The notes under the pieces are model-generated. The model did no database searches. It had not been told where the DNA came from and saw only the letters and a list, made by a program, of their open reading frames with translations. Shown piece after piece: positions 1 to 64,000 of a stretch of DNA of 64,000 nt (positions within the stretch are counted from its first letter, which is position 1; each line of letters opens with the position of its first letter). The translations under genes were made by a program, and so were the position numbers. The stretch is from positions 1 to 64,000 of IMG/VR virus record IMGVR_UViG_3300046777_001715, one strand, 5' to 3'. This stretch comes from a virus.

Positions 1-97
1 TACTACCTCATATCTCCCAGTTAATCTATCATAATATCTTGCTGCTTGACAGGTACAACTAAATACACCTGGTACATCAGAGCATTCCCATTTATGT

Positions 98-262
98 TCA
101 TGCATGATCAAAATACCCTTCTGCCCACAGGCCATCTAGGAATTCTCCAGCTTTAACTAAATAGTTATGAATTGCAGGATGTTCATCTGCATTAATTAAG
201 AGGTCGGCAGAGTTAATGCCATAAGACATATCTGCTAAATCCCTTGATGTATAACCTAACAT
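98..262 (-). CDS. small hypothetical protein (54 aa, MLGYTSRDLAD...)
   Basis: Read by hand; ATG overlaps the stop of the 262..492 ORF (TAATG coupling). Confidence 0.6.
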   Translation of the reverse strand: MLGYTSRDLADMSYGINSADLLINADEHPAIHNYLVKAGEFLDGLWAEGYFDHA

Positions 263-492
263 TATTTCTCCTCATCCCACTCTATGTAATATTGGTCTTC
301 AGGTTTCAAATCATAAAACTGATTAAATCTACCTTTTAGATAATTGCTTTCACACATTTCAGCAAATCTATAATCTGCATATAGTTGGCCTTCATCTAAA
401 TTAGAATTAACCCATTCCTCTACTAGTTGTTCACCAATATAAGAATATTCTGCGTCTATTACCATTTGATTTTCATTTTCTAAGAAACTCAT
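262..492 (-). CDS. acidic hypothetical protein
   Basis: ORF track; coupled to neighbours. Confidence 0.7.
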   Translation of the reverse strand: MSFLENENQMVIDAEYSYIGEQLVEEWVNSNLDEGQLYADYRFAEMCESNYLKGRFNQFYDLKPEDQYYIEWDEEK

Positions 493-1262
493 GCTTCCAC
501 CTTTTCTGTAGATTCCAATAATACACTATGGGTCTGACATTCTTTCATAGCCTCATCATCTTGCCAAGAACCCTCATTGCATTCTGAGCAGAATTGACCA
601 CAATCATTTTCACAATACTCAACACAATCAAAAGATTGGCAAGCATAGCAACGATTCTCATATTCTAGAATAGTTTTAACATCACCACGGACAATCTCAT
701 ATTCCCCACCCCAGCCTGTTTCCTCTTCATACTCTAATGTGAGCAGGCAGTTAGGAACAAGATTACTTAGTTTAGTTAGAATAGTTACAGCAGGTGACCA
801 TGCAGTCTCATATTTATATACAAGCCAGTTATCATCACCTTCTGATTTATATTCAAGTAATTCTGTATTAGAATACTCTTCGCCGTCACGGACGGCTACA
901 TCCCATTTAGTTCCCCAGTTGGTATTATTCCATGAATACCAATCTTTAGATACTTTAGCAATTTCAATAGATTTAGCAAACCAATTAGGGTCATTTGTAT
1001 CTAGACCTGTGCGGTCAGGCTGGCAGGCATACTCCTCATCAGTAATGCCGTCATCCTTATATGAGTGGATATTAAAGAAAGCAAAGACAGGATTATTATA
1101 TTCAACCTGCTTAATTTTGGTGGGGAAGCCTGAAGAACTAATATCACCCATACCATATGTCTCTTGTGCTAATACAAATGGCTTATTCAATCTATCTTTA
1201 ATCATATCTACCTCAGACTTAGGTCCTTGGATAGTTAATGTGTTATAACACCAATTTGGCAT
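489..1262 (-). CDS. Api92/YubB ferredoxin-like (DUF1281-type) phage protein
   Basis: MPNWCYN start, W..NWGTKWD and ETAWSP motifs; AACGAAAGG RBS. Confidence 0.75.
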   Translation of the reverse strand: MPNWCYNTLTIQGPKSEVDMIKDRLNKPFVLAQETYGMGDISSSGFPTKIKQVEYNNPVFAFFNIHSYKDDGITDEEYACQPDRTGLDTNDPNWFAKSIEIAKVSKDWYSWNNTNWGTKWDVAVRDGEEYSNTELLEYKSEGDDNWLVYKYETAWSPAVTILTKLSNLVPNCLLTLEYEEETGWGGEYEIVRGDVKTILEYENRCYACQSFDCVEYCENDCGQFCSECNEGSWQDDEAMKECQTHSVLLESTEKVEA

Positions 1263-1289
1263 TTTATATCCTTTCGTTGATATGACCTA

Positions 1290-1312
1290 ATTATATATTA
1301 GAGCACTGACAA
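1290..1312 (-). promoter_or_regulatory. RecA-NDp/PafBC-type promoter
   Basis: TTGTCAGTG-CTCTAATA-TATAAT on minus strand. Confidence 0.8.
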
Positions 1313-1330
1313 ATGTCTATAGAATATCCG

Positions 1331-1346
1331 TGTGATTCACACCACA
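1331..1346. promoter_or_regulatory. CRP/GlxR-like box (1 mismatch)
   Basis: TGTGA-TTCACA-CCACA. Confidence 0.5.
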
Positions 1347-1433
1347 TGATCTCAAAGCTTGAGAATTCCTGTGAATTTACTTGACCGTCTTAAATACCTT
1401 ATGCTATCCTCAGTCTTTTGCGGGCTTCCTGGC

Positions 1434-1560
1434 AAAAAGTTGGGGCCCTAGCAGTCTCTCCTCTGCTGGGCCCCTGGCGTTTGGCTGCATCCACACTATG
1501 CATATTTAAAGACTTGGCCGAAAGGGTGACCTGATAGCCTTACCAAACTATTTATGTTGA
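1434..1560 (-). ncRNA. candidate structured small RNA
   Basis: TGn-TATAAT at 1567-1575, multi-stem fold, GC-rich terminator hairpin with U-tract, no credible ORF. Confidence 0.45.
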
Positions 1561-1579
1561 ATTTATATTATATCATATC

Positions 1580-1930
1580 CTAGTTAACTGGAATTGTTGA
1601 ACCAAGGTGATACGCAATAAACTCCTCAAAACTGTGACCGTCAATCATTTTGTTAACCATGTCGATTTCAACTGTGAAATCCCATGCTGCAAAATCAGAC
1701 GGCTTAGCAACGGCACCAATTCCAAATCCTGTTTCTTGGTCCCATTCGCTTCCAATTAATTTACTAATGATGTTACGTATAGCATATGATGTGTCTTGCC
1801 AACGTGGACGTGCATGCATTAAAGCATTAGCAATGTCTATTTGCCAATCTGTCTCGCCCCAATGACTGTACAGCCATACTGCAGGTTCTTCAGCGCCTTC
1901 GTTGAAGAGATAATTAATCCGTGCTCCCAT
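1580..1930 (-). CDS. hypothetical protein (YSHWG motif, actinophage-type)
   Basis: ORF track. Confidence 0.75.
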   Translation of the reverse strand: MGARINYLFNEGAEEPAVWLYSHWGETDWQIDIANALMHARPRWQDTSYAIRNIISKLIGSEWDQETGFGIGAVAKPSDFAAWDFTVEIDMVNKMIDGHSFEEFIAYHLGSTIPVN

Positions 1931-2114
1931 TTGTTACTTCCGCCTTTTCTGAGTTGATGATGTGTGCTAATTCTACAATCTCGTAGGACCACTTGTCAAG
2001 AGCATCTTTAAACTCATTGTAGTGGTGCCCACAAAAGAATAGGTCCCCTGCTAATCCCTTAGCTTGGTATAAAGCTTGTGCTGTTTCGCATTTGTCGCAG
2101 CCTTGCCATGTCAT
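1914..2114 (-). CDS. small zinc-binding protein (CxxC...FCGHH)
   Basis: Cys/His pattern; start reassigned to MTWQG, coupled to upstream stop. Confidence 0.65.
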   Translation of the reverse strand: MTWQGCDKCETAQALYQAKGLAGDLFFCGHHYNEFKDALDKWSYEIVELAHIINSEKAEVTNGSTD

Positions 2115-2257
2115 AGAGTTCCGCCTTCTATCATTTCCGAAAGACGATCTAAGATCCATGAGTCAATGTCAGCGATATCAATCTCTGATAACTTCTCCAT
2201 GATTTCTTCACGAGCAAACTTGTACCCGTCATCAAAACCGTCTTTATAGTCCGACAT
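2111..2257 (-). CDS. small acidic protein (48 aa, MSDYKDGFDDGY...)
   Basis: Read by hand; GGAGA RBS; fills the gap. Confidence 0.65.
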   Translation of the reverse strand: MSDYKDGFDDGYKFAREEIMEKLSEIDIADIDSWILDRLSEMIEGGTL

Positions 2258-2258
2258 T

Positions 2259-2471
2259 TTATCTCCCTGTGTATCCTGTTGCCTCGTACTCGCTTACATA
2301 TGATTCTGATAGATTATATTTATCACGAATGCGGCTTACTTTCTCAATACTACCAGTTCCAATATTGAATGTCAATGGTGTCATTGCCTGCGGGTCTAGC
2401 CCTGTGATTTGTGCATCCCAATAGGCCCTCTCCATGGAGAGCCTATCGGGAGCGGTGAGTTCAAAGTACAT
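2259..2471 (-). CDS. hypothetical protein
   Basis: ORF track. Confidence 0.7.
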   Translation of the reverse strand: MYFELTAPDRLSMERAYWDAQITGLDPQAMTPLTFNIGTGSIEKVSRIRDKYNLSESYVSEYEATGYTGR

Positions 2472-3142
2472 TATGCTTCTCTCACATGACAGATTTCAAT
2501 GTCGCCAATTTCAATACGACCTGACTGTGAATCAACATACAGATTATCTGTAACTTCATCTTCAAGGTCATTACCCCAATCAGAAAGCAAATCAATTTCC
2601 ATTGTTCCGCTAACTTCGATTGTGCAAGTAAATTCAACCTGACGTGTTAGTTCAATATCAAGCGCTTCAGCAATTGCACGTAGAGTTTCTTGGTCCTCTG
2701 ATTCTGAATATGCTTCAGTGATAATATCTTTAACTAAACTAATCTTGTTAGTTAGAACGCCGTTAGTCTTCTGAGCCTGACGAGCATTGTGTAGGTCCCA
2801 TTCAAGGCTGGAAACCTTGGCGGTTGTAAATTCAGGGTCGGAGTAACCATGAATCACCTTATATGTAACTAGTAGATTAGGATTGTATTCCACTGCAGGT
2901 GAATGCAATGCATCCGAACCAATTGTTGTTTCTTCCATTTGTTCCTCTTTCGTTGTGGTTGTAGGTTGAATTGTAGCATGCTCCACTGACACCAATGTAG
3001 TATCTCTACCACATGGGCATGTGAGCTTTGTCACACCAGATGGGAATCCAAATCCATCTGATGATGTTAGTTCAATTAAACAATCACATTCATCTGGGTC
3101 ACAGACAAACGTGTACTTACTTGACATTAATTCATTTGACAT
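2471..3142 (-). CDS. hypothetical protein with N-terminal Cys cluster; probable second in-frame start at 2938
   Basis: Leaderless ATG 7 nt after TATAAT; internal promoter and RBS before MEETT. Confidence 0.7.
   Translation of the reverse strand: MSNELMSSKYTFVCDPDECDCLIELTSSDGFGFPSGVTKLTCPCGRDTTLVSVEHATIQPTTTTKEEQMEETTIGSDALHSPAVEYNPNLLVTYKVIHGYSDPEFTTAKVSSLEWDLHNARQAQKTNGVLTNKISLVKDIITEAYSESEDQETLRAIAEALDIELTRQVEFTCTIEVSGTMEIDLLSDWGNDLEDEVTDNLYVDSQSGRIEIGDIEICHVREA
2970..2992 (-). promoter_or_regulatory. RecA-NDp/PafBC-type promoter (intragenic)
   Basis: GTGTCAGTG-GAGCATGC-TACAAT. Confidence 0.75.
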
Positions 3143-3149
3143 GCCGAGA

Positions 3150-3172
3150 ATTATACACCACCCCACTGACAT
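3150..3172 (-). promoter_or_regulatory. RecA-NDp/PafBC-type promoter (leaderless)
   Basis: ATGTCAGTG-GGGTGGTG-TATAAT-7nt-ATG. Confidence 0.8.
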
Positions 3173-3271
3173 TTACAAGGAAATCCTGTGAAATTTTTAC
3201 GTGTCCCGTATGAGCTTGGTCACATCCTCAATATATTGCGGGCGTCTCATTATGTGAAACAAATTGTCTTG

Positions 3272-3344
3272 CGATTCGTACGGGATTTGAACCCGTGATC
3301 TCTACCGTGACAGGGTAGCGCTTTAACCACTAAGCTAACGAACC
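3272..3344 (-). tRNA. tRNA-Asp (GTC)
   Basis: Cloverleaf: GGTTCGT/ACGAATC acceptor, D-arm AGCTTAGTGGTTAAAGC, anticodon arm CTACC-CTGTCAC-GGTAG, T-loop GTTCAAATC; CCA not encoded. Confidence 0.93.
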
Positions 3345-3351
3345 AAATAGA

Positions 3352-3377
3352 AACGGGGGAGATTTCTCTCCCCCGTT
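3352..3377 (-). terminator. intrinsic terminator hairpin after DUF932 gene
   Basis: AACGGGGGAGA-loop-TCTCCCCCGTT inverted repeat. Confidence 0.7.
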
Positions 3378-3388
3378 AAATCATTTAG

Positions 3389-4393
3389 TTAAAATGATTT
3401 TACTAACTTGAGAATTTTATTTTTCTCAGCAGTTAGAACAGGGTCAAATCCTGATGCACCAGCCATTAGCGATTCAGAATTGCCACGACCAGAGCGGTAG
3501 TAATCAAGGCGTTCAGTGATTGCATTAAATGCACCCCACTTTGTTCCCTTGATTGTAGAATTCGTTGGTGAATTGTGGTAAAGGTCATCAAGCAAAACAA
3601 CCTTGTTTTCCCACTTCTTCATTGCACCCTTCAAATCCTTATCAGGCTTTGGATAGATTGTCTGAATCAACTTTGAAAATTCAGCATCGGTGATTGCTTG
3701 ATTAAACAAGCCCTGAGCCTCTTTTTCAAATTCATCAAAGTATCCAAGAGCAAGACCAAGAGTCTCACGAGCAACTTGAATGCGACCTTCAACAGATTGT
3801 GTGTGGCGAATCTTGAAAGATTGCTTAGCACTCTTCATTGCAAGGTTTAGAGTATTTTGGCAAACAACACGAACAGGTGTAACCGCTGCCTGAACAGCAA
3901 CAGAACCATCGTGTGATGTCCAAACAATGAGATATAGTTTTGTCTCATCATTTGCGCCTTGTGGGTCAAGAACCATTGTGCGAGGAATATCTACAGTTCC
4001 AAACACAACTTTGCCCTTCTTAAGAGAACCAGCAGATTCCCAACGGCAATCAGCATTGGCATCGTGAATTGCATCAGCAAATGCAAATAATTCTTCATTC
4101 TGCACAGGCTTGTAACGCTTGCCAACAGTAGCAAGAACATCAGTCCCGCCATTAAATGGATTAGTGCGTAACACTAAAGAAGATTGAGAAACATCGTTAA
4201 ATGATTCTGGAATATGCTCAGTGATTGGAGACAAGCGAACATTCCAGTTGGAAAGTTTAGCCTCATCGAGCATTGTTTGAGTAGTTACATCTTCATCTTT
4301 ATTGAAGATGCGATTGGCAAGATTATGCCAAGCAGGAGCACCACGAAGCGCAAACGCAACTTCGCCATTTTCTATTTCTAGATTGTGAGCCAT
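3389..4393 (-). CDS. DUF932 family phage/plasmid protein (TIGR03299-like)
   Basis: AWH.L start, Y.PVQN, SHDGS, RVVCQNTL, RHT, GTKWGAFNA motifs. Confidence 0.9.
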   Translation of the reverse strand: MAHNLEIENGEVAFALRGAPAWHNLANRIFNKDEDVTTQTMLDEAKLSNWNVRLSPITEHIPESFNDVSQSSLVLRTNPFNGGTDVLATVGKRYKPVQNEELFAFADAIHDANADCRWESAGSLKKGKVVFGTVDIPRTMVLDPQGANDETKLYLIVWTSHDGSVAVQAAVTPVRVVCQNTLNLAMKSAKQSFKIRHTQSVEGRIQVARETLGLALGYFDEFEKEAQGLFNQAITDAEFSKLIQTIYPKPDKDLKGAMKKWENKVVLLDDLYHNSPTNSTIKGTKWGAFNAITERLDYYRSGRGNSESLMAGASGFDPVLTAEKNKILKLVKSF

Positions 4394-4423
4394 TTTTTGT
4401 CCTTTCGTTTAGTTGATTTGGCA

Positions 4424-4446
4424 ATTATAACAGGTCGCACTGACAT
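4424..4446 (-). promoter_or_regulatory. RecA-NDp/PafBC-type promoter
   Basis: ATGTCAGTG-CGACCTGT-TATAAT. Confidence 0.8.
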
Positions 4447-4483
4447 TGTCTAGATTAGTTAGTCATTTGTCCGAATTGATCCG

Positions 4484-4499
4484 TGTGAGTAATCTCACA
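4484..4499. promoter_or_regulatory. CRP/GlxR box (perfect)
   Basis: TGTGA-GTAATC-TCACA. Confidence 0.7.
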
Positions 4500-4511
4500 A
4501 ATTTTCAGGGT

Positions 4512-4541
4512 TGTGGATAACTGGTCGTAACCTGTGGATAA
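4512..4541. promoter_or_regulatory. pair of DnaA boxes
   Basis: TGTGGATAA (=TTATCCACA) at 4512 and 4533. Confidence 0.7.
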
Positions 4542-4679
4542 CCCCCGCACATAGTTGCGGGCATCTCACATTGTGAGAACGCTATCTCGATCTCAGCTGG
4601 CGGCAGCCCCGAAGGGTTGAGCAGTTTGGCGACTTGCTCAGGTCGTTCGCAATTTATCGTTATGCGAGAACGATTTTAT

Positions 4680-5096
4680 TTAGAGATACTTAGCAATTTG
4701 CTTCATAGTAGAAGCATTTACTGTTTCCTCATCTGTCATCTTGAGAATTGTTAGGGCATTTGTGATGTCCTCTTTCATCTCACGATAAGTGTGCTGATGG
4801 ATAATCTCAAAATCCTTTTCAGGCTCTTTAGGAAAATCAGTTTCCTTTGTGATGATGTCAAAATCAACATTGAGAGTGTTGTTCCATTGACGATAGTTTG
4901 TGCGAAGGTTCTCAGACTTTGCGAAGTTTGCGATAGCCCACTTGCCAATTTCTTTCTGCCACTTTTCACGGGCTTTCTGATACTTGGCTTCGTTTGCTTC
5001 TTGTGAAGCATAGTCTTTTTCTAGTGTTGCTAGGCGAGTTTCTAGTGCCTTGATTACCTTTGGTGTTGCCACCTTTACTGTGATTGCTCTACTCAT
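4680..5096 (-). CDS. hypothetical coiled-coil protein
   Basis: ORF track; AACGAAAGG RBS. Confidence 0.8.
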   Translation of the reverse strand: MSRAITVKVATPKVIKALETRLATLEKDYASQEANEAKYQKAREKWQKEIGKWAIANFAKSENLRTNYRQWNNTLNVDFDIITKETDFPKEPEKDFEIIHQHTYREMKEDITNALTILKMTDEETVNASTMKQIAKYL

Positions 5097-5127
5097 TTCT
5101 TACCTTTCGTTTGTGTGTTTGGAGAGT

Positions 5128-5150
5128 ATTTTATCAGAGGGGTCTGACAA
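5128..5150 (-). promoter_or_regulatory. RecA-NDp/PafBC-type promoter
   Basis: TTGTCAGAC-CCCTCTGA-TAAAAT. Confidence 0.75.
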
Positions 5151-5223
5151 AAAGTGTGTGAGGGTTCTTACTTACGACATTGGGCGAGGACTCCCTCTAA
5201 ACTGCCCCTGTTTCGCTAGTTAA

Positions 5224-5400
5224 TTAAACTAGAGCCGAATTGCTAACTGTTGTCCAACGAGTTTCTTTCGTTGGCATTTCCAGTAGCACTCGCACCGAGC
5301 CAGATGCGTTAGGAATAATCTCCTTGATTACTCCAGTTTTCTTTGACTTTAAGGTTGTGAATAAATCGCCAACCTTGTAAGTGTATCCATTTACTGTCAT
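5224..5400 (-). CDS. small SH3/KOW-like beta protein
   Basis: Start reassigned to MTVNG after GAAAGGAAG RBS; YKVGDL...TGVIKEI pattern. Confidence 0.65.
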   Translation of the reverse strand: MTVNGYTYKVGDLFTTLKSKKTGVIKEIIPNASGSVRVLLEMPTKETRWTTVSNSALV

Positions 5401-5426
5401 TTTGCTTCCTTTCTTGTTAGGGTAGT

Positions 5427-5449
5427 ATTTTAGCATAGGGGTCTGACAT
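5427..5449 (-). promoter_or_regulatory. RecA-NDp/PafBC-type promoter
   Basis: ATGTCAGAC-CCCTATGC-TAAAAT. Confidence 0.75.
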
Positions 5450-5466
5450 TTATCAAGCCCCTAGAG

Positions 5467-5482
5467 TGTGAGTTATCTCACA
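5467..5482. promoter_or_regulatory. CRP/GlxR box (perfect)
   Basis: TGTGA-GTTATC-TCACA, overlapping the stop codon of the 5478..5750 gene. Confidence 0.7.
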
Positions 5483-5750
5483 ATACTTCGGGCAACCAAG
5501 CGTCCAAGTGGTGGGCGTCTATAATTGCAGATGCAGGGCAAGAGGTCTTACCTTTCCAAGTAATGTCATCAGGTAGAGGTATCTCACGATCAAAATCCTC
5601 CTCATAGTATGCGTCAATAGCGTCTATGCAAGGTTGCACCATAGCAAGGGGAACGGGAGGGTAATGATTAGAGCGGAGATGAATACCAATAGCCATTTCT
5701 AAATCTAATTCTAATTCCTCAGATAAATCTAATGCTGTATTGTAACCCAT
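5478..5750 (-). CDS. hypothetical protein (HL.SNHYPPVP...HHL)
   Basis: ORF track; GGAG RBS. Confidence 0.8.
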   Translation of the reverse strand: MGYNTALDLSEELELDLEMAIGIHLRSNHYPPVPLAMVQPCIDAIDAYYEEDFDREIPLPDDITWKGKTSCPASAIIDAHHLDAWLPEVL

Positions 5751-5753
5751 TTA

Positions 5754-5960
5754 TTACTCCCCCCAACTTACTTTGGCGTATGAATTGTTTGCGTTAATCT
5801 TATCTAATGCACCAATACTATCTAATGCACCTGTAAATACGCCACTAAGTAAATCATTTAATTCTTTTTCAGAATAATTTACTAGAGCGGTTAAGACATA
5901 ATCAGGCATTGTTTTTTCATCAAAATCAACGCTGACTTTTACATTGTGTGTGAGTTTCAT
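5754..5960 (-). CDS. hypothetical protein
   Basis: ORF track; AACGAAAGGG RBS. Confidence 0.75.
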   Translation of the reverse strand: MKLTHNVKVSVDFDEKTMPDYVLTALVNYSEKELNDLLSGVFTGALDSIGALDKINANNSYAKVSWGE

Positions 5961-5984
5961 TTTTTCCCTTTCGTTATGGTCGCT

Positions 5985-6007
5985 ATTTTACACTACCCCA
6001 CCGACAT
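5985..6007 (-). promoter_or_regulatory. RecA-NDp/PafBC-type promoter
   Basis: ATGTCGGTG-GGGTAGTG-TAAAAT. Confidence 0.8.
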
Positions 6008-6022
6008 TTACAATTTCTGCAT

Positions 6023-6116
6023 CGGCGTGTCGCAGCTTTTGTGATATTTCTCACAATTCCCGTGTTTATCCACAGCCCCACTTAAACCTGTGGATAACCC
6101 CGCAAAAGACTGCGGG
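6023..6116. promoter_or_regulatory. composite cassette: GACACGCC site, CRP box, two DnaA boxes, CCCGCA palindrome
   Basis: CGGCGTGTCG 6023; TGTGA-N6-TCACA 6040-6055; TTATCCACA 6066; TGTGGATAA 6089; CCCGCAAAAGACTGCGGG 6099-6116. Confidence 0.7.
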
Positions 6117-6118
6117 CC

Positions 6119-6217
6119 TCACCTCAGCTTTGTCAACATGTAAATGACTAATAAAATTGGTGTACATAAGAATGCAATAATACCAATTGCAAACACGGTA
6201 CCAAGGAATTCATACAT
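6119..6217 (-). CDS. small membrane peptide (32 aa)
   Basis: MYEFLGTVFAIGIIAFLCTPILLVIYMLTKLR; TAATG coupling. Confidence 0.55.
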   Translation of the reverse strand: MYEFLGTVFAIGIIAFLCTPILLVIYMLTKLR

Positions 6218-6936
6218 TATTTTTTACTCGCAGAAAATCGAATGTCTGACTTACCATAAACACATAGGCCACATGAAACACATGCGGACCCTGCATTGCT
6301 AATAAGTGGAATAGACTTATTATTTTCAGGACACTTAGCACCAGGCTTTCCAGTCAATTCTTTCATTGTGCTTTCAGTTGCGGCGAATGTCTTCCCTAAA
6401 TATGCAAGGCGGATACTAGAATTTAATTTAAGGTCATGAGCAATTTCTTTATTGTCGTCATCGGTAGAATAATAAAGAGATAGATTAGAGATATCCTTAA
6501 GAATAAGCGCTGCAGACTTTACACGAGTATAAACCCAGAATTGAACATCCGCATGATCATTAATTACATTCTTCCAGGCATACGTATAGAAATCATTAAA
6601 GAAATCTCCGTCCCAGTGGATACGGAATAACATCGGTGCGTCTTTCTTTACACAATCAGCCTTGAAATCAATAATCATTTCATTAAGCAATTGATACATG
6701 GTCTCCATGTCTGCATTGCGTAGGAGCTCCCAGTTATGAAGAAGATTAGTTTTTACTCCAGGGAAGAGTTTTTCAAGCTTTCCCGCATAGCAGACGCTTT
6801 CGCACACGCTAGTGGCACCAGGACAGGAGAAAGCCTTGCCTGCAGGTAATCCAAAAGTATTAGCAATAGCGGCTTGCTTTCCATTTTTTGTGACAAGGTT
6901 AGCCACCTTTCTATCATTAGAACGTTTTAATTTCAT
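6217..6936 (-). CDS. gp88-like Fe-S (radical-SAM-related) phage protein
   Basis: CPGATSVCESVCYA, RIHWDGDF, YTR and C-terminal CxxCxxC; leaderless start MKLKRS. Confidence 0.8.
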   Translation of the reverse strand: MKLKRSNDRKVANLVTKNGKQAAIANTFGLPAGKAFSCPGATSVCESVCYAGKLEKLFPGVKTNLLHNWELLRNADMETMYQLLNEMIIDFKADCVKKDAPMLFRIHWDGDFFNDFYTYAWKNVINDHADVQFWVYTRVKSAALILKDISNLSLYYSTDDDNKEIAHDLKLNSSIRLAYLGKTFAATESTMKELTGKPGAKCPENNKSIPLISNAGSACVSCGLCVYGKSDIRFSASKK

Positions 6937-6943
6937 GGGGGTA

Positions 6944-6966
6944 ATTATAGCGGTTAGGTCTGACAT
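6944..6966 (-). promoter_or_regulatory. RecA-NDp/PafBC-type promoter (leaderless)
   Basis: ATGTCAGAC-CTAACCGC-TATAAT-7nt-ATG. Confidence 0.8.
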
Positions 6967-6967
6967 A

Positions 6968-7168
6968 TTAGTAATCCTCATCCATTCCAAATCCAGCGGA
7001 AGCAAGAGCGTCATTATCAGCCCATCCAGTTAATTCATAGAATGAAACTTCATCAGCGTCATAGCAAGAAGCACACAAGAAGTCATCCTGATAATAACCA
7101 TATTCATATGCGTCCATTAGGATATAATCAGCGCAATTATCGCCAGTGCAAAATACTTTGTATTCCAT
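6968..7168 (-). CDS. small acidic Cys protein ending ALASAGFGMDEDY
   Basis: Start reassigned to MEYKV after GAAAGG RBS. Confidence 0.7.
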   Translation of the reverse strand: MEYKVFCTGDNCADYILMDAYEYGYYQDDFLCASCYDADEVSFYELTGWADNDALASAGFGMDEDY

Positions 7169-7197
7169 TAGTTTGCCTTTCATTTGGAGAGGTTGCA

Positions 7198-7220
7198 ATT
7201 GTAGCAGAATGGACCGACAA
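7198..7220 (-). promoter_or_regulatory. RecA-NDp/PafBC-type promoter
   Basis: TTGTCGGTC-CATTCTGC-TACAAT. Confidence 0.8.
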
Positions 7221-7246
7221 AATCTAATCGAAATGCTCAAAATTCC

Positions 7247-7299
7247 TGTGATTTATACCACACTCGTAACGACACGCCCGACCCCGCAAAAGCTGCGGG
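7247..7299. promoter_or_regulatory. cassette: CRP-like box, GACACGCC site, CCCGCA palindrome
   Basis: TGTGA-TTTATA-CCACA 7247; GACACGCCC 7271; CCCGCAAAAGCTGCGGG 7283-7299. Confidence 0.6.
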
Positions 7300-7313
7300 C
7301 TTTAGTTGAAATT

Positions 7314-7433
7314 TCAATCAGTTTTATTTTTATGTTTTATTTTTCGTGTGTATTTTTTTTTATTGCGAACAGGAGTTGCGGCATTTGATCTCCGCAATTC
7401 CTGAATGCGTTTTATTTTTTCTTTTAAATTCAT
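7314..7433 (-). CDS. highly basic 39 aa peptide
   Basis: MNLKEKIKRIQELRRSNAATPVRNKKKYTRKIKHKNKTD; GAAAGG upstream. Confidence 0.6.
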   Translation of the reverse strand: MNLKEKIKRIQELRRSNAATPVRNKKKYTRKIKHKNKTD

Positions 7434-7434
7434 T

Positions 7435-7623
7435 TTATACCTTTCCAAAAATTGTGTGATAGTTGCTCGCTTCGTGAAATCTTGTTACATCAAATCGAGG
7501 ATTATCTTTTGCAAACATCTCCGCAAAATCTGTTACGACTTTAGAAAATAAAGCAGGGTGAGTTTTTGTGCTCATATAGTTTAGAATTTCTGCGGTTGCC
7601 ACATAGTCTTTTCTTGTCATCAT
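7435..7623 (-). CDS. hypothetical protein (MTRKDY...DNPRFD..RF)
   Basis: ORF track. Confidence 0.75.
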   Translation of the reverse strand: MMTRKDYVATAEILNYMSTKTHPALFSKVVTDFAEMFAKDNPRFDVTRFHEASNYHTIFGKV

Positions 7624-7823
7624 TTTACTGCCACCATTCCACTACGATAGAAAACTTTTGTATAGCATTTGCCTGAAGGCGTGTAGAGATTAACTGTTGA
7701 ATATTCGTTAGCCATTCCCCAATCGGTGAATAAGAAAAAGTTTTCCCACGCACCATATTCATTTTCATATTCAGCAGACCAATGAGGGGCGTTGCTATCA
7801 TAAGCGCAAGTTAGTTTATACAT
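7620..7823 (-). CDS. hypothetical protein
   Basis: ORF track; coupled. Confidence 0.7.
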   Translation of the reverse strand: MYKLTCAYDSNAPHWSAEYENEYGAWENFFLFTDWGMANEYSTVNLYTPSGKCYTKVFYRSGMVAVK

Positions 7824-7987
7824 TATTCATTTACCCAATCTACTGTTAATTCATCTTCAACATTTGCGATACAATCGCAAGGCTCTACATCATAAGCCAA
7901 TTCATTACCAAAGAAAATAAATCCTGCGCCACCGCATTCATCACATTCAGCAGAAACAATTTCGATTAGTTCTTTTACTTTAGCCAT
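7823..7987 (-). CDS. small Zn-ribbon protein (CDECGGAG...PCDC, 54 aa)
   Basis: Read by hand; AACGAAAGGG RBS. Confidence 0.65.
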   Translation of the reverse strand: MAKVKELIEIVSAECDECGGAGFIFFGNELAYDVEPCDCIANVEDELTVDWVNE

Positions 7988-8102
7988 TTAGGTTTTCCCT
8001 TTCGTTATTTGTTGAAATTGTAGCAGATAGCACTGACAAGGCTTCCGCTTTTGTTGCTTCACGTTGTGCGATAACGTGAGCCTTGAATTCTTCTAAATTC
8101 AT
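7980..8102 (-). CDS. small hypothetical protein (40 aa, MNLEEFKAHV...)
   Basis: TAATG coupling; contains an embedded promoter. Confidence 0.55.
   Translation of the reverse strand: MNLEEFKAHVIAQREATKAEALSVLSATISTNNERENLNG
8017..8039 (-). promoter_or_regulatory. RecA-NDp/PafBC-type promoter
   Basis: TTGTCAGTG-CTATCTGC-TACAAT. Confidence 0.8.
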
Positions 8103-8302
8103 TATTCACCAACCTTTACTGCTAAATAGCGATAAGAATCTTTGAAAGATTTGTGAGGTCTAACCTGCACAAGATAGGTATCGCAATCTGCATACCATAC
8201 CGCAGAAGTTTTTTCTGCGTCAATGATTTCACCTGTAAGGGTGCGGGAATGATAAGTCTTTCCGATAAGAAGACTTTCGACTGTATAGACATTTGCTGAC
8301 AT
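8102..8302 (-). CDS. hypothetical protein
   Basis: ORF track; GAAAGG RBS. Confidence 0.75.
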   Translation of the reverse strand: MSANVYTVESLLIGKTYHSRTLTGEIIDAEKTSAVWYADCDTYLVQVRPHKSFKDSYRYLAVKVGE

Positions 8303-8336
8303 TAGTTGTCACCTTTCTTTAGTAATTTATAGGGAG

Positions 8337-8359
8337 ATTGTATCAGTTACTACTGACAA
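8337..8359 (-). promoter_or_regulatory. RecA-NDp/PafBC-type promoter
   Basis: TTGTCAGTA-GTAACTGA-TACAAT; GACACGCC at 8370. Confidence 0.75.
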
Positions 8360-8502
8360 TTTTGGCAAGGACACGCCTTTAGAGAGAAAAGATATTTTAG
8401 CAATACCTTTTTTTCTGATACTGAAATTTCAGGGTGAAATTGTTTTACCCCACCATTTAGATATTCGTGAGAGATTTTATTTAGAGTTTTTTCAGTGAGC
8501 AT
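8350..8502 (-). CDS. small protein with C-terminal CxCxxC (50 aa)
   Basis: MLTEKTLNK...KACPCQNCQ; GAAAGGGG RBS. Confidence 0.6.
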   Translation of the reverse strand: MLTEKTLNKISHEYLNGGVKQFHPEISVSEKKVLLKYLFSLKACPCQNCQ

Positions 8503-8531
8503 TTTTGCCCCTTTCTTTTTGTTATGCTGAA

Positions 8532-8554
8532 ATTATAGCCTAAGCCACTGACAT
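8532..8554 (-). promoter_or_regulatory. RecA-NDp/PafBC-type promoter
   Basis: ATGTCAGTG-GCTTAGGC-TATAAT. Confidence 0.8.
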
Positions 8555-8602
8555 TTTTCTACTTACTAGCCAGTAATTTCATATTTTGAGACGCTCAAGC
8601 CG

Positions 8603-8711
8603 TGTGATAAATATCACAAGAATTTCAGGGTTTTCCACAGGCTGTCTTAAGGGCTGTGGATAACCCCGCAGTCTTTTGCGGGCCAGCTTGATTTTGTCAA
8701 GCCGACACGCC
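8603..8711. promoter_or_regulatory. composite cassette: CRP box, two DnaA boxes, CCCGCA palindrome, GACACGCC
   Basis: TGTGA-TAAATA-TCACA 8603; TTTTCCACA 8631; TGTGGATAA 8655; CCCGCAGTCTTTTGCGGG 8665-8682; GACACGCC 8704. Confidence 0.7.
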
Positions 8712-8715
8712 GTTA

Positions 8716-8814
8716 TTATTTAATTTTTTCTAAAAGTTTTTCTAGTTCTTTTAGTTGCTCTAGATTAAGGTGATCTAGTTGAATAGCTTTTTCAAATCCG
8801 AATTCGTCGCTCAT
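8716..8814 (-). CDS. small protein (32 aa, MSDEFGFEKAIQLDHL...)
   Basis: TAATG-coupled chain. Confidence 0.55.
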   Translation of the reverse strand: MSDEFGFEKAIQLDHLNLEQLKELEKLLEKIK

Positions 8815-8924
8815 TAATTTAACCCGTTTTCTTTTAGGTCTTTTATTACGGCGATTACTAGCGGGATAGTAACTCCCGCTAGTAGTAATTGGACGGCGGT
8901 AGTTAGTAGACGATTAGTAGTCAT
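8814..8924 (-). CDS. small membrane peptide (36 aa)
   Basis: MTTNRLLTTAVQLLLAGVTIPLVIAVIKDLKENGLN; coupled. Confidence 0.55.
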   Translation of the reverse strand: MTTNRLLTTAVQLLLAGVTIPLVIAVIKDLKENGLN

Positions 8925-9064
8925 TACTTATTCCTCTTTCTCTTGATTACTGTATAGAGTGTAGCACCTACTACCGACAAGATAATAAACGCCCACGATT
9001 GGGATACATAGAGGAAATCCCCTAGGTCAATCATTAGCCCATAGTCATTTAGTTCAATAGTCAT
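8924..9064 (-). CDS. small membrane peptide (46 aa)
   Basis: MTIELNDYG...FIILSVVGATLYTVIKRKRNK; coupled. Confidence 0.55.
   Translation of the reverse strand: MTIELNDYGLMIDLGDFLYVSQSWAFIILSVVGATLYTVIKRKRNK
8958..8980 (-). promoter_or_regulatory. RecA-NDp/PafBC-type promoter (intragenic)
   Basis: TTGTCGGTA-GTAGGTGC-TACACT. Confidence 0.7.
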
Positions 9065-9216
9065 TAGTCATTCCAATCTAGTGTTAGTTCATCTTCATCA
9101 AAAGCATCAAAAGAAATGTCTCCCTTTTGGATAGCGTCTTCCCACGCTAGGTTTTCTTCTATGCCTACATAGGCATCTGCTACATCTGCTTGAATAGTAT
9201 CCCATTTAGACATCAT
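9064..9216 (-). CDS. small acidic protein (50 aa)
   Basis: MMSKWDTIQADVAD...; coupled. Confidence 0.55.
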   Translation of the reverse strand: MMSKWDTIQADVADAYVGIEENLAWEDAIQKGDISFDAFDEDELTLDWND

Positions 9217-9389
9217 TACTTGTTATCTCCTGTCTTGATAGATTGAACATTAGCGGAAAACTTTACTTTCTTACCTAGATTGCTAGCATTTAGCGAATCT
9301 ATTAGATGGTCAATAGCCTTCATTTCGTGGGCTACATTGTCAATGCTTAGTAGGCGAGAGCCTTGCCAAATTGAATAAGTTATAGTCAT
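9216..9389 (-). CDS. small protein (57 aa, MTITYSIWQGS...)
   Basis: GAAAGG RBS; coupled. Confidence 0.6.
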   Translation of the reverse strand: MTITYSIWQGSRLLSIDNVAHEMKAIDHLIDSLNASNLGKKVKFSANVQSIKTGDNK

Positions 9390-9393
9390 TTAT

Positions 9394-9510
9394 TTACTTA
9401 CCTTTCTTATCTTGGAGAGATTTAGCATAGTCTACATCAGAGACGGCGGTAGCACCAAACTCCTCATAGATTTCTAGATAGATTTCATCATAGTATTCGT
9501 TATAGTCCAT
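9394..9510 (-). CDS. small acidic Tyr-rich protein (38 aa)
   Basis: MDYNEYYDEIYLEIYEEFG...; GAAAGG RBS. Confidence 0.55.
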   Translation of the reverse strand: MDYNEYYDEIYLEIYEEFGATAVSDVDYAKSLQDKKGK

Positions 9511-9558
9511 TATTAGACCTTCTTTCTTTTAGTTAGTTAGTTATTTAGTTATGAGAGA

Positions 9559-9581
9559 AGACTAGCAGAGTAGTCCGACAA
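9559..9581 (-). promoter_or_regulatory. RecA-NDp/PafBC-type promoter
   Basis: TTGTCGGAC-TACTCTGC-TAGTCT; GACACGC at 9591. Confidence 0.7.
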
Positions 9582-9622
9582 TTACAAGGCGACACGCTAC
9601 CCTGTGGGTGTGATTTATACCA

Positions 9623-9850
9623 CTATTCCCAAGAGCGGGTAGTAGCATAGACTACACGCTTACTAGGCTTATAGTTTTCTAATTCTTTTAGAGAACACTC
9701 TAGGATAGTGCCTCTTTCTGCTAGTAGGTCTAGCATTTCATTAGCAGAGTGTTCATCTTTTACGAGAACACCTAGACAAGTTCCAAACTCTTTAGAGAGA
9801 GGATACTCAGGGTTAGTATTGTATTCTATTTTATAACTTAGTGAGAACAT
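9623..9850 (-). CDS. hypothetical protein, first gene of the leftward block
   Basis: ORF track; GAAAGGAG RBS. Confidence 0.75.
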   Translation of the reverse strand: MFSLSYKIEYNTNPEYPLSKEFGTCLGVLVKDEHSANEMLDLLAERGTILECSLKELENYKPSKRVVYATTRSWE

Positions 9851-9886
9851 TTTGTTCTCCTTTCTTTTGTTTATCTTATGTATAGA

Positions 9887-9909
9887 ATACTAACATAGAC
9901 CACTGACAT
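9887..9909 (-). promoter_or_regulatory. RecA-NDp/PafBC-type promoter
   Basis: ATGTCAGTG-GTCTATGT-TAGTAT. Confidence 0.75.
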
Positions 9910-9924
9910 TTTGACCTGTTTTTC

Positions 9925-10006
9925 GGGCGTGTCGCAAAACTATTTTTGTGAAGTGCATCACACAGATAATGGGCGCACTATACAGTTATCCACAGCCTGT
10001 GCAAAA
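9925..10006. promoter_or_regulatory. composite cassette: GACACGCC, CRP box, two DnaA boxes
   Basis: GGGCGTGTCG 9925; TGTGA-AGTGCA-TCACA 9947; TTATCCACA 9986; TGTGCAAAA 9998. Confidence 0.7.
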
Positions 10007-10061
10007 CTCGTATCATACAAATTAAAAATATATTAACATTTCTAGAAATCTGAAATATTAG

Positions 10062-10090
10062 TTGACCAGAATACTTATAAATGCTATTAT
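10062..10090 (+). promoter_or_regulatory. housekeeping sigma promoter, leaderless
   Basis: TTGACC-17nt-TATTAT-7nt-ATG. Confidence 0.65.
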
Positions 10091-10097
10091 AAGGGTT

Positions 10098-10847
10098 ATG
10101 AGTAAAGAACCTCTTGTTGTATATTGGGCTCCTATGGAATCGGCGGAAGCCAGTGATTATGGAGCATGGAATATGCTATATCCAGATCCTAAGCTACTAA
10201 TGCATGAGCTTATGGAAAAAAGAAATAAAGAAGATAAATATCCAAGAGGATTCTTGCAATGTCCTGCAGCTACAGGCAGATTTAAGCACACATATGTTTT
10301 TAGAAACGGAATTAGGTCAGAGATAGAGTTTGATATGTCTGATCCTGAAAATCCTAGAATTGAATCTCTTGGCAAAACAGGAGTAAACTTTAGAATAGAA
10401 AGACCATCTGCATTTACAGAGGGTGCATCTTTTGCGTTCATGCAAAAATATTTATTTTTTGCGGAAGAACCAACAATGGGAGTATTCAGTACGCCTATGA
10501 TGCACAAACCTGGATATACCCAATATGGGACCCTAATCCCAGGAGCATTTGATATATCCTCTTGGTTTAGACCTATGAATGTAGAAATTCAAACGTGGGA
10601 AACACAAGGAAAGCTCATTATTGAGGAAGATGAACCTTTGTTTTATTTTGAGGTACTCACTGATAGAGAAATTATTATGAAGAGATTCAAATGTAATGAG
10701 TCTTTGATCAGATATGCAGAAAGCTGTGCAGATTCTCCTAAGTGGTATGGAAATAATCTACCTCTAGTTAAGCGTTATACTAAATTTAAGCAATCACAGA
10801 TGGATAAAATTATTTTAAAGGAAATTAAAAATAATCTAGTCGACTAG
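10098..10847 (+). CDS. hypothetical protein (beta-barrel, CPA...WFRP family seen in aquatic phages)
   Basis: ORF; start reassigned to MSKEP. Confidence 0.75.
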   Translation: MSKEPLVVYWAPMESAEASDYGAWNMLYPDPKLLMHELMEKRNKEDKYPRGFLQCPAATGRFKHTYVFRNGIRSEIEFDMSDPENPRIESLGKTGVNFRIERPSAFTEGASFAFMQKYLFFAEEPTMGVFSTPMMHKPGYTQYGTLIPGAFDISSWFRPMNVEIQTWETQGKLIIEEDEPLFYFEVLTDREIIMKRFKCNESLIRYAESCADSPKWYGNNLPLVKRYTKFKQSQMDKIILKEIKNNLVD

Positions 10848-10853
10848 GATATT

Positions 10854-10961
10854 ATGGCATCTCATAGAGTAGTAATTTGTGAAATATGTGGGCGGGAAAT
10901 AGAAGTTAGATCTGACTTTGCCTATATGACTTTAAATAATCATATGAAGGAGCACAAATGA
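10854..10961 (+). CDS. C2H2 zinc-finger-like peptide (35 aa)
   Basis: CEICGREIEVRSDFAYMTLNNHMKEH; ATGA overlap with next gene. Confidence 0.6.
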   Translation: MASHRVVICEICGREIEVRSDFAYMTLNNHMKEHK

Positions 10962-11248
10962 ATAAAATTTGGCGGGATGAAATAGCTATGACTATTTCTG
11001 CTGCAAAGCTCAAGAATGAAAGCATCTACCTTGATGATCATATCATTGCAGAAGAGATTCTAGGATACCTTGTAAAAAGGCTAGAAGGGGTCTTAGAGAC
11101 ATGTTTAAATGTAGAGGCAGGTAGATGTATGACCTGGTGGAAACATGATGAATGTCTAAGCTTGCAGAAAATTCTTTTTGATATTACAGAAGATCCTAAA
11201 TATATGACCCAAGAGATGCTAAATGAATATAATTGGAGCAAATTATGA
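10958..11248 (+). CDS. hypothetical protein
   Basis: ORF track; AAGGAG RBS. Confidence 0.7.
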   Translation: MNKIWRDEIAMTISAAKLKNESIYLDDHIIAEEILGYLVKRLEGVLETCLNVEAGRCMTWWKHDECLSLQKILFDITEDPKYMTQEMLNEYNWSKL

Positions 11249-11423
11249 CAGGCCAAAGATTTATAACTATCTTGGGAATGATTTTAATTACTTATTATTT
11301 ATTAGTTGCTTTAACTTGGTAATTAGTCGACTAAAATATTTTTCTATACGTGTAGGCTTAGCATATGTCATCATATGTCTGTTCTCCGAAAAATATCTTC
11401 TAGGCATAATATAATTCTATCAC

Positions 11424-11504
11424 AAAAAGACGAAAATCCCTTCGGAGGCGGATCCTAGGGGATTTTCTAATGTTAGGGAGAATGGTGGTTCTCAACCAAA
11501 CACT
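11424..11504 (-). ncRNA. candidate small RNA (two hairpins)
   Basis: TTGACT-17nt-TATTAT promoter at 11511-11539; hairpin 1, then GAAAATCCC/GGGATTTTC stem and U-tract; no ORF. Confidence 0.55.
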
Positions 11505-11539
11505 ACTCTTATAATAACATAAGTGTAATTTGTAGTCAA

Positions 11540-12232
11540 CTACAAATACTGTTTTCTCTCTCTATATTCTTTCTTATACTTACCTGATCTATTACTTTCA
11601 AAATTCATGCTCTCTTCCGCCTGCACTTTTAAGTATTCAGCATCTGCTATTTTAATTGAGCTTTTATAGTCTTCCCGCTTAAATGGAATGATCTGAGCTA
11701 TGAGAGTTCCTTTAGGAATAACCCCGTTAAATTTCTTAATCAAGAATGGCAGTAGTACTGGCTGAAAGTAGTTATCTGTTTCTACCACCCCTGTTAATGT
11801 ATAGAATGGGGACTCTGGCCTATTAAATGGTTGAGTAAATACACAGCTATATCCCTCTGGGGTCTTTACTGTAAATGGGTTAAACCACTTGTACGCCCAC
11901 TTAGCGTATCCTTCTGGAATTGGCATATCTCCAAGCTGGGCAATTGGGTGCTCTAGAATATCTTCTCTAGACAATCCCTCTCCAGAAAATGTTACCTTAT
12001 CTCCGACATGCTTTACATGGATATCTATCTTAGTGGCTAGGTAGTATCCGCCAATAAATGAATCTAGAACTGGCGTACATCTTTTTACAGACATATCCTC
12101 AAAGTTTTTATCTTCGTAAAGTTTTACAATTGGTGGCAAATTTTTAAACCATTTAGGAAGTGCTTCTACGCCGCCGAGCACTTCAAGATATGTGCAATCT
12201 AATTGTGTGTGTATAAAATCAATGTCTACCAT
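11540..12232 (-). CDS. DUF6065-like / dUTPase-fold hypothetical protein
   Basis: KRC.P..D, GVVETD, IPKGT.IAQIIPFKRE motifs. Confidence 0.65.
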   Translation of the reverse strand: MVDIDFIHTQLDCTYLEVLGGVEALPKWFKNLPPIVKLYEDKNFEDMSVKRCTPVLDSFIGGYYLATKIDIHVKHVGDKVTFSGEGLSREDILEHPIAQLGDMPIPEGYAKWAYKWFNPFTVKTPEGYSCVFTQPFNRPESPFYTLTGVVETDNYFQPVLLPFLIKKFNGVIPKGTLIAQIIPFKREDYKSSIKIADAEYLKVQAEESMNFESNRSGKYKKEYRERKQYL

Positions 12233-12321
12233 TAAATAGGGCTATCTAGTATTTCATCGACAGCATCATCAATTGTTCTACCGTTATGTTCTGTAGAGCA
12301 GTCTCCACAGTTCTTACACAT
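12232..12321 (-). CDS. small Cys peptide (29 aa, MCKNCGDCSTEH...)
   Basis: Fills the gap; TAATG coupling. Confidence 0.45.
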   Translation of the reverse strand: MCKNCGDCSTEHNGRTIDDAVDEILDSPI

Positions 12322-12559
12322 CTTTACCCCATTTACCAAGTGGGCATTCTGCATCTGATAAAGAAGCCTTAAGCGGCATTATGCAAAGGCACTCTTTACA
12401 CTGACTGGTTAGCTTAAATAGCTCTGGGCAAGCATTACAGATAGACATTCTGTGATTATATACGTCGCCCTCTACATGCTCTTTCTTAGGGTTAACAATA
12501 TCCCAAGGCTTAACCTGATTGGGATCTTTAAAATTTTCATAGGCTGATTTAATACCCAT
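12314..12559 (-). CDS. DUF6171-like Cys-rich protein
   Basis: CxxC...CxxCxC...CPLGKW. Confidence 0.7.
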   Translation of the reverse strand: MGIKSAYENFKDPNQVKPWDIVNPKKEHVEGDVYNHRMSICNACPELFKLTSQCKECLCIMPLKASLSDAECPLGKWGKDV

Positions 12560-12729
12560 TAGAATTCTCCTATCGGACAGCTAAATGTTTCGTCAACAAA
12601 ATACTCAGCACTATGGGCATCTGCCATAGTACACTTAAGTTCTATTTTACTAAATTCAAGGCACTTATTGCAAGTGCCTGACCTAAAATCAGCTAGAAGC
12701 TTCTTCTGTATTTTCGGGTGTAGAGTCAT
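12559..12729 (-). CDS. small Cys-rich protein
   Basis: CxxC...C...CPIGEF; start MTLHPK. Confidence 0.55.
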   Translation of the reverse strand: MTLHPKIQKKLLADFRSGTCNKCLEFSKIELKCTMADAHSAEYFVDETFSCPIGEF

Positions 12730-12925
12730 TATTCTCTTTAGGTAGAAATGCTGGCATAGGACCAAGAATATGACCCTGCTCATGCAAATTAACGATATTC
12801 TGAATTAGCTCTGGCTTTTCAGTAACATGAGATGCAACAACAGACATAAGGTCATAAATTCTGGCCAACATAATGTACTGTGCCATCTGTAAGTTATCTT
12901 CTAGATTGACGTTCTCTTCGCTCAT
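12689..12925 (-). CDS. hypothetical protein
   Basis: ORF track. Confidence 0.7.
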   Translation of the reverse strand: MSEENVNLEDNLQMAQYIMLARIYDLMSVVASHVTEKPELIQNIVNLHEQGHILGPMPAFLPKENNDSTPENTEEASS

Positions 12926-13061
12926 TTTCGTAGTACTTTCTAAGATGTCCTCTAGAGAATTTTCTAGAGTTTAGGTGTTTCCGTATTTTAGTATAGCATA
13001 TAAATGAAGTGTCTCTACCGCCGCCGAGCACTTTTTTTATCACTAATTGCGATCCATATAA

Positions 13062-13331
13062 TTATTTTTCAATAATGAATACAGCTACTGTAGAGCCTTC
13101 ATCGCCAACTGCAAAAATTTTATCTTCTGGTCCAAGGTCTGTTTCAAAGCTTTCTTGTGGGTCTAGCTTTCTTCCATAGTTTGTCAAAGATACGTTTCCG
13201 TTTCCAAGGAAGATGTGCTTTGTGCTTGATGAAACATTTTGAATTGAAATATGGTTTGGACCATCTACTGCGTCATCAATTGTAAGTTCCTGTGGAACCG
13301 ATGACAATGTTAAAAGTTTTGTTCTTAGCAT
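13062..13331 (-). CDS. hypothetical beta-rich protein
   Basis: ORF; leaderless TGnTATAAT-6nt-ATG. Confidence 0.75.
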   Translation of the reverse strand: MLRTKLLTLSSVPQELTIDDAVDGPNHISIQNVSSSTKHIFLGNGNVSLTNYGRKLDPQESFETDLGPEDKIFAVGDEGSTVAVFIIEK

Positions 13332-13338
13332 ATATCTA

Positions 13339-13602
13339 TTATATCACTTTCTTCTCTACCGCCGAAGCACTTTCAATTATTGCTTTAACTCTATCTGCTA
13401 TATCCTGTGGCACGTATCTATCATCTACATTTAGTCTTACCCATGGACCATACGAGTCCATCCTGTCGGAACCCTGATATACCTGACCAGTCTCTTGATC
13501 AACTAGAATCCACTTTGGTGGAACAAGAGTTCTTACAAGAAGATTGATTGGTTCTCTAAGTTCTTCTACTTCTCCGCCGTTAATTAAGTTCCTGCTTGCC
13601 AT
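13339..13602 (-). CDS. hypothetical protein
   Basis: ORF track. Confidence 0.7.
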   Translation of the reverse strand: MASRNLINGGEVEELREPINLLVRTLVPPKWILVDQETGQVYQGSDRMDSYGPWVRLNVDDRYVPQDIADRVKAIIESASAVEKKVI

Positions 13603-13789
13603 GATATTTATCTACATACTTTTCTACTTTTTCGTACATCTCTAAACCCATATAGTTTTTATAAGAACACTCTAAGCAATATAGGTAAAGCTGATCTTGA
13701 TCCGTTAGGTTCGGATATAAAAATGATTTGTCCATTGGGCAAGTAAGCGGGGGAACTTTTTGCTCCCCCGCCAACTTCTGATAAGCCAC
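13580..13789 (-). CDS. Zn-ribbon protein (CPMD...YCLEC)
   Basis: ORF track; start uncertain. Confidence 0.65.
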   Translation of the reverse strand: MAYQKLAGEQKVPPLTCPMDKSFLYPNLTDQDQLYLYCLECSYKNYMGLEMYEKVEKYVDKYHGKQELN

Positions 13790-13820
13790 TATTAATTGTG
13801 TTTTAATTTACTGTCCCTAC

Positions 13821-14375
13821 TTATTTTTTCATTGTTAAACACTCATCAGGGAATTCTTTTACAAACTCCTTGTATCTTACAGTTCCATAGCTTGGCCAAG
13901 AACTCCAGTCCTTGCCCGCCCTACTCATTCTATAAACGACTTCTGCGTTTAAAATGGGGTCATATAGATTTGAATTGGAAGTGAGACCGTATTTGTCTCT
14001 TCTTACATCTCCTAAGTTATCAATCATGTTTACTTGAAAGATTCCATAGGAATTGTCCCCTGTTTTTCTGTTTCCGTTATAAGCAAGCGGTCTTCCGTTG
14101 GACTCTGTTTTTGACACAGCCCACGCCTTTTTTAGAAACTGACCTTCAAAGCCAGCAATGCTTAATACTTCAACCAGTTGGCAGTTACTTAAATCAGTTG
14201 CTACTGAATAAGCTTCCACTTTTTCCTGCAATTTCTCGGCAGCGATTTGCTCCTCAATTTTTGCAGCATATGCGGTTGCGTTTGTAGTTGCTACAAAATA
14301 TACAGCTACCGTAAACATTACGAATATGGTAGAATTACTAAGTAAGTCATACAAACGCTTCATATTTTTCTCCAT
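13821..14375 (-). CDS. secreted/anchored lytic transglycosylase (SLT, lysozyme-like)
   Basis: N-terminal hydrophobic helix; catalytic ES motif, GIFQVN, W..W; GGAGG RBS. Confidence 0.85.
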   Translation of the reverse strand: MEKNMKRLYDLLSNSTIFVMFTVAVYFVATTNATAYAAKIEEQIAAEKLQEKVEAYSVATDLSNCQLVEVLSIAGFEGQFLKKAWAVSKTESNGRPLAYNGNRKTGDNSYGIFQVNMIDNLGDVRRDKYGLTSNSNLYDPILNAEVVYRMSRAGKDWSSWPSYGTVRYKEFVKEFPDECLTMKK

Positions 14376-14459
14376 AGGTTTTAACCTCCTAAGAGACAGT
14401 AACTATAATAGTACTAAACAAAGTATGGGCTTGTCAAGCTAGTCAACCAGAAAGATAAA

Positions 14460-15458
14460 ATGGATATTTCATATTACACAGTAAGAGCGGGATTAAATCC
14501 TGCTGTTGGATTTGGTTATGCTGGCCAAAATATAGTTAAATCATTGCAAAGATTAGGACATAATGTAACTTTTGCAAACCCTAAGTCTCAAGTACAAATA
14601 AACTTTACACAACCAGATAACTTTAAATTTCATAGAGGTCAGTATCAAATTGGATACACACCTTGGGAATCAACTTCAATGGATCCAATGTGGGTAACAA
14701 AGTTTAATCAATGTGATGAAGTTTGGGCAACATCTCAATGGACAGCAGATGTTTTTAAAGCAAATGGTGTTGAAAAAGATGTCAAGGTTTACAGACATGG
14801 TATTGAAAGTTTATGGAAGCCAAAGAAAAGAAGTTTAAAAGATGATGGAGTTTTTAAATTTCTTCATATTGGAGAACCTGCTCCAAGAAAAGATGGACAA
14901 TTAGCAGTTGAAACTTTTATTAAATTGTTTGGCAATAACCCAAAATATCACTTAACAATCAAAGCTCATCTATTTAATACTATAAGAATATATAATAATA
15001 ATAATATATTATCTTTACCAGATATATATAATAATATATCTATTATAACAGAGGAATATGATACTAGTCAACTGTTATTTTTATATCACTCTCACCACGC
15101 ACTTTTATATCCTTCTTGGGGAGAAGGTTTTGGTTTTATTCCTCTTCAAGGTTTAGCAACTGGTATGCCAGTAATTTCAACTTATGATTGGGCGGATTAT
15201 AAAGAATTTCTTGGACCTCTAAAGCTAAAGTCAACATTGACAGATGACAAGCTTCCTAAATCTGTTGGACATGAATATGTTGGAAAAATGTTTAAGCCAG
15301 ACAGAGAACACCTTGAGCAACTTATGCTTGATGTTGTAATGAATTATAAAGCTTATTCAGGATATTATTTTGCTCAATCAGAAAAAGTCCATCAAAAATA
15401 CAACTGGGATCAGTTGACTAAGAATGCTTTTGAAGATTTATCTAAAAAATTTTCCTAG
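14460..15458 (+). CDS. glycosyltransferase family 4 (GT-B)
   Basis: PWEST, RKDG, EGFGFIPLQGLATGMPVI motifs. Confidence 0.9.
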   Translation: MDISYYTVRAGLNPAVGFGYAGQNIVKSLQRLGHNVTFANPKSQVQINFTQPDNFKFHRGQYQIGYTPWESTSMDPMWVTKFNQCDEVWATSQWTADVFKANGVEKDVKVYRHGIESLWKPKKRSLKDDGVFKFLHIGEPAPRKDGQLAVETFIKLFGNNPKYHLTIKAHLFNTIRIYNNNNILSLPDIYNNISIITEEYDTSQLLFLYHSHHALLYPSWGEGFGFIPLQGLATGMPVISTYDWADYKEFLGPLKLKSTLTDDKLPKSVGHEYVGKMFKPDREHLEQLMLDVVMNYKAYSGYYFAQSEKVHQKYNWDQLTKNAFEDLSKKFS

Positions 15459-15549
15459 CCCTTGCCCTCTAAAAAAAATTTAGGTATACTTGGACTTACC
15501 CAAAAAAATTATTAGCTGTTTGGAAACGGCGGAAGAGAGTATTCTATAA

Positions 15550-17481
15550 ATGTCAAGAACTATTGAAAACCCATATGAGAACTTTATTGCATTGTCAAGA
15601 TATGCAAGATGGTTGCAAGAAGATAACCGTCGTGAGACATGGGGTGAAACAGTAGATAGATACTTTGACTTCATGCTTTCCCACTTAAAAACAATGGACT
15701 ATGTTCCAGACAACAAAACAGTAGAAGAGTTAAAGCAAGCTGTGTATGATAGAAGTGTTATGCCTTCTATGCGTTCAGTAATGACTGCAGGTCCTGCTCT
15801 TGATAGAGACCATGTTGCAGGATATAACTGTTCATTTGTTCCAGTAGACAATCCAAGATCATTTGATGAAACAATGTACATCTTGATGTGTGGAACAGGT
15901 GTTGGATTCTCTGTTGAATACAAGTATGTAAATAAACTTCCTGCCGTCCCAGAAACTTTTGAAAAGTCTACAACTATCATTACTGTAGAAGATTCTAAGC
16001 AAGGTTGGGCAAAAGCATACCGTGAACTTCTTGCACTGCTTTGGTCAGGACAGGTTCCAGCGGTAGACGTAAGTAAGCTTCGTCCTGCAGGTGCACGTCT
16101 TAAGACAATGGGTGGTCGTTCATCTGGTCCACAACCTCTAATTAACCTTTTTGATTTTACAATTGCAAAGTTTAAGTCAGCAGCTGGCCGTCAGCTAAAG
16201 CCAATTGAGGCTCACGATATTATGTGCAAGATTGGTGAGATTGTAGTTGTTGGTGGAGTTCGTAGATCAGCAATGATTTCACTTTCAAACATTAATGATA
16301 TTGAAATGGCTCAAGCAAAAGCAGGAAACTGGTGGGAGAATAATTCACAACGTGCACTTTCAAATAATTCAGTTGCATATTCTCGCAAGCCAGAGATGGA
16401 ACAATTTATAGCAGAATGGAAATCTCTTTATGATTCAAAGTCGGGTGAACGTGGCATTTATAATGTGGCAGCGGCGCAAAAGCAGGCAGCTAAGTATGGT
16501 CGTAGAGACCCTGAAATCCACTATGGAACAAATCCTTGCTCAGAAATTATTCTCCGTCCTTATCAGTTTTGTAATCTTTCAGAAGTCGTACTACGTGAAA
16601 AGGATACACCTACAACTGTCGCAGAGAAGGTACGCCTTGCAACAATTCTTGGGACTTGGCAGTCAACGCTAACAGACTTTAAGTATTTGCGTAAGATTTG
16701 GAAGGACAATACAGAAGAGGAAAGACTTCTTGGGGTTTCACTTACTGGACAGTTTGGAAACAAGTTTTTTTCTGGCAAAGAAAACCTAAATAAGCTTGAA
16801 GAAACTCTTGCACACCTTCGTGAGTATGCAAGAACAATTAACGCAGAAGAGGCTGGGAAAATTGGGATTCCTGAGTCTGCAGCTATTACATGTGTAAAGC
16901 CTTCTGGAACAGTATCTCAATTGGTCGGGGTATCTTCAGGAATGCATGCATGGCATTCACCATATTACATTCGCACAGTTCGTGGCGATAAGAAAGATCC
17001 ACTTTCAACATTCCTAAAAGAAGTTGGAATCCCAGTGGAAGATGATTTTATGAAACCAAATGACACTTATGTATTTTCATTCCCAGTAAAAGCTCCACAA
17101 GGTGCAATTACAAGAAATGATCTTACAGCAATTGAGCATTTAAACACATGGCTTGTTTACCAACGTGCTTGGTGTGAGCACAAGCCTTCAATTACAGTTT
17201 CTGTTAAAGAAGATGAATGGATGGAAGTCGGTGCTTGGGTTTATAAGCACTTTGATGAAGTATCTGGTATTTCGTTCCTGCCTCATTCAGACCACTCCTA
17301 TAAGCAAGCGCCTTATCAGGAGGTAACTGAAGAAGAATACTTAGAACTTCTGGCAAAGATGCCTTCTTCAATCCGCTGGGAAGATTTGTCTTTTTATGAA
17401 ACAGAAGACGGAACATCTGGAACACAAACACTTGCCTGTACCTCTGACGGAAATTGCGAAATTGTAGATATTTCCGCTTAG
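15550..17481 (+). CDS. nrdJ: class II (adenosylcobalamin) ribonucleotide reductase, monomeric RTPR type
   Basis: GYNCSF, GGVRRSA, TNPCSE, VKPSGT, C-terminal Cys pair. Confidence 0.93.
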   Translation: MSRTIENPYENFIALSRYARWLQEDNRRETWGETVDRYFDFMLSHLKTMDYVPDNKTVEELKQAVYDRSVMPSMRSVMTAGPALDRDHVAGYNCSFVPVDNPRSFDETMYILMCGTGVGFSVEYKYVNKLPAVPETFEKSTTIITVEDSKQGWAKAYRELLALLWSGQVPAVDVSKLRPAGARLKTMGGRSSGPQPLINLFDFTIAKFKSAAGRQLKPIEAHDIMCKIGEIVVVGGVRRSAMISLSNINDIEMAQAKAGNWWENNSQRALSNNSVAYSRKPEMEQFIAEWKSLYDSKSGERGIYNVAAAQKQAAKYGRRDPEIHYGTNPCSEIILRPYQFCNLSEVVLREKDTPTTVAEKVRLATILGTWQSTLTDFKYLRKIWKDNTEEERLLGVSLTGQFGNKFFSGKENLNKLEETLAHLREYARTINAEEAGKIGIPESAAITCVKPSGTVSQLVGVSSGMHAWHSPYYIRTVRGDKKDPLSTFLKEVGIPVEDDFMKPNDTYVFSFPVKAPQGAITRNDLTAIEHLNTWLVYQRAWCEHKPSITVSVKEDEWMEVGAWVYKHFDEVSGISFLPHSDHSYKQAPYQEVTEEEYLELLAKMPSSIRWEDLSFYETEDGTSGTQTLACTSDGNCEIVDISA

Positions 17482-17542
17482 TGGTAGAATATATATTGGG
17501 GAAACCCAATTCATAGAGACAGCTTCTCTATCAGGAGATAAA

Positions 17543-17797
17543 ATGGCAACAACAAAGAAAGCAGTTAAGAGGCCAGCAAAGGCAGATCTTAACAAAGACG
17601 GAAAGGTCACAGAAATGGAAAAAGCATTAGCAGTTCTAGCAAGCTACGGACGTTCATTTTTCGCAGCAGCACTAGCACTATATATGACAGGTAATACGAA
17701 TCCAAAGGATTTGGCAATGGCTGGAGTAGCAGCAGTAGCACCAGTAATTTTGAGAGCACTAAATCCAAACGACAAGTCTTTTGGACTAACTAAGTAA
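17543..17797 (+). CDS. putative holin with N-terminal EF-hand-like loop
   Basis: Two hydrophobic helices, SYGRS...LRALNP.D..FG actinophage holin pattern; DLNKDGKVTEME. Confidence 0.7.
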   Translation: MATTKKAVKRPAKADLNKDGKVTEMEKALAVLASYGRSFFAAALALYMTGNTNPKDLAMAGVAAVAPVILRALNPNDKSFGLTK

Positions 17798-17809
17798 ATA
17801 CTTTAGGAC

Positions 17810-17839
17810 TGTCCCTATGCTAAAATTGGCATAGGGACA
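17810..17839 (+). terminator. hairpin terminator
   Basis: TGTCCCTATGC-loop-GCATAGGGACA. Confidence 0.7.
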
Positions 17840-17872
17840 TTTCTATTTAAAATACAAATAAGGCAGGGTATT

Positions 17873-18217
17873 GTGGCAGCAGTTAAAAATTTTGAAGTAG
17901 ACCAAGGTGCTACTTTCTCATTTCAAATTGAGTATTTGGACTCAAACGACAACCCTATAGCCCTTACAGGATCAACTGCAAAAATGCAGGTAAGAGATAC
18001 AAAAGGCGGAAAACAATTAGTAGCTACAATGTCTACTCCATCATCAAATGGTATTAATATTAGCGGCAATGTTGTAACAGTTACAATTCCTGCCGCTTCA
18101 ACAAACAAATTAATTTTTCCAAAATCCGCATACGACCTTGTTGTTACAGACACAAATGGAAATAAAATAAGGTTGCTTGAAGGGTTTTTAACTCTAAGTA
18201 GATCGGTGACAGTATAA
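17873..18217 (+). CDS. virion structural protein (BppU-like Ig fold)
   Basis: DQGATF...MQVR...YDL...RLLEG pattern. Confidence 0.7.
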   Translation: MAAVKNFEVDQGATFSFQIEYLDSNDNPIALTGSTAKMQVRDTKGGKQLVATMSTPSSNGINISGNVVTVTIPAASTNKLIFPKSAYDLVVTDTNGNKIRLLEGFLTLSRSVTV

Positions 18218-18660
18218 TGGCTGAAAAAGTAATAGTTCACGAAAATGTAAATAAAGTTGTCATCGGAGACATTGGCGTACAAGGACCAAGAGGAAAAGGG
18301 ATCCTTAATGGAAACGGAGCCCCAGCAGAGTCACTTGGTTTAAATGGAGATTTCTACTACGACAAAGACACAACAAGGTTCTATGGCCCAAAGCCATCAG
18401 ATCAAACATGGGCAGGGGCACCAAACTATCTTCTAAATACAGAAGTAGCAATGGTCTATCCTTGGGAGCTTTCTCAAGTAACTGGTCCAGTAAATGGAGT
18501 ATATTCTTTAAGAATAGAACACAACCTACAGTTCCATCCAAACGTGACTGTTAAATCTAGCAGTGGTGACGTATTAGAGACGGGAATAGACTATAATAGT
18601 ATTAACGTGCTCACACTAACAATGGCACAAGCATTTTCTGGGACAGCGTATCTGTCCTAA
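18217..18660 (+). CDS. virion structural protein
   Basis: GxxG.P..G..GDFY, HNL..PNV, FSGTAYL motifs. Confidence 0.7.
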   Translation: MAEKVIVHENVNKVVIGDIGVQGPRGKGILNGNGAPAESLGLNGDFYYDKDTTRFYGPKPSDQTWAGAPNYLLNTEVAMVYPWELSQVTGPVNGVYSLRIEHNLQFHPNVTVKSSSGDVLETGIDYNSINVLTLTMAQAFSGTAYLS

Positions 18661-18677
18661 AAGGGGAGTAATATAAT

Positions 18678-20159
18678 ATGGCAAGAAAATTTCTAGTCAG
18701 CTTAGACCTAACAAAGAATGAGTTGTTGAATGCTCGCATTCAAAACCTTCCTTCATCATCTAAGCCAACAAATCCAGTCACTGGTCAAATCTACTATGAC
18801 ACCACTGACAATTTCCTATACTTCTGGAACGGAACCACATGGCTAAGAGCCTCTGGTGATTTCGGCATTGGCGGACAGACAACTTCCCTAACATTTGGCA
18901 ATACAAAATCTGATGGAACATCTTCATCAGTAGCTCGTGCAGATCACGTACATGAACTCCCAGATGTAATTGGTGAGTCTGGCGAAATTGTTATTGATAA
19001 GGATCCTAGCAACGGAGATGCAACATTCTCTCTTGCAGATACAGCGGTAAACCCAGGATCTTATGGATCACAAACAAAGATTCCTACATTTACAGTAGAT
19101 GCTAAAGGTCGCTTAACAGCAGCTTCACAAGTTGATGTTGCAACACAACTTAAAATCACTGATGACAACGCAACAGAAATTCAGATTGATCTTCTTACTG
19201 AAGGACTTTCAGTTAAGGGCGGAGAAGGAATTGATGTCTCTGTTCTTGGTAATGAACTAACAGTTTCTGCAGAAGATGCAACCCACACAAATAAGGGTGT
19301 TGCTAATTTCCCAGCGACAGACTTTGAGGTATCTTCAGGTTCTGTAACAATTAATGCTGAAAGAATTCAAGACATTGTTTCTTCACAAATTGTTGCAGGC
19401 GAAGGCATTGATGTAACTTATGACGATGCAGCTGGAACACTTACAGTAGATGCAGAAATTGCAACAACAACAAATCGTGGTGTGGCTTCATTTGCTACAG
19501 CAGATTTCAATGTATCTAACGGCGAAGTAACAGTAAAGAACGTAAACCTTGGTTCACAGACAACTGGCGATTATGTTGCTGGAATTACTGGTACAACAAA
19601 TGAAATTGAAGTTACAAATTCAGGTGGAGAAGGCTCTACAGTAACAATTGGCCTACCAAATGATGTAACAATTGGAAATAATCTTACAGTTAATGGAAAC
19701 CTAAATGTATTAGGTTCAATTAACTCTGTAAATACAACACAGGTTAACATTGAAGATAATAAGATCAATCTTAACTCAAATATGTCAGAGTCTGCAGAAC
19801 CTACAGTTGATGCTGGACTCATTATTCACCGTGGTGCACAATCTGATGCACTATTGACATGGAATGAAACATCAGATCAGTGGGAAGTTGGCCTAGACGC
19901 TGGTCGCCAGTACTCACTTGCTCGCAAGTTTGCAGCAGACCTAAACACTGGAGATTATGTAACAATCTCAGGCGGTGGAACAGTATTTACTGTAAACCAT
20001 GGCCTTAATACAAGAGATATCTCAATTCAAGTTTACGAATCAGCAGCAGAGTGGAATAACGTAGAAGTTGATACAGAAAGAACCACTGCAAATACAGTAA
20101 CAGTCAGATTTGCATCTGCACCAGCAGCTGGAGCATACAGAGTAGTAATTACGGGATAA
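18678..20159 (+). CDS. tail fibre/appendage protein
   Basis: GQIYYDT knob, ARADH, VDAKGRLTAA, repeated shaft motifs. Confidence 0.75.
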   Translation: MARKFLVSLDLTKNELLNARIQNLPSSSKPTNPVTGQIYYDTTDNFLYFWNGTTWLRASGDFGIGGQTTSLTFGNTKSDGTSSSVARADHVHELPDVIGESGEIVIDKDPSNGDATFSLADTAVNPGSYGSQTKIPTFTVDAKGRLTAASQVDVATQLKITDDNATEIQIDLLTEGLSVKGGEGIDVSVLGNELTVSAEDATHTNKGVANFPATDFEVSSGSVTINAERIQDIVSSQIVAGEGIDVTYDDAAGTLTVDAEIATTTNRGVASFATADFNVSNGEVTVKNVNLGSQTTGDYVAGITGTTNEIEVTNSGGEGSTVTIGLPNDVTIGNNLTVNGNLNVLGSINSVNTTQVNIEDNKINLNSNMSESAEPTVDAGLIIHRGAQSDALLTWNETSDQWEVGLDAGRQYSLARKFAADLNTGDYVTISGGGTVFTVNHGLNTRDISIQVYESAAEWNNVEVDTERTTANTVTVRFASAPAAGAYRVVITG

Positions 20160-20162
20160 TAA

Positions 20163-20462
20163 ATGGCAAGACAATTTCTCGCAACGCTGTCATTGCCAAC
20201 TCTTCCAGATCATCCTAGTGATGGACATGCTGGATCTCTATACTTTAATACCGAAATGAATGCATTAATGATGCATACAGGAACAAGTTGGATGCCAGTA
20301 AACGGATCACAATATGTTCTTGAAGATCACATTCATACTTATGACGGATCAATTCACACAGTTATAGCAGGATCATTTAATCCAAATCTAACAATTTTTG
20401 ATGGTGGATTATCTAGTGCTCAATACAACGCAGACACAAATCTTGATGGAGGTAATGGATAA
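20163..20462 (+). CDS. virion structural protein
   Basis: Coupled; GSLYFN knob motif. Confidence 0.65.
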   Translation: MARQFLATLSLPTLPDHPSDGHAGSLYFNTEMNALMMHTGTSWMPVNGSQYVLEDHIHTYDGSIHTVIAGSFNPNLTIFDGGLSSAQYNADTNLDGGNG

Positions 20463-21949
20463 TGGCAATTAGAATTCAGATGAGAAGAGACACAGAGGCA
20501 AATTGGATTGCAAATAATCCTATTTTAAAGCCAGGAGAGATTGGTCTTGCATTAGATAAATTTAGATTTAAGGCTGGATACTCAGAAACTTCAAGATGGA
20601 ATGATTGTGTTTACCTAAATGTTTATCCAGGAGAATTAGTAGAAGCAGTACAAGATGCAATTGGAACATCTGTTAACCACTCAGACCATTCTCATATTAC
20701 CGTAACATATAATGATGCAACAAATAAGTTTGTATTTGGAACTGCTCCAGAAGTTGTTCTGTCTTCTGGTTTGACAGATACACTTGGTGACTATGTAGAA
20801 TTTTCTTATTTTCAAGGAATATTAGATGAGCCAAATGGAATACCTACCTTGGATTCAAATGGTTTAATAATGGATGCAGAAATTCCAGCAACAATAGCAA
20901 GAGTTGCTTCTCCAACATTTACTGGAACAGTTGGCGGAATTACAAAATCAATGGTTGGTTTAGGTAATGTTGACAATACATCAGACGCAGCCAAGCCAAT
21001 ATCAACAGCAACCCAGGCAGCCCTTGATTTAAAAGCCCCTTTAGCAAATCCTTCTTTTACTGGAACAACAAGTACATCAAATCTTACAGTTTCAGGCAAT
21101 CTTACAGTGACTGGATCAACAACAACACAATCAACACAAAATCTTTCTGTTGCTAACCCACTTATCTATGTGGGAGAAAATAATCAAGCAAATATTATTG
21201 ACGTAGGACTGGTCGGAAGCTTTAATAATGGAACATATCAACATACTGGTATTGCAAGAGACCATGAAGCAAACAAATGGAAGCTATTTAAAGGTGTTGC
21301 AGATGAACCATCGACAACAATTAATTGGACACAGGCTACCCTTGATGACCTTGCTCTTGGAGACTTAACAGCAGCAACAATATCTACAACAACATCAATT
21401 TCTTCTCCAACAATTACTTCATCTACACAATTAAATGCAAATAACCTTACAGTAACTGGGACCTTAAATATTCCAACAGAATCAATTGCAAGTTCAGATT
21501 TACATTGGGAGCATTATGCCGCAGAAAGCAATTTGCCACCTGCGGCAGATAAACACGGCATGTTTGCTCACGTTCATGGGACTGGTGCTGCTTATTATGC
21601 ACACGCAGGCTCATGGTATAAGCTTGCTAAAGTAACAGATATATCAGACAACAACTTAACTTCAATTGTCCAAGTTAATGCTTCATATACGCCATCATTA
21701 ATTGATGCTTTTAAACTAATTGAAATGTCAACTGGAACACTTACTCTTCCAAATGATTCTACTGTAGATTTTCCAGTAGGAACTTATATTGATATTCTTC
21801 AAACAACAACAAATCAAATTAATATTGCTGGAACAGGATTTACACCAGATGCCACACCAGGTTTGAAATTAAGAACTAGGTGGAGCAGTGCAACATGTTT
21901 AAAACGAGGCCCTAATTTGTGGGTAGTATTTGGAGACCTAGTAGCATAA
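20462..21949 (+). CDS. tail fibre protein (Mtd/hyaluronidase-like N-terminus)
   Basis: RIQMRRDT...W..NPIL..GEIG; GLGNVDNTSD repeat. Confidence 0.75.
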   Translation: MAIRIQMRRDTEANWIANNPILKPGEIGLALDKFRFKAGYSETSRWNDCVYLNVYPGELVEAVQDAIGTSVNHSDHSHITVTYNDATNKFVFGTAPEVVLSSGLTDTLGDYVEFSYFQGILDEPNGIPTLDSNGLIMDAEIPATIARVASPTFTGTVGGITKSMVGLGNVDNTSDAAKPISTATQAALDLKAPLANPSFTGTTSTSNLTVSGNLTVTGSTTTQSTQNLSVANPLIYVGENNQANIIDVGLVGSFNNGTYQHTGIARDHEANKWKLFKGVADEPSTTINWTQATLDDLALGDLTAATISTTTSISSPTITSSTQLNANNLTVTGTLNIPTESIASSDLHWEHYAAESNLPPAADKHGMFAHVHGTGAAYYAHAGSWYKLAKVTDISDNNLTSIVQVNASYTPSLIDAFKLIEMSTGTLTLPNDSTVDFPVGTYIDILQTTTNQINIAGTGFTPDATPGLKLRTRWSSATCLKRGPNLWVVFGDLVA

Positions 21950-23019
21950 TGAAAAAAACATCCAGAAGGTCCAGACTGACGTCTAGGACGTCTATTCCAA
22001 ATTTAGTAGGATTAACAAGAGCTGAAGCAGAAACTGCTTTATCTAATGCTGGCCTTAGATTTAAATCTACTAGCATTGTAACAAATTATTCTGCAGATAA
22101 TAACAAAGTTGATTCTTTGCCAACGTATGTTTCAGGACAAATTATTCCTAGAGAAACAGAAATTGAATTTGTTTATAAGTCCTATCAGGGAATTGCAGTA
22201 CCAAATGTTTATGGTCTTTCTCAAGCAGCCGCCATTGCAGCAATTACAGCTGCTGGATTAACTGCTGGAACAGTTTCTGGAACAACTGGATCAGACAGTT
22301 CATTAGATCAAAAAATTACAGGGCAAAGCGTAGCTGCTGGAAATTTGGTAGATGCACTTAGCACCATAAATATAACTTTGTATACATATGTTGCGCCATA
22401 CTATAATCCTTATAGTAATCCTCCACCATATGATAATTATGGAAATTATGGAAATTATGGAAATTATGGAAATTATAATAATGCTCCACCACCCCCACCA
22501 CCAGATACAGGCGGCGGCATTGTCCTTCCACCCAGTGGTTGGAAAAGTTTGGGAGTTCACACTCTTGTTAGAACCCCAGATGGTTTAGTTGCCGCAGGAA
22601 GTTTAAATGTTGGAGACGTGTTAATTTCAGCAAATATTGAAGGTGTTCCTTACATGTCTAGCCCAGAAGCTAATCAAAGTATTTACAACTGGACTGATTC
22701 AGAACCAAATATTGAATATACAACAACAACAATTGTAATGGTTCATAAAAAAACAGGAGACACTGTTGTTGCTATTAATGGAGATATATTTTCTCAATAC
22801 CATTATATTTTAATCAAAAGAGACGGACTTGCAAGATTTATTGCAACAGCAGATATACTGGCAACAGATGAAATATATAGCTATGCTTCAAATTCTTTTG
22901 AGCCAATAACAATGTTGCAAATGGTTCCAGTTTCTCATGAAATTGTTTCTATTGATTGTGAACCATATGACATATTTTTCACTCAAGAGATGCTTGTTCA
23001 CGACTCAGTATCTATTTAA
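21949..23019 (+). CDS. PASTA-PASTA-(NYG/Pro repeat)-Hint domain protein
   Basis: IPNLVGL..AEA and VPNVYGL PASTA starts; Hint blocks SLGVHTLV...L.VGD.L and IDCEPYD.F....LVHD. Confidence 0.8.
   Translation: MKKTSRRSRLTSRTSIPNLVGLTRAEAETALSNAGLRFKSTSIVTNYSADNNKVDSLPTYVSGQIIPRETEIEFVYKSYQGIAVPNVYGLSQAAAIAAITAAGLTAGTVSGTTGSDSSLDQKITGQSVAAGNLVDALSTINITLYTYVAPYYNPYSNPPPYDNYGNYGNYGNYGNYNNAPPPPPPDTGGGIVLPPSGWKSLGVHTLVRTPDGLVAAGSLNVGDVLISANIEGVPYMSSPEANQSIYNWTDSEPNIEYTTTTIVMVHKKTGDTVVAINGDIFSQYHYILIKRDGLARFIATADILATDEIYSYASNSFEPITMLQMVPVSHEIVSIDCEPYDIFFTQEMLVHDSVSI
22435..22476 (+). repeat. 9-bp tandem repeat (AATTATGGA)x4.7 encoding NYG repeats
   Basis: Direct reading. Confidence 0.9.
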
Positions 23020-23020
23020 A

Positions 23021-23515
23021 ATGTTGTTAAAGTGGCCAGATGTACTAGAAGGGTATTGGATGCACCTTGCTAAATTGGACAACCATTCTTCTATAAGCTA
23101 CTGTGGCTCACTTTATAAAAACGATAAATATAAAAGTGGAACAATTATTGTTTCAGATTACATATTAAATGATTATCCAGATGTATATGCAACATTAGAT
23201 AAAAATAATGAGCTTAATAGGGTTTATACAAACCCATCGCTAAGACCATCCCACGTCTGGGAGTGGTGGGGCGTAATAACTAAATTTCTTTTAAAAAACA
23301 ATTTAAATTCAGATTTTCATGCACCAAAGGTAAGAAATAAAACGGCTCAAGATGGGTATGTAAGATATCAAAAGAATGTTAATGCCCCAGACAAATATAA
23401 GATAGAAGATATAACGTTGCTTCCAAATATTGAAGAGCCACCAAGAGACTTCATGTACCCTACAATATGGTACAATAAAAGAATAAAAGAGGTGTTAAAA
23501 GATGAGAATAGTTAA
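23021..23515 (+). CDS. hypothetical protein
   Basis: ORF; start reassigned to MLLKWP. Confidence 0.65.
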   Translation: MLLKWPDVLEGYWMHLAKLDNHSSISYCGSLYKNDKYKSGTIIVSDYILNDYPDVYATLDKNNELNRVYTNPSLRPSHVWEWWGVITKFLLKNNLNSDFHAPKVRNKTAQDGYVRYQKNVNAPDKYKIEDITLLPNIEEPPRDFMYPTIWYNKRIKEVLKDENS

Positions 23516-24035
23516 CTATCTAAACGGTATAGCTTACCTTGAAAACGTTGTTGAGGGGATAGACCTAAATTTAATTTCTTATGAAAAAAAAGAACTTGTC
23601 TTGGGTCAAAATGAAATATACCATGCTGAATTTAATATTGGCAAAAATGATGAAAATTTAGTTTTAAAAACATTATTTTATAAATCTTTTTTTAGCGCAT
23701 TAAGCCTTTATTTTAAAAGCAATTCAATTGTAGAAAAAGTTAATGTGTGGACAAGAAGCGAAGATCATTTTATACAATTACCAGGAACAGAAAACCCACA
23801 ATTAAAAGAAAGATCTGGTAACTTAGTAGAGGGCGGATACACCGTATTGTATTTTTTAGATACAGTAACTAGCGGAGGAAATGTCAATATTCCAAGTCAA
23901 AATTTTTCTATTAATTTGCAACAAAACTGCATGATAGTGTTTCCTTCGGGACAAGATTATAGATACAATATTAATAAAATTGGAGAAGGCACAGAGAGAA
24001 AGTTTATAGAGATAGTTTTTGATGAACGCATTTAA
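23502..24035 (+). CDS. 2OG-Fe(II) oxygenase-fold protein, iron ligands degenerate
   Basis: TVLYFL..GG...VFPS..Y....G.R pattern without HxD/H. Confidence 0.55.
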   Translation: MRIVNYLNGIAYLENVVEGIDLNLISYEKKELVLGQNEIYHAEFNIGKNDENLVLKTLFYKSFFSALSLYFKSNSIVEKVNVWTRSEDHFIQLPGTENPQLKERSGNLVEGGYTVLYFLDTVTSGGNVNIPSQNFSINLQQNCMIVFPSGQDYRYNINKIGEGTERKFIEIVFDERI

Positions 24036-24567
24036 AATTAAAAACATTTTTGAGGAATCATATTTTAACGAAATAAAAAATTATTTTGAAAGCCATTCTT
24101 TTTTAAATAATGCCGAATATGATTTTTACAACAGCAAAAGGATCGATTCTTTTGACGATCCAGTTTTAAAATCTATTTTAGAAAAATTACATGAACCAGC
24201 AAAAAAATGGTTTAACAATGAAAATATTGTTCCAACATATGCAATATTTTCTGAGTATTCTGGAAAACAAGCCCATTTAAATCCCCACCGTGATTCTGGT
24301 CCTTGCACCTACACGTTAGACATCGGGCTATACCACAAAACCCCTTGGCCACTTATAATTGAAGGCAAAGAATATTCATTTTTAGAAAATGAAGCAATAG
24401 GATTTTATGCCAACGATCAAGATCACTGGAAGCCAGAATTTCCAGATCCAGAAAACAATAAAGTTGGAATATTGCTTGTTCACTACGTTAATTCAGATCA
24501 CATATGGCTTACATTGCAGCCAGATGTTCAAAAATTAATAAGACAAAGAATTAAAACTGTTTCATGA
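24022..24567 (+). CDS. 2OG-Fe(II) oxygenase
   Basis: HRD...CTYT...HW motif. Confidence 0.75.
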   Translation: MNAFKIKNIFEESYFNEIKNYFESHSFLNNAEYDFYNSKRIDSFDDPVLKSILEKLHEPAKKWFNNENIVPTYAIFSEYSGKQAHLNPHRDSGPCTYTLDIGLYHKTPWPLIIEGKEYSFLENEAIGFYANDQDHWKPEFPDPENNKVGILLVHYVNSDHIWLTLQPDVQKLIRQRIKTVS

Positions 24568-25109
24568 TAAAAGCAAACTTTAATGTTCACGGAGTTAAAG
24601 AAGCAATATTGTCTGTCAAAAACAGTACAGAAAAGGTTTATTTTTTTAACTCTGGAGATAAGGCCGATCTTGTAGGAGAGCCTCTTTCCTATTCTTCAAC
24701 CCAGTTTAATGTTTTTGGCATATACAATTCAAATATATTAAGCCTTTATAAAAATATTTTAGCCATTTTAAAGGAAGAATGCTTAAAGAATGAAATAAAT
24801 TTTAGCGGCTCCGAATACTATATCTCTTCAGATTATTTTCAAGAATTGGTAAACACCAGGGCCACATATGATTTTGGGGGAATTGGAATACCGTGCTTTA
24901 ATGGTATAATTTCTTTACAAGAAAAAGAAATTGTTGTATACTTAAATAAAGAAGAAAAAAAGCTTAATTGCGGGGACACGCTATTTTTTGAAGCGGGACA
25001 AGAAATAAGCTATAAAGAAGAAGAAGTAGAGTGCATATACTTTAATATTGCCCCAAGATTTATGATTGAAAGTCAGTACCCTTTTAAATGGATACCTATA
25101 GGAGCATAA
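24564..25109 (+). CDS. cupin/DSBH-like hypothetical protein
   Basis: GDTLFFEAG...YFNIAP pattern. Confidence 0.55.
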   Translation: MIKANFNVHGVKEAILSVKNSTEKVYFFNSGDKADLVGEPLSYSSTQFNVFGIYNSNILSLYKNILAILKEECLKNEINFSGSEYYISSDYFQELVNTRATYDFGGIGIPCFNGIISLQEKEIVVYLNKEEKKLNCGDTLFFEAGQEISYKEEEVECIYFNIAPRFMIESQYPFKWIPIGA

Positions 25110-25745
25110 ATGGCGCTAGAAGACGTTGTAGTTATATATAACTTCATTGATGAAGAAGAAAGATCAATGCTTTTGGAATACGAAAAAAATTTAACCAAAA
25201 ACGATCTTTGGGAAAAAAGAAATTATTCTGATCCACAAAATCAGTGGACAAATAGACACCTTTCAATCATTCATTTGCTTATACCAGAGCTTGGATTTGG
25301 AACAGAATATGACATTATGATAGCTAAAAAGCTTTGGGAGATAGAAGGAAGAATTAGAAAGCAAATTAAAGAATCTTGGAATTTAGATAAAGACATCTGG
25401 CCAGATTGCTTTAATTTAATTCGTTGGCCACATGGTCAAGCTCAACCACCACATTCTGATTATGAAAATTTCTCAAGAGAACCACATGTTTGGAATTGGA
25501 GAGACATAGGGTGTGTGCTTTATTTAAACGACGAGTTTGAAGAAGGCGAAATACGATTCCCGCAGTTTGACCGTGAAATAAAAATTAAAGCAGGTATGCT
25601 AGCATTTTTCCCAGGAGATATTCATCATGCTCATGGAGTTAAAGAAGTAAAAAATGGTACTAGATATACTTTAAATACATTTTACACTTTTTCAGAAGAC
25701 CATAAGTTTGAAGTAGATTTTAATAGAAATTACGGTGCTTGGTAA
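25110..25745 (+). CDS. prolyl 4-hydroxylase-like 2OG-Fe(II) oxygenase
   Basis: HSD, LYLND.FE.GE..F, HGV..V..G.RY. Confidence 0.88.
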   Translation: MALEDVVVIYNFIDEEERSMLLEYEKNLTKNDLWEKRNYSDPQNQWTNRHLSIIHLLIPELGFGTEYDIMIAKKLWEIEGRIRKQIKESWNLDKDIWPDCFNLIRWPHGQAQPPHSDYENFSREPHVWNWRDIGCVLYLNDEFEEGEIRFPQFDREIKIKAGMLAFFPGDIHHAHGVKEVKNGTRYTLNTFYTFSEDHKFEVDFNRNYGAW

Positions 25746-26137
25746 TGGCTCATGATATAAGGGTTGAAACAAAAAGATGGCAAATAAGAAAAGTAGTAAA
25801 CCTTGGCAATCTTTACTTAAGAGTAAATACAATTATCAATGCTGCACAAAGATATGAAACTGCTGTTTTTCAAACTGATGACACTGGAAGAATGAGAGAC
25901 TTAGGATTTAAATACTATAAAAAACATGAGTCTATGCAAGAAGCAATAGATTTTAATAAGTATTTTTGTGAAACCTTAAAGCTGCAAGATGTCTCTGGCC
26001 TAGAAGAAATTGATATCTATAAGAAGCTTGACGAGGTTTTTGCTGATTTTATATATTTAGATGGGCCAAGAACATGGATGATGCCACCTAAAAACCCTCC
26101 AAATGTGGCAATAGGACAAAAGCCAGAGGATATGTAG
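25745..26137 (+). CDS. hypothetical protein
   Basis: TAATG coupling. Confidence 0.65.
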   Translation: MAHDIRVETKRWQIRKVVNLGNLYLRVNTIINAAQRYETAVFQTDDTGRMRDLGFKYYKKHESMQEAIDFNKYFCETLKLQDVSGLEEIDIYKKLDEVFADFIYLDGPRTWMMPPKNPPNVAIGQKPEDM

Positions 26138-26166
26138 CCTAACTCTGTTATTGGTATAATTGTAAT

Positions 26167-28095
26167 ATGGAAACCTTATACCCCAATCAATTAGATGTCT
26201 TTATTCAGCCACTTGCAACCGATTCGGTACAAGCAGTTTCCCACTCTGCACAACACAGAAGGTTAAATGATGCAGTTTATCAAATTGAGTTAAAGCTTGG
26301 CATAAACAACTCAACAGATCCAGCCTCTATTGAAAACAGGCTAACAACTCTTAAAAATTTTGTAGATTTAACTAGCGCAAATTTAGGAAACCTAGAAGAT
26401 TCACTTGGGGATTATGTCCCGCTATCTTTGTATGAAGACGAAAAAGCTGCACCAGGAGGATTGGCAACCCTAGGCCTTGACGGAAAACTTCAAGCCTCTC
26501 AAATTCCAGCTTCAATTGCAGCAGACGCACAGTCTCGTGCAGATCAAGCACTGTCTGCAGCTGGAACCTACACCGATGAAAAAATTGCAGATCTTTTAGA
26601 TTCAGCTCCAGCAGCTTTAGATACTTTAAATGAGCTAGCAGCAGCACTAGGTGACGATGCTAATTTTGCATCAACAATGACGACATCTTTGGCTGGAAAA
26701 TCAAATGTTGGACACACTCACCTTTCTTCAAATATAACTGATTTTATTGAGGCGGCACAAGATGCTTCAGCTTTACTATTTAATCACAGCAACCATAATA
26801 GCGTAACTGCTACATATGACGACGAGAACAATAAAATTATTTTAACTGTAAGTCCACAACTTACTCAAGAACAGGTTCAAGATTACATTGTTCCGCTTTT
26901 CCAAAGCGCTAACAACAAAAATATGAATATAATGTACGACGATGAGAATAATCAGCTTATCGTTGAAGCAATTACAGAGCCCTCAAAGGCTGTTATGTCT
27001 GACACCGCTCCAACAAACCCAGCACACGGAGCATTTTGGTTAGACACAGATGAATTTAGAAGCGGCGTTAGAGCCCTTAAAATTTATAACAAATATCCAG
27101 CTGCATATAAAGGGGACTACAATAATGGCGCATACTACGCACTAAATGATGTAGTTAGCATTCCAGCAGGAAGCCCATATGGAATAGTTGGATCATATTT
27201 TATAAGATCTGGTAATCCAGGAAATCCAGGATATCCTCCAGAGCCAGGCGGAGCAACAAATGCTTCATGGACACTCTACTCATTTGCTGGAAGTTGGGAA
27301 TACGCATCAACTGCACTAGGATTAGCAACAGAAAATGTTTGGACAGCAAAAAATACATTTAACCAAGGCGTAATTATTGGAATGGATGTTGCTCCAACAA
27401 ATCCAGTAGAAGGACAAATCTACTATAACCTTGCAGCAGAAAAGCTAAGAGTGTTTGATGGTTTAGTTTGGAAAGATGTTTCAGGAGGAGCAGGCGGAGG
27501 TGGCGGACTTCCAAGTATTTCTACGGATGGATCTGCTACACCAGCAACACTTTTCTTTGGAATGATTGCTCCGCCTTCTGCAGCCGCATTAGAAGGAGAT
27601 ATTTGGTTTGATGTTGATGACCTTGGAGCACCTTATGGACAATTCTACACTGGCCTAACCGCACCAGACCCAGACCAATATGAATTTTGGGTGGATCCAA
27701 GTTTAGCTCCTGGAGAATTAATTTACTCTGCAGATGAACCAACAACTCCACAATATACTGGAGAACTTTGGATTGATACAGATGATTTAGATGGACAGCT
27801 TTTAGAGGTTGGGTCAAACACTCCAAATCCAAATAACGTCCAACTTTGGGTAGATATTAACGATCTTGATACGCCATCGTATTATACAAATTTGGTCTTT
27901 ACAAGCTATCCAAATTATTCAGCTTTTCCAGTAGCCTCATCAAAACCAGGCATGCTAGCAGTAGATTCTTCAACTGGATTAGTTTATATTTCAATTAATG
28001 GGGTGTGGGCATCACAACCAACTCAAGCAGAACAGAATAAAACTAAAATTCAATCACAAGGCACTCAGGCCTTAGTTTGGATGGGCTTTTTATAA
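26167..28095 (+). CDS. tail fibre/appendage protein with repeated W.D knob motifs
   Basis: APAALDTLNELAAALGDDANF; repeated P....G.LWxD; leaderless start. Confidence 0.75.
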   Translation: METLYPNQLDVFIQPLATDSVQAVSHSAQHRRLNDAVYQIELKLGINNSTDPASIENRLTTLKNFVDLTSANLGNLEDSLGDYVPLSLYEDEKAAPGGLATLGLDGKLQASQIPASIAADAQSRADQALSAAGTYTDEKIADLLDSAPAALDTLNELAAALGDDANFASTMTTSLAGKSNVGHTHLSSNITDFIEAAQDASALLFNHSNHNSVTATYDDENNKIILTVSPQLTQEQVQDYIVPLFQSANNKNMNIMYDDENNQLIVEAITEPSKAVMSDTAPTNPAHGAFWLDTDEFRSGVRALKIYNKYPAAYKGDYNNGAYYALNDVVSIPAGSPYGIVGSYFIRSGNPGNPGYPPEPGGATNASWTLYSFAGSWEYASTALGLATENVWTAKNTFNQGVIIGMDVAPTNPVEGQIYYNLAAEKLRVFDGLVWKDVSGGAGGGGGLPSISTDGSATPATLFFGMIAPPSAAALEGDIWFDVDDLGAPYGQFYTGLTAPDPDQYEFWVDPSLAPGELIYSADEPTTPQYTGELWIDTDDLDGQLLEVGSNTPNPNNVQLWVDINDLDTPSYYTNLVFTSYPNYSAFPVASSKPGMLAVDSSTGLVYISINGVWASQPTQAEQNKTKIQSQGTQALVWMGFL

Positions 28096-28128
28096 AAACT
28101 TTGGTATACTTTGTAAAGGAGTAAATAC

Positions 28129-28758
28129 ATGTCACTTAAAAGATGGGACGGCTCTTCTTGGGTTGTCGTAGCAGGTTCTAGACCAGGTCCACAAGGTCCG
28201 CAAGGTGCCCAGGGTCCAGCAGGTACACCTGCAACAATTTCTATCGGAACAGTAAATACTACCGCAGAAGGAACAAATGCAACAGTAACAAATACTGGAA
28301 CAGCTTCTGCAGCAATTTTAGCTTTTAATATTCCAAGAGGTGCGGTAGGAGCACAAGGTAATCAGGGTCCACAAGGTATTGCTGGACAAAGAGGAAGCAA
28401 GATCTACACAGGACTTAATGCTCCAACATCTTCTAATCCTGCACCTTCAAGTCTTTTAGGAAATGATCAATATTTAGCAACATCAACTGGAGCCTGGTAC
28501 ATTTATGATTCATCAGGTTCTGGGGCTTGGTCTCTACAGGGAAACATACAGGGACCACAAGGTTTGAAGGGTGATACAGGTGCCACTGGCCCAACTGGTC
28601 CTTCAGGTAACGTAGTGGCAAATGAACTATATGCAAAGACAGACGCTTTGCAAGTTGATGCACTACTTAATCTTGGAATATACTATCCAAAGTATACTTC
28701 AACATTAACACAATCACAGTTAAACAGTAGATTCGCTGCAAGCAGTTTCTTATTTTAG
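28129..28758 (+). CDS. collagen-like (Gly-X-Y) fibre protein
   Basis: GPQGPQGAQGPAG, GPQGLKGDTGATGPTGPSG. Confidence 0.85.
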   Translation: MSLKRWDGSSWVVVAGSRPGPQGPQGAQGPAGTPATISIGTVNTTAEGTNATVTNTGTASAAILAFNIPRGAVGAQGNQGPQGIAGQRGSKIYTGLNAPTSSNPAPSSLLGNDQYLATSTGAWYIYDSSGSGAWSLQGNIQGPQGLKGDTGATGPTGPSGNVVANELYAKTDALQVDALLNLGIYYPKYTSTLTQSQLNSRFAASSFLF

Positions 28759-28769
28759 GAGAATAAAAC

Positions 28770-31700
28770 ATGGCAAGAAGACAAATTGAAGAGACATACT
28801 ATACATTTAATCCAGTAACAAATACGATTACTGTACCTAGAGTTATTAAAGCAGAACGCCTTATGCTCATCACCAATGTCACAAAAAACACTGTCATTTA
28901 TAATTTCTCCGACCCAAATCTGGGCTATGTTTCTGTAACACCAGATAACTCTATTTCAAACAGACCTGGAACAACAATTGTCCTTGAATACAACTGCTCT
29001 TCTATGCTATCAACAGACAAGCTTGCAATTGTCTATGATGAAGTTGCAGAGACAGTTACATTTGAGCCAGCACTTTTAGATGCTGTTCAAAAGCTTCGTG
29101 TAGCACCACCGCAGTCTTTGATGGATACAGACTTTGAGTACGGTGTACAGCCATCAAAATGGGAAGCCCTTGTAACATGCAGCAATTACCCAACATTTTT
29201 CTCAAGAAATACAGGCGGAAACTCCTACGACATTATTAATATAGCAGGAAACGGAGCTTCACCAAGATCAACCGTTACAGTAACAACTGCTTCAAACCAT
29301 GGACTTGCAAATGGAGACGTAGTTTCAGTTCAAGAAACATCATCAGGTGCAACAGCAGATGGAACTTATCCAGTTACAATTGTTGACTCTACTACATTTA
29401 CATATCAGGCTAAGGGTGTTGTTCCAAACCAATCAATCAAAGATGGAAATATGACTGGTGTTTATGGTGGAGGAATCTACGACAATGCTCACATTGTTGG
29501 AGGAAACATTGGTGGATTTGGATCATGGTCTGCAATTTCAGATCAAGCATCATATTCAACAATTACTGTTACAACTCCAAGACCACATGGATTGCTTCCA
29601 GGAACACCAATTCTTGTTAATGATCTTACAAACCCAATTGGTGGAATTCAGTTTATCACAAACGTTTCTACACCAAATCAGTTTAAGTTCCAAATGGCTA
29701 CTCAGGCGGCAGTTACAAATCCAATTAATACAGTAAACGTTGGTTTATTTACAAGACCAGAAGGATATGTTGACCACCGACCATTTGACGGCGGAGTTAT
29801 TTTAACTACAGCAAACAACGTTTGCGGTGTACAGACAGTACGCCAAACACGCCGTTACTTTAGATATCAATCAGGTAAGTCAATCCAGTTCTCAACAGGC
29901 GCAATGTTGACACCAAATTATGACATAGATACAATTTATTGCGACAGCAATGCTGTTGGAATTACAAGAGTTGTTGTAACAACTCGCCAAGACCACGGGT
30001 TGCAGCCAGGCGCAACAATCAGACTTGAAAATGCAACAGTTACTGGGACATATAACCCTTGGAATGGAGATTTCCAGGTTACTGAAGTTTTAGGAACAAA
30101 CTCATTTAAGTATGAAATGTTGCTTAACCAAATTCTTCCTTCAACAGATCAGTTCCCAGGAGGAACAGATGTTAAGATTACTGTTGTTAAATGGAAAGGT
30201 GCAGCAACTCGCTGTGGACTATTTGATGACCAAAACGGATTCTATTTTGAATATGATGGAAAAGAGTTCCACTGTGTTCGTAGATTTACAAAGAAAGAGC
30301 TCTTTGGAAGAGTTAATGTTACACAGTATTCCAGCTATGTACAAGGAACTAACACAAGATTTAGAAAGCAGCTTACTGTAGGAGATCAAATTACAATTAG
30401 AGGAGCCCATTACAAGGTAAATCAAATTAATAACGATACAGAAATGTATATCTCTCCAGCTTATAAGGCTCAATCAGTTTCATCTGCTAGATACTTAAAG
30501 ATGGAAACTATTAAGGTTCCACAGTCACAATGGAATATTGACAAAATGGACGGAACAGGTCCATCAGGATATATTTTGAACCCAGCTCGTATGCAGATGG
30601 TCTACATTGACTACACATGGTACGGAGCAGGATTTATTAGATTTGGATTTAGAGGCTCAGACGGAAATATTTTCTATTGCCACAAGATGCCTAATAATAA
30701 TGCAAATACAGAGGCGTATATGCGTTCTGGAAACCTTCCAGCACGTTATGAGGCAGTAAATGAGCCAACAAAGTTTGCACGTCTTGTTGCAGGAGGAACA
30801 GCGATCAGTGGAGCAGACCTTCTGCCAACAGAAATTGCAATGTATGTTGACAATATTGATTTCTGGCCATCATCTGGACACTTGTTTATTAGAGATGCTC
30901 AAAATACCGAAATTGTTTCGTACTCATCTCTTGGGGCGTACAATCCAGTAGCTCGTGGATATCTTGTAAACATTGCAAGACGTCAACCTATGTCAATTAA
31001 TTATTCTGGAGCAATGGTTCAACTTACTGGAACTCAAGCAAATGTTGTATTCTCACCAGACGCAACAGTTCCAGGTGGAGCAGGAACAGCACAAGTTTCT
31101 GTAGCCCCAATTTCACAAGAATGTGCTCCAGTTATTTCACACTGGGGATCATCTGTGATTATGGACGGAAGATTTGATGATGATAAGGCTTATATCTTTA
31201 CCGCTGGTATGCAGAGATTTATGCAAATTACTGGTTCTGGTACATTTACAGCTAAAATTGCAGGAAGATCCGCAACAGGTGGGTTGGTAACATTAACAAC
31301 AGCTACAGCGCATAATATTCAGCCAGGATATGATGTTTCTATTTCTGGTGTAAATACAACAGCTTCAATTATTTCAGCAAACATTACAAACTTCAATACA
31401 GCAACTATTACAACTTCAGGTGCTCACAATTTATTGGCTGGACAGACAGTTACACTTACAAACGTAATTAGTGCTTCCAACACAATATTTAATGGAGTTA
31501 GAACAATTCTTACTGTACCAACAACAAACACATTTACATTCTCTAGACCAAATCCACAAAATGTTAGCTTTACTGGATTGGCTGGAACAGTAACAGAGTC
31601 TCAAACATTTAACGGAACATTCTCCGTTACAAATGTTACAACAAACACACTCATGTACAACATTTCAAACAATACTAGTTTCCCACAAGCAGTTGTTGCT

Positions 31701-32276
31701 TCTGGAACAGCCACACAATCATTTGGTTCTTCTTCAACACCACGTCCACTGGTATCAATTAGAATTGCGCCGTCTGTAGACAATGGTCTTGGAAGAAACT
31801 ATGGAATTCGTGAAATTGTTAACCATATGCAGCTTAACCTTTCATCAATTGGTATCTTGTCTTCAGGACAGTTCCTTATCCAGGGCTTCTTGAATCCAGC
31901 ATCAATTATTGGACCTTCAATTCCTAATGATTGGGAAACAACAAGAATTCCAGGAGGTTCTCTTGCACAGGTAATTTACCATGATGGAGGTGGAGTTCCA
32001 GGAAATACAATTACAAACCCTACAAACTCAGTTACAGGTGGTGACCAGGTGTTTGCGTTCTATACCGAAAACTCTGGTGGAGATAACCTTTCTGTAACAT
32101 CGTTTGATCTTTCAAAGGTACGAGATCTTGGAACATCTATTCTTTCTGGAAATGGTAGCACAACCGCTCCAGGATTCCCAAATGGTCCAGATATTCTTAC
32201 AATCGTAGCAACAAACCTTGGTGCTACAACAGGTAACATTTCTTGCCGCTTGTCATGGACAGAGGCTCAGGCTTAA
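28770..32276 (+). CDS. large virion structural protein with repeated T..HGL..G beta domains
   Basis: 1168 aa; DTDFEYG.Q..KWE; HWGSSVIMDG; 5 repeats. Confidence 0.75.
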   Translation: MARRQIEETYYTFNPVTNTITVPRVIKAERLMLITNVTKNTVIYNFSDPNLGYVSVTPDNSISNRPGTTIVLEYNCSSMLSTDKLAIVYDEVAETVTFEPALLDAVQKLRVAPPQSLMDTDFEYGVQPSKWEALVTCSNYPTFFSRNTGGNSYDIINIAGNGASPRSTVTVTTASNHGLANGDVVSVQETSSGATADGTYPVTIVDSTTFTYQAKGVVPNQSIKDGNMTGVYGGGIYDNAHIVGGNIGGFGSWSAISDQASYSTITVTTPRPHGLLPGTPILVNDLTNPIGGIQFITNVSTPNQFKFQMATQAAVTNPINTVNVGLFTRPEGYVDHRPFDGGVILTTANNVCGVQTVRQTRRYFRYQSGKSIQFSTGAMLTPNYDIDTIYCDSNAVGITRVVVTTRQDHGLQPGATIRLENATVTGTYNPWNGDFQVTEVLGTNSFKYEMLLNQILPSTDQFPGGTDVKITVVKWKGAATRCGLFDDQNGFYFEYDGKEFHCVRRFTKKELFGRVNVTQYSSYVQGTNTRFRKQLTVGDQITIRGAHYKVNQINNDTEMYISPAYKAQSVSSARYLKMETIKVPQSQWNIDKMDGTGPSGYILNPARMQMVYIDYTWYGAGFIRFGFRGSDGNIFYCHKMPNNNANTEAYMRSGNLPARYEAVNEPTKFARLVAGGTAISGADLLPTEIAMYVDNIDFWPSSGHLFIRDAQNTEIVSYSSLGAYNPVARGYLVNIARRQPMSINYSGAMVQLTGTQANVVFSPDATVPGGAGTAQVSVAPISQECAPVISHWGSSVIMDGRFDDDKAYIFTAGMQRFMQITGSGTFTAKIAGRSATGGLVTLTTATAHNIQPGYDVSISGVNTTASIISANITNFNTATITTSGAHNLLAGQTVTLTNVISASNTIFNGVRTILTVPTTNTFTFSRPNPQNVSFTGLAGTVTESQTFNGTFSVTNVTTNTLMYNISNNTSFPQAVVASGTATQSFGSSSTPRPLVSIRIAPSVDNGLGRNYGIREIVNHMQLNLSSIGILSSGQFLIQGFLNPASIIGPSIPNDWETTRIPGGSLAQVIYHDGGGVPGNTITNPTNSVTGGDQVFAFYTENSGGDNLSVTSFDLSKVRDLGTSILSGNGSTTAPGFPNGPDILTIVATNLGATTGNISCRLSWTEAQA

Positions 32277-32290
32277 AAAGGAGGGCATAA

Positions 32291-32962
32291 ATGCCTAATT
32301 ACTCTACATTATCTGATCAGATTAATGTATTTAAAGACAAGGTAGACGCCTTGTATGCAACTGGCACCCTAGATGCAAACTCGCTCCTACTTTTAGCAGA
32401 AGCTCTTGAGACACTATCCACAGCACTTGGTGTAAACGATGTTGTTGGAGCTACAGCAGAAGCAATAGCTCAATTAAATACAGCAAGAGATGCAGCTATT
32501 ACAGTTGTAAACGGTACAGCAAACGGTACAGCTGTTACAACTCTTCAGTCTGCATACGACACACTAAATGCTGCTTACAATAATCTGACTCCAAGAGTAA
32601 CTTCTCTTGAGTCTTCTATTAATTCGCAGCAATCAGCAATTGCCACAGCCTCAGCGCTTGCAGCTCTTGGTGGATGGAATGCTTGGATTTTGCACACAAG
32701 TGGAACAAGACAATTAGCAGTAAATGATAGAGTTCTTGTTATACCAGCAGCAAACATGACTCTTACTCTTCCACTTACTCCGTCTATTGGAAATGAAGTT
32801 AGAATTGTTGATGCAGCTGGAACTTCTGGAACAACAAACTTTACTATTGCAAGAAACGGAGAAAGAATTATGGGAACTGCTGAAAATATGACAGTTAACA
32901 CTAATTCTGCTAGACTTCATTTAGTTTATGTTGATTCAACAAGAGGGTGGAGGTTAGTATAA
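32291..32962 (+). CDS. virion fibre protein (coiled coil plus C-terminal trimer domain)
   Basis: TLTLP..P..G..V.IVD...GW end; N-terminus paralogous to 38757. Confidence 0.7.
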   Translation: MPNYSTLSDQINVFKDKVDALYATGTLDANSLLLLAEALETLSTALGVNDVVGATAEAIAQLNTARDAAITVVNGTANGTAVTTLQSAYDTLNAAYNNLTPRVTSLESSINSQQSAIATASALAALGGWNAWILHTSGTRQLAVNDRVLVIPAANMTLTLPLTPSIGNEVRIVDAAGTSGTTNFTIARNGERIMGTAENMTVNTNSARLHLVYVDSTRGWRLV

Positions 32963-33354
32963 TGGCACTTTATAGCGATGTTGTTAACGAGACAATGAAT
33001 TTTACAAATATTACAACAACTGGAGCAACTATATCTGGTTATAAAACTGGTAGAACTGATCTAGGAACAGTAAATGGTACTGTTGCTTTAAACCTAGCAT
33101 TGTCAAATGATTTTACAGCAACACTTAATGGAAATACAACTTTTAATATTACAAACACACCATCAACTGGAGTTGTTGGATTTTCTTTGCAGTTAGTGGG
33201 TGGAGGATCTTATACAGTATCCTTTACAAATGCTAAATACCCAGCAGCTACTGCACCAGCCTTAACTTCAGGCGGAATCGATGTAATAACATTTGTTACT
33301 TATGACAACGGTGCAAACTGGCGTGGAACTCTAGCAATGAAGGACTCAAGATAA
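32962..33354 (+). CDS. virion structural protein
   Basis: Paralogue of 40750; coupled. Confidence 0.7.
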   Translation: MALYSDVVNETMNFTNITTTGATISGYKTGRTDLGTVNGTVALNLALSNDFTATLNGNTTFNITNTPSTGVVGFSLQLVGGGSYTVSFTNAKYPAATAPALTSGGIDVITFVTYDNGANWRGTLAMKDSR

Positions 33355-33854
33355 TGTACGCACAAGTTATAGAAGAAGAAATCGTTCAAATTGTTGATGA
33401 GCAGTCTTTAAGAGAGCTTTATCCATCAACACATTTCCCATCACCAATTCTACAGGCACATCTAGAGGGCTTTGACAATTGGTATGTTGTGCAAGATGAT
33501 TTGTCTATCCCAGAGTATGATGCAAAAAATAAAAGAATTGAATTTACTCGTGAATGGAATGCGGGAGCAGTAGTAGGATCATATAAGGTATTAAATTTAA
33601 CAAAAGCAGAAAAAGACGCTCTAGTAGAGTCTAGATGGAATGAAGTAAAGTACCACAGAAATAACACAATTAATGCAACAGACTATTTGGTTCTTCCAGA
33701 TGTTTTTGCTTCATTCTCAGAATCAGATAAGGCAAAGATTGTTTCTTATCGTCAAGCACTAAGAGACCTTACAAATCAAGAAGACCCATTTAATATCTCA
33801 TGGCCGTCTCTTGGAATTGATTCTATTACAGTAAAATATAATGTGGAGATTTAA
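33354..33854 (+). CDS. tail fibre assembly chaperone
   Basis: RN..I..TD....D...YRQALRDL..Q..P..I.WP. Confidence 0.8.
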   Translation: MYAQVIEEEIVQIVDEQSLRELYPSTHFPSPILQAHLEGFDNWYVVQDDLSIPEYDAKNKRIEFTREWNAGAVVGSYKVLNLTKAEKDALVESRWNEVKYHRNNTINATDYLVLPDVFASFSESDKAKIVSYRQALRDLTNQEDPFNISWPSLGIDSITVKYNVEI

Positions 33855-34772
33855 ATGCCATTTCCACAAACTAGATATATGCGAGGCGGAGCAGGCCCAG
33901 TATCTTTTCTTTTAAGACAAGTCATTACAAAAGGATACGTTCTTGCTGGATATAGAAATAGCTCTCCTTGGACAAGCGTTAACGAAGTAACACATTCAAC
34001 TGATACAACTATAGATTTAGGAAGTCCTTTAAATAACTCTACTGCATATCCAGGTGGAATGTCAGACGACACATTTGCTTATGTTCTTAAAGCCAATAAT
34101 ACAGTCGGAGGATCAAGTTCACAAACTAATCGGTACAATATGAGAACAAATGTTTCAAATGTTGGACCGTCAGCTCCATATAACGTTGCAAATGCTGGAA
34201 CAATAATGCATCAAGAGCAATCATTTGCATACGGAAAACCAGCAGATGGATCAGCAGCAATTATGAAATTTAATTTTACAACACAGCAATGGATGAGCTC
34301 TATTGGTTCAGCCGCTGGTCCAAACTCAGACACAATGTCTGCTGTTTATCACGAGACAAAAGGTTTTCACTATGGAAACAACTCAGCGTTAAAATTTGTT
34401 TTTGCAACAGAATCTCAGTCTAGCTCTTCAGTATCTGGTGTTCATGGTCAGCAAAAAGGAATTTCTTCTAAGTTGACATATCTTTACGCTGGCAATGAAG
34501 GAGACTACGCTGGAGGCAACAACCTAAGAAGATGGAGCGTTGCTACAGAGACAAACGTAGGAAATGTTGGAAAGCCAATTACAAATTGTGGCGAAGAAGA
34601 TTTTGACATGGGGCAAGATCGTCAATTCATGCTTGGAAACTATAACGGAGAGCAAAATAATAGATCTTGGAGATTTAATTATGCTACAGACTCTGGTTTT
34701 GAAGGCAGCAGCACAATGCAGTCTAAGGGAGTTCCAGGCAGAAGCTCTGCCTACTCAGCACAACGTTCTTAA
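33855..34772 (+). CDS. beta-propeller/Kelch-like repeat protein
   Basis: Repeated GY..GY...F..TD units. Confidence 0.6.
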   Translation: MPFPQTRYMRGGAGPVSFLLRQVITKGYVLAGYRNSSPWTSVNEVTHSTDTTIDLGSPLNNSTAYPGGMSDDTFAYVLKANNTVGGSSSQTNRYNMRTNVSNVGPSAPYNVANAGTIMHQEQSFAYGKPADGSAAIMKFNFTTQQWMSSIGSAAGPNSDTMSAVYHETKGFHYGNNSALKFVFATESQSSSSVSGVHGQQKGISSKLTYLYAGNEGDYAGGNNLRRWSVATETNVGNVGKPITNCGEEDFDMGQDRQFMLGNYNGEQNNRSWRFNYATDSGFEGSSTMQSKGVPGRSSAYSAQRS

Positions 34773-34787
34773 TAGATAGGAAATAAA

Positions 34788-35519
34788 ATGAGATATATAA
34801 ACGATTTAACGTCGGATGTTTCTGGCTATACAAAATCACAAAAAGACATTCTTCTTTACGCTACAAATAGACACTGGGGAGTTCCAGTATTTAAAATAGA
34901 TAACTTTGTCGGCGGGGCACAGTTCACACCATTTGGAAAGTTAAGACAGCTTCTGCTAGAGCTTGGTTCAAGAGAAAATATGATCTCAGATCAGGAGCTT
35001 AAAATAGAAAGAACAAAGCTAGAAATTGAATTAGAAAAAGAAAGAATTCAGCTTTCAAGCTCTCCTGTAGAAATAAAAATTCACGAACTTAATATTAAGG
35101 AAAAAGAAAGACTTCTATTAACTCAAAAAAATTCTGTTAGCTTGATATACGAAGAAAGAGATAAGTATATGATGTTAATAGATAAGTTTAATAATTCAGA
35201 AGAAGGCAAGCTTCCAGATGGCAGACTTATTATGGATATTATTGGAAACCATGAGGAAGAAGAAAGGCTAGAGGCAGAACTTTGGGGCATTAGACTTGGT
35301 GCACAAGCGGCATACGATTTAATGTTTTACGGAAGAGTTAATGGCGGAAACATGGAGGCAATTGATCAACTTCCAAAAGAAGTAAGAGAGATAGCTTTGG
35401 AGCATGCTGTATTTAAAGCAATTGAAACAAATAAGCAGCTAGACTCCCTACAGATAGAGGTTAAGAAAAGGCTGGAGCTTGCAGATTCAGAAACAAACTT
35501 GTGGGAAGAGCTTGAGTGA
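34788..35519 (+). CDS. coiled-coil hypothetical protein
   Basis: FV...QFTPF..LRQ..LEL; GR...GNM.AI. Confidence 0.75.
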   Translation: MRYINDLTSDVSGYTKSQKDILLYATNRHWGVPVFKIDNFVGGAQFTPFGKLRQLLLELGSRENMISDQELKIERTKLEIELEKERIQLSSSPVEIKIHELNIKEKERLLLTQKNSVSLIYEERDKYMMLIDKFNNSEEGKLPDGRLIMDIIGNHEEEERLEAELWGIRLGAQAAYDLMFYGRVNGGNMEAIDQLPKEVREIALEHAVFKAIETNKQLDSLQIEVKKRLELADSETNLWEELE

Positions 35520-36064
35520 TTTATTTTTTATTTGATGTAGAGGACAACGCCTCTTATATAGAGGAGGTTGGATCATGGGGCAATGTAATGGTTGGAGCGG
35601 TAGATGAAAGTCTACTTTTGTATATAAACCTTCCATCTATTACAGTCGTGCCAAAAGATGTGGCGTATGCCTGGAAATTTGCTGGCAAATACAAAGGCTC
35701 TATTAGCGTAAGAGAGAATACAGTCCCTTATAATCAAATAGACAAATCATTGCTTGAGCCATACAAAGATAAGTTTAAGTATACCTTGTCTGATTTAGAT
35801 AAAGAAAATAGTTGCCTCTTTCATAAAGCCATAATGCATTTTCTTTTAAATAAATATTATGCCAATAAAATTTTAATTTCAAACTCTACACCCGTTGAGC
35901 TAAGGAATGACAAGTGGGAGTCTGAGGTAGAGCTAATAATTAAGAAAAATAAAATAATTGCAGAGATAGAGTCTTGTCAAGATTGGCAAGAAACTGGTAT
36001 ACTAATATCTGATAGATTTGGAGTTGGGCATAATCCTGACGCCGTAGCCAAAATAGATTTGTAG
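35516..36064 (+). CDS. hypothetical protein
   Basis: GTGA overlap. Confidence 0.7.
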   Translation: MIYFLFDVEDNASYIEEVGSWGNVMVGAVDESLLLYINLPSITVVPKDVAYAWKFAGKYKGSISVRENTVPYNQIDKSLLEPYKDKFKYTLSDLDKENSCLFHKAIMHFLLNKYYANKILISNSTPVELRNDKWESEVELIIKKNKIIAEIESCQDWQETGILISDRFGVGHNPDAVAKIDL

Positions 36065-36068
36065 GAAA

Positions 36069-37733
36069 ATGTTTAGTGTACCATTAAACCCAAAGTTAAA
36101 TGAAAAGCAAACAATTGAGTTTATCCAGTTCCTAAAGGAATATAGTAAATACATTTATGATTTTTATTTTACTTGCAGAATCCCCCCATTTACACAAGAT
36201 GCCATGGGCGACATTTTTGAGGGCAAAGAAGAAGACTATTCTTATTTAATTAATCTAGCTCTCCACATTCAGGCTGAGACTGGAATTACAGCATCAGCAG
36301 TATTTAACAATACAGAGGTAAGGCCATCACAACAAAACCTAGATTTGTTTATTGAAAGTTTTGCACCACTCTATGATTTAGGAATTAGATCTGCAACAAT
36401 ACCACATACTCATTGGATGGCTACTGGACAGATAAAAAAAGCTTTTCCAGAATTGTTTGTTAAAAACACAATCCTTAGAAATGTTTCAGAACCTAGAGAC
36501 ATAGAGAAGCTGGCTAAGGCTGGCTTTGATTATATAAATTTAGACCGTGATCTAATGAGGGACCACGAAAAGCTAAAAAGATTTAAGAAAGCCAAGCAAC
36601 AATTTGGGGTAAAGCTATCTTTGTTGGCAAATGAAGGCTGCTATGGCGGCTGTATAATGATGGACGAACACTATCAGTTTAACAATACCCGTACAGATGG
36701 GCCTCAATATTTTAATGATCCTATAAGCAGAGTGTCCTGCCCAAAATGGGATCATGAAGATTTTGCGGTATCATTAAAAACAGCCAATTTCCCACCATGG
36801 CGTGAAGACTGGCAAGAGTTTTTAGACGACCTTGGAATTGATGTTATTAAGATGCATGGGCGGGAATCCCATACAAGGCTAAAAGAAACCATGGATATAA
36901 TCAGGAGGTATGCCAACAATGAAGAAATTCTATTTGACAGCTTTAATGATTTTATTGAAGAAACTAATATGGTTGACAAACCGATTACCATCTGGCGTAA
37001 TAAGATCAAAAATTGTAAATTTGATTGCTGGGATTGTGGCTATTGTGACAAAATAATGGCTGCCAAATATGGCAACCACATAAATCCAAAAGTTGCTATG
37101 GTGGCAAAAGAATTAGTTGATTCTGTAAATAGCCCAATTGAAATTAATATTCCAGGTCTTACTTCTACTAGGGTTCAATCCCTTATAAATGGTTTAGCAA
37201 AGAACTCTTCTAGGTACCTTGAGATTGGGTCTTATCAGGGTGCTACAGCGTCTGCCGCTTTAATGGGTAATAGATTGGATGCGTACTTTGTAGACATGTG
37301 GCAGGAAGCTCCACAGGCCGTTAGAGAAGGGTGGGAAACTCCTACAACAAATACCTTGCAAGAATTTAAAAACAATATAGCTCCATACAAGGGTAACAAT
37401 AAGGTATTTATATCTAACTCAGATATGTTTAAAGTTAATTTATCAAAGATCTCAGATATTGATTTATTCTTTTATGATGGCCCACATGATTTTGAATCAA
37501 CAAAAGATGCGGTTAGATATTACTCTACAACCTTTGCAGATCAATCTATTTTAATATTTGATGATGCAAATTGGACGGAAGTGGTTCAGGGTGCACACAA
37601 AGGCATAATTGAATCTGGGCTAAAAATATTGTATAGTAAGAAGATACTGAATTCCTTAGAGTCGGAAAAAGACTGGTGGAACGGTATTTATATAGTTGTA
37701 GTAGAAAAGGAAAATAATGGAAATCACAACTAG
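36069..37733 (+). CDS. peptidase U32-family Fe-S protein fused to class I SAM methyltransferase (Methyltransf_24-like)
   Basis: LDRDL.R, NEGC.GGC, K..GR, CxxxCxxCxxC; then LEIGS.QG, YDG.H, IFDD.NW. Confidence 0.8.
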   Translation: MFSVPLNPKLNEKQTIEFIQFLKEYSKYIYDFYFTCRIPPFTQDAMGDIFEGKEEDYSYLINLALHIQAETGITASAVFNNTEVRPSQQNLDLFIESFAPLYDLGIRSATIPHTHWMATGQIKKAFPELFVKNTILRNVSEPRDIEKLAKAGFDYINLDRDLMRDHEKLKRFKKAKQQFGVKLSLLANEGCYGGCIMMDEHYQFNNTRTDGPQYFNDPISRVSCPKWDHEDFAVSLKTANFPPWREDWQEFLDDLGIDVIKMHGRESHTRLKETMDIIRRYANNEEILFDSFNDFIEETNMVDKPITIWRNKIKNCKFDCWDCGYCDKIMAAKYGNHINPKVAMVAKELVDSVNSPIEINIPGLTSTRVQSLINGLAKNSSRYLEIGSYQGATASAALMGNRLDAYFVDMWQEAPQAVREGWETPTTNTLQEFKNNIAPYKGNNKVFISNSDMFKVNLSKISDIDLFFYDGPHDFESTKDAVRYYSTTFADQSILIFDDANWTEVVQGAHKGIIESGLKILYSKKILNSLESEKDWWNGIYIVVVEKENNGNHN

Positions 37734-38634
37734 TTTGATTACAGATAATCAACAGTACTTGTTGCTTTTGGCAACGGTTATGGGGTTGTCTTTTTGGGCA
37801 AAAAAGACTCAGGTATTTTTGCCAGTTTATAAGTTCATTGCTGATAGAGTAAAGTCAAAAAGAGCAGTCGTTGCACTAATCTCTTTGATCTCAGGAGTTC
37901 TTCCAGTTAATGGTAGAGCATCAATTTCTGCAGGAGCCCTAGATACAGTTGCTCCAAACAATGAAAAAAGAAAAGTTTTTGGAATTATTGATTACCTTTC
38001 AACGCACCACTATTATTTCTGGTCTCCACTAGAGGCTACAGTTTTGGTTCCAATGGCGGCATTAAGCATTTCTTATGCAGAATTTATGGGACGCATTTGG
38101 CCATTGTTAGTAACAGCCCTAATTATAATTTTGTATTATATCTTTAAGGTTGTAAAAGAAGACGAAGTTGAGATTAACATTAACAAGTCGCTAACCCCAA
38201 CAACATGGAAAGAAGATAGAAAGCAGATTAGGTCATATGCAACCACCCTTCTTTTTGTTGGTTTGGTGATTATTCTTAGCAACATCGTAAAGGCAAATTT
38301 TGATCAAATTAATGCATGGGTAAATTCAGCACATGATGAAGGTCTTTTGGTTCTAGTAGCTTTGGCTGGATTCCTTGCCAGCTTTGCTTTGGGAAGTAGC
38401 GGAAAGTTTGCTGGCTTTACTTCTCTGTCTGCAACGGTTTATGGGGTAGAGTACCTACCTCTGTTCTTTGCAATAGACTATGCTGGCTACATGTTGGCCC
38501 CAACTCACAAATGCCTAATTATTACAAAGTCCTATTTTGATACCCCAATCAAGAAGCACTACAAAGCAGTCTTCGCCCTAGTGGTGCCGATTGTCCTTGT
38601 GGGAATTTTGACCTATTTAACAATAGACAGCTAG
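37717..38634 (+). CDS. multi-pass permease, ion transporter (ArsB/NhaD/CitM) superfamily
   Basis: About 9-10 TM helices; SGVLP..GR; HHYYFWSPLE; GYML.P.HKC. Confidence 0.75.
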   Translation: MEITTSLITDNQQYLLLLATVMGLSFWAKKTQVFLPVYKFIADRVKSKRAVVALISLISGVLPVNGRASISAGALDTVAPNNEKRKVFGIIDYLSTHHYYFWSPLEATVLVPMAALSISYAEFMGRIWPLLVTALIIILYYIFKVVKEDEVEININKSLTPTTWKEDRKQIRSYATTLLFVGLVIILSNIVKANFDQINAWVNSAHDEGLLVLVALAGFLASFALGSSGKFAGFTSLSATVYGVEYLPLFFAIDYAGYMLAPTHKCLIITKSYFDTPIKKHYKAVFALVVPIVLVGILTYLTIDS

Positions 38635-38646
38635 TAATTCTAGTCA

Positions 38647-38681
38647 ATACCCCAGTGGCTTCAAGAAGGTCACTGGGGTAT
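38647..38681 (+). terminator. hairpin terminator
   Basis: ATACCCCAGTG...CACTGGGGTAT. Confidence 0.65.
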
Positions 38682-38756
38682 AATTAAGAGTGTTATAGGC
38701 AGGGCGGAATCCTAAACAATAAAACGATTATGCTATAATTTATACAGGAGAAAAAT

Positions 38757-39089
38757 ATGCCTAGTTATGACAGTTTATCAAGCCAGATCACTACTTTTAA
38801 AGCTAAAGTAGATGCTCTAAGCAGCAGCACCCTTACTGCACAAGAGATTGTATTCCTTGCAAAAGCACTAGAATCAATGGGTAATCTATTAGGGGTAAAT
38901 GATATCGTTGCTGCAACTTCAGCTAGCATCAATTCAATTCAAACATCAGGATCTGGACAGGTAACAACAGTTCAGACAGCTGGTGCAACTCAAATTGCTG
39001 CTGTTAACACAGCAGGAACACAAAACATTGCTAACTTGGAAGGCCAAATTAGCAATTATACTTTATACACAAACATGGGAGTGATTTAA
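38757..39089 (+). CDS. virion structural protein (paralogue of 32291 N-terminus)
   Basis: MPSYDSLSSQITTFKAKVDAL vs MPNYSTLSDQINVFKDKVDAL. Confidence 0.75.
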   Translation: MPSYDSLSSQITTFKAKVDALSSSTLTAQEIVFLAKALESMGNLLGVNDIVAATSASINSIQTSGSGQVTTVQTAGATQIAAVNTAGTQNIANLEGQISNYTLYTNMGVI

Positions 39090-39090
39090 T

Positions 39091-39408
39091 ATGGCAGTAG
39101 TAAGCTTACCAGCTCGTTTCGCAGCAGGAACAGCAACAACATCAGAAGTCACAGTACTAACAGTTCCTGGTGGAGAGACAGATATCGTTACTTCAGTAAC
39201 ATTTGACAACATCACAGATGTTGCAAATCAGGTTACATTGAAGATGGCAGGCGTAAACTTTGCCAAGAACCTTGATCTCGCACCAAGATCTCTAGTTGTA
39301 CTAGATTTCAAGCAAGTTTTAAACACAGCAGAGACAATTACAGTACAGGCATCAGTTAATAACGGTGTCACATACTTTATCTCTGGTGTAAAAGTCACAA
39401 GTATTTAA
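39091..39408 (+). CDS. small virion beta-sandwich protein
   Basis: Similar to 43324; ISGV end. Confidence 0.7.
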   Translation: MAVVSLPARFAAGTATTSEVTVLTVPGGETDIVTSVTFDNITDVANQVTLKMAGVNFAKNLDLAPRSLVVLDFKQVLNTAETITVQASVNNGVTYFISGVKVTSI

Positions 39409-39425
39409 TTAAAGGAGTTTAACAA

Positions 39426-40394
39426 ATGGCTGTAGCAAATTCAACTACACAAATCATAATGCCAGGTTTAGATGCGGCAATTCAGACAAATCTAAACACA
39501 GCGCTTAATAGCAATACTACACTTCAGAGCGTTTTGGCTTCTGTAGGAAATATTCCACTAAAGGTAGTTAAGCCAGTTACAGTTAAGTTGAACACAACAC
39601 AGTACTGGGTAAGACCAGCTGACACACTTTCTTCAGTAGAAGTTATTCTTGTTGGCGGCGGTGGCGGAGGCGGTCAAGGCCACTCATCAAGTCACGCAGG
39701 TGGCGGAGGTGGCGGAGGCCAAGTAGTTAGAAGAAATGTTGATATTGCATCAGTTGCTACAGGGCAAGGAATTCTTGTAACTATTGGTGCTGGTGGAGAT
39801 GCTCGCTCAGGAAGCGGAAATACTAATGGCGGAAATGGTGGACAATCAACTTTCGGTACATTGCTAACTGCAGGCGGTGGTGGTGGCGGTGGAGCTTATG
39901 GACAACACTCACCACAATCAGTTGGTTCAACTGGTGGCGGAGGTTCACGTAGTGCTCACTCAGGAGCAGGCGGTGGCGGTGGCGCAGGTGGCGCAGGTGG
40001 ACATGCATTCTGCTCACACAATCATTACAACTGGTATATTCGTGCAGGACACTCTTCACACTCTCCAACTGGAGATGAAGGTGCATCAGCTGGTGGACAA
40101 GGGCAGTCAGCAGACAGCTCTTCCGATCAAGGTTGCTGCGGTGGCGATGGAGGTCCAGGACTTTACGGCTTCGGCGGAGGCGGAGGTGGCGCAGGCTATC
40201 ATGGCCCAGGAAATGGAGCTAACGGTGGAGGAAATGGCGGTAACGCTACAAACTATGGCGGAATTGGATGTAACGGAGCTCAGGGAATTGACGGCACAGG
40301 CGGTGGCGGTGGTGGAGCAGACAATGGCTGTACATCAGGACGTGGTGGAAATGGAACATGCGTTATTACATATTGGCTAAAGGAGACAGCATAA
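39426..40394 (+). CDS. glycine-rich fibre/receptor-binding protein
   Basis: VEVILVGGGGGGG...G.G.C.ITY. Confidence 0.8.
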   Translation: MAVANSTTQIIMPGLDAAIQTNLNTALNSNTTLQSVLASVGNIPLKVVKPVTVKLNTTQYWVRPADTLSSVEVILVGGGGGGGQGHSSSHAGGGGGGGQVVRRNVDIASVATGQGILVTIGAGGDARSGSGNTNGGNGGQSTFGTLLTAGGGGGGGAYGQHSPQSVGSTGGGGSRSAHSGAGGGGGAGGAGGHAFCSHNHYNWYIRAGHSSHSPTGDEGASAGGQGQSADSSSDQGCCGGDGGPGLYGFGGGGGGAGYHGPGNGANGGGNGGNATNYGGIGCNGAQGIDGTGGGGGGADNGCTSGRGGNGTCVITYWLKETA

Positions 40395-40750
40395 TGACAC
40401 AAAGAAGAGTTGCACTTGTAAAAGATTCTATTGTTGAAAATATCCTCATTATTGATGAGGAAAATATGGAATCATTAAAGGCAGACATCGAATCACAATT
40501 TGGTGGGGAGTTAATTGACTCAACAGATTGGGTAGATGAAGATACTGAAACTCCAACACTACAGGTAGGTATAGGATTTTCTTATGTTGGTGGAAAATTT
40601 GTAAAGCCAGAGCCAACACCAAACACAATTACAGCAGAAGATATTGAAAGATCATTGGCAAAGTTTGCAGCAGACGTTGCAAGGGGAGAGAATCCAGATC
40701 TAAACTCATTGCCAGAAGGGGCAACAGGCCCACAGGAGGAAAATAACTAA
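40394..40750 (+). CDS. fibre chaperone-like protein
   Basis: ALVKD.IVEN...IG..Y..G.F..P; TAATG start. Confidence 0.65.
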   Translation: MTQRRVALVKDSIVENILIIDEENMESLKADIESQFGGELIDSTDWVDEDTETPTLQVGIGFSYVGGKFVKPEPTPNTITAEDIERSLAKFAADVARGENPDLNSLPEGATGPQEENN

Positions 40751-41187
40751 TGCCAATTACATCGATACCAGAGTCCATTGCCCCAGCGCTTTGGACATAC
40801 ACATACGTACAGGCACCAATTGATGGTCAGGGAAATACCTATTTCAACATTCCATCAGCAGTAGAATCAAAAGGAAACATTGCTGCAAATGGAACAGCTA
40901 CATGCAATATTGCAGCGTTTAACGTTTTTGCATTTACAGTTCTAGGTAATGCAACAGTAGCTTTTTCAAATATTCCATCAACTGGCAAAGCAGCATTTTG
41001 GCAAGTTGAAATTAAAGCTGGAGGATCATACTCAATTACATGGCCAGCAGCAATAAAGTGGGATGGTGGTGGAGCTTCTAACGTAGCACCACTTCTTTCA
41101 ACAAATACAACAGTACTTAATTTTTACACAAGAGACGGTGGAAACACGATTTACGGATCATACGCTTTCGCTGATCTAAACGTATAG
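40750..41187 (+). CDS. virion structural protein
   Basis: TWPAAIKW.GG..P.L; paralogue of 32962. Confidence 0.7.
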   Translation: MPITSIPESIAPALWTYTYVQAPIDGQGNTYFNIPSAVESKGNIAANGTATCNIAAFNVFAFTVLGNATVAFSNIPSTGKAAFWQVEIKAGGSYSITWPAAIKWDGGGASNVAPLLSTNTTVLNFYTRDGGNTIYGSYAFADLNV

Positions 41188-41200
41188 GAGAAAAAAATAA

Positions 41201-42181
41201 ATGGCAGTCAATTCCACCACTAAGTTAACAGTTCTACCAGGTCTAGATACAACCATGCAGACAAACATGCAGGTTGCTTTAAACTCAAATGCTACATTGG
41301 CATCAGTTATTTCTGCAACTGGTGGAGTTTCGACAAAGCTACTTAAGCCAGTAACTGTAAAGTTTAACTCTACAGGAAACTGGACTCGTCCAGCAAATAC
41401 AATGTCTTCAGTTGAAGTTATTCTTGTCGGCGGTGGCGGAGGAGGCGGAGGCTGCCATGCTTCAGGTCACTCAGGCGGTGGCGGAGGAGGCGGACAGGTT
41501 ATCCGACGCTTTGTTGATATCTCAGCAACTGCTCCAGGACAGAACATCCTTGTCACAATCGGTGGCGGAGGAACAAACGTTTCTGGAAACTCAAATACAA
41601 ATGGCGGAAATGGCGCAAACTCAACATTTGGCACATATCTAACTGCAGGCGGTGGTGGTGGCGGTGGAGCTTATGGACAGGTTGGTGCACAAGGCACAGG
41701 AGGCTCATCTGGTGGTGGAGGATCTCGTGGAGACCACGCAGCAGGCGGTGGCGGTGGCGGAGCAGCCCAGACAGGCCAAAGAGGTTATTGCTTTATGAAT
41801 CATGCTTATTGGTATGTAAGACCAGGATATGGATCTTATACACCAACTGGTGCAAACGGTGGAGATGGTGCATCTTCTGGAGGAACTGGAATGGAATCTG
41901 GTTCTTCTTCAGATCAAAATTGCTGTGGCGGAAATGGCGGATACGGTCTTTACGGCTTCGGCGGAGGCGGCGGAGGCGGCGGAGACTACGGAGTTGGTTC
42001 AGGTTCTAACGGTGGTGGAAACGGTGGATCTCGTGTATCTTACTCACCTTATGGAAGAAGCGCTTCTCCAGGAATTAACGGTACAGGCGGTGGCGGAGGC
42101 GGTTGTTCAGACGGCGCTACTTCTGGCGTAGGTGGATCTGGAACCTGCTTAATCACATACTATATAAAAGAGAGCTCATAA
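41201..42181 (+). CDS. glycine-rich fibre/receptor-binding protein (paralogue of 39426)
   Basis: Colinear similarity, shared 41-nt identity. Confidence 0.8.
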   Translation: MAVNSTTKLTVLPGLDTTMQTNMQVALNSNATLASVISATGGVSTKLLKPVTVKFNSTGNWTRPANTMSSVEVILVGGGGGGGGCHASGHSGGGGGGGQVIRRFVDISATAPGQNILVTIGGGGTNVSGNSNTNGGNGANSTFGTYLTAGGGGGGGAYGQVGAQGTGGSSGGGGSRGDHAAGGGGGGAAQTGQRGYCFMNHAYWYVRPGYGSYTPTGANGGDGASSGGTGMESGSSSDQNCCGGNGGYGLYGFGGGGGGGGDYGVGSGSNGGGNGGSRVSYSPYGRSASPGINGTGGGGGGCSDGATSGVGGSGTCLITYYIKESS

Positions 42182-42182
42182 C

Positions 42183-42587
42183 ATGTACGCCGTAGTAAAA
42201 GACAATAAGGTTGTCGCATACGGCACAGTAGAACAGATACTTAATGTTTCTATTGGTGAGGCTGGGATTAAGGACGTAATCAAGGACAACGATCTAGTTG
42301 AGGTTGTAACCACAATTAAGTATGATTCTAACACAGAAAGATTGCTTTCAGTAGAGCCATATGTAGATGGAAAGAAAGTGTATTCTGTTAAAAAAGAAAA
42401 GCTTTCTCAAGAAGACATTAAGGCAAATATTGAAGCCCACGTAAATTTTGAACTTCTTTCAATGGAGGGCAGAAAAGACAAGGCAGCCAAGGACTATATA
42501 AAGGCGCTTGAATCTATTAAAAAGTCAGCAGAGACAATCTCAGAGATTGAATGGCCAAACAAGCCATTGGAGGAATCAGCAGAATAA
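42183..42587 (+). CDS. fibre chaperone-like protein
   Basis: I.WP.KP end motif. Confidence 0.6.
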   Translation: MYAVVKDNKVVAYGTVEQILNVSIGEAGIKDVIKDNDLVEVVTTIKYDSNTERLLSVEPYVDGKKVYSVKKEKLSQEDIKANIEAHVNFELLSMEGRKDKAAKDYIKALESIKKSAETISEIEWPNKPLEESAE

Positions 42588-43315
42588 TGTTAGGTAATCA
42601 AAGATCTGTTTTTAGAAGAAATCGTTTTACACAAAGAGGACTACAGCTTTGGGTAGATGCAGCATTGCCAGGAACAGTTACAAGAGACGGTTCTAATAAA
42701 GTTTCTGTTTGGAGAGATAAGACTCTTAACGCTAGAAACTTTTCTCAACCTACAGCAGCTCAGCAGCCAACATATCTTCCTACTGGAATTAATGGTTTGG
42801 GAGCAGTTTACTTTGATGGAGCTGCATTTAATATGCCATTCTCAGACCAGGCCATGCCTTACATTGCAAACAGCTCATTTACAATTGCATATGTTGCAAC
42901 AAAAACAGCTGGAACAGCAAACCAATACGTAATTGGTGGACAAGGAACTGGAACAAGAAACAACCTTATTATGGGATATGTTTCAGCTAACACATATAAG
43001 TTTGGTCTAGGAAATGATGATCAGAACGCAATTGTTAACGTTGTTAATGCAGGTGTTCCAGAACTTTATCTAGTAACATTTGACTCAACAACATTTGAAA
43101 GAAGAATTAGAAGAAATACAGCAGACGAAGGTCTTGGAGCAGCATCTGGAGCACTTTCAGGAATGTCTGGACAAGCACTTGGAAAGTATCTATCATCATT
43201 TGGAAACTTTGCACTAGGAGAACTTTTAATTTATAACAGAGTGTTGACTGCATCTGAAATTTCAGGCGTTGAGCGTGACATGATGTCAAAGTGGTCAATT
43301 TCTTACGGTAGCTAG
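42587..43315 (+). CDS. LamG/concanavalin A-like virion protein
   Basis: L.LWVDA...VS.W.DK; GEL.IYNRVL. Confidence 0.75.
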   Translation: MLGNQRSVFRRNRFTQRGLQLWVDAALPGTVTRDGSNKVSVWRDKTLNARNFSQPTAAQQPTYLPTGINGLGAVYFDGAAFNMPFSDQAMPYIANSSFTIAYVATKTAGTANQYVIGGQGTGTRNNLIMGYVSANTYKFGLGNDDQNAIVNVVNAGVPELYLVTFDSTTFERRIRRNTADEGLGAASGALSGMSGQALGKYLSSFGNFALGELLIYNRVLTASEISGVERDMMSKWSISYGS

Positions 43316-43323
43316 GAGGGGCA

Positions 43324-43680
43324 ATGACAGTATCATATGAGTACTATTCTCCACAAAGATTTGGAGATCCTACTACACTTACAACAACCCCAGTAAATAT
43401 TTATACATTTGATGAAAAATCAATTATTAAGCAGCTACTTGTTTCAAATATTTTTAATGGCTTGCTAACGTTTTCTTTATATCTTGTACCTTCTGGCCAA
43501 GTTCTAAAAGAGCAGTACAAGCTTTTTGGAGATGTGCAGGTTGATGCAAATACAGTTTTAACAATTGACCTTAATCAGGTTGTATATGATGGTGAGGCTT
43601 TATATGCTCACGCAAATGTTGCTAATGGTCTAAACATGATTATTTCTGGAGTGGAAATATTTAATCCAGTTGAGTTATAA
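43324..43680 (+). CDS. small virion beta-sandwich protein
   Basis: ISGVE end; GGAGG RBS. Confidence 0.7.
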   Translation: MTVSYEYYSPQRFGDPTTLTTTPVNIYTFDEKSIIKQLLVSNIFNGLLTFSLYLVPSGQVLKEQYKLFGDVQVDANTVLTIDLNQVVYDGEALYAHANVANGLNMIISGVEIFNPVEL

Positions 43681-43704
43681 ACTAGGGTTAAATGGTGAAT
43701 ACCC

Positions 43705-45996
43705 ATGGCATACAGACAATATGGAAACGTAATAAATACACTAAATATAAAAGCTAAAAATATATTTAATTGGAACACTAATTATCCAGATACATACGGA
43801 TACACAAATTTAAACTCAGTAAATGCCCACACAATTATTAAAAGATCTGGAATTAAAGTTGCTACTGGTACAGGGCAACTTCTTGGATTCGTGCCTTCTT
43901 TAATTGGACTAAATTTTGACACAGCATCACTTATTCTTAGAAATGCTGGATTCACACCAGACCCAAACTATATATTTTCAAATAGTATAGGCTTTCAGCA
44001 ATATCTTGCTCAGGGTGGTTATGTTTCTGCACAGGCCCCCGCACCTTCATCATCTTCTGGAACACTTCTGGCTTTTGGTTCTAGCGTTAGAATGGACGTA
44101 ATCCTTTATACAACAAATCCAATTGATAACAGCACTGTTCCAAATGCACCGTTATGGTCAAACGCAACATCTGGAGATTCTTCTGTTACTTTAACATTTT
44201 TAACACCAGCAAACGGTGGCTCACCAATTACAAGATATGAATATTCTATAACAAACGGAGCAACTTGGATAAATGTAAATCTTCCAATAGATAACACGTT
44301 TACGGTTTCAAGTTTAAGTAATGGAGTTAATTACACTTTTTATATTAGAGCAGTTAATGCTAAAGGAAACTCTGCATCATCTTCTGGTGTAACTAAAGCT
44401 CCTAGCAGCGGAAGTGGTGGAGGTCAGCTAACTGTTCCAGGCGCACCAACATTTACAGTGTCATTTATTACCAACACATCATTTAGAATTGATTTAACTC
44501 CACCAACAAATAACGGCGGAGCAGAAATTATTAGATACCAGCATACATTAGATAATGGAGTTAGCTGGACAAATGATTTTACAAATACAGGACCAATTAC
44601 AGTTTCTTCATTAAGCCCAGGTTCAACTTTTCAGGTTGGATTAAGAGCTGTTAACTCTGTTGGAAGCGGAAATTCAAGTCCTATACAATCTGTATCAACA
44701 ACACAAGTAGTTCCAGATCTTACTGGTATATCTGTAAACTCAGCCAAATCAATTATTACAGCTTCTGGTTATGTATATGGAGATGGAACAATCTCTGCTT
44801 CAAATAACCAATTTTTTCTTGATTATCCTGGAGGGTATGTTACAGCACAATCTCCAACGGCAGGAGCAACCTTAGCTGGCGGCGGAACAGTAAGACTTGA
44901 CTTTACTCAATATTTGTCAGCACCATCTTTTGGAACGGTTCCAAACGTTATTGGCCTAACTCTTTCAGAGGCAGTTACAAGAATACAGCAGGCTGGATAT
45001 TCAAATATATCTTATGTTACAACTTCAGATCCAAACAGAGTCTATCAACAGATTTATGCACAAAACCCAGTTTCTGGAACAGCAGCACTTGTTAATACTC
45101 AAATTACAATTAGTTATTCAGATTATACTGGATCAATTGCAATTCCAACTAATACAGTTCTTCCAAGTATTACATATGACAATCTTTATATTGGCTCAAG
45201 ATTTGCTGCCGTTCCTGGATCTTGGACAGACAGCCCTACATCCTACGCATATCAGTGGTTTGACTCAAACGGAAACAATTTTATAAACGCCACAAGCGCA
45301 ACGTTTATTGCAGGTGCTTCAGCAATTTCTAGATCGGTAAGATTAAAGCTTGCAGCAACAAATGCAGTTGGAACAAGCTCATACGTTTCAGCATTAAATT
45401 CCTACGGACCAATTAAAGATTTATTTCAGCCAACATCAATTGAATATGGACTAACAAATCCAAGACAAAAAACACAGCTTAATATAAGATGGTCTGGAGG
45501 AGACGCTCCATTTTATTTTGTTGGTGTGTATAAACCAGGCACCTCTTCTTATGTAACAACTAGAATTGTTACAACAGAATCAGCTTCAATAACAGGACTT
45601 TTTGAAGGGACAAATTATTACATTCAAATTTTTGCCAACAATAACAATGAATATTCAACTGGTTCAAAAACAAGTCAAGTTTTGTCAACTGTGTATCCAG
45701 CCGCCTCAGCAACACCAGTTCTAAATACAGCCACAAAGTCTGGAAATGCAATTAATTTTACAGCAACAAAAGGTTCTAATACTGGAGCTCTTTATATGAT
45801 ATTGGAAACAACATCTGGGGGTTCCGTGTCTAATGCAGTTGCTCAATATTTTGGATATGATCAGTCCACAAACAGTGTTTCTGGTTCATACGATATAACA
45901 AATATTGAATCTGGAACATACAGGCTAACTGCTTATGGATGGAATGAAGACTACAATACTTCATTAGCTGGTTCTTCTGTACAACTTACGATATAA
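43705..45996 (+). CDS. PASTA and fibronectin type III domain virion protein
   Basis: VPSLIGL, VPDLTG, VPNVIGL PASTA units; NGGSPITRY...RAVN..G FN3 units. Confidence 0.85.
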   Translation: MAYRQYGNVINTLNIKAKNIFNWNTNYPDTYGYTNLNSVNAHTIIKRSGIKVATGTGQLLGFVPSLIGLNFDTASLILRNAGFTPDPNYIFSNSIGFQQYLAQGGYVSAQAPAPSSSSGTLLAFGSSVRMDVILYTTNPIDNSTVPNAPLWSNATSGDSSVTLTFLTPANGGSPITRYEYSITNGATWINVNLPIDNTFTVSSLSNGVNYTFYIRAVNAKGNSASSSGVTKAPSSGSGGGQLTVPGAPTFTVSFITNTSFRIDLTPPTNNGGAEIIRYQHTLDNGVSWTNDFTNTGPITVSSLSPGSTFQVGLRAVNSVGSGNSSPIQSVSTTQVVPDLTGISVNSAKSIITASGYVYGDGTISASNNQFFLDYPGGYVTAQSPTAGATLAGGGTVRLDFTQYLSAPSFGTVPNVIGLTLSEAVTRIQQAGYSNISYVTTSDPNRVYQQIYAQNPVSGTAALVNTQITISYSDYTGSIAIPTNTVLPSITYDNLYIGSRFAAVPGSWTDSPTSYAYQWFDSNGNNFINATSATFIAGASAISRSVRLKLAATNAVGTSSYVSALNSYGPIKDLFQPTSIEYGLTNPRQKTQLNIRWSGGDAPFYFVGVYKPGTSSYVTTRIVTTESASITGLFEGTNYYIQIFANNNNEYSTGSKTSQVLSTVYPAASATPVLNTATKSGNAINFTATKGSNTGALYMILETTSGGSVSNAVAQYFGYDQSTNSVSGSYDITNIESGTYRLTAYGWNEDYNTSLAGSSVQLTI

Positions 45997-46005
45997 TGGA
46001 GAGAT

Positions 46006-47760
46006 ATGTCATACTATCTAAATGTAATAAAAGATAATCCACTAGGCCTCTGGCCACTGGATGAGTCTGTATTTACAACAGCAAATGATATCTCTGGGTG
46101 CGGAAACCACGGATTGTACAACGGAACATTTAATTCAAATATAATGCCACTGGTGTATGGAGGATCCTTTGCTACAAAAATTACCAACACCTCTTCTATT
46201 TCTTATAACACAAATAAAAACTTTTATAAAAACGTTGGATTTGGAGGCTTTGCAACATCCGAATATTCAGACAATGATTTTTCTTTAGAGATATGGTTTA
46301 AGCAGAATATATCTACCTCTGAGCTTACTCCAATTTTGGGAGATCCTACAAATTCTATCGGCTTGTTTTATAAAGACGGAAATATAATTTTTTCTTTAGG
46401 TGTGGAGTCTTTAACCCACAAACTTTCTTTTTCACAAAAATCAATGCATATTGTTGCCAAATATAATGTTCGCACAATGGAAATTTATATTGACGGTACA
46501 CTTGTGTCCTCAAAGTCTTTGTATAACTTTAAGTTTGCTAATACCTCGGTTTCATTTATTTCTGGCCCAACAACAAACGTTCTAGATAGCTTTCTTGTAG
46601 ATGCTCCAGCAATTTATAGATATGGACTTTCAGAAATGCAAGTCTACAAGCATTACTATGCTGGCCTAGATCATACTCAGCCAGTCCATGTTGTTGCTCC
46701 AGACGATGGTTTGCTTTTGGGATTGCATGGCCAAAACATTGCACCAATATTTGTTTATGAATATACTAAAGATTCTCAGTGGCAATTATTCTTAGATGAA
46801 AATACATATTATGACGAAAAGAAAAAATATATAGGATTTAATCAAACAGAAGCTGCAGAGCCTAAGCAATTTACAATTAATGATGTTTTCCACATACCAG
46901 CTGGAATACCAATTGTATCTTCCAAAGTTGAATGGAGGGGGGATAAAAATGTTTCTGTGGAAACATCTTTAGATGGCATAACTTATGAACCATGCATAAA
47001 TGGATCATCTCTTCCACAATTTAATAAAGAATCATACACTGGCAGCAACATACTTTATGTAAGAATAACTATGGTTACACAGGATGCTTCAAAAGATTTA
47101 CCAAGACTGTCTTTGTTTAAGATTTCTTTTTATTCTAAAAAAGAGTCCTATGCACATAATTATGGGTATTACGCAGAATCAAGCAAAGAATACGACCTTG
47201 CTAATTTTAGCTACCCAGTTTTACTTAGACACCCAAATGTAGGATTAAAGACAAAAGGAACTGGTGGATTTAATGTGTCTGTAGACCAAGAGATAAGATC
47301 AATTGAGTTTATGTTTACTCCGTCTTCTATTTCAAATAATACAGTTTTTTACTCTTCCCTATCTGGCTCATACCCAGAAACTAAATTTGGCTGGAATGGG
47401 TCTGGATCCCTTAAGTCTAATATATCTAAGGTTTATATAAATGGGGTAGACAAAACATCAGCCTCAAATATTCAAAATGAGTTTGTTGTGAATGAGCCAC
47501 ACCACCTAGTCCTTGTTTTTACAGACCCAATTTTAAATGTATTACAGTTTAATTATTTATCTTCCTCAAGTTATGGGCCAGCATGTAATTATCAGAACAT
47601 AGCTTTGTATAAATATGACCTATCTCAGGCATTAGTCTTAAATCACTACAACCTATATTGTGGCAAACCTGCTATCTCGTCGTCAGATTCGTCACTTCAG
47701 CTGACAGAATCTTCAGTATCAACCTACAACCAAGACTATTTAGTAGTCTCTAGCGCCTAA
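46006..47760 (+). CDS. LamG-domain minor tail/virion protein
   Basis: DNPLG.WPLDE, FSLEIWF, PAIYRY.L. Confidence 0.75.
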   Translation: MSYYLNVIKDNPLGLWPLDESVFTTANDISGCGNHGLYNGTFNSNIMPLVYGGSFATKITNTSSISYNTNKNFYKNVGFGGFATSEYSDNDFSLEIWFKQNISTSELTPILGDPTNSIGLFYKDGNIIFSLGVESLTHKLSFSQKSMHIVAKYNVRTMEIYIDGTLVSSKSLYNFKFANTSVSFISGPTTNVLDSFLVDAPAIYRYGLSEMQVYKHYYAGLDHTQPVHVVAPDDGLLLGLHGQNIAPIFVYEYTKDSQWQLFLDENTYYDEKKKYIGFNQTEAAEPKQFTINDVFHIPAGIPIVSSKVEWRGDKNVSVETSLDGITYEPCINGSSLPQFNKESYTGSNILYVRITMVTQDASKDLPRLSLFKISFYSKKESYAHNYGYYAESSKEYDLANFSYPVLLRHPNVGLKTKGTGGFNVSVDQEIRSIEFMFTPSSISNNTVFYSSLSGSYPETKFGWNGSGSLKSNISKVYINGVDKTSASNIQNEFVVNEPHHLVLVFTDPILNVLQFNYLSSSSYGPACNYQNIALYKYDLSQALVLNHYNLYCGKPAISSSDSSLQLTESSVSTYNQDYLVVSSA

Positions 47761-47820
47761 TTTTGTCATTTTAGTTGACAAGATATGGACTTATATAACA
47801 TGAAATGGTAAAATAAAACA

Positions 47821-48156
47821 ATGGACATTAAAAGCATGAAGAAGCAGATCGTCGAAGAGACGACTTTGGGCATTTACGTATGGGAAATGCCAGATGGACG
47901 ATGGATTGGTGACGACGACGGCAACTTCCTTTCTGTTACTTCAATGAAGGGCAACCGTGTAAAAATGGACATGCTTGCCAGAGAAGTCCGATCTTACGGA
48001 ATTTATGAGGGGCAGCCAAAATTTCTTTCTGGTCGCAGAAAAATTGACGACGAAGAATTTGAGTATCAAAAGCAAAGACTTGAGTGGGGCCTAGTTCCAG
48101 ATCAGTTAGATATTGGCGTCTATAAAGACGAAATGAAAAAGGCAGGAAATAGATGA
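47821..48156 (+). CDS. hypothetical protein preceding portal
   Basis: Leaderless TAAAAT-6nt-ATG. Confidence 0.75.
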   Translation: MDIKSMKKQIVEETTLGIYVWEMPDGRWIGDDDGNFLSVTSMKGNRVKMDMLAREVRSYGIYEGQPKFLSGRRKIDDEEFEYQKQRLEWGLVPDQLDIGVYKDEMKKAGNR

Positions 48157-49745
48157 AAGCTCAATACGAAGAAGACACAGAGTCCCTAGAAAACGAAATC
48201 AGATTAAGCACATATGCTGACATGGTTCGTTTTACAAAAGCTCAGGAGTCTGGATCTCCAGACGAGTTTAAGATTTCTGCAGAAGAGATGCAGAAGATGT
48301 CTGGAATGTCTCCAGCGTTTAGAAGAAAGCTTAGCAGAGAACTTTCAAAAGCTTTTACTGGAAAAGATGGGGCGGAAACACAGCAGAGCCTTTTAGCACA
48401 AGCAATCACAGGGTATGCATTCCTTGATGTTATTGAGCCAGTATATAACCTAGAATACCTTTCAAGACTTTACGAAATCTCTACATATAATTATGCAGCA
48501 TGTAATGCTAAAACCTCAAACATTGTTGGTCTAGGATATCAATTTTTAGAAACAAGAAAAACAAACGATGCGCTTGATGGAATCAGCGATGAGAAGCAGT
48601 TGGAAAGAGCACGTAGAAAGCTTTCAAAGCTTAAGCAAGATCTTCAAGACTGGCTAGATCAGTGCAACAGTGAAGACACATTCCAAGAAACTCTGATTAA
48701 AGTCTGGACAGATTACGAAGCAACAGGTAACGGATACTTAGAAGTTGGCAGAACTGTTCGTGGAGACATTGGATATATTGGACATATTCCAGCAAAGACA
48801 ATGAGAGTCCGAAGACTAAGAGACGGATTTGTTCAGCTTCTTTTTGGTAAGATTGTTTTCTTTAGAAACTATGGAGACCAAGAAACCCCTAATCCAATTT
48901 TGGGTGGGAATGACAGGCCTAATGAAATTATTCACCTTAAGAAGTACACTCCAGTAAATCAATACTATGGAGTGCCAGACATTGTTGCAGCCCAAAACTC
49001 TTTGGCTGGAAATGAATTTGCTGCAAAGTACAACCTTGACTATTTTGAGAATAAAGCGGTTCCAAGATATATTATTACAGCAAAGGGAGCAAAGCTTTCA
49101 CCAGAGTCAGAAAGAAAGCTTCTAGAGTTTTTCCAAGTTGGACTTAAGGGAAAAAATCACAGATCCCTGTATATTCCTCTTCCAGCAGATACTCCAGAAT
49201 CTAAGGTTGAATTTAAGATGGAGCCAATTGAGGCTGGCACACAGGAAGGCTCATTTGATAAATACCGTAAGGCAAATAGAGATGAAATGCTATTGGCTCA
49301 CCGTGTTCCAATTAACAAGGTTGGAACTCCAGAGGGGGTTAATTTAGCGGTAGCCCGTGATGCAGATAAGACATTTAAAGAGCAGGTATGTCGTCCAGCA
49401 CAGATGAGACTTGAAAAGAAATTAAATGCAATTATCGAAGAAAAGACGGATGCTCTAGTAATTAAATTTAATGAGTTAAGTCTTACTGATGAAGATACTC
49501 AGTCTAAGATTGACGAGAGATATTTGAGAATGCAGGTAATTACCCCTAATGAAGTTAGAATTAGAAAGGGTATGATCCCTCTAGACGGAGGAGACGAAGT
49601 CGTAGATTTAAAGGGTGAAGCTGCTGCAGAGCAAACAGCTCAGGCTGGAAAAACTAGAGCCAGAGATGGAGAAAGAGCAGCAAATTCCCCAGATAAATCT
49701 GGAGAAGGTAGAAATGCAAAGGGCGACGGAAGGCAAGTAGAGTAA
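48153..49745 (+). CDS. portal protein
   Basis: TGNGYLE, EIIH.K, YYGVP, YFEN.A.P, TPNEVR. Confidence 0.9.
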   Translation: MKAQYEEDTESLENEIRLSTYADMVRFTKAQESGSPDEFKISAEEMQKMSGMSPAFRRKLSRELSKAFTGKDGAETQQSLLAQAITGYAFLDVIEPVYNLEYLSRLYEISTYNYAACNAKTSNIVGLGYQFLETRKTNDALDGISDEKQLERARRKLSKLKQDLQDWLDQCNSEDTFQETLIKVWTDYEATGNGYLEVGRTVRGDIGYIGHIPAKTMRVRRLRDGFVQLLFGKIVFFRNYGDQETPNPILGGNDRPNEIIHLKKYTPVNQYYGVPDIVAAQNSLAGNEFAAKYNLDYFENKAVPRYIITAKGAKLSPESERKLLEFFQVGLKGKNHRSLYIPLPADTPESKVEFKMEPIEAGTQEGSFDKYRKANRDEMLLAHRVPINKVGTPEGVNLAVARDADKTFKEQVCRPAQMRLEKKLNAIIEEKTDALVIKFNELSLTDEDTQSKIDERYLRMQVITPNEVRIRKGMIPLDGGDEVVDLKGEAAAEQTAQAGKTRARDGERAANSPDKSGEGRNAKGDGRQVE

Positions 49746-49803
49746 GGATTTTAGTCAATCATTATTTGCCTTTTTAAGCACAGATTGATAAACTTTATAC
49801 AGT

Positions 49804-51132
49804 ATGAACATTGAAAAAACAAATTGGTCTAGTAATGGCAATCGCCTGTCTATAGGCGTCCCATTTAGCAAGGTCAATAAAGAAAATAGAACTGTTTCAG
49901 GTTTTGCTACATTGAACAATGTAGACCAAACAGGCGATGTTGTCACAGCGGAAGCGAGCCTTAAAGCGTTTGAAAACTTTAGAGGCAACATTCGTGAAAT
50001 GCATCAGCCAATTGCCGTAGGCAAGATTTTGTCATTTAAGTCAGAGACATTCTTTGATCCAATCTCAAAATCATTCTATGATGGAATTTGGGTGAGTACA
50101 TACATTTCAAAGGGTGCTCAAGCAACTTGGGAAAAAGTGCTTGATGGCACTCTTTCTGGTTTCTCTATTGGCGGCAGAATTAATGATGCAGACACAGAGG
50201 TAAACAAGTCAAACGGTGAGTCTGTAAGATTTATTAAAGATTACGATCTTGTCGAGCTTTCTCTTGTAGACTCTCCAGCAAACGAACTTTGCAATGTTCT
50301 TTCAATTGAAAAGGTAAACGGTCAATTGGTATTTAAAGGTCTTGCAGCAGAAACATTGGCGGCTAATGTATTTTTCTGTTCATCAGACAACATCGTTGTT
50401 TCAGAGACTGTTGAGTCTCGTGATTGCACAGCGTGTGGCAATTCAATGGAGATTATTGGTTGGGTTGAAAACAATGAGGTTAATAAGGCGGACGCAGTTC
50501 GTTACGTATACGAACAACATATAAATAAGATTTCTAGTTCTGCAAATGAACTTGAAAACAACACCGAAGTAAATAAAGGAGGTACAACAATGTCAGAAGA
50601 AACAACAATGACAGAAGAAACAACAGTTGATGCACCAGTCGCAGAAGCAGTAGCAGAAGCTCCAGTAGCAGAAGCACCAGCAGCAGAAGAGGCGCCAGCA
50701 GTTGCAGAAGAATCAGCACCAGCTGAGGATTCAGTTGCCGCCGATACCGCAGGAGAACCAGCAGCAGAAGCAGCTTCAGAAGAGCTTGATTTTGCAAAGA
50801 TGCTAGGGGACCTTAAGGGCTTCTTGTCCGATACACTTAGCAAGGCAGCAGAAACAAATGCAGCACAGGTTGCAGAAGTTAAAAACACTGTGGAGTCCTT
50901 TAGCAAGAGTGTTGAAGCAAGAATCGTCGATTTGGCAGAACAGCACAATAATTTAAGCGAGACCGTAAAGGGTATTCGTGAAACAATCGGTTCAGTAGAA
51001 AAAAGAATCGACGCAGTAGAGGGCGAGACTGCAATTAAGAAGTCTGCTGACCTTGGCGGGTCAACAGAGTTTGTAAAGAAATCAAAATGGAGCGGCGCTT
51101 TCCTCGGTTCCGTGAACGACATTCTAAATTAA
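49804..51132 (+). CDS. prohead protease with C-terminal scaffold domain
   Basis: GFAT..VD..GD, EMH, GFSIGG, ELSLVDSPAN; acidic/coiled-coil tail. Confidence 0.88.
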   Translation: MNIEKTNWSSNGNRLSIGVPFSKVNKENRTVSGFATLNNVDQTGDVVTAEASLKAFENFRGNIREMHQPIAVGKILSFKSETFFDPISKSFYDGIWVSTYISKGAQATWEKVLDGTLSGFSIGGRINDADTEVNKSNGESVRFIKDYDLVELSLVDSPANELCNVLSIEKVNGQLVFKGLAAETLAANVFFCSSDNIVVSETVESRDCTACGNSMEIIGWVENNEVNKADAVRYVYEQHINKISSSANELENNTEVNKGGTTMSEETTMTEETTVDAPVAEAVAEAPVAEAPAAEEAPAVAEESAPAEDSVAADTAGEPAAEAASEELDFAKMLGDLKGFLSDTLSKAAETNAAQVAEVKNTVESFSKSVEARIVDLAEQHNNLSETVKGIRETIGSVEKRIDAVEGETAIKKSADLGGSTEFVKKSKWSGAFLGSVNDILN

Positions 51133-51152
51133 AAAGGCAGGTGAAAAAATAA

Positions 51153-52202
51153 ATGAGCAATGAACTATTAGAAAAGGCAGTAGCAGCAAATACTACTGTA
51201 TCTACAGGCATGAACGGTGGATCCATTACAGGATCTGGCATTCACGTCGGAGCTACCCAAACAGGTGGTCTCCTCAACCCAGAGCAGTCAGCTCGCTTTC
51301 TAGATTATGTATTTGATGCAACCGTTATCGGTAAAGTAGCACGTACAGTTAGAATGAAGGCAGACACAACTGAGATTGATCGTATCGGAGTAGGCGAGAA
51401 GTTGATGAGAGTCGCTTCAGAAGCTGAAGATACAGGATCAAACGCAGGCGTTACATTCTCCAAGATTTCTTTGACCACAAAGAAGCTTCGTCTTGATTGG
51501 GAACTCTCAACAGAGTCTCTAGAAGACAACATCGAAGGTCCAGATCTTGAAGATCATATTGCACGTCTTATGGCAACACAGGCAGGTAACGACATTGAAG
51601 ACCTAGTCCTCAATGGAGATTCCTCACTATCATCAGATAACCTATACAAGGCATTTGATGGTGTTGTTAAGAGAGCAAAGGGCAATGGACATGTTGTAGA
51701 TGCAGCGGGAGCTAATATCTCTCGTGCAGTATTCAACAGCGCACTTAAGGCACTTCCACGTAAGTACAAGCAACGTCGTACAGACCTACGCTTCCTTGCA
51801 GGATCTAACCTTATTCAGGACTTCCTATACCAGCAAAGCATTGGTACAAATCAGACAATCCCACAAGATATCGCATCAAGCGTTATCCGTGGCGATGTGG
51901 CTCCACTTGGTGGACCAGCTGGTTATGTAGCACCATTTGCATTCGGTATTCCAATTGTTGAAGTTCCACTTCTAAAGGAAACTCAAACTGGTACACATAC
52001 AGGTGCATCAGGAGATCATGGTGACATCCACCTTTCATTCCCAAATAACGTAGTTATTGGAATTAAGCGTGATGTAACTGTATACAGATTCTTCTGGCCA
52101 CGTAAGGACTCAGTTGAGTACACACTCTACACTCGTGTAGGCGTTCAGATTGAACAAGCAGATGCTTGGGTAGTCGTAAAGAACGTTAAGGTAGCTTCTT
52201 AA
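51153..52202 (+). CDS. major capsid protein (HK97 fold)
   Basis: GGLLNPEQ..RF, EDNIEG, position after protease. Confidence 0.9.
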   Translation: MSNELLEKAVAANTTVSTGMNGGSITGSGIHVGATQTGGLLNPEQSARFLDYVFDATVIGKVARTVRMKADTTEIDRIGVGEKLMRVASEAEDTGSNAGVTFSKISLTTKKLRLDWELSTESLEDNIEGPDLEDHIARLMATQAGNDIEDLVLNGDSSLSSDNLYKAFDGVVKRAKGNGHVVDAAGANISRAVFNSALKALPRKYKQRRTDLRFLAGSNLIQDFLYQQSIGTNQTIPQDIASSVIRGDVAPLGGPAGYVAPFAFGIPIVEVPLLKETQTGTHTGASGDHGDIHLSFPNNVVIGIKRDVTVYRFFWPRKDSVEYTLYTRVGVQIEQADAWVVVKNVKVAS

Positions 52203-52220
52203 TTTAAGGAATTACTATTA

Positions 52221-52251
52221 AAGACCCCTGGAATTTAATTTCGGGGGTCTT
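52221..52251 (+). terminator. intrinsic terminator after capsid gene
   Basis: AAGACCCC...GGGGTCTT plus T-tract. Confidence 0.75.
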
Positions 52252-52300
52252 TACCTTTTAACATTCAAATGCTATAATTAATGAGAACAAAGGAGAATGT

Positions 52301-52699
52301 ATGTCATTCACGACATTAAAAATTGCTGAGCTTCGTCAAATTGCCGAAGATTTTGCAGTTGATTTACCAAACTCAAAGAACAAAGCGGAAATCGTTGCAG
52401 CCCTCGCAGAAGAAGGCGTTACATGGGATGTATACCAAAAAACAATTAAAAATATTGAAGAAGAAGCAGTAGAGATGGAAGAGGTCCTTCCAAAGTTTGA
52501 CCCAAAGAAGGAGCAGCCAGAGAATACTGTTCTCGTAAAGATGACAAGAGCTAACTTTAGATATGACGCCCTTGGATTCACATTTACAAAGGAACACCCA
52601 TTTGTGGCAATGCCTTCAGAGCAAGCAGAAGAAATTTTTGAAAAAGAGGAGGGTTTTCGTTTAGCAACAGCAACAGAGGTTCAAGACTTCTACGCTTAA
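52301..52699 (+). CDS. Rho-N/HeH-like domain head-associated protein
   Basis: LKIAELRQIA....K.EIV..L. Confidence 0.65.
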   Translation: MSFTTLKIAELRQIAEDFAVDLPNSKNKAEIVAALAEEGVTWDVYQKTIKNIEEEAVEMEEVLPKFDPKKEQPENTVLVKMTRANFRYDALGFTFTKEHPFVAMPSEQAEEIFEKEEGFRLATATEVQDFYA

Positions 52700-52711
52700 C
52701 GAAAATTTAAA

Positions 52712-53704
52712 ATGGCAGAATTATATGTAAACAGTAACGGAGCAATTCGTCAAAAAATTTACTGGGGAGGTCAGCCAGTAGATGCAGACGGAAACGTAAC
52801 CGTTACTGTTTACGATATAACCGAAGATCCAGCCATTAGCCCATCAATTAATCCAGCAGTGGCAATTGGAACATATACTGCTACTAACCTAGAAACAGAT
52901 AATGGCAACTATGAGCTGGTTATGCCTTTTTCAATTACCTCTAGAAATAGAAAGTTAAAACTTGTTTGGTCGTACCAGGTTCAAGGAAACGCTGGTTCAA
53001 ATACAACTCATGTAGATGTTGTTACGCCGTATGTAAATATTTCAGAAGCAATAGATGCTCTTGGAATTGGCGTTGACCCAAGCGATGAAAATTACAAGTC
53101 ATACGAAGAGCTAATGCTTGCAGAAAAATATGCAAGAAAGCTAATTGAAAGCTATACAAATGATTTATTCTATACTTATGATGATGCTGTTACAGTATAC
53201 GGCGGCGGAGATGATTCATTACAGACCCTTTATAAGGTTAACGAGCTTCATGAAGTGTATGCAAATGACATATTGTTAATTGACAATCCAAACAATGTTA
53301 ATAATATTGGATACGATTTAATTCCAGTTTCTAGCGGATATGGAATTAAGGTTGATCGTGGAGCGGCTTTAAATAGAGACAACACAGTCTATCTTGCAAA
53401 CGGAATGGTTTCTCCAACCGTGTACGATATCGGATTTCAAGGGTTCTTTCAAAAAAATGTAGCATATAGAATTCAGGGTAAATTTGGCTGGGACTATGTT
53501 CCAGACGAGGTATCAATTGCAACAATTGAATTGATGAAAGATTTCTTTAATAAAGATACTCAATGGAAGCACAAATACGTAAAAAATATACAGACATTTG
53601 ACTGGCAATTTGAATTTGACCCACAGGTCTATAATGGAACAGGAAACTTTTTTGTAGATAATATCCTTTCTGGATATGTTATCAAGCAGATGCTGGTGAT
53701 CTAA
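52712..53704 (+). CDS. head-to-tail adaptor
   Basis: AR..IE.YT, FGW..VP.EV..A; synteny. Confidence 0.75.
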   Translation: MAELYVNSNGAIRQKIYWGGQPVDADGNVTVTVYDITEDPAISPSINPAVAIGTYTATNLETDNGNYELVMPFSITSRNRKLKLVWSYQVQGNAGSNTTHVDVVTPYVNISEAIDALGIGVDPSDENYKSYEELMLAEKYARKLIESYTNDLFYTYDDAVTVYGGGDDSLQTLYKVNELHEVYANDILLIDNPNNVNNIGYDLIPVSSGYGIKVDRGAALNRDNTVYLANGMVSPTVYDIGFQGFFQKNVAYRIQGKFGWDYVPDEVSIATIELMKDFFNKDTQWKHKYVKNIQTFDWQFEFDPQVYNGTGNFFVDNILSGYVIKQMLVI

Positions 53705-54132
53705 TGAGCGTAGACCTAGTTGGCTCAATTCTGTCAATGAAGGCAGATGTTTACTCTCAGATGGATTCTCAAGATGAAGACACTGGCGCACTCAGAAAAA
53801 CTTGGGCTTTTACAAAAACAGTCTCGTGCTTTGCCAAGGGAAGTATCAGCTCTACTGGTGGTCGTGGGTCGGATAAACAAAAGTATGCAACCAGATTTAA
53901 AGACACTGAGGCTATTCAAATTCGTGTAGATCAATTTGTTTCGCATAGAGATAAAATAACTAATATTAGAAATAATGAAGGCAAGGTTATTTGGTTTGAA
54001 TTAAATTATCCAACGAATACGCCAACAGTATTTGAGATAGTTGGGAATACCCCAATTACTGATCCATTTGGAAATGTGCTTGGATATAATCTTTTAGCAC
54101 AGAGATCGGAGAATCAGACAATTGGCGAGTAA
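53704..54132 (+). CDS. head-to-tail stopper
   Basis: Synteny and size. Confidence 0.65.
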   Translation: MSVDLVGSILSMKADVYSQMDSQDEDTGALRKTWAFTKTVSCFAKGSISSTGGRGSDKQKYATRFKDTEAIQIRVDQFVSHRDKITNIRNNEGKVIWFELNYPTNTPTVFEIVGNTPITDPFGNVLGYNLLAQRSENQTIGE

Positions 54133-54916
54133 TGCAGCGGCTCTACAGTCAGCTTCTAACGCCCTAGGAGGCCTTATGAGAGGCTCAAAGCCGTCTGGGG
54201 TCATAGACCATGGGGGAACTGTCCAAAAAATTTCTGCGGCCCTTTATTACCAAACACAAGTAATGTCACACATGGTAACAGAAGCAACAATTCAAGAGGG
54301 TTTTGTTAATAGGATATATAATCAGATAAACAAAGATCTTGGAAATTACATTGATATGCAGGCAAGATCAAAGCCAAAATATCTGCACCATGTTTATGAG
54401 TGGGGAAAAACTGGAGAAAAGTCTGGCAGATTGTTTGAATTAACAAAAGAAAATAAAGGCGGATTTAATTTTTCAATGTCTTACAAGTTTAAGATGTCTA
54501 AAACATCAGTTCCAAAACAATCAACTAAAGGAAAGAATTACGTATTTAAAAATAAAGCATTTGTTATGGAAGCTGGAAATCCAGTTTTAATTACCCCAAG
54601 GACTCCAAGCGGAAGACTTGCTTTTGTTATAGACGGCAAAAATGTTGTTCTTCAGCCAGGCAGATCAGTAAGGGTGCAAAGCCCAGGAGGTAAGTACGTA
54701 AAGATGGGATTTGGAAACACATACAAATTCTTTGTCCGTGGAAACCTTATTCAAAATTCAATTAAAAGCTCTGGCGTGGAGCAGGCATTCCACCTTGTAA
54801 CCAGACAATCTATGATGTTGCCACCACTGGTAAGAGCAAAGGCTTATAGCTATTCTCCAGCATCCGTAAGAAATCTTGCACAGGCAGCAGTTCAAACAAA
54901 CGGGAGGAACATGTGA
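54122..54916 (+). CDS. neck/tail completion protein
   Basis: LHHVYEW; synteny. Confidence 0.6.
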   Translation: MASNAAALQSASNALGGLMRGSKPSGVIDHGGTVQKISAALYYQTQVMSHMVTEATIQEGFVNRIYNQINKDLGNYIDMQARSKPKYLHHVYEWGKTGEKSGRLFELTKENKGGFNFSMSYKFKMSKTSVPKQSTKGKNYVFKNKAFVMEAGNPVLITPRTPSGRLAFVIDGKNVVLQPGRSVRVQSPGGKYVKMGFGNTYKFFVRGNLIQNSIKSSGVEQAFHLVTRQSMMLPPLVRAKAYSYSPASVRNLAQAAVQTNGRNM

Positions 54917-55425
54917 TGGCAAACTATAAGCTAGATGCAGTAAATGAGCTTAGAAAATTCCTATGGAACGAATTTAAAGAGGCAGAGATTTTTGATGAGA
55001 CAGACTATTACTCAGACAATATAAATGAGACCATTGTCCCGCTTATCCCAGTTCAGCAATTACCAGAGCTCAATCAATTCTTGAGCGGGAAGAAGCACAT
55101 AGTCTATGATAAAACTGGAATTACCTATGATGATACATGGCTTATATGCAATGAGCAGGTTATGTTTACCCTATATTCAACAGACATCTCAGAAATCAAT
55201 GAAATGAGAAACTTTATCATTGATTTATTTAGAAGATCAGACGAATCTGCCAGAGATATTAACAATTTTATTGGAAATTCTTCAAAGTTTAGATTTCATA
55301 CTGTCTATATTGGAGATATTTCACCAACTGCCCCATCAGATGAGGTCCTAGGGTTCCTTTCTACAGATGTAATAGTAGAAATCAAGTATTCTAGGGATGT
55401 ATCTGTCAGTGGCAGGTTCAACTAG
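54913..55425 (+). CDS. tail terminator
   Basis: Synteny before tail tube. Confidence 0.6.
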   Translation: MMANYKLDAVNELRKFLWNEFKEAEIFDETDYYSDNINETIVPLIPVQQLPELNQFLSGKKHIVYDKTGITYDDTWLICNEQVMFTLYSTDISEINEMRNFIIDLFRRSDESARDINNFIGNSSKFRFHTVYIGDISPTAPSDEVLGFLSTDVIVEIKYSRDVSVSGRFN

Positions 55426-55529
55426 CCTTGCTTTATGAACCAATTTGGCCTATTATTGTACTAAGAGGAAACCCGCCTAGCCAGCATTGATTTTACAAAA
55501 ATTTTTAACTTTCCAGGAGGTGGAAATAA

Positions 55530-56171
55530 ATGGCATTTGAAGCTAAGAATATTATCGTTGGAGCAGCACCTATGTTCCTATCAAAGAAGGATTCAACAGA
55601 ATCAACTTACGCAACTGTTCTTCCAGAAGGATCAAACGTAACAGCTAACACATCAATCTACGACCCAGCAACCCGTGAACTCACAGGTGCACTAGGTACA
55701 GCTTATGCAAACGTTGGTTACACAAATAACGGTCTTCAGATTACTTACAACCCAACATACGGTTCAGTAACAGTAGATCAGCTTCTTGATACAGCAAAGT
55801 TGTTCAAGGAGTCTATGGAAGTTATGCTTGCAACTGAATTCACTGAAGCAACACTTGAGAACGTTCTTAAGGTATTTGGTCAGGGAGCAGCAACTCTTTC
55901 AAACGACGCACTCGGATTGGAAGCAGGAGCTCTTGGACAGGAGCCTACAGAGCGTCAGCTAATCGCTGTCGGTCTTGCACCACGTTCAGCAGCTAACAAG
56001 AAGCGTGAGCGTGTATATTATGCACGTCGTGTACTTTCTGTACAGCAATCACAATTCACACTAGCACGTAACAACCCAACAGTATTTCCAGTAACCTTCC
56101 GTCTTCTTCCTGATGCAGCATACGCAGGGGCAGAATACGGTAAGATTATTGACCGTTTGATTGAAGCGTAA
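55530..56171 (+). CDS. major tail (tube) protein
   Basis: NIIVGA, VGYT.NGL, VDQL.D, FPVTFRLLPD; strong RBS. Confidence 0.85.
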   Translation: MAFEAKNIIVGAAPMFLSKKDSTESTYATVLPEGSNVTANTSIYDPATRELTGALGTAYANVGYTNNGLQITYNPTYGSVTVDQLLDTAKLFKESMEVMLATEFTEATLENVLKVFGQGAATLSNDALGLEAGALGQEPTERQLIAVGLAPRSAANKKRERVYYARRVLSVQQSQFTLARNNPTVFPVTFRLLPDAAYAGAEYGKIIDRLIEA

Positions 56172-56202
56172 TTACAATTAAATAACAATTTAATATTGAG
56201 AG

Positions 56203-56226
56203 CAGACCCCCAGAAATGGGGGTTTG
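56203..56226 (+). terminator. intrinsic terminator after tail tube gene
   Basis: CAGACCCCCA-GAAA-TGGGGGTTTG. Confidence 0.75.
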
Positions 56227-56284
56227 TTATTTGCTTATGCTGGTATTTTTGCTATAATGATAAGGACGATCCTAGGAGGATAAA

Positions 56285-56617
56285 TTGGCAACAACAGTGT
56301 ACGACGTACAAGAAATTGAACTACAAAATGGCGCAAAGGTGAAGTTAAAGCCACTCACAATTAAGGAACTTAGAAAGTTCATGACTGTCATTCAGAAGAC
56401 AGCAGAAGTTACAGGAGAAGACGATACTCTAAACATTCTTATTGAAGCATGTGGTGTCGCACTAGAGAAGCAGCTACCAGAGCTTGTCGCAGACAAAGAT
56501 GCATTTGAAGATGCGTTGGATGTTCCAACCATTAATCGCATTCTTGAAGTTTGTGGCGGAATGAAGATGGACGACCCAAATCTTCTGGCGGCAGCAGTTC
56601 TGGCTGGTCAGAACTAG
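56285..56617 (+). CDS. tail assembly chaperone (gpG-like)
   Basis: Between tail tube and TMP; TTG start with AGGAGG. Confidence 0.8.
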   Translation: MATTVYDVQEIELQNGAKVKLKPLTIKELRKFMTVIQKTAEVTGEDDTLNILIEACGVALEKQLPELVADKDAFEDALDVPTINRILEVCGGMKMDDPNLLAAAVLAGQN

Positions 56618-56955
56618 ATCTAGCCGCCTTAGAAGCGCAAGTTTTTCTAATTGGTAAATGGAAAAACTTTGAAGAGTTAGAAGATAGTCTTTCTATGCCA
56701 GAGCTTGTACAATTATTAAAGGGTATAAGTAAAAAGGAAGATGAAGATAGAAAGTTCCAAGCTTCATTGCAAGGAATAAATCTAGGGGAGGATGCAACGG
56801 TTGAGGAAGAAAGTGAACACCCAACTTTTGAAGAGATTCAGATGAGAGCACAAGGAATCAACGGACTGCAAAACGATATCATCGGACTTCGTGGTCAAGC
56901 CGCTGCAACAAAAGGTTTCGGTATAAATCAAGGACTGGGGTATACCGAGGAGTAA
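56575..56955 (+). CDS. tail assembly chaperone C-terminal part (gpGT via -1 frameshift)
   Basis: In-phase slippery heptamer C CCA AAT at 56575-56581; second ORF is in the -1 frame. Confidence 0.8.
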   Translation, partial: PKSSGGSSSGWSELDLAALEAQVFLIGKWKNFEELEDSLSMPELVQLLKGISKKEDEDRKFQASLQGINLGEDATVEEESEHPTFEEIQMRAQGINGLQNDIIGLRGQAAATKGFGINQGLGYTEE

Positions 56956-56958
56956 TAA

Positions 56959-59900
56959 GTGGCAGAGAATATTAATACTAATATAACCGCTAATGCTGAT
57001 TTTTCTGGCTTAATAAGTCAGATACATAAAGCAGTATCACAGCTCACACTTTTACAGCAAAAATTAGGGTCTTCAAATGTTGCGCTTACTCAACAGATTG
57101 CTGCAACAAACAATGCTTTTTCAGACGTACTTAGAAAAAGCAATCAATTTAATACCCACTTTGTAACACTAGCAAGTGACACTGAAAAGTTTGGCAAAGC
57201 TTTAGATTCAGGAAAATTAAAATTAAGAGATTACTATCAGCACTGGCAGCAATACCATCGCCAGGCTGGTGGTATGATCCGTGATCTTGCTAAGCAACAG
57301 ACAGCTCTACAAAACGCAATTGTTCAGCCAATGGGAAGAAACCAAAAGGGACAAATGCAGTTCAATGTTCATGTTCCAACTGGAATTGACGAGCTGGCCA
57401 ATAAGACAAAACTTGCAAGAACCGAAATGTCTATCCTTAATAAGGTTATGCAAGATGGATCAAACAGCTTAATTAACTGGGGTAAGAATACGCAGTGGGC
57501 TGGACGTCAGCTGACTGTTGGCCTTACGGTTCCAATGGCAGCATTTGGCGCTGCAGCTGCTAAGGCTTTTAGAGAAGCAGATCAAGAGCTGGTAAGACTT
57601 ACAAAGGTTTACGGCGGACTTTCAAAAACTTCAGACGCAGAGCTTGGTAAAGTAAGAGCAGATGCAGTTGCAACAGCAAGAGAGCTTTCTTCAGCATATG
57701 GTGTTTCTTTTAAAGAGACATTGTCTTTAGCAGCAGATATTGCTGCTACAGGAAAAACAGGCAACGAGCTTTTGGGTTCTATTCGTGAAACTACAAGACT
57801 TACCGTGCTTGGTGAAATTGACAAGCAAGAGGCAATGAAAGCAACTCTTGCAATTCAGAATGCTTTTAAGCAGAACACAGACGAGCTTGCAAAATCAATT
57901 AACTTCTTGAACGCAGTAGAAAACCAAACATCTACAACACTTGAAGATTTGGTTGAAGCAATTCCTAGAGCAGGTACAATTGTTAAAGGTCTTGGCGGCG
58001 GAGTAGAAGATTTAGCTTTGATGATGGTGGCGATGAAAGAAGGCGGAGTTGATGCAGCTTCAGCAGCTAACGGATTAAAGTCAGCACTTGGTTCTCTTAT
58101 TAATCCAACAAAAGTTGCAAAAGAACAGTTTGCTGGATTTGGAATTAATTTAACTCAAATTGTAGAAGGAAATGCTGGCAACATTACAGCAACAATTATG
58201 GAGTTGCAAAAGGCGATGGAAAAGCTTAATCCATTGCAAAAGCAACAGGCCATTGAAACTCTTTTTGGTAAGTACCAGTTTGCTCGTATGGGAGCTTTGT
58301 TTGACAACCTAGGAAAGCAAGGAAGCCAGACACTACAAGTATTAGATTTAATGAAGGCAAGCACAGACGATCTTGCTCAAGTAGCAGGTCGAGAATTAGG
58401 GATGATTACAGAGTCTGCTTCTGGTAAATATAGAAGAGCCCTAGAATCTTTGAAAGCAGATTTAGCAACAGTTGGAGAACAGTTCTTAGGAATTGCAACA
58501 GGCCTTCTTAATTTTGCTAATGGGGTTGTAAACGCATTTAATAAAATGCCAGAACCAATTAAAAAGATGGTTACTTTATTAGGCGGACTTACAGCAGTAG
58601 CTGGTCCAATCATCATGTTGACTGGTGTATTTGCTAACTTCCTTGGATATGTGATGAAGGGCTTTTCAGCAATTAGAGCTTTCTTTAGTCACGCAGAAGG
58701 ATTTAAATTACTTACTCCAGAAATGATGGCAGCTAATCAAGCTGGTACATTAGTAGAAAAAACATTTTATTCAGATGCAACAGCCGCAAAAGTTTTAACA
58801 ACCGCATTAAACGGAATGCGTTTAGAAATGCAACAAATTGCAACTCTATCAAGAAGCGGTACGGTTACAGCAAAACCAATTATCGCAGGTGCAGCCGAAG
58901 GAGTCGGCATTGCTTCCTATGACTTTGCACACTATAACCCTCAATCTAAGTTATCCGAAGAAGCAAGACTTGCACAGACATTCCACACATCAGTTCCTTT
59001 AGACCCTTCAACAAATAAAAAGATTGGTCAGAATCCACAAATGATGGCAATGCCTGGAACAACTCTTCCAAATGTTCCTGGTCTTACAACAATCAATGGC
59101 GCAAGCACAGCAATTAATGCTAAAGAGGCAGCAAAATGGCATACTCAAATGACCGTTATGGCAATGCGTTCAAAAGATGAAATTATGGCAGTGGAAAAGA
59201 TTATTGATTCAACTGGCAAGTTGCCAGCAGAATTTATGGCAGACTTTAGCCACATTCTCCCAAAGATGGAAGCAATTACTTCAACAGCAGCTGCGTCAAG
59301 TGCTCGTGTAGCGGCAGCAGCACAAGCTGGAATACTTACAGTAGAAAAATCACAAGCAGCACTTACAGCAATCAATGCAAAGATGATTGAAAGAATGAAT
59401 GCTTTGTCTATTGCTTCTGGTGTACCTTTAGATAGAATGACAGTTGTTCCTGGAACAGGAACTACAATTGCAACTGGTACAGCAATTGATAAAAATACAG
59501 ATTACAATATGCGTTCAACTCTTCGCTCAGGCGCAGGAAGAGCTGGATCAATTACAAGTAAAATTGCTAAAGCAGTAGGAACATCTGTAAGAAGAATCAA
59601 GTTTGCAACTGGTGTAACAGCTTTAGGCAAGTTCTTGCCTAAGTTTACAGACATGAGAAAAGCAGCAGCTGCTGCAAAAATGTTAAGAGAATATTCCACA
59701 AGATCTGGTGGAATTGGTGGAACAAGAACTCCAAACTTAAGGCCACCAAAGCCTGGTAAGCGTGGAAGGAGTGGTGCTTCAACTGGAAAAGCTAGCGAAT
59801 CTGGCATGGGAACATCCTTTAGAGACTTTTCAAAAAGAGATAGCGATTTGTATGAAGATTCTTGGTGGAAGGAAGTTGGTGTAACTCCTACAGCTAAAGG

Positions 59901-62900
59901 TATAGGAGCTGATGATGAATATCTAGTTCACGCAATTACTCCTGCATTTAAAAAGAGAACAGCAAGCTTACCAGTTATGGGAAAGCAGTCCACCCCGTCA
60001 TTACCTAGAGAAAGATTTGATGAATTTAATATTTCAACAACATCAAAAGCTCCTTATCTTCAAGTTCTCCCTACAACATTTATAAAGAATACAAAAAGAT
60101 TTAATGATGCATTAAAAACTGGAGCAAGTCCAGATGATTTTAGAGAAGTAACTGGATCCGATATGGTCAGCTTCTTGGCCTTTTTAAAGGATCAAGGATT
60201 AAGGCCAGCACAAGCAAAAGCTTTAGCAGACAGAGCTGCAACACTTTTAAATCAAAAGGTTAAAAATTCCACAAACCCTATAACAGAAGAAGTATTTGGA
60301 GCAATGTTTAACCAATCAACTGTTAGAGCATTGCGTTCTGGGTTTATGCCTTCAATGCGTCCAGTAGTAAATACTTTTGGTTACGATAGACATTCAAGAA
60401 ACCGTGGACTTGAGCCAATGCCTTTCCAAAATGGAGTTACAAGACTTCCTGGTTATGGCGGAGGAGATACAATCCCAGCACTTCTTGAGCCAGGAGAGTC
60501 TGTTGTTACAAAAACAGCAACTGCTGGTAACGAAGGCGCAATTGCATTTATGAATGCTGGAGGAAAGATCCCTGGATTTGCTGGAGGAATTACAGCAATT
60601 GGAACTAAGATTAGTGCAATGAGAGCATCAAGAGCGGAAAAGCTTGCAGAGAATCCATTCTATAAGCCAATGGGAATGGGTGGAAATATTGCTGGATCTA
60701 TTGGCGGAGGAATAGCTGGAAGAATGACTGGGCTTCCAGGAGGAGAAATTGTAGGTTCAATAATTGGACCAGCAATTCTTTCAAGAATTATGGGTGTAAC
60801 AAAAGCTCTTTCTCTTGGAATTAAAACGGGAGCAGGATTTGTAAATACTCTTAAGATGATGGGAACTGCACTTAGAATAACTCCATGGGGATTGGCGGCA
60901 ACTGGTGTTGCAGCACTAGGACTTAAATTATTTAATATGTGGAAAACAGCTAAAGCGCAAAGCGATGCCGCAGCTCAATCATTTAAGGTAAATGAAAAGC
61001 TTGCAGGCCAATTGGGAATTAAATACACCACTTTGTCTGGAAAAATAAAATCTGCACAAGAAGATGCTAAGAGACAAAAGCAAATACTTCAAGCCGTTCT
61101 TGAAACCAATAGATTGGCAGGCGGAACAGGCGGACTTTCTATGACTATTAAAGAGCTTAAGGATATGCAGGCTCAAGCAAAGAAGTCTCAACCAGACGTA
61201 ATCAAGCTATTTGATGCAATGGATAGAAAAGATGTTGTTGCTAATGCTGCAGCAATGAAAGCACAATTAGTTGCAGGAGGAATGGCTGCAGATAAAGCAG
61301 CAAAGATGATATTTGCAATTATTACAGAATCTAATAAAGCATCTCAAGCAGTTGCTGCAATTTCTTCTAAGCCGTTTATGGAAATTAAAGATAAGGTTTC
61401 TGCAGCAACAGTTTCAGTAAGCACATTTAATAAAGCTATGGGCGTATATGGTGTAAATGGAAATGAATTGGCAGCAGCATTTGAAGGATCAATGGATGCA
61501 ATTGATGCTTACTACAATAGCTTAGTTGGGTCAAAAGACGAAACTGGAAAGATTATAACAGAAACAGAAGCTTTAAGAATGACAATGGAAAAGCTAAATG
61601 GTTCTGCTGCAACGAATAGGCAACTTGGACAATACAATTTAAATCTTATCCTTAAGCAAAAGCCAGAGCTTAAGGGAATTCTTTCTGCAACAGATTCAAC
61701 TGCAGATGCATATGCAAAGATTAAGCTATACACATCTGGAGTAGTAGATGATCTAAGCAAGATAAGTGGAATGCAAGCTCAAGCAATGCTTGCAGTTCAA
61801 AATGCTGTATCTCAAAATGCTACCGCTATGACAACAGATACCTCTATTAAGAATAACCCACTAGCTAGCTTAGCAGGACTCGGTGCAGAAGCAGCAAAAG
61901 CTTCTAAGACAGCTGCAGCACAAGCAGCCGCAGCATCAAGAGCTGCACAAAGAGATATCTCAAAAGAAGCAGCACTAATTGATAAGAAGATTGCTGCAAT
62001 TAAAAAAGAGGCGGATGCAAGAAAGAAAGCGCTTCAAGAGCAGCAAGATGCTGCAGACGTAGGACTTGCAATACAAGAACAGCAGCTTAGGTATCAAAAT
62101 GCTTTAGCAACTGGCAATATGAATGAGGCAGCTTCAGCTCAAATTGAAATTCAAAGACTTAGTGGTCAACATCAAAATAAGTTGGCTCAAACAGCAATTG
62201 AAGATAAGGCAAATAAAGATACAGAAGCTCTTCAAAATAAAAAGGCTGGACTGGAAGCATCACTTGCAGCTGCACAAAAAGCAGCAGCAGCAGCGGCAGA
62301 AAAAGCTTCTCTTGCTGCTGAAAGAGATTCAACAATTAAAACAATTCAGTCAACAATTGGAACTCTTATTACAAATGCTGGTCTTACAAACGATAAGGAC
62401 AAGATTGAGGCATACGGATACCAACTAAGAGATCAACTAGATGCACTCAGAAAGCTTGGAAAGGCTGGTGTAGCAGCAGCTAACGCTATTGCAATGCCAA
62501 CAACAATGTCTTACAACGGTTCATCATTAACAACAAAGCCACAGGATTATTCAAAGGTCATACAAGAACTTGCAAAGAAGAATCTTGAGTCTACAGCGGC
62601 AACTGGAAAGTTTAGTGGTTCTGTAGACGACTTTAAAAAAGCTGTTTCAGATTTCCAAATTGCAGCAGGTGGCGGAACATCAAAGTCAAGCGCTATCTCA
62701 ATTGATTACAATGCTAAGTATAGAAAAGACCCTAAAAAACAAAATATTCTAGATGATGATTCAAAGAAAGCAATTGTAAAAGATTATGGATTTAAGGCTG
62801 GACAGTATTTTGAATACGACGGAAGAGTTTATCGTGTTAAGTCAGCCACAGATATTGTGGCACAAAATTACGCAGAAGGTGGAGCAATTTACGGAGCAGG

Positions 62901-63249
62901 ATCATCAACATCAGATTCAATTCCAGCAATGCTTTCAAACGGAGAATTTGTTGTAAAGGCTTCAGCTGTTCAAAAGTATGGTGTCGGAACAATGGAAGCA
63001 ATTAATTCTATGAAATATGCTGCTGGAGGAATGGTTTCTTCATACGGTAGCGCAAATAAATATGCTACTGGAGGAAGAATTAGATTCAACGATGGCGGTA
63101 TGGCAGGAAATGCTATTGGAACTAATGTGGTAATAAATAATGACATTACTGTTAATGGAACTAATTTGACTGGACAAGAAATTGCACAGGCTATAATGGT
63201 AGAACAAAACAGACAAATTTCAATGTCTGGAAAGCAGAGGAACTTCTAA
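56959..63249 (+). CDS. tape measure protein (TP901-type)
   Basis: 2096 aa, Ala-rich helical, DSIPAMLSNGEFVV. Confidence 0.92.
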   Translation: MAENINTNITANADFSGLISQIHKAVSQLTLLQQKLGSSNVALTQQIAATNNAFSDVLRKSNQFNTHFVTLASDTEKFGKALDSGKLKLRDYYQHWQQYHRQAGGMIRDLAKQQTALQNAIVQPMGRNQKGQMQFNVHVPTGIDELANKTKLARTEMSILNKVMQDGSNSLINWGKNTQWAGRQLTVGLTVPMAAFGAAAAKAFREADQELVRLTKVYGGLSKTSDAELGKVRADAVATARELSSAYGVSFKETLSLAADIAATGKTGNELLGSIRETTRLTVLGEIDKQEAMKATLAIQNAFKQNTDELAKSINFLNAVENQTSTTLEDLVEAIPRAGTIVKGLGGGVEDLALMMVAMKEGGVDAASAANGLKSALGSLINPTKVAKEQFAGFGINLTQIVEGNAGNITATIMELQKAMEKLNPLQKQQAIETLFGKYQFARMGALFDNLGKQGSQTLQVLDLMKASTDDLAQVAGRELGMITESASGKYRRALESLKADLATVGEQFLGIATGLLNFANGVVNAFNKMPEPIKKMVTLLGGLTAVAGPIIMLTGVFANFLGYVMKGFSAIRAFFSHAEGFKLLTPEMMAANQAGTLVEKTFYSDATAAKVLTTALNGMRLEMQQIATLSRSGTVTAKPIIAGAAEGVGIASYDFAHYNPQSKLSEEARLAQTFHTSVPLDPSTNKKIGQNPQMMAMPGTTLPNVPGLTTINGASTAINAKEAAKWHTQMTVMAMRSKDEIMAVEKIIDSTGKLPAEFMADFSHILPKMEAITSTAAASSARVAAAAQAGILTVEKSQAALTAINAKMIERMNALSIASGVPLDRMTVVPGTGTTIATGTAIDKNTDYNMRSTLRSGAGRAGSITSKIAKAVGTSVRRIKFATGVTALGKFLPKFTDMRKAAAAAKMLREYSTRSGGIGGTRTPNLRPPKPGKRGRSGASTGKASESGMGTSFRDFSKRDSDLYEDSWWKEVGVTPTAKGIGADDEYLVHAITPAFKKRTASLPVMGKQSTPSLPRERFDEFNISTTSKAPYLQVLPTTFIKNTKRFNDALKTGASPDDFREVTGSDMVSFLAFLKDQGLRPAQAKALADRAATLLNQKVKNSTNPITEEVFGAMFNQSTVRALRSGFMPSMRPVVNTFGYDRHSRNRGLEPMPFQNGVTRLPGYGGGDTIPALLEPGESVVTKTATAGNEGAIAFMNAGGKIPGFAGGITAIGTKISAMRASRAEKLAENPFYKPMGMGGNIAGSIGGGIAGRMTGLPGGEIVGSIIGPAILSRIMGVTKALSLGIKTGAGFVNTLKMMGTALRITPWGLAATGVAALGLKLFNMWKTAKAQSDAAAQSFKVNEKLAGQLGIKYTTLSGKIKSAQEDAKRQKQILQAVLETNRLAGGTGGLSMTIKELKDMQAQAKKSQPDVIKLFDAMDRKDVVANAAAMKAQLVAGGMAADKAAKMIFAIITESNKASQAVAAISSKPFMEIKDKVSAATVSVSTFNKAMGVYGVNGNELAAAFEGSMDAIDAYYNSLVGSKDETGKIITETEALRMTMEKLNGSAATNRQLGQYNLNLILKQKPELKGILSATDSTADAYAKIKLYTSGVVDDLSKISGMQAQAMLAVQNAVSQNATAMTTDTSIKNNPLASLAGLGAEAAKASKTAAAQAAAASRAAQRDISKEAALIDKKIAAIKKEADARKKALQEQQDAADVGLAIQEQQLRYQNALATGNMNEAASAQIEIQRLSGQHQNKLAQTAIEDKANKDTEALQNKKAGLEASLAAAQKAAAAAAEKASLAAERDSTIKTIQSTIGTLITNAGLTNDKDKIEAYGYQLRDQLDALRKLGKAGVAAANAIAMPTTMSYNGSSLTTKPQDYSKVIQELAKKNLESTAATGKFSGSVDDFKKAVSDFQIAAGGGTSKSSAISIDYNAKYRKDPKKQNILDDDSKKAIVKDYGFKAGQYFEYDGRVYRVKSATDIVAQNYAEGGAIYGAGSSTSDSIPAMLSNGEFVVKASAVQKYGVGTMEAINSMKYAAGGMVSSYGSANKYATGGRIRFNDGGMAGNAIGTNVVINNDITVNGTNLTGQEIAQAIMVEQNRQISMSGKQRNF

Positions 63250-63707
63250 TGGCTACAGTATATCTTCCACAAGGGTCAGTATTGTTTATTGATAATTCAA
63301 CATCTGGCGCTGCAACATGGCAAAAGGTTACAGAGCATAATAGGTCTGCAATTGCAATGGATACAGAAAGATTTGAAAAGGTTCAAAGAATGTCCAACGG
63401 AACATTGAGAAAGATATTTATAGCTGACAAAAAAACATTTAATACTGCCTGGTCAATGTTGCCTTCATATAGTACAATGACAGTAGATGGTGGTTGGGGA
63501 GCAGAAGACATTAGGTCTTTCTATCATAGCGCAAAAGGTCAAGGAACATTTAAAATTAAGATTGCATATAGTGCAGCAAGAACTGAAGAATTTACAGTTT
63601 CGTTTACATCGGCTAACTTTACTATTGTAAAAAGAAACGTTAAGGCAAAAACATCTGACGCTGCACAAGAATTCTGGGATGTTAACTTTGCACTGGAAGA
63701 GGTATAA
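63249..63707 (+). CDS. distal tail/minor tail protein
   Basis: RM.NGTLR, ...LEEV end, follows TMP. Confidence 0.7.
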   Translation: MATVYLPQGSVLFIDNSTSGAATWQKVTEHNRSAIAMDTERFEKVQRMSNGTLRKIFIADKKTFNTAWSMLPSYSTMTVDGGWGAEDIRSFYHSAKGQGTFKIKIAYSAARTEEFTVSFTSANFTIVKRNVKAKTSDAAQEFWDVNFALEEV

Positions 63708-64000
63708 TGATTCCAGTTGTGCAAGGGGTAAAAGACCTACTAAATAAAAATACATCTTTATCCATAGGGGCTGGTGCCACAATGGATATTAATGTCAACT
63801 CCATGGTTTCATTTACACCCACATCAATTACTGGAACAGAGTATCAAACAATTAATGGGCGTCAGCCATTTAAAAAGTTATTTCCTTTAGATACAATTAT
63901 TAAGCCTTCAAGACCACAGCTTGCTGGAATTAAATATGGAATTTCTGGAGACATTCAAACTAAAACATATGCTGATCCAAAATCGGTTGACTATAAGCCA
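63707..64000 (+). CDS. minor tail protein (partial, runs off window)
   Basis: TAATG-coupled ORF MIPVVQGVKD... Confidence 0.6.
   Translation, partial: MIPVVQGVKDLLNKNTSLSIGAGATMDINVNSMVSFTPTSITGTEYQTINGRQPFKKLFPLDTIIKPSRPQLAGIKYGISGDIQTKTYADPKSVDYKP

Follow-up and report, generated by a model that had tools for sequence, protein, structure and literature searches.

The DNA analysed here is a window of 64,000 nt from the 106,256-bp (~106 kb) genome of an uncultured, abundant, lake-derived phage. The phage carries a whiB gene, which argues for an actinobacterial host, and the contig opens with a block of small minus-strand genes in which neither SOS boxes nor DNA-repair genes were found and most of whose proteins are orphans that could not be classified by Pfam. 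The block is punctuated by sites conforming to TGTC(A/G)G-N10-TAnnnT, given below in their order along the minus strand and followed by the two matches found outside the block.

1..9909, minus strand: block of ~35 small genes, mostly orphan, truncated by the contig start
9887..9908, minus strand: putative PafBC-type promoter, TGTCAGTG...TAGTAT, first in the block, preceding a gene starting at 9850
9559..9580, minus strand: putative PafBC-type promoter, TGTCGGAC...TAGTCT, preceding a gene of ~40 aa with its start near 9516
8958..8979, minus strand: putative PafBC-type promoter within ORF 8924-9064, preceding a gene with its start near 8924
8532..8553, minus strand: putative PafBC-type promoter, TGTCAGTG...TATAAT, preceding a gene starting at 8502
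8337..8358, minus strand: putative PafBC-type promoter overlapping the 3' end of ORF 8350-8502, preceding a gene starting at 8302
8280..8301, minus strand: doubtful match on the start codon of ORF 8102-8302, with no TGn and a poor -10 (TACAGT)
8017..8038, minus strand: putative PafBC-type promoter within ORF 7980-8102, preceding a gene starting at 7987
7198..7219, minus strand: putative PafBC-type promoter, TGTCGGTC...TACAAT, preceding a gene starting at 7168
6944..6965, minus strand: putative PafBC-type promoter with a leaderless ATG at 6936, 7 nt past the -10, starting the GP88-family (Pfam) gene 6217-6936
5985..6006, minus strand: putative PafBC-type promoter, TGTCGGTG...TAAAAT, preceding a gene starting at 5960
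5427..5448, minus strand: putative PafBC-type promoter, TGTCAGACC...TAAAAT, preceding a gene starting at 5400
5128..5149, minus strand: putative PafBC-type promoter, TGTCAGACC...TAAAAT, preceding gene 4680-5096
4424..4445, minus strand: putative PafBC-type promoter, TGTCAGTG...TATAAT, preceding the DUF932 gene 3389-4393
3271..3344, minus strand: tRNA-Asp(GTC), within the small-gene block
3150..3171, minus strand: putative PafBC-type promoter with a leaderless ATG at 3142, preceding gene 2471-3142
2970..2991, minus strand: putative PafBC-type promoter within gene 2471-3142, preceding an in-frame internal ATG (2938) with its own ribosome-binding site
1290..1311, minus strand: putative PafBC-type promoter, TGTCAGTG...TATAAT, preceding the DUF1281_C/Api92-like gene 489-1262
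518..539, minus strand: putative PafBC-type promoter, TGTCAGACC...TATTAT, within the 3' end of gene 489-1262, preceding gene 262-492
48201, minus strand: match antisense to a plus-strand gene, probably due to chance
80509, plus strand: match upstream of the gene preceding dnaE, the sole extra site in the whole-genome search

The window contains 18 matches to the motif, whereas 100 dinucleotide-preserving shuffles of the window gave 0.96 on average (sd 0.99, largest count 5). All but one of the 18 are on the minus strand within 518-9908, and the remaining 96 kb of the 106-kb genome hold only the matches at 48201 and 80509. The initial annotation had reported 15 minus-strand sites with invariant spacing; all 15 coordinates proved to be exact matches, to which we add 8280 and 518, the latter with a good -10. 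The spacing was likewise borne out, as the spacer is N10 at 17 block sites and N9 or N11 at none. All 17 have TGTC(A/G)G without deviation, and no one-mismatch sites retaining the GTC occur in the block. The gene strand there carries 19 TGTCRG hexamers, 17 of them with a -10 at N10, and the opposite strand carries a single hexamer. No -35 element is conserved across the sites (information content ≤0.32 bit at the -35 positions), a few of them showing a chance resemblance at 4-5 of 6 positions. The -10 is near-consensus and mostly accompanied by a TGn extension, and the other promoters of the phage are of the form TGnTAnAAT without the upstream element. These observations support a single, well-delimited class of promoters that is restricted to the block of small minus-strand genes.

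As had been claimed, the sites are followed either by a ribosome-binding site or by a leaderless ATG: most precede a Shine-Dalgarno-like GAAAGG or AAAGGA and a start codon 24-36 nt past the -10, and two in the window (3150 and 6944) are leaderless. The ATG at 6936 corresponds to residue 27 of a longer ORF, and the Pfam GP88 match begins exactly there. The number of sites lying in coding sequence had been put at four and needs correction to about six (518, 2970, 8017 and 8958, and partly 8337 and 6944). Comparison with 80 related loci showed TGTCRG to be conserved at 94-100% and positions T1, A2 and T6 of the -10 at 96-99.5%, against 58-84% for the spacer and about 61-84% for the upstream flank. 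In these loci, 1125 sites have the N10 spacing versus 10 and 7 with N9 and N11, and 1125 lie on the gene strand versus 4 on the opposite one; TGTC(A/G)G shows no variation over 704 unique family sites. An ATG is found 6-7 nt past the -10 at 79 of 790 unique family sites versus at most 7 at neighbouring offsets, as would be expected for leaderless mRNAs, which provides an indirect pointer to the transcription start. Since the spacing is fixed, the hexamer and the -10 are conserved while the spacers drift, and ATGs are enriched at the expected distance, 16-17 of the block sites behave as real promoters, with 518 likely being real and 8280 being doubtful and probably a coding coincidence.

What the sites resemble most are the PafBC-dependent (RecA-NDp, recA P1-type) promoters of Mycobacterium and other Actinobacteria, which are read by 'sigma adaptation' (PMC8635444; PMC11804915; PMC6789036). 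The published PafBC motif is tGTCgg(N10)tA(N3)T, with the -26 element at -28 to -23 and its GTC triplet read by R46 and R50 of PafB (PMC8635444). The motif identity proposed in the initial annotation thus stands, as both the sequence and the geometry equal this motif and a conserved -35 is absent: the two share the 22-nt layout with TGTCRG at -28 to -23, the exact 10-nt spacer and TAnnnT, a GTC that never varies, a GTG that often follows the hexamer, and a housekeeping-type -10. There are also differences. T at position 0, mostly C at host recA, and G at position 5 are invariant in the phage, position 4 favors A, and the flank upstream (-3 to -1) is A/T-rich. The viral sites occur at ~1.7 per kb and precede small orphan genes without SOS boxes, whereas a host genome has only a handful of true sites, at repair genes. 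Finally, the near-consensus -10 with TGn makes strict activator dependence of the phage promoters doubtful.

From the whiB gene, the low GC content, the lake origin and the phage tRNA-Asp, whose best matches (79-81% over ~63 nt) are in small actinobacterial genomes of a single contig, we infer that the host is likely to be a streamlined acI-type actinobacterium. Candidate hosts were taken as streamlined actinobacterial genomes of 1.0-2.2 Mb matching an acI probe, and in these presumptive hosts the pafBC genes that the initial annotation suggested looking for are kept. WYL genes occur in 41 of 41 candidate genomes, mostly as a tandem pair; in one of them (G341) a WYL+WCX protein is followed by an HTH_PafC+WYL protein and then by tatC and a DEAD helicase, which is the pafBC-tatC-helicase synteny. 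The candidate hosts have retained the recognition helix of PafB, RMFERDK, with the arginines that read the GTC, and a class-wide sample of 61 genomes contained PafC in 57. Of 26 candidate genomes, at least 22 have a (T/C)GTCRGTG-N8-TAnnnT motif at recA, and further sites lie ahead of carD and of one LysM and one DUF6504 gene; SOS boxes accompany the latter two, one of which has the TGTCAGACC variant that is shared with the phage. The host recA promoters have a TACCTT -10 and, in all but one genome, lack TGn. Sites matching the strict motif number 10 per 1.2-1.4 Mb in the host genomes, which equals the control level, so the motif is not a general feature of host promoters; its presence at damage-regulon genes, some with SOS boxes, is rather a signature of PafBC.

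The reading that we favor, with somewhat better than even confidence, is that the 16-17 sites are real promoters most likely driven by 'sigma adaptation' through the PafBC of the host. The phage would probably be borrowing the single-stranded-DNA alarm of its host, given that the promoters are built exactly like those switched by PafBC in the likely hosts. In such a scheme the housekeeping RNA polymerase holoenzyme of the host would read the sites through the sigma-A type -10, mostly with its TGn extension, and TGTC(A/G)G at -28 to -23, separated from the -10 by exactly 10 nt, would stand in for the -35. The PafB-PafC heterodimer, activated by single-stranded DNA on its WYL domains, would be inserted between sigma region 4 and the DNA, with PafB reading the GTC. 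Since the -10 is near-consensus and extended, PafBC would boost or time these promoters but is probably not strictly required; a basal activity independent of PafBC is likely, and the upstream element, instead of being the only switch, may supply an additional signal. The earlier proposal that the block is wired to host PafBC is partly backed, by the motif, the actinophage character indicated by whiB and the pafBC genes of the candidate hosts; DNA entry or replication stress, which it put forward as the switch, is a conjectural trigger.

The motif of the phage being stricter and stronger than that of the host, the promoters could also fire without PafBC or through a factor with a similar site. 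The requirement of PafBC for single-stranded DNA, already at the very start of infection, and the lack of SOS boxes and DNA-repair genes in the block likewise weigh against the favored reading. One unlikely, though substantial, alternative is that they are self-sufficient extended -10 promoters and that TGTCAG is the site of an unrecognised phage protein, either an activator replacing -35 recognition, as does MotA of T4, or a repressor for later shutoff, the likeness to PafBC sites being coincidental or convergent. It would fit with the TGn and near-consensus -10 at most sites, with the sufficiency of TGnTAnAAT without an upstream element elsewhere in the phage, with a TGTCAG that is more invariant than the host motif, and with the many block proteins that are orphans beyond the reach of Pfam. 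Yet all transcription units of the block, including the first (9887), begin with this type of promoter, which would leave any block-encoded activator unable to switch on its own gene. No WYL domain, PafC-type HTH (HTH_PafC), sigma region 2 or sigma gene was found in the phage, and Pfam detected no DNA-binding domain in the 24 block ORFs scanned, which also leaves the phage-encoded PafBC mimic envisaged in the initial annotation without support; its suggestion of WYL or HTH genes elsewhere in the phage turned up only a weak HTH-like match at 89120-89209 of the genome, which would be in line with the phage-protein reading. On the other hand, the agreement with PafBC sites takes in the spacer of exactly 10 nt, the GTC that does not vary, the GTG favored after the hexamer and the missing -35, and coincidence would be a strained explanation for a phage whose presumptive hosts have PafBC.

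It is improbable that another host factor reads the -26 element, be it a different HTH or WYL regulator or some lineage-specific property of the host holoenzyme together with partners such as RbpA, CarD or WhiB proteins. A third WYL protein of ~720-750 aa is often present in the candidate host family, and the invariant T at position 0 of the phage sites is not matched at host recA; nevertheless, the control-level frequency of the motif in host genomes, its location at damage-regulon genes with SOS boxes at some, and the conserved reading residues of PafB all argue against such a factor. Somewhat more improbable still is a decoy, in which PafBC binds but the many high-affinity sites on replicating phage DNA mainly soak it up, with transcription of the block being secondary and the DNA-damage and defence response of the host being blunted. 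The phage has 17 sites per 10 kb versus a handful of true sites in a host genome, and they are closer to the consensus than the host sites. However, every site stands at promoter distance before a gene start or a leaderless ATG and on the coding strand only, whereas a pure decoy requires neither a -10 at fixed spacing nor a strand bias; the decoy is in any case compatible with the main PafBC explanation rather than opposed to it. Very improbable is that these are repressor sites and not promoter elements, as in the stoperators of mycobacteriophage L5 (cluster A), which are short asymmetric sites with TGTCAAG, in many copies and co-oriented with transcription: the lake-phage sites are likewise asymmetric, multi-copy and co-oriented, and some are intragenic, but stoperators have no fixed relation to a -10, whereas here 17 of 19 hexamers are followed by one after exactly 10 nt, the distances to the start codons are fixed, with leaderless ATGs enriched at 6-7 nt, and among those ORFs of the genome that were scanned nothing pointed to a repressor or to integrase-type lysogeny functions.

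Returning to promoters driven through host PafBC, we found no published description of such phage promoters, and two phage systems are instructive for comparison. Streptomyces phages of the BE cluster (Bmoc, NC_055842; Stanwilliamsviridae) have a homologous DUF932 gene (51% identity) and an RNR that is 67% identical. They also share the layout, with ~20 small genes on the minus strand that have individual promoters, and with hairpin terminators. From synteny with this block, which in Bmoc lies within an 11-kb direct terminal repeat, the lake-phage genes are probably early, host-takeover genes. Unlike the lake phage, Bmoc uses canonical TTGnnn-17/18-TGnTAGACT promoters in the same block, and its TGTCRG-N10-TAnnnT sites are at control level (3 vs 3), suggesting that the -35 has been swapped for a -26 element in the lake family. 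The second system is the middle promoters of T4, with a MotA box at -30 and AsiA/MotA 'sigma appropriation', which have been compared with PafBC (PMC8635444). There too an element ~30 bp upstream takes the place of the -35 next to an ordinary housekeeping -10, and a reader protein bridges sigma region 4 and the DNA. In T4, however, the factors are encoded by the phage itself and come into play later than the early genes, whereas the lake-phage element equals the site of a host activator, no phage factor having been found by Pfam in the 24 block ORFs. Unlike T4, the lake-phage class would thus exploit a host sensor instead of a phage protein, and strong expression of the small-gene block would be coupled to the appearance of single-stranded DNA, presumably arising during infection.

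The minus-strand region of small genes at positions 1-9909 (the block; about 35 mostly orphan genes) carries the PafBC-type pattern TGTCRG-N10-TAnnnT ahead of its genes. The phage is represented by a 106,256-bp IMG/VR record (G000) that is 99% complete and has 38.5% G+C, its first 64 kb forming the window. The pattern occurs 18 times in the window, against a mean of 0.96 and a maximum of 5 in dinucleotide-preserving shuffles, and 17 of these 18 matches are minus-strand ones at 518-9908. All 15 sites that the initial annotation had placed in the region are exact minus-strand matches. An extra site at 518 (sites are named by their left coordinate), absent from the earlier list, looks like a real promoter, and another at 8280, which overlaps a start codon and has a poor -10, is probably a coding coincidence. 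Spacing between hexamer and -10 is N10 at 17 sites in the block and N9 or N11 at none; put differently, 17 of the 19 gene-strand TGTCRG hexamers there have a -10 at N10, and the opposite strand has a single hexamer. No one-mismatch sites keeping GTC were found in the block, and the motif class is therefore sharply bounded. Chance or a repeat artefact is ruled out by the differing spacers and the extreme shuffle statistics. The other 96 kb of the genome contain just two matches:

48201, antisense to a gene: PafBC-type match
G000 80509-80530, beyond the window, plus strand: PafBC-type site TGTCAGCTGGGAATGATATAAT, between the primase gene and the gene preceding dnaE

The PafBC motif determined in vivo is tGTCgg(N10)tA(N3)T, the 5' part of which lies at -23 to -28 (the '-26 element'); PafBC promoters are without a -35, the 3' part of the motif is the sigma-A -10, and PafB R46 and R50 read both guanines in GTC (PMC8635444). 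Binding of ssDNA to the WYL domains activates PafBC (PMC11804915). As had been proposed from the sequence at the outset, the phage motif matches the published one, with identical geometry. In the older RecA-NDp consensus GTG comes after the hexamer, a feature shared by about half of the phage sites. The -10 of the block sites resembles TA(T/C)AAT, most sites have T-G at -15/-14, and the three positions preceding the TGTCRG hexamer are A/T. No conserved -35 was found in the PafBC-type sites, where information at the -35 positions is at most 0.32 bit. An alternative-sigma -35 element is ruled out, since region 4 recognition would require a spacing longer than 10 nt and the -10 is a housekeeping one, and SOS (LexA) control is ruled out because the block has no LexA boxes.

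Most sites are followed by a ribosome site of the GAAAGG/AAAGGA type and a start codon 24-36 nt past the -10. Two are leaderless, with ATG 3142 lying 7 nt past the -10 of site 3150 and ATG 6936 likewise 7 nt past that of site 6944; the latter ATG is residue 27 of a long ORF, and a Pfam GP88 match begins exactly there. The reading frame at 2471-3172 contains two ATGs in phase: the leaderless one at 3142 and an internal one at 2938, the latter served by a separate ribosome site and a separate PafBC-type promoter (2970-2991). Two nested protein isoforms could result.

A query with the DUF932 protein yielded 245 related IMG/VR contigs, 80 loci of which were kept as the lake family. Across these loci (1.3 Mb), PafBC-type sites number 1125 on the gene strand versus 4 on the opposite strand. 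In alignments of orthologous sites, conservation is 94-100% for TGTCRG, 96-99.5% for the first two and the last bases of the -10 (T, A and T), 58-84% for the spacer and about 61-84% for the upstream flank. An ATG lies 6 or 7 nt past the -10 in 79 of 790 unique family sites, versus at most 7 at each neighbouring offset, and this enrichment provides indirect evidence that transcription may start there. Five relatives with complete or nearly complete genomes (105-120 kb) each have 14-18 sites in one block of 10-12 kb on one strand, stray sites elsewhere being at control level. The site at G000 80509 has a near-identical counterpart in one of these five (G444, at 14037).

Megablast of the 1-10 kb region against cultured phages gave no match, and the closest cultured-phage relatives of the RNR and DUF932 proteins are those of Streptomyces BE-cluster phages. 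In one of these, Bmoc (NC_055842), the DUF932 homologue belongs to a block made up of 20 small genes on the minus strand, and this block is present at both genome ends as part of an 11-kb direct terminal repeat, genes 1-21 recurring as 257-277 (loci L250, positions 1-14000, and L257, positions 119000-132885). Such a terminal-repeat position is typical of takeover genes, as in T5 and SPO1. Every small gene of the Bmoc block is preceded by a canonical TTGnnn-17/18-TGnTAGACT promoter and comes with a GGCCGCCCCGGCC hairpin, and the PafBC-type pattern is at control level (3 vs 3). The lake family has therefore kept the architecture, with the -26 element in place of the -35. The other promoter class of the lake phage consists of about 22 extended -10 promoters of the form TGnTAnAAT, without upstream element, which lie on its long plus-strand arm (14327-56250 of the window and G000 65502-100333), several of them directly ahead of a ribosome site and ATG (38731, 52270, 74925 and 93344). 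The initial annotation had seen none of the PafBC-type sites in the structural region, to which it ascribed ordinary -35/-10 or TGn -10 promoters. The upstream element marks one regulatory class in the phage.

Candidate host genomes were reached through the HGC69a 23S probe sequence, which matched Actinobacteria only. The phage tRNA-Asp was compared with 401 genomes sampled evenly across the actinobacterial class. The best single match (83%) was to G026, an unpublished genome left out of the host argument, and nearly all of the runners-up (79-81% over about 63 nt) were single-contig genomes of 1.3-1.5 Mb. The acI-specific probe AcI-852 matches exactly in three of these small genomes, with two mismatches in Demequina and not at all in one Mycobacterium; the small genomes are assigned to acI on the strength of their size and this exact match. 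Phage RecA proved too divergent to lead to host recA, and the RNR homologue search was saturated with relatives of at least 90% identity and held no host information. The phage also encodes a WhiB (G000 99370-99543, plus strand, beyond the window), whose family is matched only by Corynebacterium among 14 control genomes; with WhiB as sole query, no relatives were found among genome contigs, and the conserved stretches of a 19-sequence alignment looked phage-specific and were left unused for host inference. An N-x-HKT motif at the C-terminus characterises this type of WhiB, which many metagenomic relatives share.

The initial annotation had suggested looking for pafBC in predicted hosts, and the pair is indeed present in the candidate host family, the host itself being a presumed one. 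WYL genes occur in 41 of 41 genomes of this family, nearly always two in tandem, of about 310-350 aa. In G341, a candidate host genome of the streamlined acI type, the order is WYL+WCX, HTH_PafC+WYL, tatC and a DEAD-box helicase, which is the mycobacterial pafB-pafC-tat-helY order. HTH_PafC was found in 57 of 61 genomes sampled evenly across the class, a tally that, like that for tRNA-Asp, includes the unpublished genomes G009, G017, G026, G032, G034, G038, G045 and G375, none of which individually carries any particular conclusion. The PafB recognition helix RMFERDK is shared by Mycobacterium and most acI PafB examined (6 of 9 loci scanned), and R46, R50 and K52 are therefore kept there.

At least 22 of 26 candidate host genomes have (T/C)GTC(A/G)GTG-N8-TAnnnT upstream of recA. 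Genome-wide, the strict motif is at the level of the reversed-pattern control, with 10 occurrences per 1.2-1.4 Mb, and the GTCRGTG form occurs 6-7 times versus 1-3 in the control. Further host sites lie ahead of carD, a LysM gene and a DUF6504 gene, and one host site uses TGTCAGACC, the second sub-type found in the phage. In G341 (loci L252 and L256), an SOS box TCGAAC-N4-GTTCGA directly follows the PafBC-type promoters of the LysM and DUF6504 genes, which suggests that these genes may be under dual PafBC/LexA control in this lake actinobacterium.

The block has several other sequence features. CRP/GlxR-type palindromes TGTGA-N6-TCACA (at most one mismatch) lie upstream of PafBC-type promoters within 1331-9962 (e.g. 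1331, 3209, 4484, 5467, 6040, 7247, 8603 and 9947), the 10-kb block having 9 of the 13 in the genome. Six of eight perfect DnaA-box-like 9-mers (TTATCCACA / TGTGGATAA) are in the block (4512, 4533, 6066, 6089, 8655 and 9986), often paired just past CCCGCA...TGCGGG terminator hairpins, and the octamer GACACGCC/GGCGTGTC occurs five times in the genome, always in intergenic cassettes of the block (6024, 7271, 8370, 8704 and 9926). Between the gene at 1580-1930 and promoter 1290, a gene-free stretch of 270 nt with G+C-rich hairpins (1312-1580) could encode a structured RNA or serve as a terminator region. Beyond the window, a 62-aa ORF of the recombination module (G000 89120-89209, plus strand) shows a weak sigma-70 region 4-like HTH match (E = 0.0019, below cut-off) and was the only candidate small DNA-binding protein seen.

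We lean towards the view that host PafBC reads the block promoters by sigma adaptation, linking the block to ssDNA. Host PafBC would bring about sigma adaptation at the phage promoters, and an ssDNA alarm meant for repair would be passed on to the viral takeover programme. The wider proposition, that a large and globally abundant family of lake actinophages swapped the -35 of its ancestral early promoters for the PafBC -26 element and that the host ssDNA alarm fires viral takeover, seems to us evenly poised between right and wrong. We infer early timing for the block. Host recA promoters have a TACCTT -10, usually without TGn, whereas the phage sites are near-consensus and extended, so that basal activity without PafBC is likely; position 0 is an invariant T in the phage but mostly C at host recA promoters. 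The strong -10, the difference at position 0 and the presumptive nature of the early timing would all count against a strict 'damage switch'.

A phage-encoded PafBC mimic, raised in the initial annotation, finds no support, neither a WYL domain nor a PafC-type HTH having been found in the phage; sigma region 2 was not found in it either. That some other phage-encoded protein reads TGTCAG is unlikely, this explanation being weakened because every block unit starts with this promoter type and the 24 block ORFs scanned contain no Pfam DNA-binding domain. Reading of the element by a host factor other than PafBC appears improbable, and sites serving as a PafBC decoy rather more so; stoperator-like sites, excluded by the -10 at fixed spacing, are scarcely credible.

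A literature search found no papers tying PafBC or RecA-NDp promoters to phage promoters, and the only isolated Nanopelagicales phages are of 39 kb and unrelated (PMC10202952). The presumed hosts probably rank first in abundance among freshwater bacteria, and there has been hardly any work on their gene regulation; the family would offer a natural set of about 700 promoter sequence variants for defining what PafBC reads. PafBC with its sigma adaptation is, to our knowledge, known only as a cellular DNA-damage response, and elsewhere WYL-domain regulators figure in discussions of how anti-phage defence is controlled. If true, host PafBC control of the block would represent the first known virus exploiting a WYL-domain sensor in this way, with a defence-linked ssDNA signal turned against the cell. 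A PafBC promoter ahead of nearly every gene of the takeover block would show the reverse use, in which a virus exploits the ssDNA sensor of its host.

Follow-up and report, generated by a model that had tools for sequence, protein, structure and literature searches.

Ordered cassettes upstream of PafBC-type promoters in the left arm of a freshwater actinophage

Middle promoters of phage T4 combine a MotA box at −30 with AsiA in the process known as sigma appropriation, the adaptor being encoded by the phage. Actinobacterial PafBC promoters have the consensus tGTCgg(N10)tA(N3)T with a −26 element, in which PafB makes a base-specific readout of a GTC triplet alone, at −23 to −28 (PMC8635444). 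PeSLs, found in T4-type phages, are composite promoter-terminator cassettes (PMC2839356, PMC4122927). The Streptomyces cluster BE phages (Stanwilliamsviridae, e.g., NootNoot, NC_042009) have a terminal-repeat left arm comprising ∼10 kb of small leftward genes, and each gap between them has a GC hairpin and a palindrome besides its TGTC-N12-TAnnnT promoter.

The phage studied here is an uncultured actinophage from a freshwater lake with a ∼106-kb genome and a gene set that includes WhiB. It is related to the cluster BE phages, with which it shares the left-arm layout and homologous genes (DUF932 51% and portal 60% identical), although the words of NootNoot differ (TGTCC[CT], TAGACT and a TGTCCGG-N-CCGGACA palindrome). 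We analyzed a window of 64 kb, the whole stretch of DNA presented. Its left 10 kb, corresponding to an arm that lies within the direct terminal repeat in cultured relatives, consists of small leftward genes split into ∼16 short transcription units, and is a block of small genes under PafBC-like promoters, many with an ordered upstream cassette (table 1). We recognized 16 TGTCRG-N10-TAnnnT motifs as credible promoters, each lying on the coding strand 7–40 nt 5′ of a start codon, together with nine Crp-type boxes, seven DnaA boxes, six GACACGC words and four GC hairpins, against chance expectations of ∼0–2 each.

Comparison of the whole window with dinucleotide shuffles confirmed the repeated parts that had been noticed from the sequence alone in the first-pass annotation. 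TGTCRG-N10-TANNNT has 18 matches in 64 kb (0.96 expected), 17 of them on the minus strand at 518–9908, and the other 42 kb of the genome adds just one match. All six exact copies of the DnaA box TTATCCACA (0.67 expected) fall within 4512–9994, and all eight TGTGA-N6-YCACA sites (∼0.5 expected) within 1331–9962, with a near-copy at 9609. GACACGC occurs seven times (1.9 expected), six of them at 6025–9933, and CCCGCA-N-TGCGGG four times (0 expected). Upstream of roughly half of the promoters the parts are arranged as an ordered cassette: first a GC stem-loop, then one or two DnaA boxes, a Crp-type palindrome and a GACACGCC word. The complete order on the minus (coding) strand, namely hairpin, DnaA box, DnaA box, Crp box, optional GACACGCC and promoter, is present in three gaps at 4.5, 6.0 and 8.6 kb, and five gaps (1.3, 3.2, 7.25, 9.6 and 9.95 kb) hold incomplete cassettes. 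Other promoters lack the full set (0.54, 2.99, 5.15, 6.96, 8.04, 8.36 and 8.98 kb); a Crp box accompanies those at 2.99 and 5.45 kb, and a GACACGC word that at 8.36 kb. The first-pass annotation had also held that motifs recur while spacers diverge; the motifs do recur in the same order, but the spacers diverge only partly, the linkers GGTTTACG and CCCTGAAA being partly shared between copies.

Table 1. Promoters and associated sites in the left arm, in window coordinates
Feature	Position	Strand	Remarks
PafBC-type promoter (TGTCAGAC-N8-TATTAT)	518–539	−	Inside end of preceding gene; SD + ATG downstream
PafBC-type promoter	1290–1311	−	Upstream of 257-aa gene (489–1262)
Crp-type box, near-perfect (TGTGATTCACACCACA)	1331–1346		Centre ∼−55.5
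PafBC-type promoter	2970–2991	−	Within ORF 2471–3172, ahead of in-frame internal SD + ATG
Crp-type box, perfect	3020–3035		Within coding sequence; centre ∼−64.5
PafBC-type promoter	3150–3171	−	Leaderless start (TATAAT to ATG 7 nt)
PafBC-type promoter	4424–4445	−	DUF932 gene (3389–4393)
Crp-type box, perfect	4484–4499		Centre ∼−74.5
DnaA box pair, exact TTATCCACA	4512–4541	−	4512–4520, 4533–4541
GC stem-loop (CCCGCA/TGCGGG)	4544–4561		Adjoins DnaA box
PafBC-type promoter	5128–5149	−	138-aa gene (4680–5096)
PafBC-type promoter	5427–5448	−	
Crp-type box, perfect	5467–5482		Centre ∼−54.5
PafBC-type promoter (TGTCGGTG)	5985–6006	−	
GACACGCC word	6024–6031	−	Part of GCGACACGCC
Crp-type box, perfect	6040–6055		Centre ∼−69.5; sole off-phase class
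DnaA boxes, exact inverted pair	6066–6097		6066–6074 (+), 6089–6097 (−)
GC stem-loop	6099–6116		Adjoins DnaA box
PafBC-type promoter	6944–6965	−	Leaderless; GP88-family gene (true start ∼6936)
PafBC-type promoter	7198–7219	−	
Partial cassette	7247–7299		Near-perfect Crp box 7247–7262; GACACGCC 7271–7278; GC stem-loop 7283–7299
PafBC-type promoter	8017–8038	−	
PafBC-type promoter + GACACGC	8337–8376	−	Promoter 8337–8358; GACACGC directly upstream, 8370–8376
PafBC-type promoter	8532–8553	−	
Full cassette	8603–8711		Perfect Crp box 8603–8618; DnaA boxes 8631–8639 (TTTTCCACA), 8655–8663; GC stem-loop 8665–8682; GACACGCC 8704–8711
PafBC-type promoter (TGTCGGTA)	8958–8979	−	
PafBC-type promoter + GACACGC + Crp-like box	9559–9624	−	Promoter 9559–9580; GACACGC 9591–9597; Crp-like box 9609–9624
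Outermost cassette	9887–9994		At divergence point; promoter 9887–9908 (−); GACACGCC 9926–9933; perfect Crp box 9947–9962; DnaA box 9986–9994

Judged by their architecture, the phage promoters belong to the actinobacterial PafBC (RecA-NDp, sigma-adaptation) class, as first proposed: the motif matches the published layout and candidate hosts use the same dialect. The GTC triplet sits in a −26 element (TGTCRGTG), TAnnnT follows after 8 nt, in many cases as an extended −10 (TGn), and downstream lies either a Shine-Dalgarno sequence with ATG or, in two cases, a leaderless start. The same features, namely a −26 element with GTC, constant spacing, TAnnnT and frequent leaderless starts, are known from the PafBC promoters of Actinobacteria such as Mycobacterium and Streptomyces (PMC8635444, PMC6789036, PMC11804915). 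In contrast to these, the phage has 16 copies ahead of genes unrelated to repair; they lack an SOS box and have Crp and DnaA boxes on their 5′ side. A weak −35-like hexamer (TTGTAA, TAGACA) lies at 17–18 bp in about half of them and the −10 is extended in 10 of 16, so that basal SigA transcription without PafBC is possible; PafBC dependence in the phage is putative. Like T4 middle promoters, they use an element near −26 to −30 in place of the −35 combined with a normal −10, but no phage adaptor was found here and the element is the same as the PafBC box of the host.

Centres of the Crp boxes lie at −54.5, −64.5, −74.5 and −84.5 from the assumed start site, in 10-bp steps; eight of the nine sites in the window are within 1 bp of this phase, a regularity resting on ∼9 independent positions. 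The DnaA boxes are exact 9-mers, paired about two helical turns apart, each pair adjoining a hairpin. This hairpin had been read as a CCCGCA palindrome serving as a binding site. Compensatory changes keep the pairing while the sequence varies, indicating a hairpin conserved as structure rather than as sequence; it lacks a U-tract on the coding strand, and a canonical terminator does occur at 3377–3352.

The same arrangement is maintained in related phages. Across 80 related contigs, 1091 promoters lie on the coding strand and two on the opposite strand, with ∼5 Crp boxes and 3–4 DnaA boxes per contig in fixed order. Lack of conservation in orthologous gaps of relatives would have refuted the first-pass reading; ahead of the DUF932 gene (64 unique orthologs) the motifs are kept, with conservation of 0.89–1.0 versus 0.56–0.70 for spacers. 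Here the −26 element scores 0.94, the −10 hexamer 0.89, the first DnaA box 0.98, and the Crp half-sites 0.98–1.0 versus 0.70 for the centre of the box. The second DnaA box retains its 9-mer while its orientation changes (inverted in 40 of 64, direct in 16 of 64). The promoter, DnaA box and GACACACCC word are shared even by a distant relative whose portal (49% identical) is less similar than that of the Streptomyces phages (60%); there, ATAAC repeats occupy the Crp slot. NootNoot has the same geometry in the dialect TGTC[CT][CT]-N10-TAGA[CG]T (seven copies, 0.015 expected); its left arm contains no Crp or DnaA boxes, and its palindrome fills the Crp slot.

As candidate hosts we took 29 small (1.0–1.5 Mb) low-GC genomes of the class Actinomycetes, the phage–host link being indirect (a tRNA-Asp only 80% identical). 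TGTC(A/G)GTG-N8-TAnnnT, mostly in the A form, is present in 25 of the 29, with controls near zero. The TGTCAGTG dialect of the phage stands upstream of recA, carD and a ChiZ-like LysM gene, accompanied by an SOS box at recA and at the LysM gene. All five candidate genomes searched encode adjacent WYL-domain proteins resembling PafB and PafC, and one Crp each; that of G254 matches Mycobacterium tuberculosis Crp (E 7e-77) with the same GASRETVNKALADFA recognition helix, lending weight to the proposed Crp assignment. The DnaA assignment is likewise consistent with the candidate hosts, where exact TTATCCACA boxes lie ∼1.46 kb from the chromosome start and at the chromosome end, the expected oriC location. 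Perfect Crp boxes number one among six candidate genomes and one-mismatch counts equal the control, so there is no enrichment; this near-absence fits unusually strong phage sites, but establishes neither of the roles conjectured in the first-pass annotation, a gate on commitment to lysis or a sponge for regulators.

We give a little better than an even chance to the reading that host PafBC, Crp and DnaA read the cassettes of early genes, a model built on sequence comparison. Left-arm genes would be early or host-takeover genes, with promoters fired by host RNA polymerase–SigA with PafBC activated by single-stranded DNA, and host Crp would modulate them from phased upstream positions. DnaA bound at the 9-mers may provide an extra transcriptional input or a replication function, the stem-loop may insulate or end the upstream unit, and the repeated cassettes could act as recombination joints for gene-module swaps, as do the PeSLs. 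The phage probably thereby ties its early-block genes to host alarm and growth signals. The requirement of PafBC for single-stranded DNA sits uneasily with a role at the earliest genes to be expressed. Reading by phage-encoded or virion-delivered factors, with resemblance to PafBC and Crp sites due to mimicry or coincidence, we regard as unlikely. Such factors would be an activator at the −26 TGTC element, in the manner of T4 MotA/AsiA, and a dimeric regulator at the upstream palindrome. The TGTC element keeps a constant distance from the −10 family-wide in lineage-specific dialects (TGTCAGTG here, TGTCC[CT] in NootNoot, against TGTCGGTG as the Streptomyces host's own motif), and most early-arm proteins have no known domain. 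The varying words in the Crp slot would also fit phage-encoded binders coevolving with their sites. However, a Pfam search of the phage proteins found no WYL, Crp-type HTH, sigma-70 region 2 or DnaA C-terminal domain, the 8-mer and spacing are identical to PafBC promoters of candidate hosts, both dialects keep the GTC triplet, and any factor required by the earliest genes would need to travel inside the virion.

The hairpin and DnaA-box units might instead be replication elements (DnaA-dependent origins, helicase-loading sites or datA-like titration, adjacent to promoters because transcription activates origins), to which we assign a small probability. No recognizable initiator was found in the phage beside its DnaB, DnaG, Pol III alpha and RecA, relatives carry a tight cluster of 3–4 boxes in a separate sequence context, and the paired spacing beside hairpins and flexible orientation would suit this role; but the units are dispersed in 3–4 copies, always ordered with Crp box and promoter, no AT-rich unwinding element is consistently adjacent, and DnaA-like boxes just 5′ of some candidate-host PafBC promoters point to transcription. 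Like PeSLs, the cassettes coincide with mosaic junctions: gene content between them is mosaic, homology with relatives stops just 5′ of the hairpin, and 66% of BLAST alignment ends fall in cassette gaps versus 31% expected from gap length. That they are mainly mobile PeSL-like joints, with sites hitchhiking through duplication and recombination, would also suit the shared linkers, yet is very unlikely given that motif conservation clearly exceeds spacer conservation, that a DnaA box flips while retaining its 9-mer, that the same words occur in the distant relative amid otherwise different cassettes, and that they match sites of factors present in candidate hosts. Highly improbable, finally, is a decoy soaking up PafBC, Crp and DnaA as phage genomes multiply and so disabling host responses; despite six perfect Crp boxes per 10 kb in the phage versus one per ∼8 Mb in candidate hosts, each promoter is positioned to drive a gene, the Crp boxes are phased to promoters, and merely ∼7–16 sites exist per genome.

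The likeness to PeSLs lies in a repeated unit of early promoter and stem-loop among small ORFs of a plastic region, with mosaic junctions at the units. The two are unrelated in sequence, the promoter here is of PafBC rather than sigma-70 early type, and the phage cassette adds transcription-factor-type boxes and has a stem-loop without a U-tract. The GACAC sites, at first ascribed to WhiA, belong to a recurring 8–10-mer, GCGACACGCC, which shows no enrichment in candidate hosts and does not bear out that assignment; one copy adjoins the recA PafBC promoter of a candidate host.

The phage represented by this 106,256-bp record (99% complete by the IMG/VR rating, GC ∼38%) is tailed, with genes for portal, prohead protease, and tail proteins, and carries a replication and recombination set of its own comprising DnaB, DnaG, Pol III alpha, RecA, and RuvC. 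It also encodes WhiB, the gene for which is a mark of actinobacterial phages. A megablast search against cultured phages gave no match, and the closest cultured relatives are the Streptomyces phages of cluster BE (Stanwilliamsviridae), with identities of ∼60% for the portal and ∼51% for the DUF932 protein. Because each record of these phages contains two matches to the DUF932 gene, and direct terminal repeats of ∼11 kb have been published for them (PMC5764925), we regard the left arm of the window (1 to ∼10 kb) as the counterpart of the cluster BE terminal-repeat arm. The latter spans ∼10 kb in Streptomyces phage NootNoot (NC_042009) and holds small leftward genes with gaps of 100–400 bp. A tRNA was the sole match in an Rfam search (see the table below).

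From 1 to ∼9.85 kb, every gene is encoded on the minus strand, and copies of one promoter pattern recur in this stretch. TGTCRG-N10-TANNNT occurs 18 times on both strands of the 64-kb window versus 0.96 expected from dinucleotide shuffles, the basis of all window expectations given here; 17 of the 18 matches, all minus-strand, fall within 518–9908, 16 precede genes, and the remaining 42 kb of the genome holds one further match. One match that overlaps a start codon was set aside as probably due to chance. On the coding strand, the start codon follows 7–40 nt downstream, usually with a Shine–Dalgarno sequence of the AAAGGA type. Two starts (3171 and 6965) are leaderless, with ATG 7 nt after the hexamer, and that at 6965 agrees with the beginning of a Pfam GP88 match.

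PafBC recognizes the motif tGTCgg(N10)tA(N3)T, in which the contacts of PafB span −23 to −28 and base reading is limited to the GTC triplet. PafBC is wedged between the DNA and domain 4 of SigA, where it replaces the −35 contact (PMC8635444); its activator is single-stranded DNA (PMC11804915). The phage promoters conform to this consensus in sequence and spacing, the GTC triplet lying near −26. Approximately half of them match TTGACA at four to five of six positions at a distance of 17–18 bp and the others have no −35 element. An ordinary sigma-70 promoter was considered and rejected, as it leaves the invariant 8-mer within the spacer unexplained. As a prediction from sequence, the promoter array with its PafBC-class architecture is solid.

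Upstream of these promoters are further elements, and the first-pass annotation's description of a repeated, ordered cassette in the gaps is borne out. The full order of hairpin, two DnaA boxes, Crp box, (GACACGCC), and promoter is found in the gaps at 4.5, 6.0, and 8.6 kb and subsets of it in five others. In the 64-kb window, the DnaA 9-mer TTATCCACA has 6 exact copies (0.67 expected), TGTGA-N6-YCACA 8 (∼0.5 expected), GACACGC 7 (1.9 expected), and CCCGCA-N-TGCGGG 4 (0 expected), all confined to the arm with the exception of one GACACGC. Six perfect and three near-perfect Crp-type boxes (palindrome TGTGA-N6-TCACA) lie upstream of promoters, with centers at −54.5, −64.5, −74.5, and −84.5, plus one class at −69.5, that is, in 10-bp steps, assuming a start site 7 nt after the hexamer. 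Eight of the nine window sites fall within 1 bp of one phase, which would fit a face-specific regulator, the independent positions being few. The Crp and DnaA readings of these boxes are plausible.

A further element of the cassette had been described as a CCCGCA palindrome. Of 96 unique 26-mers taken from the sequence before the first DnaA box, 79 fold with a stem of 5 bp or more, and the arms covary (CCCGCA/TGCGGG, CCCCCA/TGGGGG, CCCCTA/TAGGGG). Since the arm changes are compensatory, the element is a stem-loop kept as a structure and not a sequence-specific site. On the coding strand no U-tract follows the hairpin, as an intrinsic terminator would have, and with low certainty it could be a terminator-like insulator or a 3′-end hairpin.

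To follow these elements among related phages, IMG/VR was scanned with the DUF932 protein, giving 245 relatives of which the best 80 (89–94% identity, 907 kb) were analyzed. In these best 80 of 245, coding-strand matches to the promoter pattern number 1091 and opposite-strand matches 2, and there are 418 perfect Crp boxes. TTATCCACA splits 269 to 85 in favor of the coding strand, and GACACGC 381 to 107, the majority reading GCGTGTC along that strand. Relative positions are fixed, Crp centers lying 25–60 nt and DnaA boxes 55–135 nt upstream of TGTC. Across 64 unique sequences of the orthologous gap that precedes DUF932, identity to the window is 0.98–1.0 for the Crp half-sites versus 0.70 for the adjoining Crp center, 0.98 for the first DnaA box versus 0.70 for the inter-box spacer, 0.94 for the −26 element versus 0.68 for the N8 spacer, and 0.95 for the Shine–Dalgarno sequence versus 0.56 for the leader. 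The second DnaA box of this gap keeps its 9-mer in either orientation, inverted in 40 cases and direct in 16. This pattern of conservation reads as a clear footprint, and the motifs thereby withstood the comparison with relatives by which the first-pass annotation could have been refuted. Its view that motifs are selected while spacers diverge holds for the better conservation of the motifs and fails for the linkers GGTTTACG and CCCTGAAA, which are common to several cassette copies.

The cassette gaps also coincide with the borders of exchanged segments. Arm segments are patchy, present in 0 to 80 of the best 80 of 245 relatives, and 66% of alignment ends fall in cassette gaps versus 31% expected from gap length; in the DUF932 gap, homology ends just upstream of the hairpin. 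In this respect the cassettes resemble the PeSLs of T4-type phages, which are promoter–terminator cassettes (PMC2839356, PMC4122927) and likewise repeated promoter plus stem-loop units bordering swapped modules, an analogy and not a homology.

Positions of features in the left arm of the window
Feature	Window position	Strand	Remark
Early protein with Api92-like ferredoxin-like domain (DUF1281_C)	489–1262		
Candidate small RNA	∼1425–1555	minus	in a 317-nt gap
Small early protein with DUF7455 match	1914–2159	minus	E 4e-11
233-aa ORF	2471–3172	minus	start probably leaderless, ∼3142
In-frame Shine–Dalgarno sequence and ATG within the 233-aa ORF	∼2941	minus	
PafBC-type promoter within the 233-aa ORF	2970–2991	minus	
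Perfect Crp box within the 233-aa ORF	3020–3035		
tRNA-Asp (GTC) and terminator	3271–3377		tRNA directly after the canonical terminator (3377–3352) that follows the DUF932 gene
TGTCRG match overlapping a start codon	8280–8301	minus	rejected

The PafBC-type motif was found in 368 of 401 sampled genomes of the class Actinomycetes, a tally that includes ten unpublished genomes (G268, G378, G012, G041, G035, G048, G037, G029, G020, and G309) on which no specific claim rests. Two Streptomyces genomes, reached via a 64-residue WhiB fragment from a PDB search, have 9 and 19 copies of TGTCGGTG-N8-TAnnnT versus 0–1 in the control. Among small genomes of the class (1.0–1.5 Mb), many of them single contigs with a local GC content of 0.44–0.50, the motif is present in 25 of 29, mostly as TGTCAGTG, the dialect of the phage. 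These small genomes are consistent with ‘Ca. Nanopelagicales’, and their size and composition are the sole grounds on which we treat them as candidate hosts. Their sites, many of them leaderless promoters, precede recA (with an adjacent SOS box), carD, a LysM gene with an SOS box that is like mycobacterial ChiZ, and Rce1-like/Abi-family proteases, among others. Five candidate hosts have an adjacent gene pair for WYL-domain proteins of 300–340 aa, one Crp, and WhiA, so that a PafB/PafC-like pair together with the motif in a damage regulon was found, in the candidate hosts only, whose identity as hosts we infer. The shared dialect, with the match in consensus and spacing, upholds the proposal of PafBC-type promoters in the phage.

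The Crp of one candidate host (G254) matches Mycobacterium tuberculosis Crp at E 7e-77 with an identical recognition segment, GASRETVNKALADFA. Candidate-host chromosomes have exact TTATCCACA boxes at both ends, ∼1.46 kb in from the start and also at the end, in the region expected to contain oriC. Because the WYL pair, Crp, and TTATCCACA boxes are present, a plausible host has cognate factors for three of the four regulators assigned by the first-pass annotation. Speaking against the Crp reading, perfect Crp boxes are nearly absent from the candidate hosts (one in six genomes), and boxes with one mismatch are at the control level. The fourth assignment, WhiA, is not supported: the recurring GACAC word, GCGACACGCC, is longer than the WhiA core and shows no enrichment in the candidate hosts, though WhiA is present there. 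In several candidate-host genomes (recA promoters L324 and L303; also G393:C1:913932–913972), GCGACAC(G/A)CC precedes the recA TGTCAGTG element by ∼5 nt, with the SOS box following that element, and the phage word GACACGCC may be the site of some factor other than WhiA that also acts at host recA.

The direct link between phage and host is weak. The phage tRNA-Asp is 80% identical over 59 nt to a candidate-host tRNA. A single-protein scan of genome contigs with the phage WhiB gave no match, its homologs being phage-type proteins on metagenome contigs throughout, and the phage RecA, DnaE, and ribonucleotide reductase have no specifically actinobacterial affinity.

The sites could be read by host regulators or by proteins of the phage itself, as in the sigma appropriation of T4, where MotA/AsiA provides a phage-encoded activator for a −30 box. 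No WYL, Crp-HTH, sigma-70 region 2, or DnaA C-terminal domain was found in the phage, nor a MotA/AsiA-type candidate by Pfam, most early proteins being without a known domain; Pfam likewise found no DNA-binding domain in 20 small proteins of the early arm and neighboring region, a weak negative. An IMG/VR pattern scan for contigs with several TGTCAGTG-N8-TATAAT sites returned nearly exclusively kin of the window phage. A distant relative (G001, GC 37.6%; portal 49% and major capsid 37% identity) has eight TGTCAGTG-N8-TATAAT-type promoters despite this distance, with a hairpin, TGTGGATAAC, ATAAC/GATAAC repeats in the Crp-box slot, and GACACACCC upstream. NootNoot, which infects Streptomyces and whose portal is nearer (60%), has seven copies of TGTC[CT][CT]-N10-TAGA[CG]T (0.015 expected), and its cassette within 1–10 kb comprises a GC hairpin, a TGTCCGG-N-CCGGACA palindrome, and then the promoter; Crp and DnaA boxes were looked for in NootNoot and are absent. 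Judged on these sequences, the geometry and GTC triplet are family-wide, and the remaining bases of the −26 word vary with lineage, as do the words farther upstream. This distribution favors read-out of the −26 element by the host but would also allow proteins encoded by the phage to bind at the palindrome slot.

The first-pass interpretation is partly supported: the PafBC-class array stands and the Crp and DnaA inputs are plausible, and there is no support for the WhiA sites or for the palindrome as a binding site; its ideas that the array gates lysis or acts as a sponge are speculation. It is possible, if somewhat short of probable, that a lineage of ∼100–130-kb actinophages, comprising an abundant lake group and Streptomyces cluster BE, has the small genes in its terminal-repeat arm controlled by the promoters of the host's single-stranded-DNA alarm (PafBC sigma adaptation). 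The host's switch for repair, and probably defense, genes would then start the phage takeover genes, with Crp and DnaA as plug-in co-inputs differing by host lineage. If PafBC drives these promoters, this would be, as far as our literature search extends, the first phage regulon based on sigma adaptation, with a single-stranded-DNA sensor as the start signal of the phage. Phage and host may compete for the same switch, since the PafBC promoters of the candidate hosts also precede Abi-type protease genes and other nonrepair genes. With 245 related contigs, this phage group is abundant in lakes; its culturable Streptomyces relatives make the idea directly testable, and the cassettes would supply natural compact multi-input promoters for actinobacteria. 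PafBC has reportedly been tied to mycobacteriophage resistance in one paper. Within the incomplete coverage of our literature search (PafBC/RecA-NDp and phage, cluster BE promoters, Stanwilliamsviridae, freshwater actinophages), no such phage promoters or cassettes are described, and no paper was found describing the NootNoot terminal-repeat cassette.

In one candidate host, eight of nine PafBC-type promoters lie within ∼45 kb (G145:C1:443–490 kb; also seen in G300, G100, and G254), preceding Rce1-like/Abi-family proteases, a trypsin-like peptidase, and proteins of unknown function. This stretch may be a PafBC-controlled damage or defense island. An HD-domain protein is encoded behind a PafBC-type promoter in another candidate host (G074).

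Within the phage arm, the 233-aa ORF contains an internal PafBC-type promoter, a Crp box, and an in-frame Shine–Dalgarno sequence with ATG, on which grounds it may be two fused genes or the source of a shorter second product. The candidate small RNA has an extended −10 promoter, TGATATAAT, and later a strong GC stem that leads into a U-tract; its fold z-score is only −1.7, and its DNA is found at this position in almost none of the best 80 of 245 relatives. The 8-nt loop of its hairpin, ACCCUUUC, is complementary to the GAAAGGG Shine–Dalgarno leader common to early genes.

Follow-up and report, generated by a model that had tools for sequence, protein, structure and literature searches.

BIL domains, e.g. 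that of C. thermocellum (2lwy), combine the Hint fold with an N-terminal nucleophile, an S/TxxH motif in block B, and a block F/G pattern; they are embedded in non-conserved, variable proteins of the surface type instead of housekeeping genes and lack a homing endonuclease. BIL2 of the Tetrahymena BUBL locus reportedly conjugates a ubiquitin-like domain through a thioester. In Hedgehog and Hog proteins, a C-terminal Hint domain frees, and can derivatise, an N-terminal cargo via the ester or thioester at the junction, and this cargo varies from member to member. Auto-cleaving C-terminal chaperone domains of the Peptidase_S74 type have been described for phage tailspikes and fibres (PMC7824862). 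Gp105 of the Erwinia jumbo phage (Alexandravirus) pEa_SNUABM_35, encoded in the tail module and annotated as virion structural protein, contains collagen G-X-Y repeats followed by a C-terminal Hint domain.

The locus described here lies on the plus strand of the window, i.e. the whole analysed stretch of 64,000 nucleotides, which stems from an uncultured freshwater phage whose host is probably an actinobacterium. The phage genome carries whiB, an actinophage marker (PMC6802176). The central gene (21949-23019) encodes a protein of 356 aa, with 72 homologues in metagenomes and 219 relatives in IMG/VR, that is composed of two PASTA domains, a low-complexity repeat, and a C-terminal Hint domain; no description of this architecture together with the same small downstream genes was found in the literature. 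The Hint domain (22543-23016) encompasses the Lys199-Ser200 junction, S282-x-x-H285, C337-E-P-Y-D341, H351-D352-S353, and a VSI tail. The sequence-only reading had placed it at 22546-23004, starting at Ser and ending in VHD-S, and these coordinates are exact: the codon of Ser200 starts at 22546, and that of Asp352 ends at 23004. An AF2 model (pLDDT 78) shows the Hint fold, with 2lwy as the best Foldseek match (E 5e-8, TM 0.83, rmsd 2.1), followed by Tetrahymena BIL2 (6y75, E 5e-8) and the gp41-1, DnaB, and DnaE inteins. None of the Pfam Hint models matched the precursor protein at E<0.1, which was counted against the explanation preferred below.

All features listed above for BIL domains recur in the phage protein, whereas position 1 is occupied by Ser instead of Cys and the terminal pair is His-Asp instead of His-Asn. 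In addition, the phage domain sits at the very end of its protein, apart from a tail of 3-6 residues, is preceded by a nearly invariant Lys and a hypervariable repeat, and is followed by a GNAT gene (47/49 loci) and a further gene, c4 (49/49). In contrast to Hedgehog/Hog proteins, it is prokaryotic-viral, uses a Ser nucleophile, and has no sterol-recognition region, with only four residues after Hint. The Erwinia protein, 28% identical over 150 aa, differs by a canonical Cys1, THEH, and HN-Thr, and it lacks a PASTA domain. Similarity to the Peptidase_S74 chaperones is one of function only, as both would be C-terminal domains of low-complexity, fibre-type proteins expected to remove themselves after aiding assembly; fold and chemistry are unrelated (Hint acyl shift versus S74 Ser-Lys dyad), and no Pfam match to Peptidase_S74 was obtained in this region.

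Among 59 diverse Hint sequences, with identities down to about 40%, Ser1 is present in 56 (plus one Cys), T205 in 58, S/T282 and H285 in 57 each, Asp352 in 57 (plus one Asn), and Ser353 in 49. Judged from this alignment, the catalytic residues are under strong conservation, and self-cleavage of the precursor is plausible. The penultimate His is replaced by Tyr or Phe in eight sequences; since, moreover, Asp and not Asn stands at the terminus, the chemistry may differ from that of inteins. One relative (P0070) harbors the canonical Cys, TKEH (TxxH), and HN at the equivalent columns.

The explanation we prefer, to which as a whole we give an even chance, is that the phage infects actinobacteria and that the gene product is the precursor of an appendage protein which attaches to the cell wall. 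The two PASTA domains would bind peptidoglycan, and the short, fast-evolving Pro/Tyr/Asn repeat would serve as a flexible, polyproline-like stalk. The Hint domain would process the chain at Lys199-Ser200, where Ser200 and S282-x-x-H285 would bring about an N-to-O acyl shift, with Asp352 standing in for the usual terminal Asn. Together with the downstream genes c1 and c4, it would constitute a fixed three-gene module, in which c1 and c4 would help to mature the conserved junction/Hint part rather than the N-terminal cargo, which varies. The oxygenase c5, along with c2 and c3, would add an optional tailoring layer, most likely by hydroxylating repeat prolines before assembly; this link between oxygenase and repeat is tentative, its chances falling somewhat short of even.

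As the sequence-only reading had proposed, the N-terminal part (aa ~16-146, 21994-22386) contains two PASTA domains (Pfam PF03793, E 2.3e-14, above cut-off), located by six-frame search at 21994-22092 and 22195-22383 and matched by Foldseek to the PknB and PrkC PASTA structures 5e12 and 3m9g. The low-complexity segment likewise reads as it had been quoted, YYNPYSNPPPYD(NYG)4NYNNAPPPPPPDTGGG...GW (aa 149-198, 22393-22542), and ends right before Lys199; within it, the (NYG)n part is encoded by a perfect 9-nt tandem repeat, AATTATGGA x4.7 (22435-22476; TRF, 100% matches). The segment is predicted to be disordered, with pLDDT values of 31-42 across aa 152-198. Its type is hypervariable among the relatives, several of which have G-X-Y-like repeats, i.e. 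(GAF)n or (GNY)n, or polyproline, and the N-terminal cargo ranges from 1-3 PASTA domains over fn3 to 500-800 aa of unknown domains. Naming the repeat "RiPP-like" is no more than an analogy.

A virion location of the protein is only tentatively suggested, by the gene position and a weak PHROG match (6e-5). The upstream gene (20462-21949) is tail-fibre-like (Mtd_N and many tail-fibre PHROGs) and translationally coupled, its stop codon being overlapped by the ATG of the Hint gene, and in many loci, the C-terminal part of its product is conserved ahead of the Hint gene. Downstream of the cassette, a second tail-fibre-like gene (26167-28095, tail-fibre PHROGs) and a gene for a collagen-like (G-X-Y) fibre protein (28129-28758, recognized from its translation, syntenic in 19 distinct loci) follow. 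No terminator signal above chance was detected between the Hint gene and the neighbouring fibre genes. Both whiB and a second PASTA protein (43705-45996), a member of a minor-tail PHROG, were counted in favour of the preferred explanation. The five cassette genes, c1 to c5, overlap or abut, with gaps of +1, -14, -17 (or -14), -4, and 0 nt in order, and GC drops to 0.31-0.33 at 23-26 kb compared with 0.36-0.41 in the flanking DNA; tight coupling and AT-richness had both been noticed beforehand.

Absence of genomic linkage in other phages had been named in advance, alongside a lack of autoprocessing and of modification, as speaking against the proposed system. In 49 distinct related loci, the opposite was observed: c4 is present in all 49 and c1 in 47, in 45 of them immediately 3' of the Hint gene, where it overlaps the Hint stop by 19 nt or starts 3 nt past it, and the linkage of Hint, c1, and c4 persists down to about 40% Hint identity. 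As P4H-type oxygenases occur in only 26 of these loci, the core consists of Hint, the GNAT protein, and c4, with the oxygenases as optional, putative tailoring enzymes around it. Thus, the PASTA-repeat-Hint architecture within a fibre module and the linkage as such were borne out, whereas the obligate partners of the Hint gene are c1 and c4 and not the oxygenases.

c1 (23021-23515, 164 aa) belongs to the GNAT superfamily: its best 50 VIA-align matches are all GNATs (Z 5.8-7.5), 17 of 33 relatives match Pfam Acetyltransf_1, and from the PDB the family profile retrieves nothing but GNATs, with weak matches (E 0.004 and above) confined to motif A. The c1 of the window shows RPSHVW where most relatives have R-x-x-G, i.e. 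it lacks the motif-A glycine, and may bind acetyl-CoA poorly, which was counted against the preferred explanation. c4 (24564-25109, 181 aa) shows conserved YD-GG-P, E143, Q171, and W176 (alignment A3); its family has no match in Pfam or the PDB, with a weak cupin/Asp-Arg-hydroxylase lead only. Homologues of c1 or c4 were not found in any GenBank phage.

c5 (25110-25745, 211 aa) is an intact prolyl-4-hydroxylase (P4H)-like 2OG-Fe(II) oxygenase (Pfam PF13640, 2OG-FeII_Oxy_3, 3.6e-11) with an invariant HxD...H set (H115, D117, H175), and its profile matches P3H1 and the P4Hs of B. anthracis (3itq, 5hv0) and PBCV-1 (vCPH, 5c5t) at E 1e-12 to 1e-10. c2 (23502-24035), which falls into a BLASTP cluster with c5, is a degenerate P4H-type 2OG oxygenase devoid of its metal ligands; HxD and the distal His are retained in L056, L034, and L055 and substituted in the clade of the window (alignment A4). 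The small protein c3 (24022-24567) displays an HRD...H pattern, matches phrog_2954 (1.3e-8) and phrog_3531 (6.4e-4), and has PF13640 in all of its nearest named Atlas clusters (scores 0.90-0.92); neither hhalign nor the PDB profile returned a significant kinship, and c3 is possibly an oxygenase-associated domain. Hence, the two intact and two degenerate oxygenases of the sequence-only reading, one of them P4H-like, shrink to intact, P4H-like c5 and degenerate c2, with c3 as a lead, no demonstrable homology of c4 to oxygenases, and c1 assigned to the GNATs.

At the accessory slot, relatives encode DUF6065, a Skp1-type GlcNAc transferase (PF11397, the hydroxyproline/polypeptide family), a tryptophan (flavin) halogenase, an SDR, or a GT2, and five of the 49 loci have no accessory enzyme downstream. 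These enzymes fit the idea of a repeat that is hydroxylated and perhaps then glycosylated. The Skp1 Hyp-GlcNAc pathway offers a parallel in that a Pro-rich candidate substrate is encoded nearby; the window's cassette, however, lacks a glycosyltransferase, and two to three paralogues near c5 are catalytically dead or without family.

Alternatively, the oxygenase genes could travel as cargo with a hypervariable island located in the fibre region, and their products would leave the repeat untouched; the substrates would then be other fibre proteins, e.g. the collagen-like product, or host molecules. We regard this as doubtful, though a serious contender. Enzyme genes are known inside fibre/host-recognition clusters of large aquatic phages (PMC7029224), and a cluster in a cyanophage that combines a cupin and 2OG oxygenases with a halogenase has been interpreted as a system for secondary metabolites or capsule decoration (PMC7824862). 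Presence of the c5 family changes at least six times on the Hint tree, 23 of the 49 loci lack it, among them the very Pro-rich L026, L029, L032, and L047 (counted against the preferred explanation), AT content is higher in the cassette than in its flanks, and the collagen-like gene lies 2.4 kb downstream. On the other hand, 12 distinct loci have a c5-family gene adjoining the Hint gene and no collagen-like gene seen within 7 kb, all eight loci with an almost Pro-free repeat, which represent few clades, are devoid of c5-family genes, and other protein-tailoring enzymes occupy the equivalent slot in relatives. With just three phylogenetically independent contrasts available, it cannot be shown that repeat type and enzyme set co-vary.

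It is improbable that Hint acts as a ligase, in which case an amine or hydroxyl, supplied by another molecule (e.g. a virion protein or cell-wall component) or by Lys199 through its side chain, would resolve the Lys199-Ser200 ester, so that the PASTA-repeat part would be covalently attached or C-terminally modified and c1 would catalyse or gate the reaction, e.g. by acetylating Lys199. The match to BIL2 points in this direction, as do the conserved C-terminus, otherwise the expendable end of a fibre, and the -1 Lys, unusual for an extein residue, which is found in 50/50 loci with c1 and replaced by Met or Val in the two loci without it; this co-occurrence was counted for the preferred explanation as well. 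Furthermore, the closest solved relatives of c1 (SSAT2, NATA1, thialysine N-epsilon-acetyltransferase) acetylate basic amines or Lys analogues. However, no acceptor was identified, the Lys/c1 association is a single evolutionary contrast of one clade against the rest, and both the weak PDB matches of c1 and the missing glycine argue against it.

Equally, a Hint domain that no longer cuts and would instead trimerise, register, or dock a polyproline/collagen-like stalk to the virion, with residues kept for folding or c1/c4 binding, is unlikely: the terminal Asp, the Tyr/Phe substitutions, the missing Pfam match, and repeats of a kind that need a nucleation domain are in its favour, but Ser1, T205, and S/TxxH are exactly the acyl-shift residues and are kept at >=95% at only about 40% identity, a pattern that a purely structural role leaves unexplained, and the single Cys-bearing relative also has the canonical HN. 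Concerning described phages, the annotation of Erwinia jumbo phage proteins with a canonical Hint domain as "virion structural protein" was counted for the preferred explanation.

The window covers positions 1-64,000 of an IMG/VR virus record of 106,256 bp (completeness rated 99%) and bears, from ~17.9 kb onward, a long series of fibre-like and virion genes on the + strand. The gene under study (21949-23019, +), the ATG of which overlaps the stop codon of an upstream fibre-like gene, encodes a protein of 356 aa. Its N-terminal part harbors two PASTA stretches that are assigned to this family by Pfam (E 2.3e-14, 53.5 bits, cut-off 23.2) and also match the PknB and PrkC structures (Foldseek). 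Residues 200-356 are confidently folded in the AF2 model; no Pfam match was obtained for them, including no Pfam Hint family at E<0.1. In Foldseek comparison of the model with the PDB, the top match is the bacterial intein-like (BIL) domain of C. thermocellum (2lwy; E 5e-8, TM 0.83, rmsd 2.1), followed by Tetrahymena BIL2 (6y75), the gp41-1 intein, DnaB and DnaE inteins, with many inteins at E<1e-4. Viral models annotated as Hint match as well, and BFVD contains uncultured-phage proteins of this fold that are automatically named ‘PASTA_pknB’ or ‘Hint domain containing’. As the curated sequence models give no match, assignment to the Hint superfamily is based on fold and motifs. Megablast of the region against GenBank phages yielded no match.

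The sequence-only reading had recognized this architecture, and its observation is confirmed, with exact coordinates for the Hint domain (Ser200 starts at 22546, Asp352 ends at 23004). It had further proposed that the repeat in front of the Hint domain is a RiPP-like substrate, hydroxylated by a downstream oxygenase cassette and exposed by Hint cleavage. This idea is supported in part: the PASTA-repeat-Hint architecture stands, the make-up of the cassette does so in part, the RiPP likeness is an analogy, and a co-variation of repeat and enzymes cannot be claimed. The gene product is here predicted to be a self-processing pro-adhesin of an actinophage, in which the Hint domain would act together with two downstream gene products, a GNAT-family protein (c1) and c4, and prolyl hydroxylation of the repeat would form an optional extra layer. 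The chances that this reading is correct are judged to be about even.

Hint domains have been described in inteins, in Hedgehog proteins and in surface or toxin proteins of bacteria. To the 72 metagenome homologues of the window protein, 219 were added from IMG/VR; 80 of these 219 loci were fetched, and 59 distinct Hint domains were aligned. The nucleophile position, domain residue 1 (Ser200), is Ser in 56 and Cys in one of the 59 domains, and Thr205 is kept in 58. Block B reads S282-Q-Y-H285 in the window protein, with Ser/Thr at 282 and His at 285 in 57/59 each. At the C-terminal end, position 351 is His in 50, Tyr in six and Phe in two domains, position 352 is Asp in 57 and Asn in one, and Ser353 is kept in 49/59. 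The CEPYD block (337-341) is near-invariant, and Lys199, the residue preceding the junction, is kept in 54/59. One relative (P0070) shows the textbook Cys, TKEH and HN-I-I-C in the same alignment columns. In inteins and BIL domains, these positions serve the N-to-S/O acyl shift and C-terminal cleavage. Their retention at ~40% overall identity argues for a predicted activity of the Hint domain and so against the rival explanation that it is an inert, structural element.

Class 1 inteins end with His-Asn followed by Cys, Ser or Thr at +1, whereas the window Hint domain ends with His351-Asp352-Ser353; a few natural inteins end in Asp. Such inteins are inserted in a conserved host protein that also exists insert-free, and they often contain a homing endonuclease. 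In contrast, the window domain is terminal with a tail of four residues; no endonuclease is inserted in it, and no family member is without it. A true intein is therefore rejected, because of the His-Asp ending, the 4-residue tail and the lack of both an endonuclease and an insert-free allele. Hedgehog-type Hog domains carry a sterol/adduct-recognition region after the Hint part; since only Ser-Val-Ser-Ile follows Asp352, this class is ruled out as well. A phage protein with related organization occurs in Erwinia jumbo phages (gp105 of pEa_SNUABM_35, L082:3978-5420); annotated as ‘virion structural protein’, it lies in the tail module and joins an extended collagen G-X-Y region to a C-terminal Hint domain. 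The latter is canonical, with SGC|IVYG (Cys1), THEH and VHN-T.

Five genes, c1 to c5, follow directly (23021-25745, +). To describe their linkage, ORFs downstream of every Hint gene were called and clustered, and family HMMs were scored over the 49 distinct loci in which the flank spanned 2.5 kb or more. A c4 gene is found in all 49 loci and c1 in 47, in 45 of them immediately next to the Hint gene, where it starts either with a 19-nt overlap with the Hint stop or 3 nt after it. Oxygenases of the c5 family occur in 26/49 loci, DUF6065 proteins in 20 and true c3 in 16; five loci encode no accessory enzyme downstream. Other relatives harbor at the same site a PF11397 GlcNAc transferase, a tryptophan halogenase, an SDR or a GT2 enzyme. 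The N-terminal cargo of the Hint family varies likewise, from one to three PASTA domains or fn3 to 500-800 aa without family. From these counts, the fixed unit consists of the repeat, the Lys/Ser junction, the Hint domain, c1 and c4, and both the cargo that precedes it and the tailoring enzymes that follow it can be exchanged. At least six state changes of P4H-type genes on the Hint tree fit an accessory role.

The GlcNAc glycosyltransferase in the cassette of one relative (L046:9571-10548; PF11397, E 2.5e-31) shares its family with the Skp1 hydroxyproline GlcNAc transferase, and the repeat of this relative is of polyproline/Thr-Pro type. In another, a 523-aa gene of the tryptophan-halogenase family (L059:3954-5525; PF04820, E 9e-94) is placed between the homologues of c1 and c4, and the Hint protein contains CFWLCG near the junction. 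DUF6065 (E 3.6e-28) was detected at L020:8197-8892, L070:4993-5706 and in 22 other ORFs, at times with two copies per cassette; its profile found no solved relative in the PDB.

The sequence-only reading had treated the block as an oxygenase cassette; c1 (23021-23515, +) is no oxygenase and belongs to the GNAT acyl-CoA N-acyltransferase superfamily. In its alignment, GNAT motif A is recognizable as V-x-P-x-x-R-x-x-G, and the best 50 VIA-align chains for its AF2 model (pLDDT 85) are all of GNAT fold (Z 5.8-7.5, over residues 1-132). Foldseek against the PDB gave no significant match, and the window copy alone has no Pfam match. After enlargement to 33 members with distant relatives from a search of 1.84 billion proteins, Acetyltransf_1 is matched by 17 (best 1.9e-6) and Acetyltransf_7 by 15 of them (6.9e-8). 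All 25 matches of the family profile in the PDB are GNAT proteins, with NATA1-like/GNAT8, diamine acetyltransferase 2 and thialysine N-epsilon-acetyltransferase at the top. The assignment thus relies on VIA-align and the deeper family profile. Within motif A (R/Q-x-x-G-x-G/A), R75 is invariant and most relatives possess R-x-x-G; the window copy reads R-P-S-H-V-W and may be a weak CoA binder. The family is small, with only 53 clusters among the 1.84 billion proteins, all standalone. Lys precedes the junction in 50/50 distinct loci with c1, and both loci devoid of c1 differ (Met in L076, Val in L077), an association that amounts to one contrast because these two form one clade. Combined with the relationship of c1 to acetyltransferases of Lys-like amines, it suggests that c1 might act on or near Lys199.

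The universal partner c4 (24564-25109, +) has no Pfam, PHROG or PDB-profile match. Two of 18 family members match Cupin_2 weakly (E 0.04), Asp_Arg_Hydrox is a weak Atlas lead (0.91), and hhalign against the c5 oxygenase family was not significant. Fused or longer forms of c4 were not found. By tblastn against 50,697 GenBank phage records, neither c4 nor a c1 relative gave a match.

An intact P4H-like 2OG-Fe(II) oxygenase, as claimed by the sequence-only reading, is indeed encoded by c5 (25110-25745, +), which reaches 44.3 bits for PF13640 (2OG-FeII_Oxy_3; cut-off 27) and shows an HxD...H iron triad (H115, D117, H175) invariant in the family alignment. In the PDB, the family profile matches prolyl 3-hydroxylase 1 (P3H1), B. 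anthracis P4H and chlorovirus P4H (E 1e-12 to 1e-10). A second 2OG-FeII_Oxy_3 gene resides in the same phage genome outside the window (G000:C1:94910-95230). The product of c2 (23502-24035, +) clusters with c5, and its window-clade version shows KERSGN and Tyr at the positions at which the L056, L034 and L055 orthologues retain HxD and the distal His; judged by these replacements, c2 is a predicted dead paralogue of the P4H-type oxygenase. An HRD...H pattern is present in c3 (24022-24567, +), which matches two PHROGs labelled ‘ferrochelatase’ (2954, 3531). This label was rejected for c3 and appears to be a mis-annotation, since PF13640 is found in 98% of the members of the Atlas cluster of that name; c3 is nearest to such clusters (0.90-0.92). 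In phrog_3531, c3 covers positions 50-154 and c5 positions 287-360, so that other phages seem to encode a fusion in which a c3-like part precedes a P4H-like one, which serves as a lead. Neither c3 against the c5 family (hhalign) nor the c3 profile against the PDB was significant, and the oxygenase link of c3 therefore stays a lead as well. Cross-searching the family HMMs against all downstream ORFs yielded nothing below E 0.01.

The putative substrate of these enzymes, the low-complexity segment (residues 149-198, as quoted by the sequence-only reading), is disordered (AF2 pLDDT 31-42). Its (NYG)n part is encoded by a perfect 9-nt tandem repeat (AATTATGGA, x4.7, 22435-22476); this perfection at the DNA level indicates recent expansion and a length that can vary in frame. 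Directly before the junction, the repeat differs in every Hint family member; the observed types are (NYG)n with NPYSNPPPYD, (NPGF)n, (FFPP)n, (GFxHYA)n, (PPxDPP)n, polyproline, (SPPPIIA)n, Thr/Gly-rich stretches and the Gly-X-Y-like (FGA)n, occurring up to 17 times. In the Hint proteins of L070, L071, L074, L078 and L079, up to 17 unbroken FGA (Gly-Ala-Phe) triplets adjoin the junction, with a weak Pfam Collagen match (E ~1e-3).

Whether the oxygenases modify this repeat or, as a rival explanation holds, act on other fibres bears on the optional layer of the pro-adhesin reading. None of the eight loci with almost no proline in the repeat contains a P4H-type gene, and wherever such a gene occurs, seven or more Pro are found among the last 70 residues. 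An independent-contrast test of Pro-rich repeats against P4H-type genes on the Hint tree offered 3 usable pairs (p = 1), and with only three contrasts the co-variation of repeat type and enzyme set that the sequence-only reading had asked about is not demonstrable and cannot be claimed. The P4H-like enzyme might alternatively act on a 209-aa collagen-like protein (28129-28758, +) with three G-X-Y stretches, syntenic in 19 related loci. The next gene (28770-32276, +) encodes a 1168-aa virion protein, ~35% identical to the ‘virion structural protein’ of S-PM2-type cyanomyoviruses, with matches also in Puniceispirillum and Actinomycetia phage records. RiPP systems, for their part, comprise a short leader/core precursor plus either a recognition element or a leader protease of their own, whereas the candidate substrate in the window forms part of a multidomain protein of 356 aa. 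Neither a RiPP recognition element nor a RiPP family was found in the cassette (Pfam, PHROG, relatives’ cassettes), and the likeness is one of analogy only.

A further rival to the pro-adhesin reading concerns the outcome of the Hint reaction, which might be ligation instead of hydrolysis. In a wider proposal, regarded as improbable, Hint, GNAT and c4 would constitute a phage system for protein conjugation and peptide display. The Hint domain would form an ester of the invariant Lys199 carboxyl, and, in concert with the partner of GNAT fold, would pass the wall-binding part and repeat on to an amine of the virion or host wall, or leave them capped (e.g. by a Lys lactam, or following acetylation of Lys). 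Swappable hydroxylases, glycosyltransferases and halogenases would then turn the hypervariable aromatic/proline repeat into a modified adhesive tip. If the Hint domain cuts or ligates, it would represent a new maturation route for phage host-recognition proteins, and its natural Ser / His-Asp Hint chemistry would be of use to protein engineers. In addition, the module provides a concrete, testable candidate substrate for the many orphan P4H-like oxygenases that aquatic phages encode. Enzyme genes in fibre clusters have been described in general terms (PMC7029224, PMC7824862); no paper was found on a dedicated, widespread phage Hint family that ends fibre-region adhesins behind a fast-evolving repeat and is linked to a GNAT gene and another small gene.

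An actinobacterial host is pointed to by a whiB gene outside the window (G000:C1:99370-99543; PF02467, E 1.6e-13, above cut-off), as whiB serves as a marker by which phages from freshwater are assigned to Actinobacteria (PMC6802176). PASTA domains occur a second time in the phage: another protein (43705-45996, +; 763 aa) with three of them matches minor-tail PHROGs, which makes wall binding by virion proteins plausible. The module may bear on how phages of abundant freshwater actinobacteria grip the Gram-positive wall. A scan for promoters and terminators gave nothing above chance. Upstream, genes for a glycosyltransferase (phrog_2170, E 1e-64) and a ribonucleotide reductase (phrog_367) are located at 14460-17481 (+), and a strong hairpin (17810-17839) lies just after them and precedes the fibre operon.
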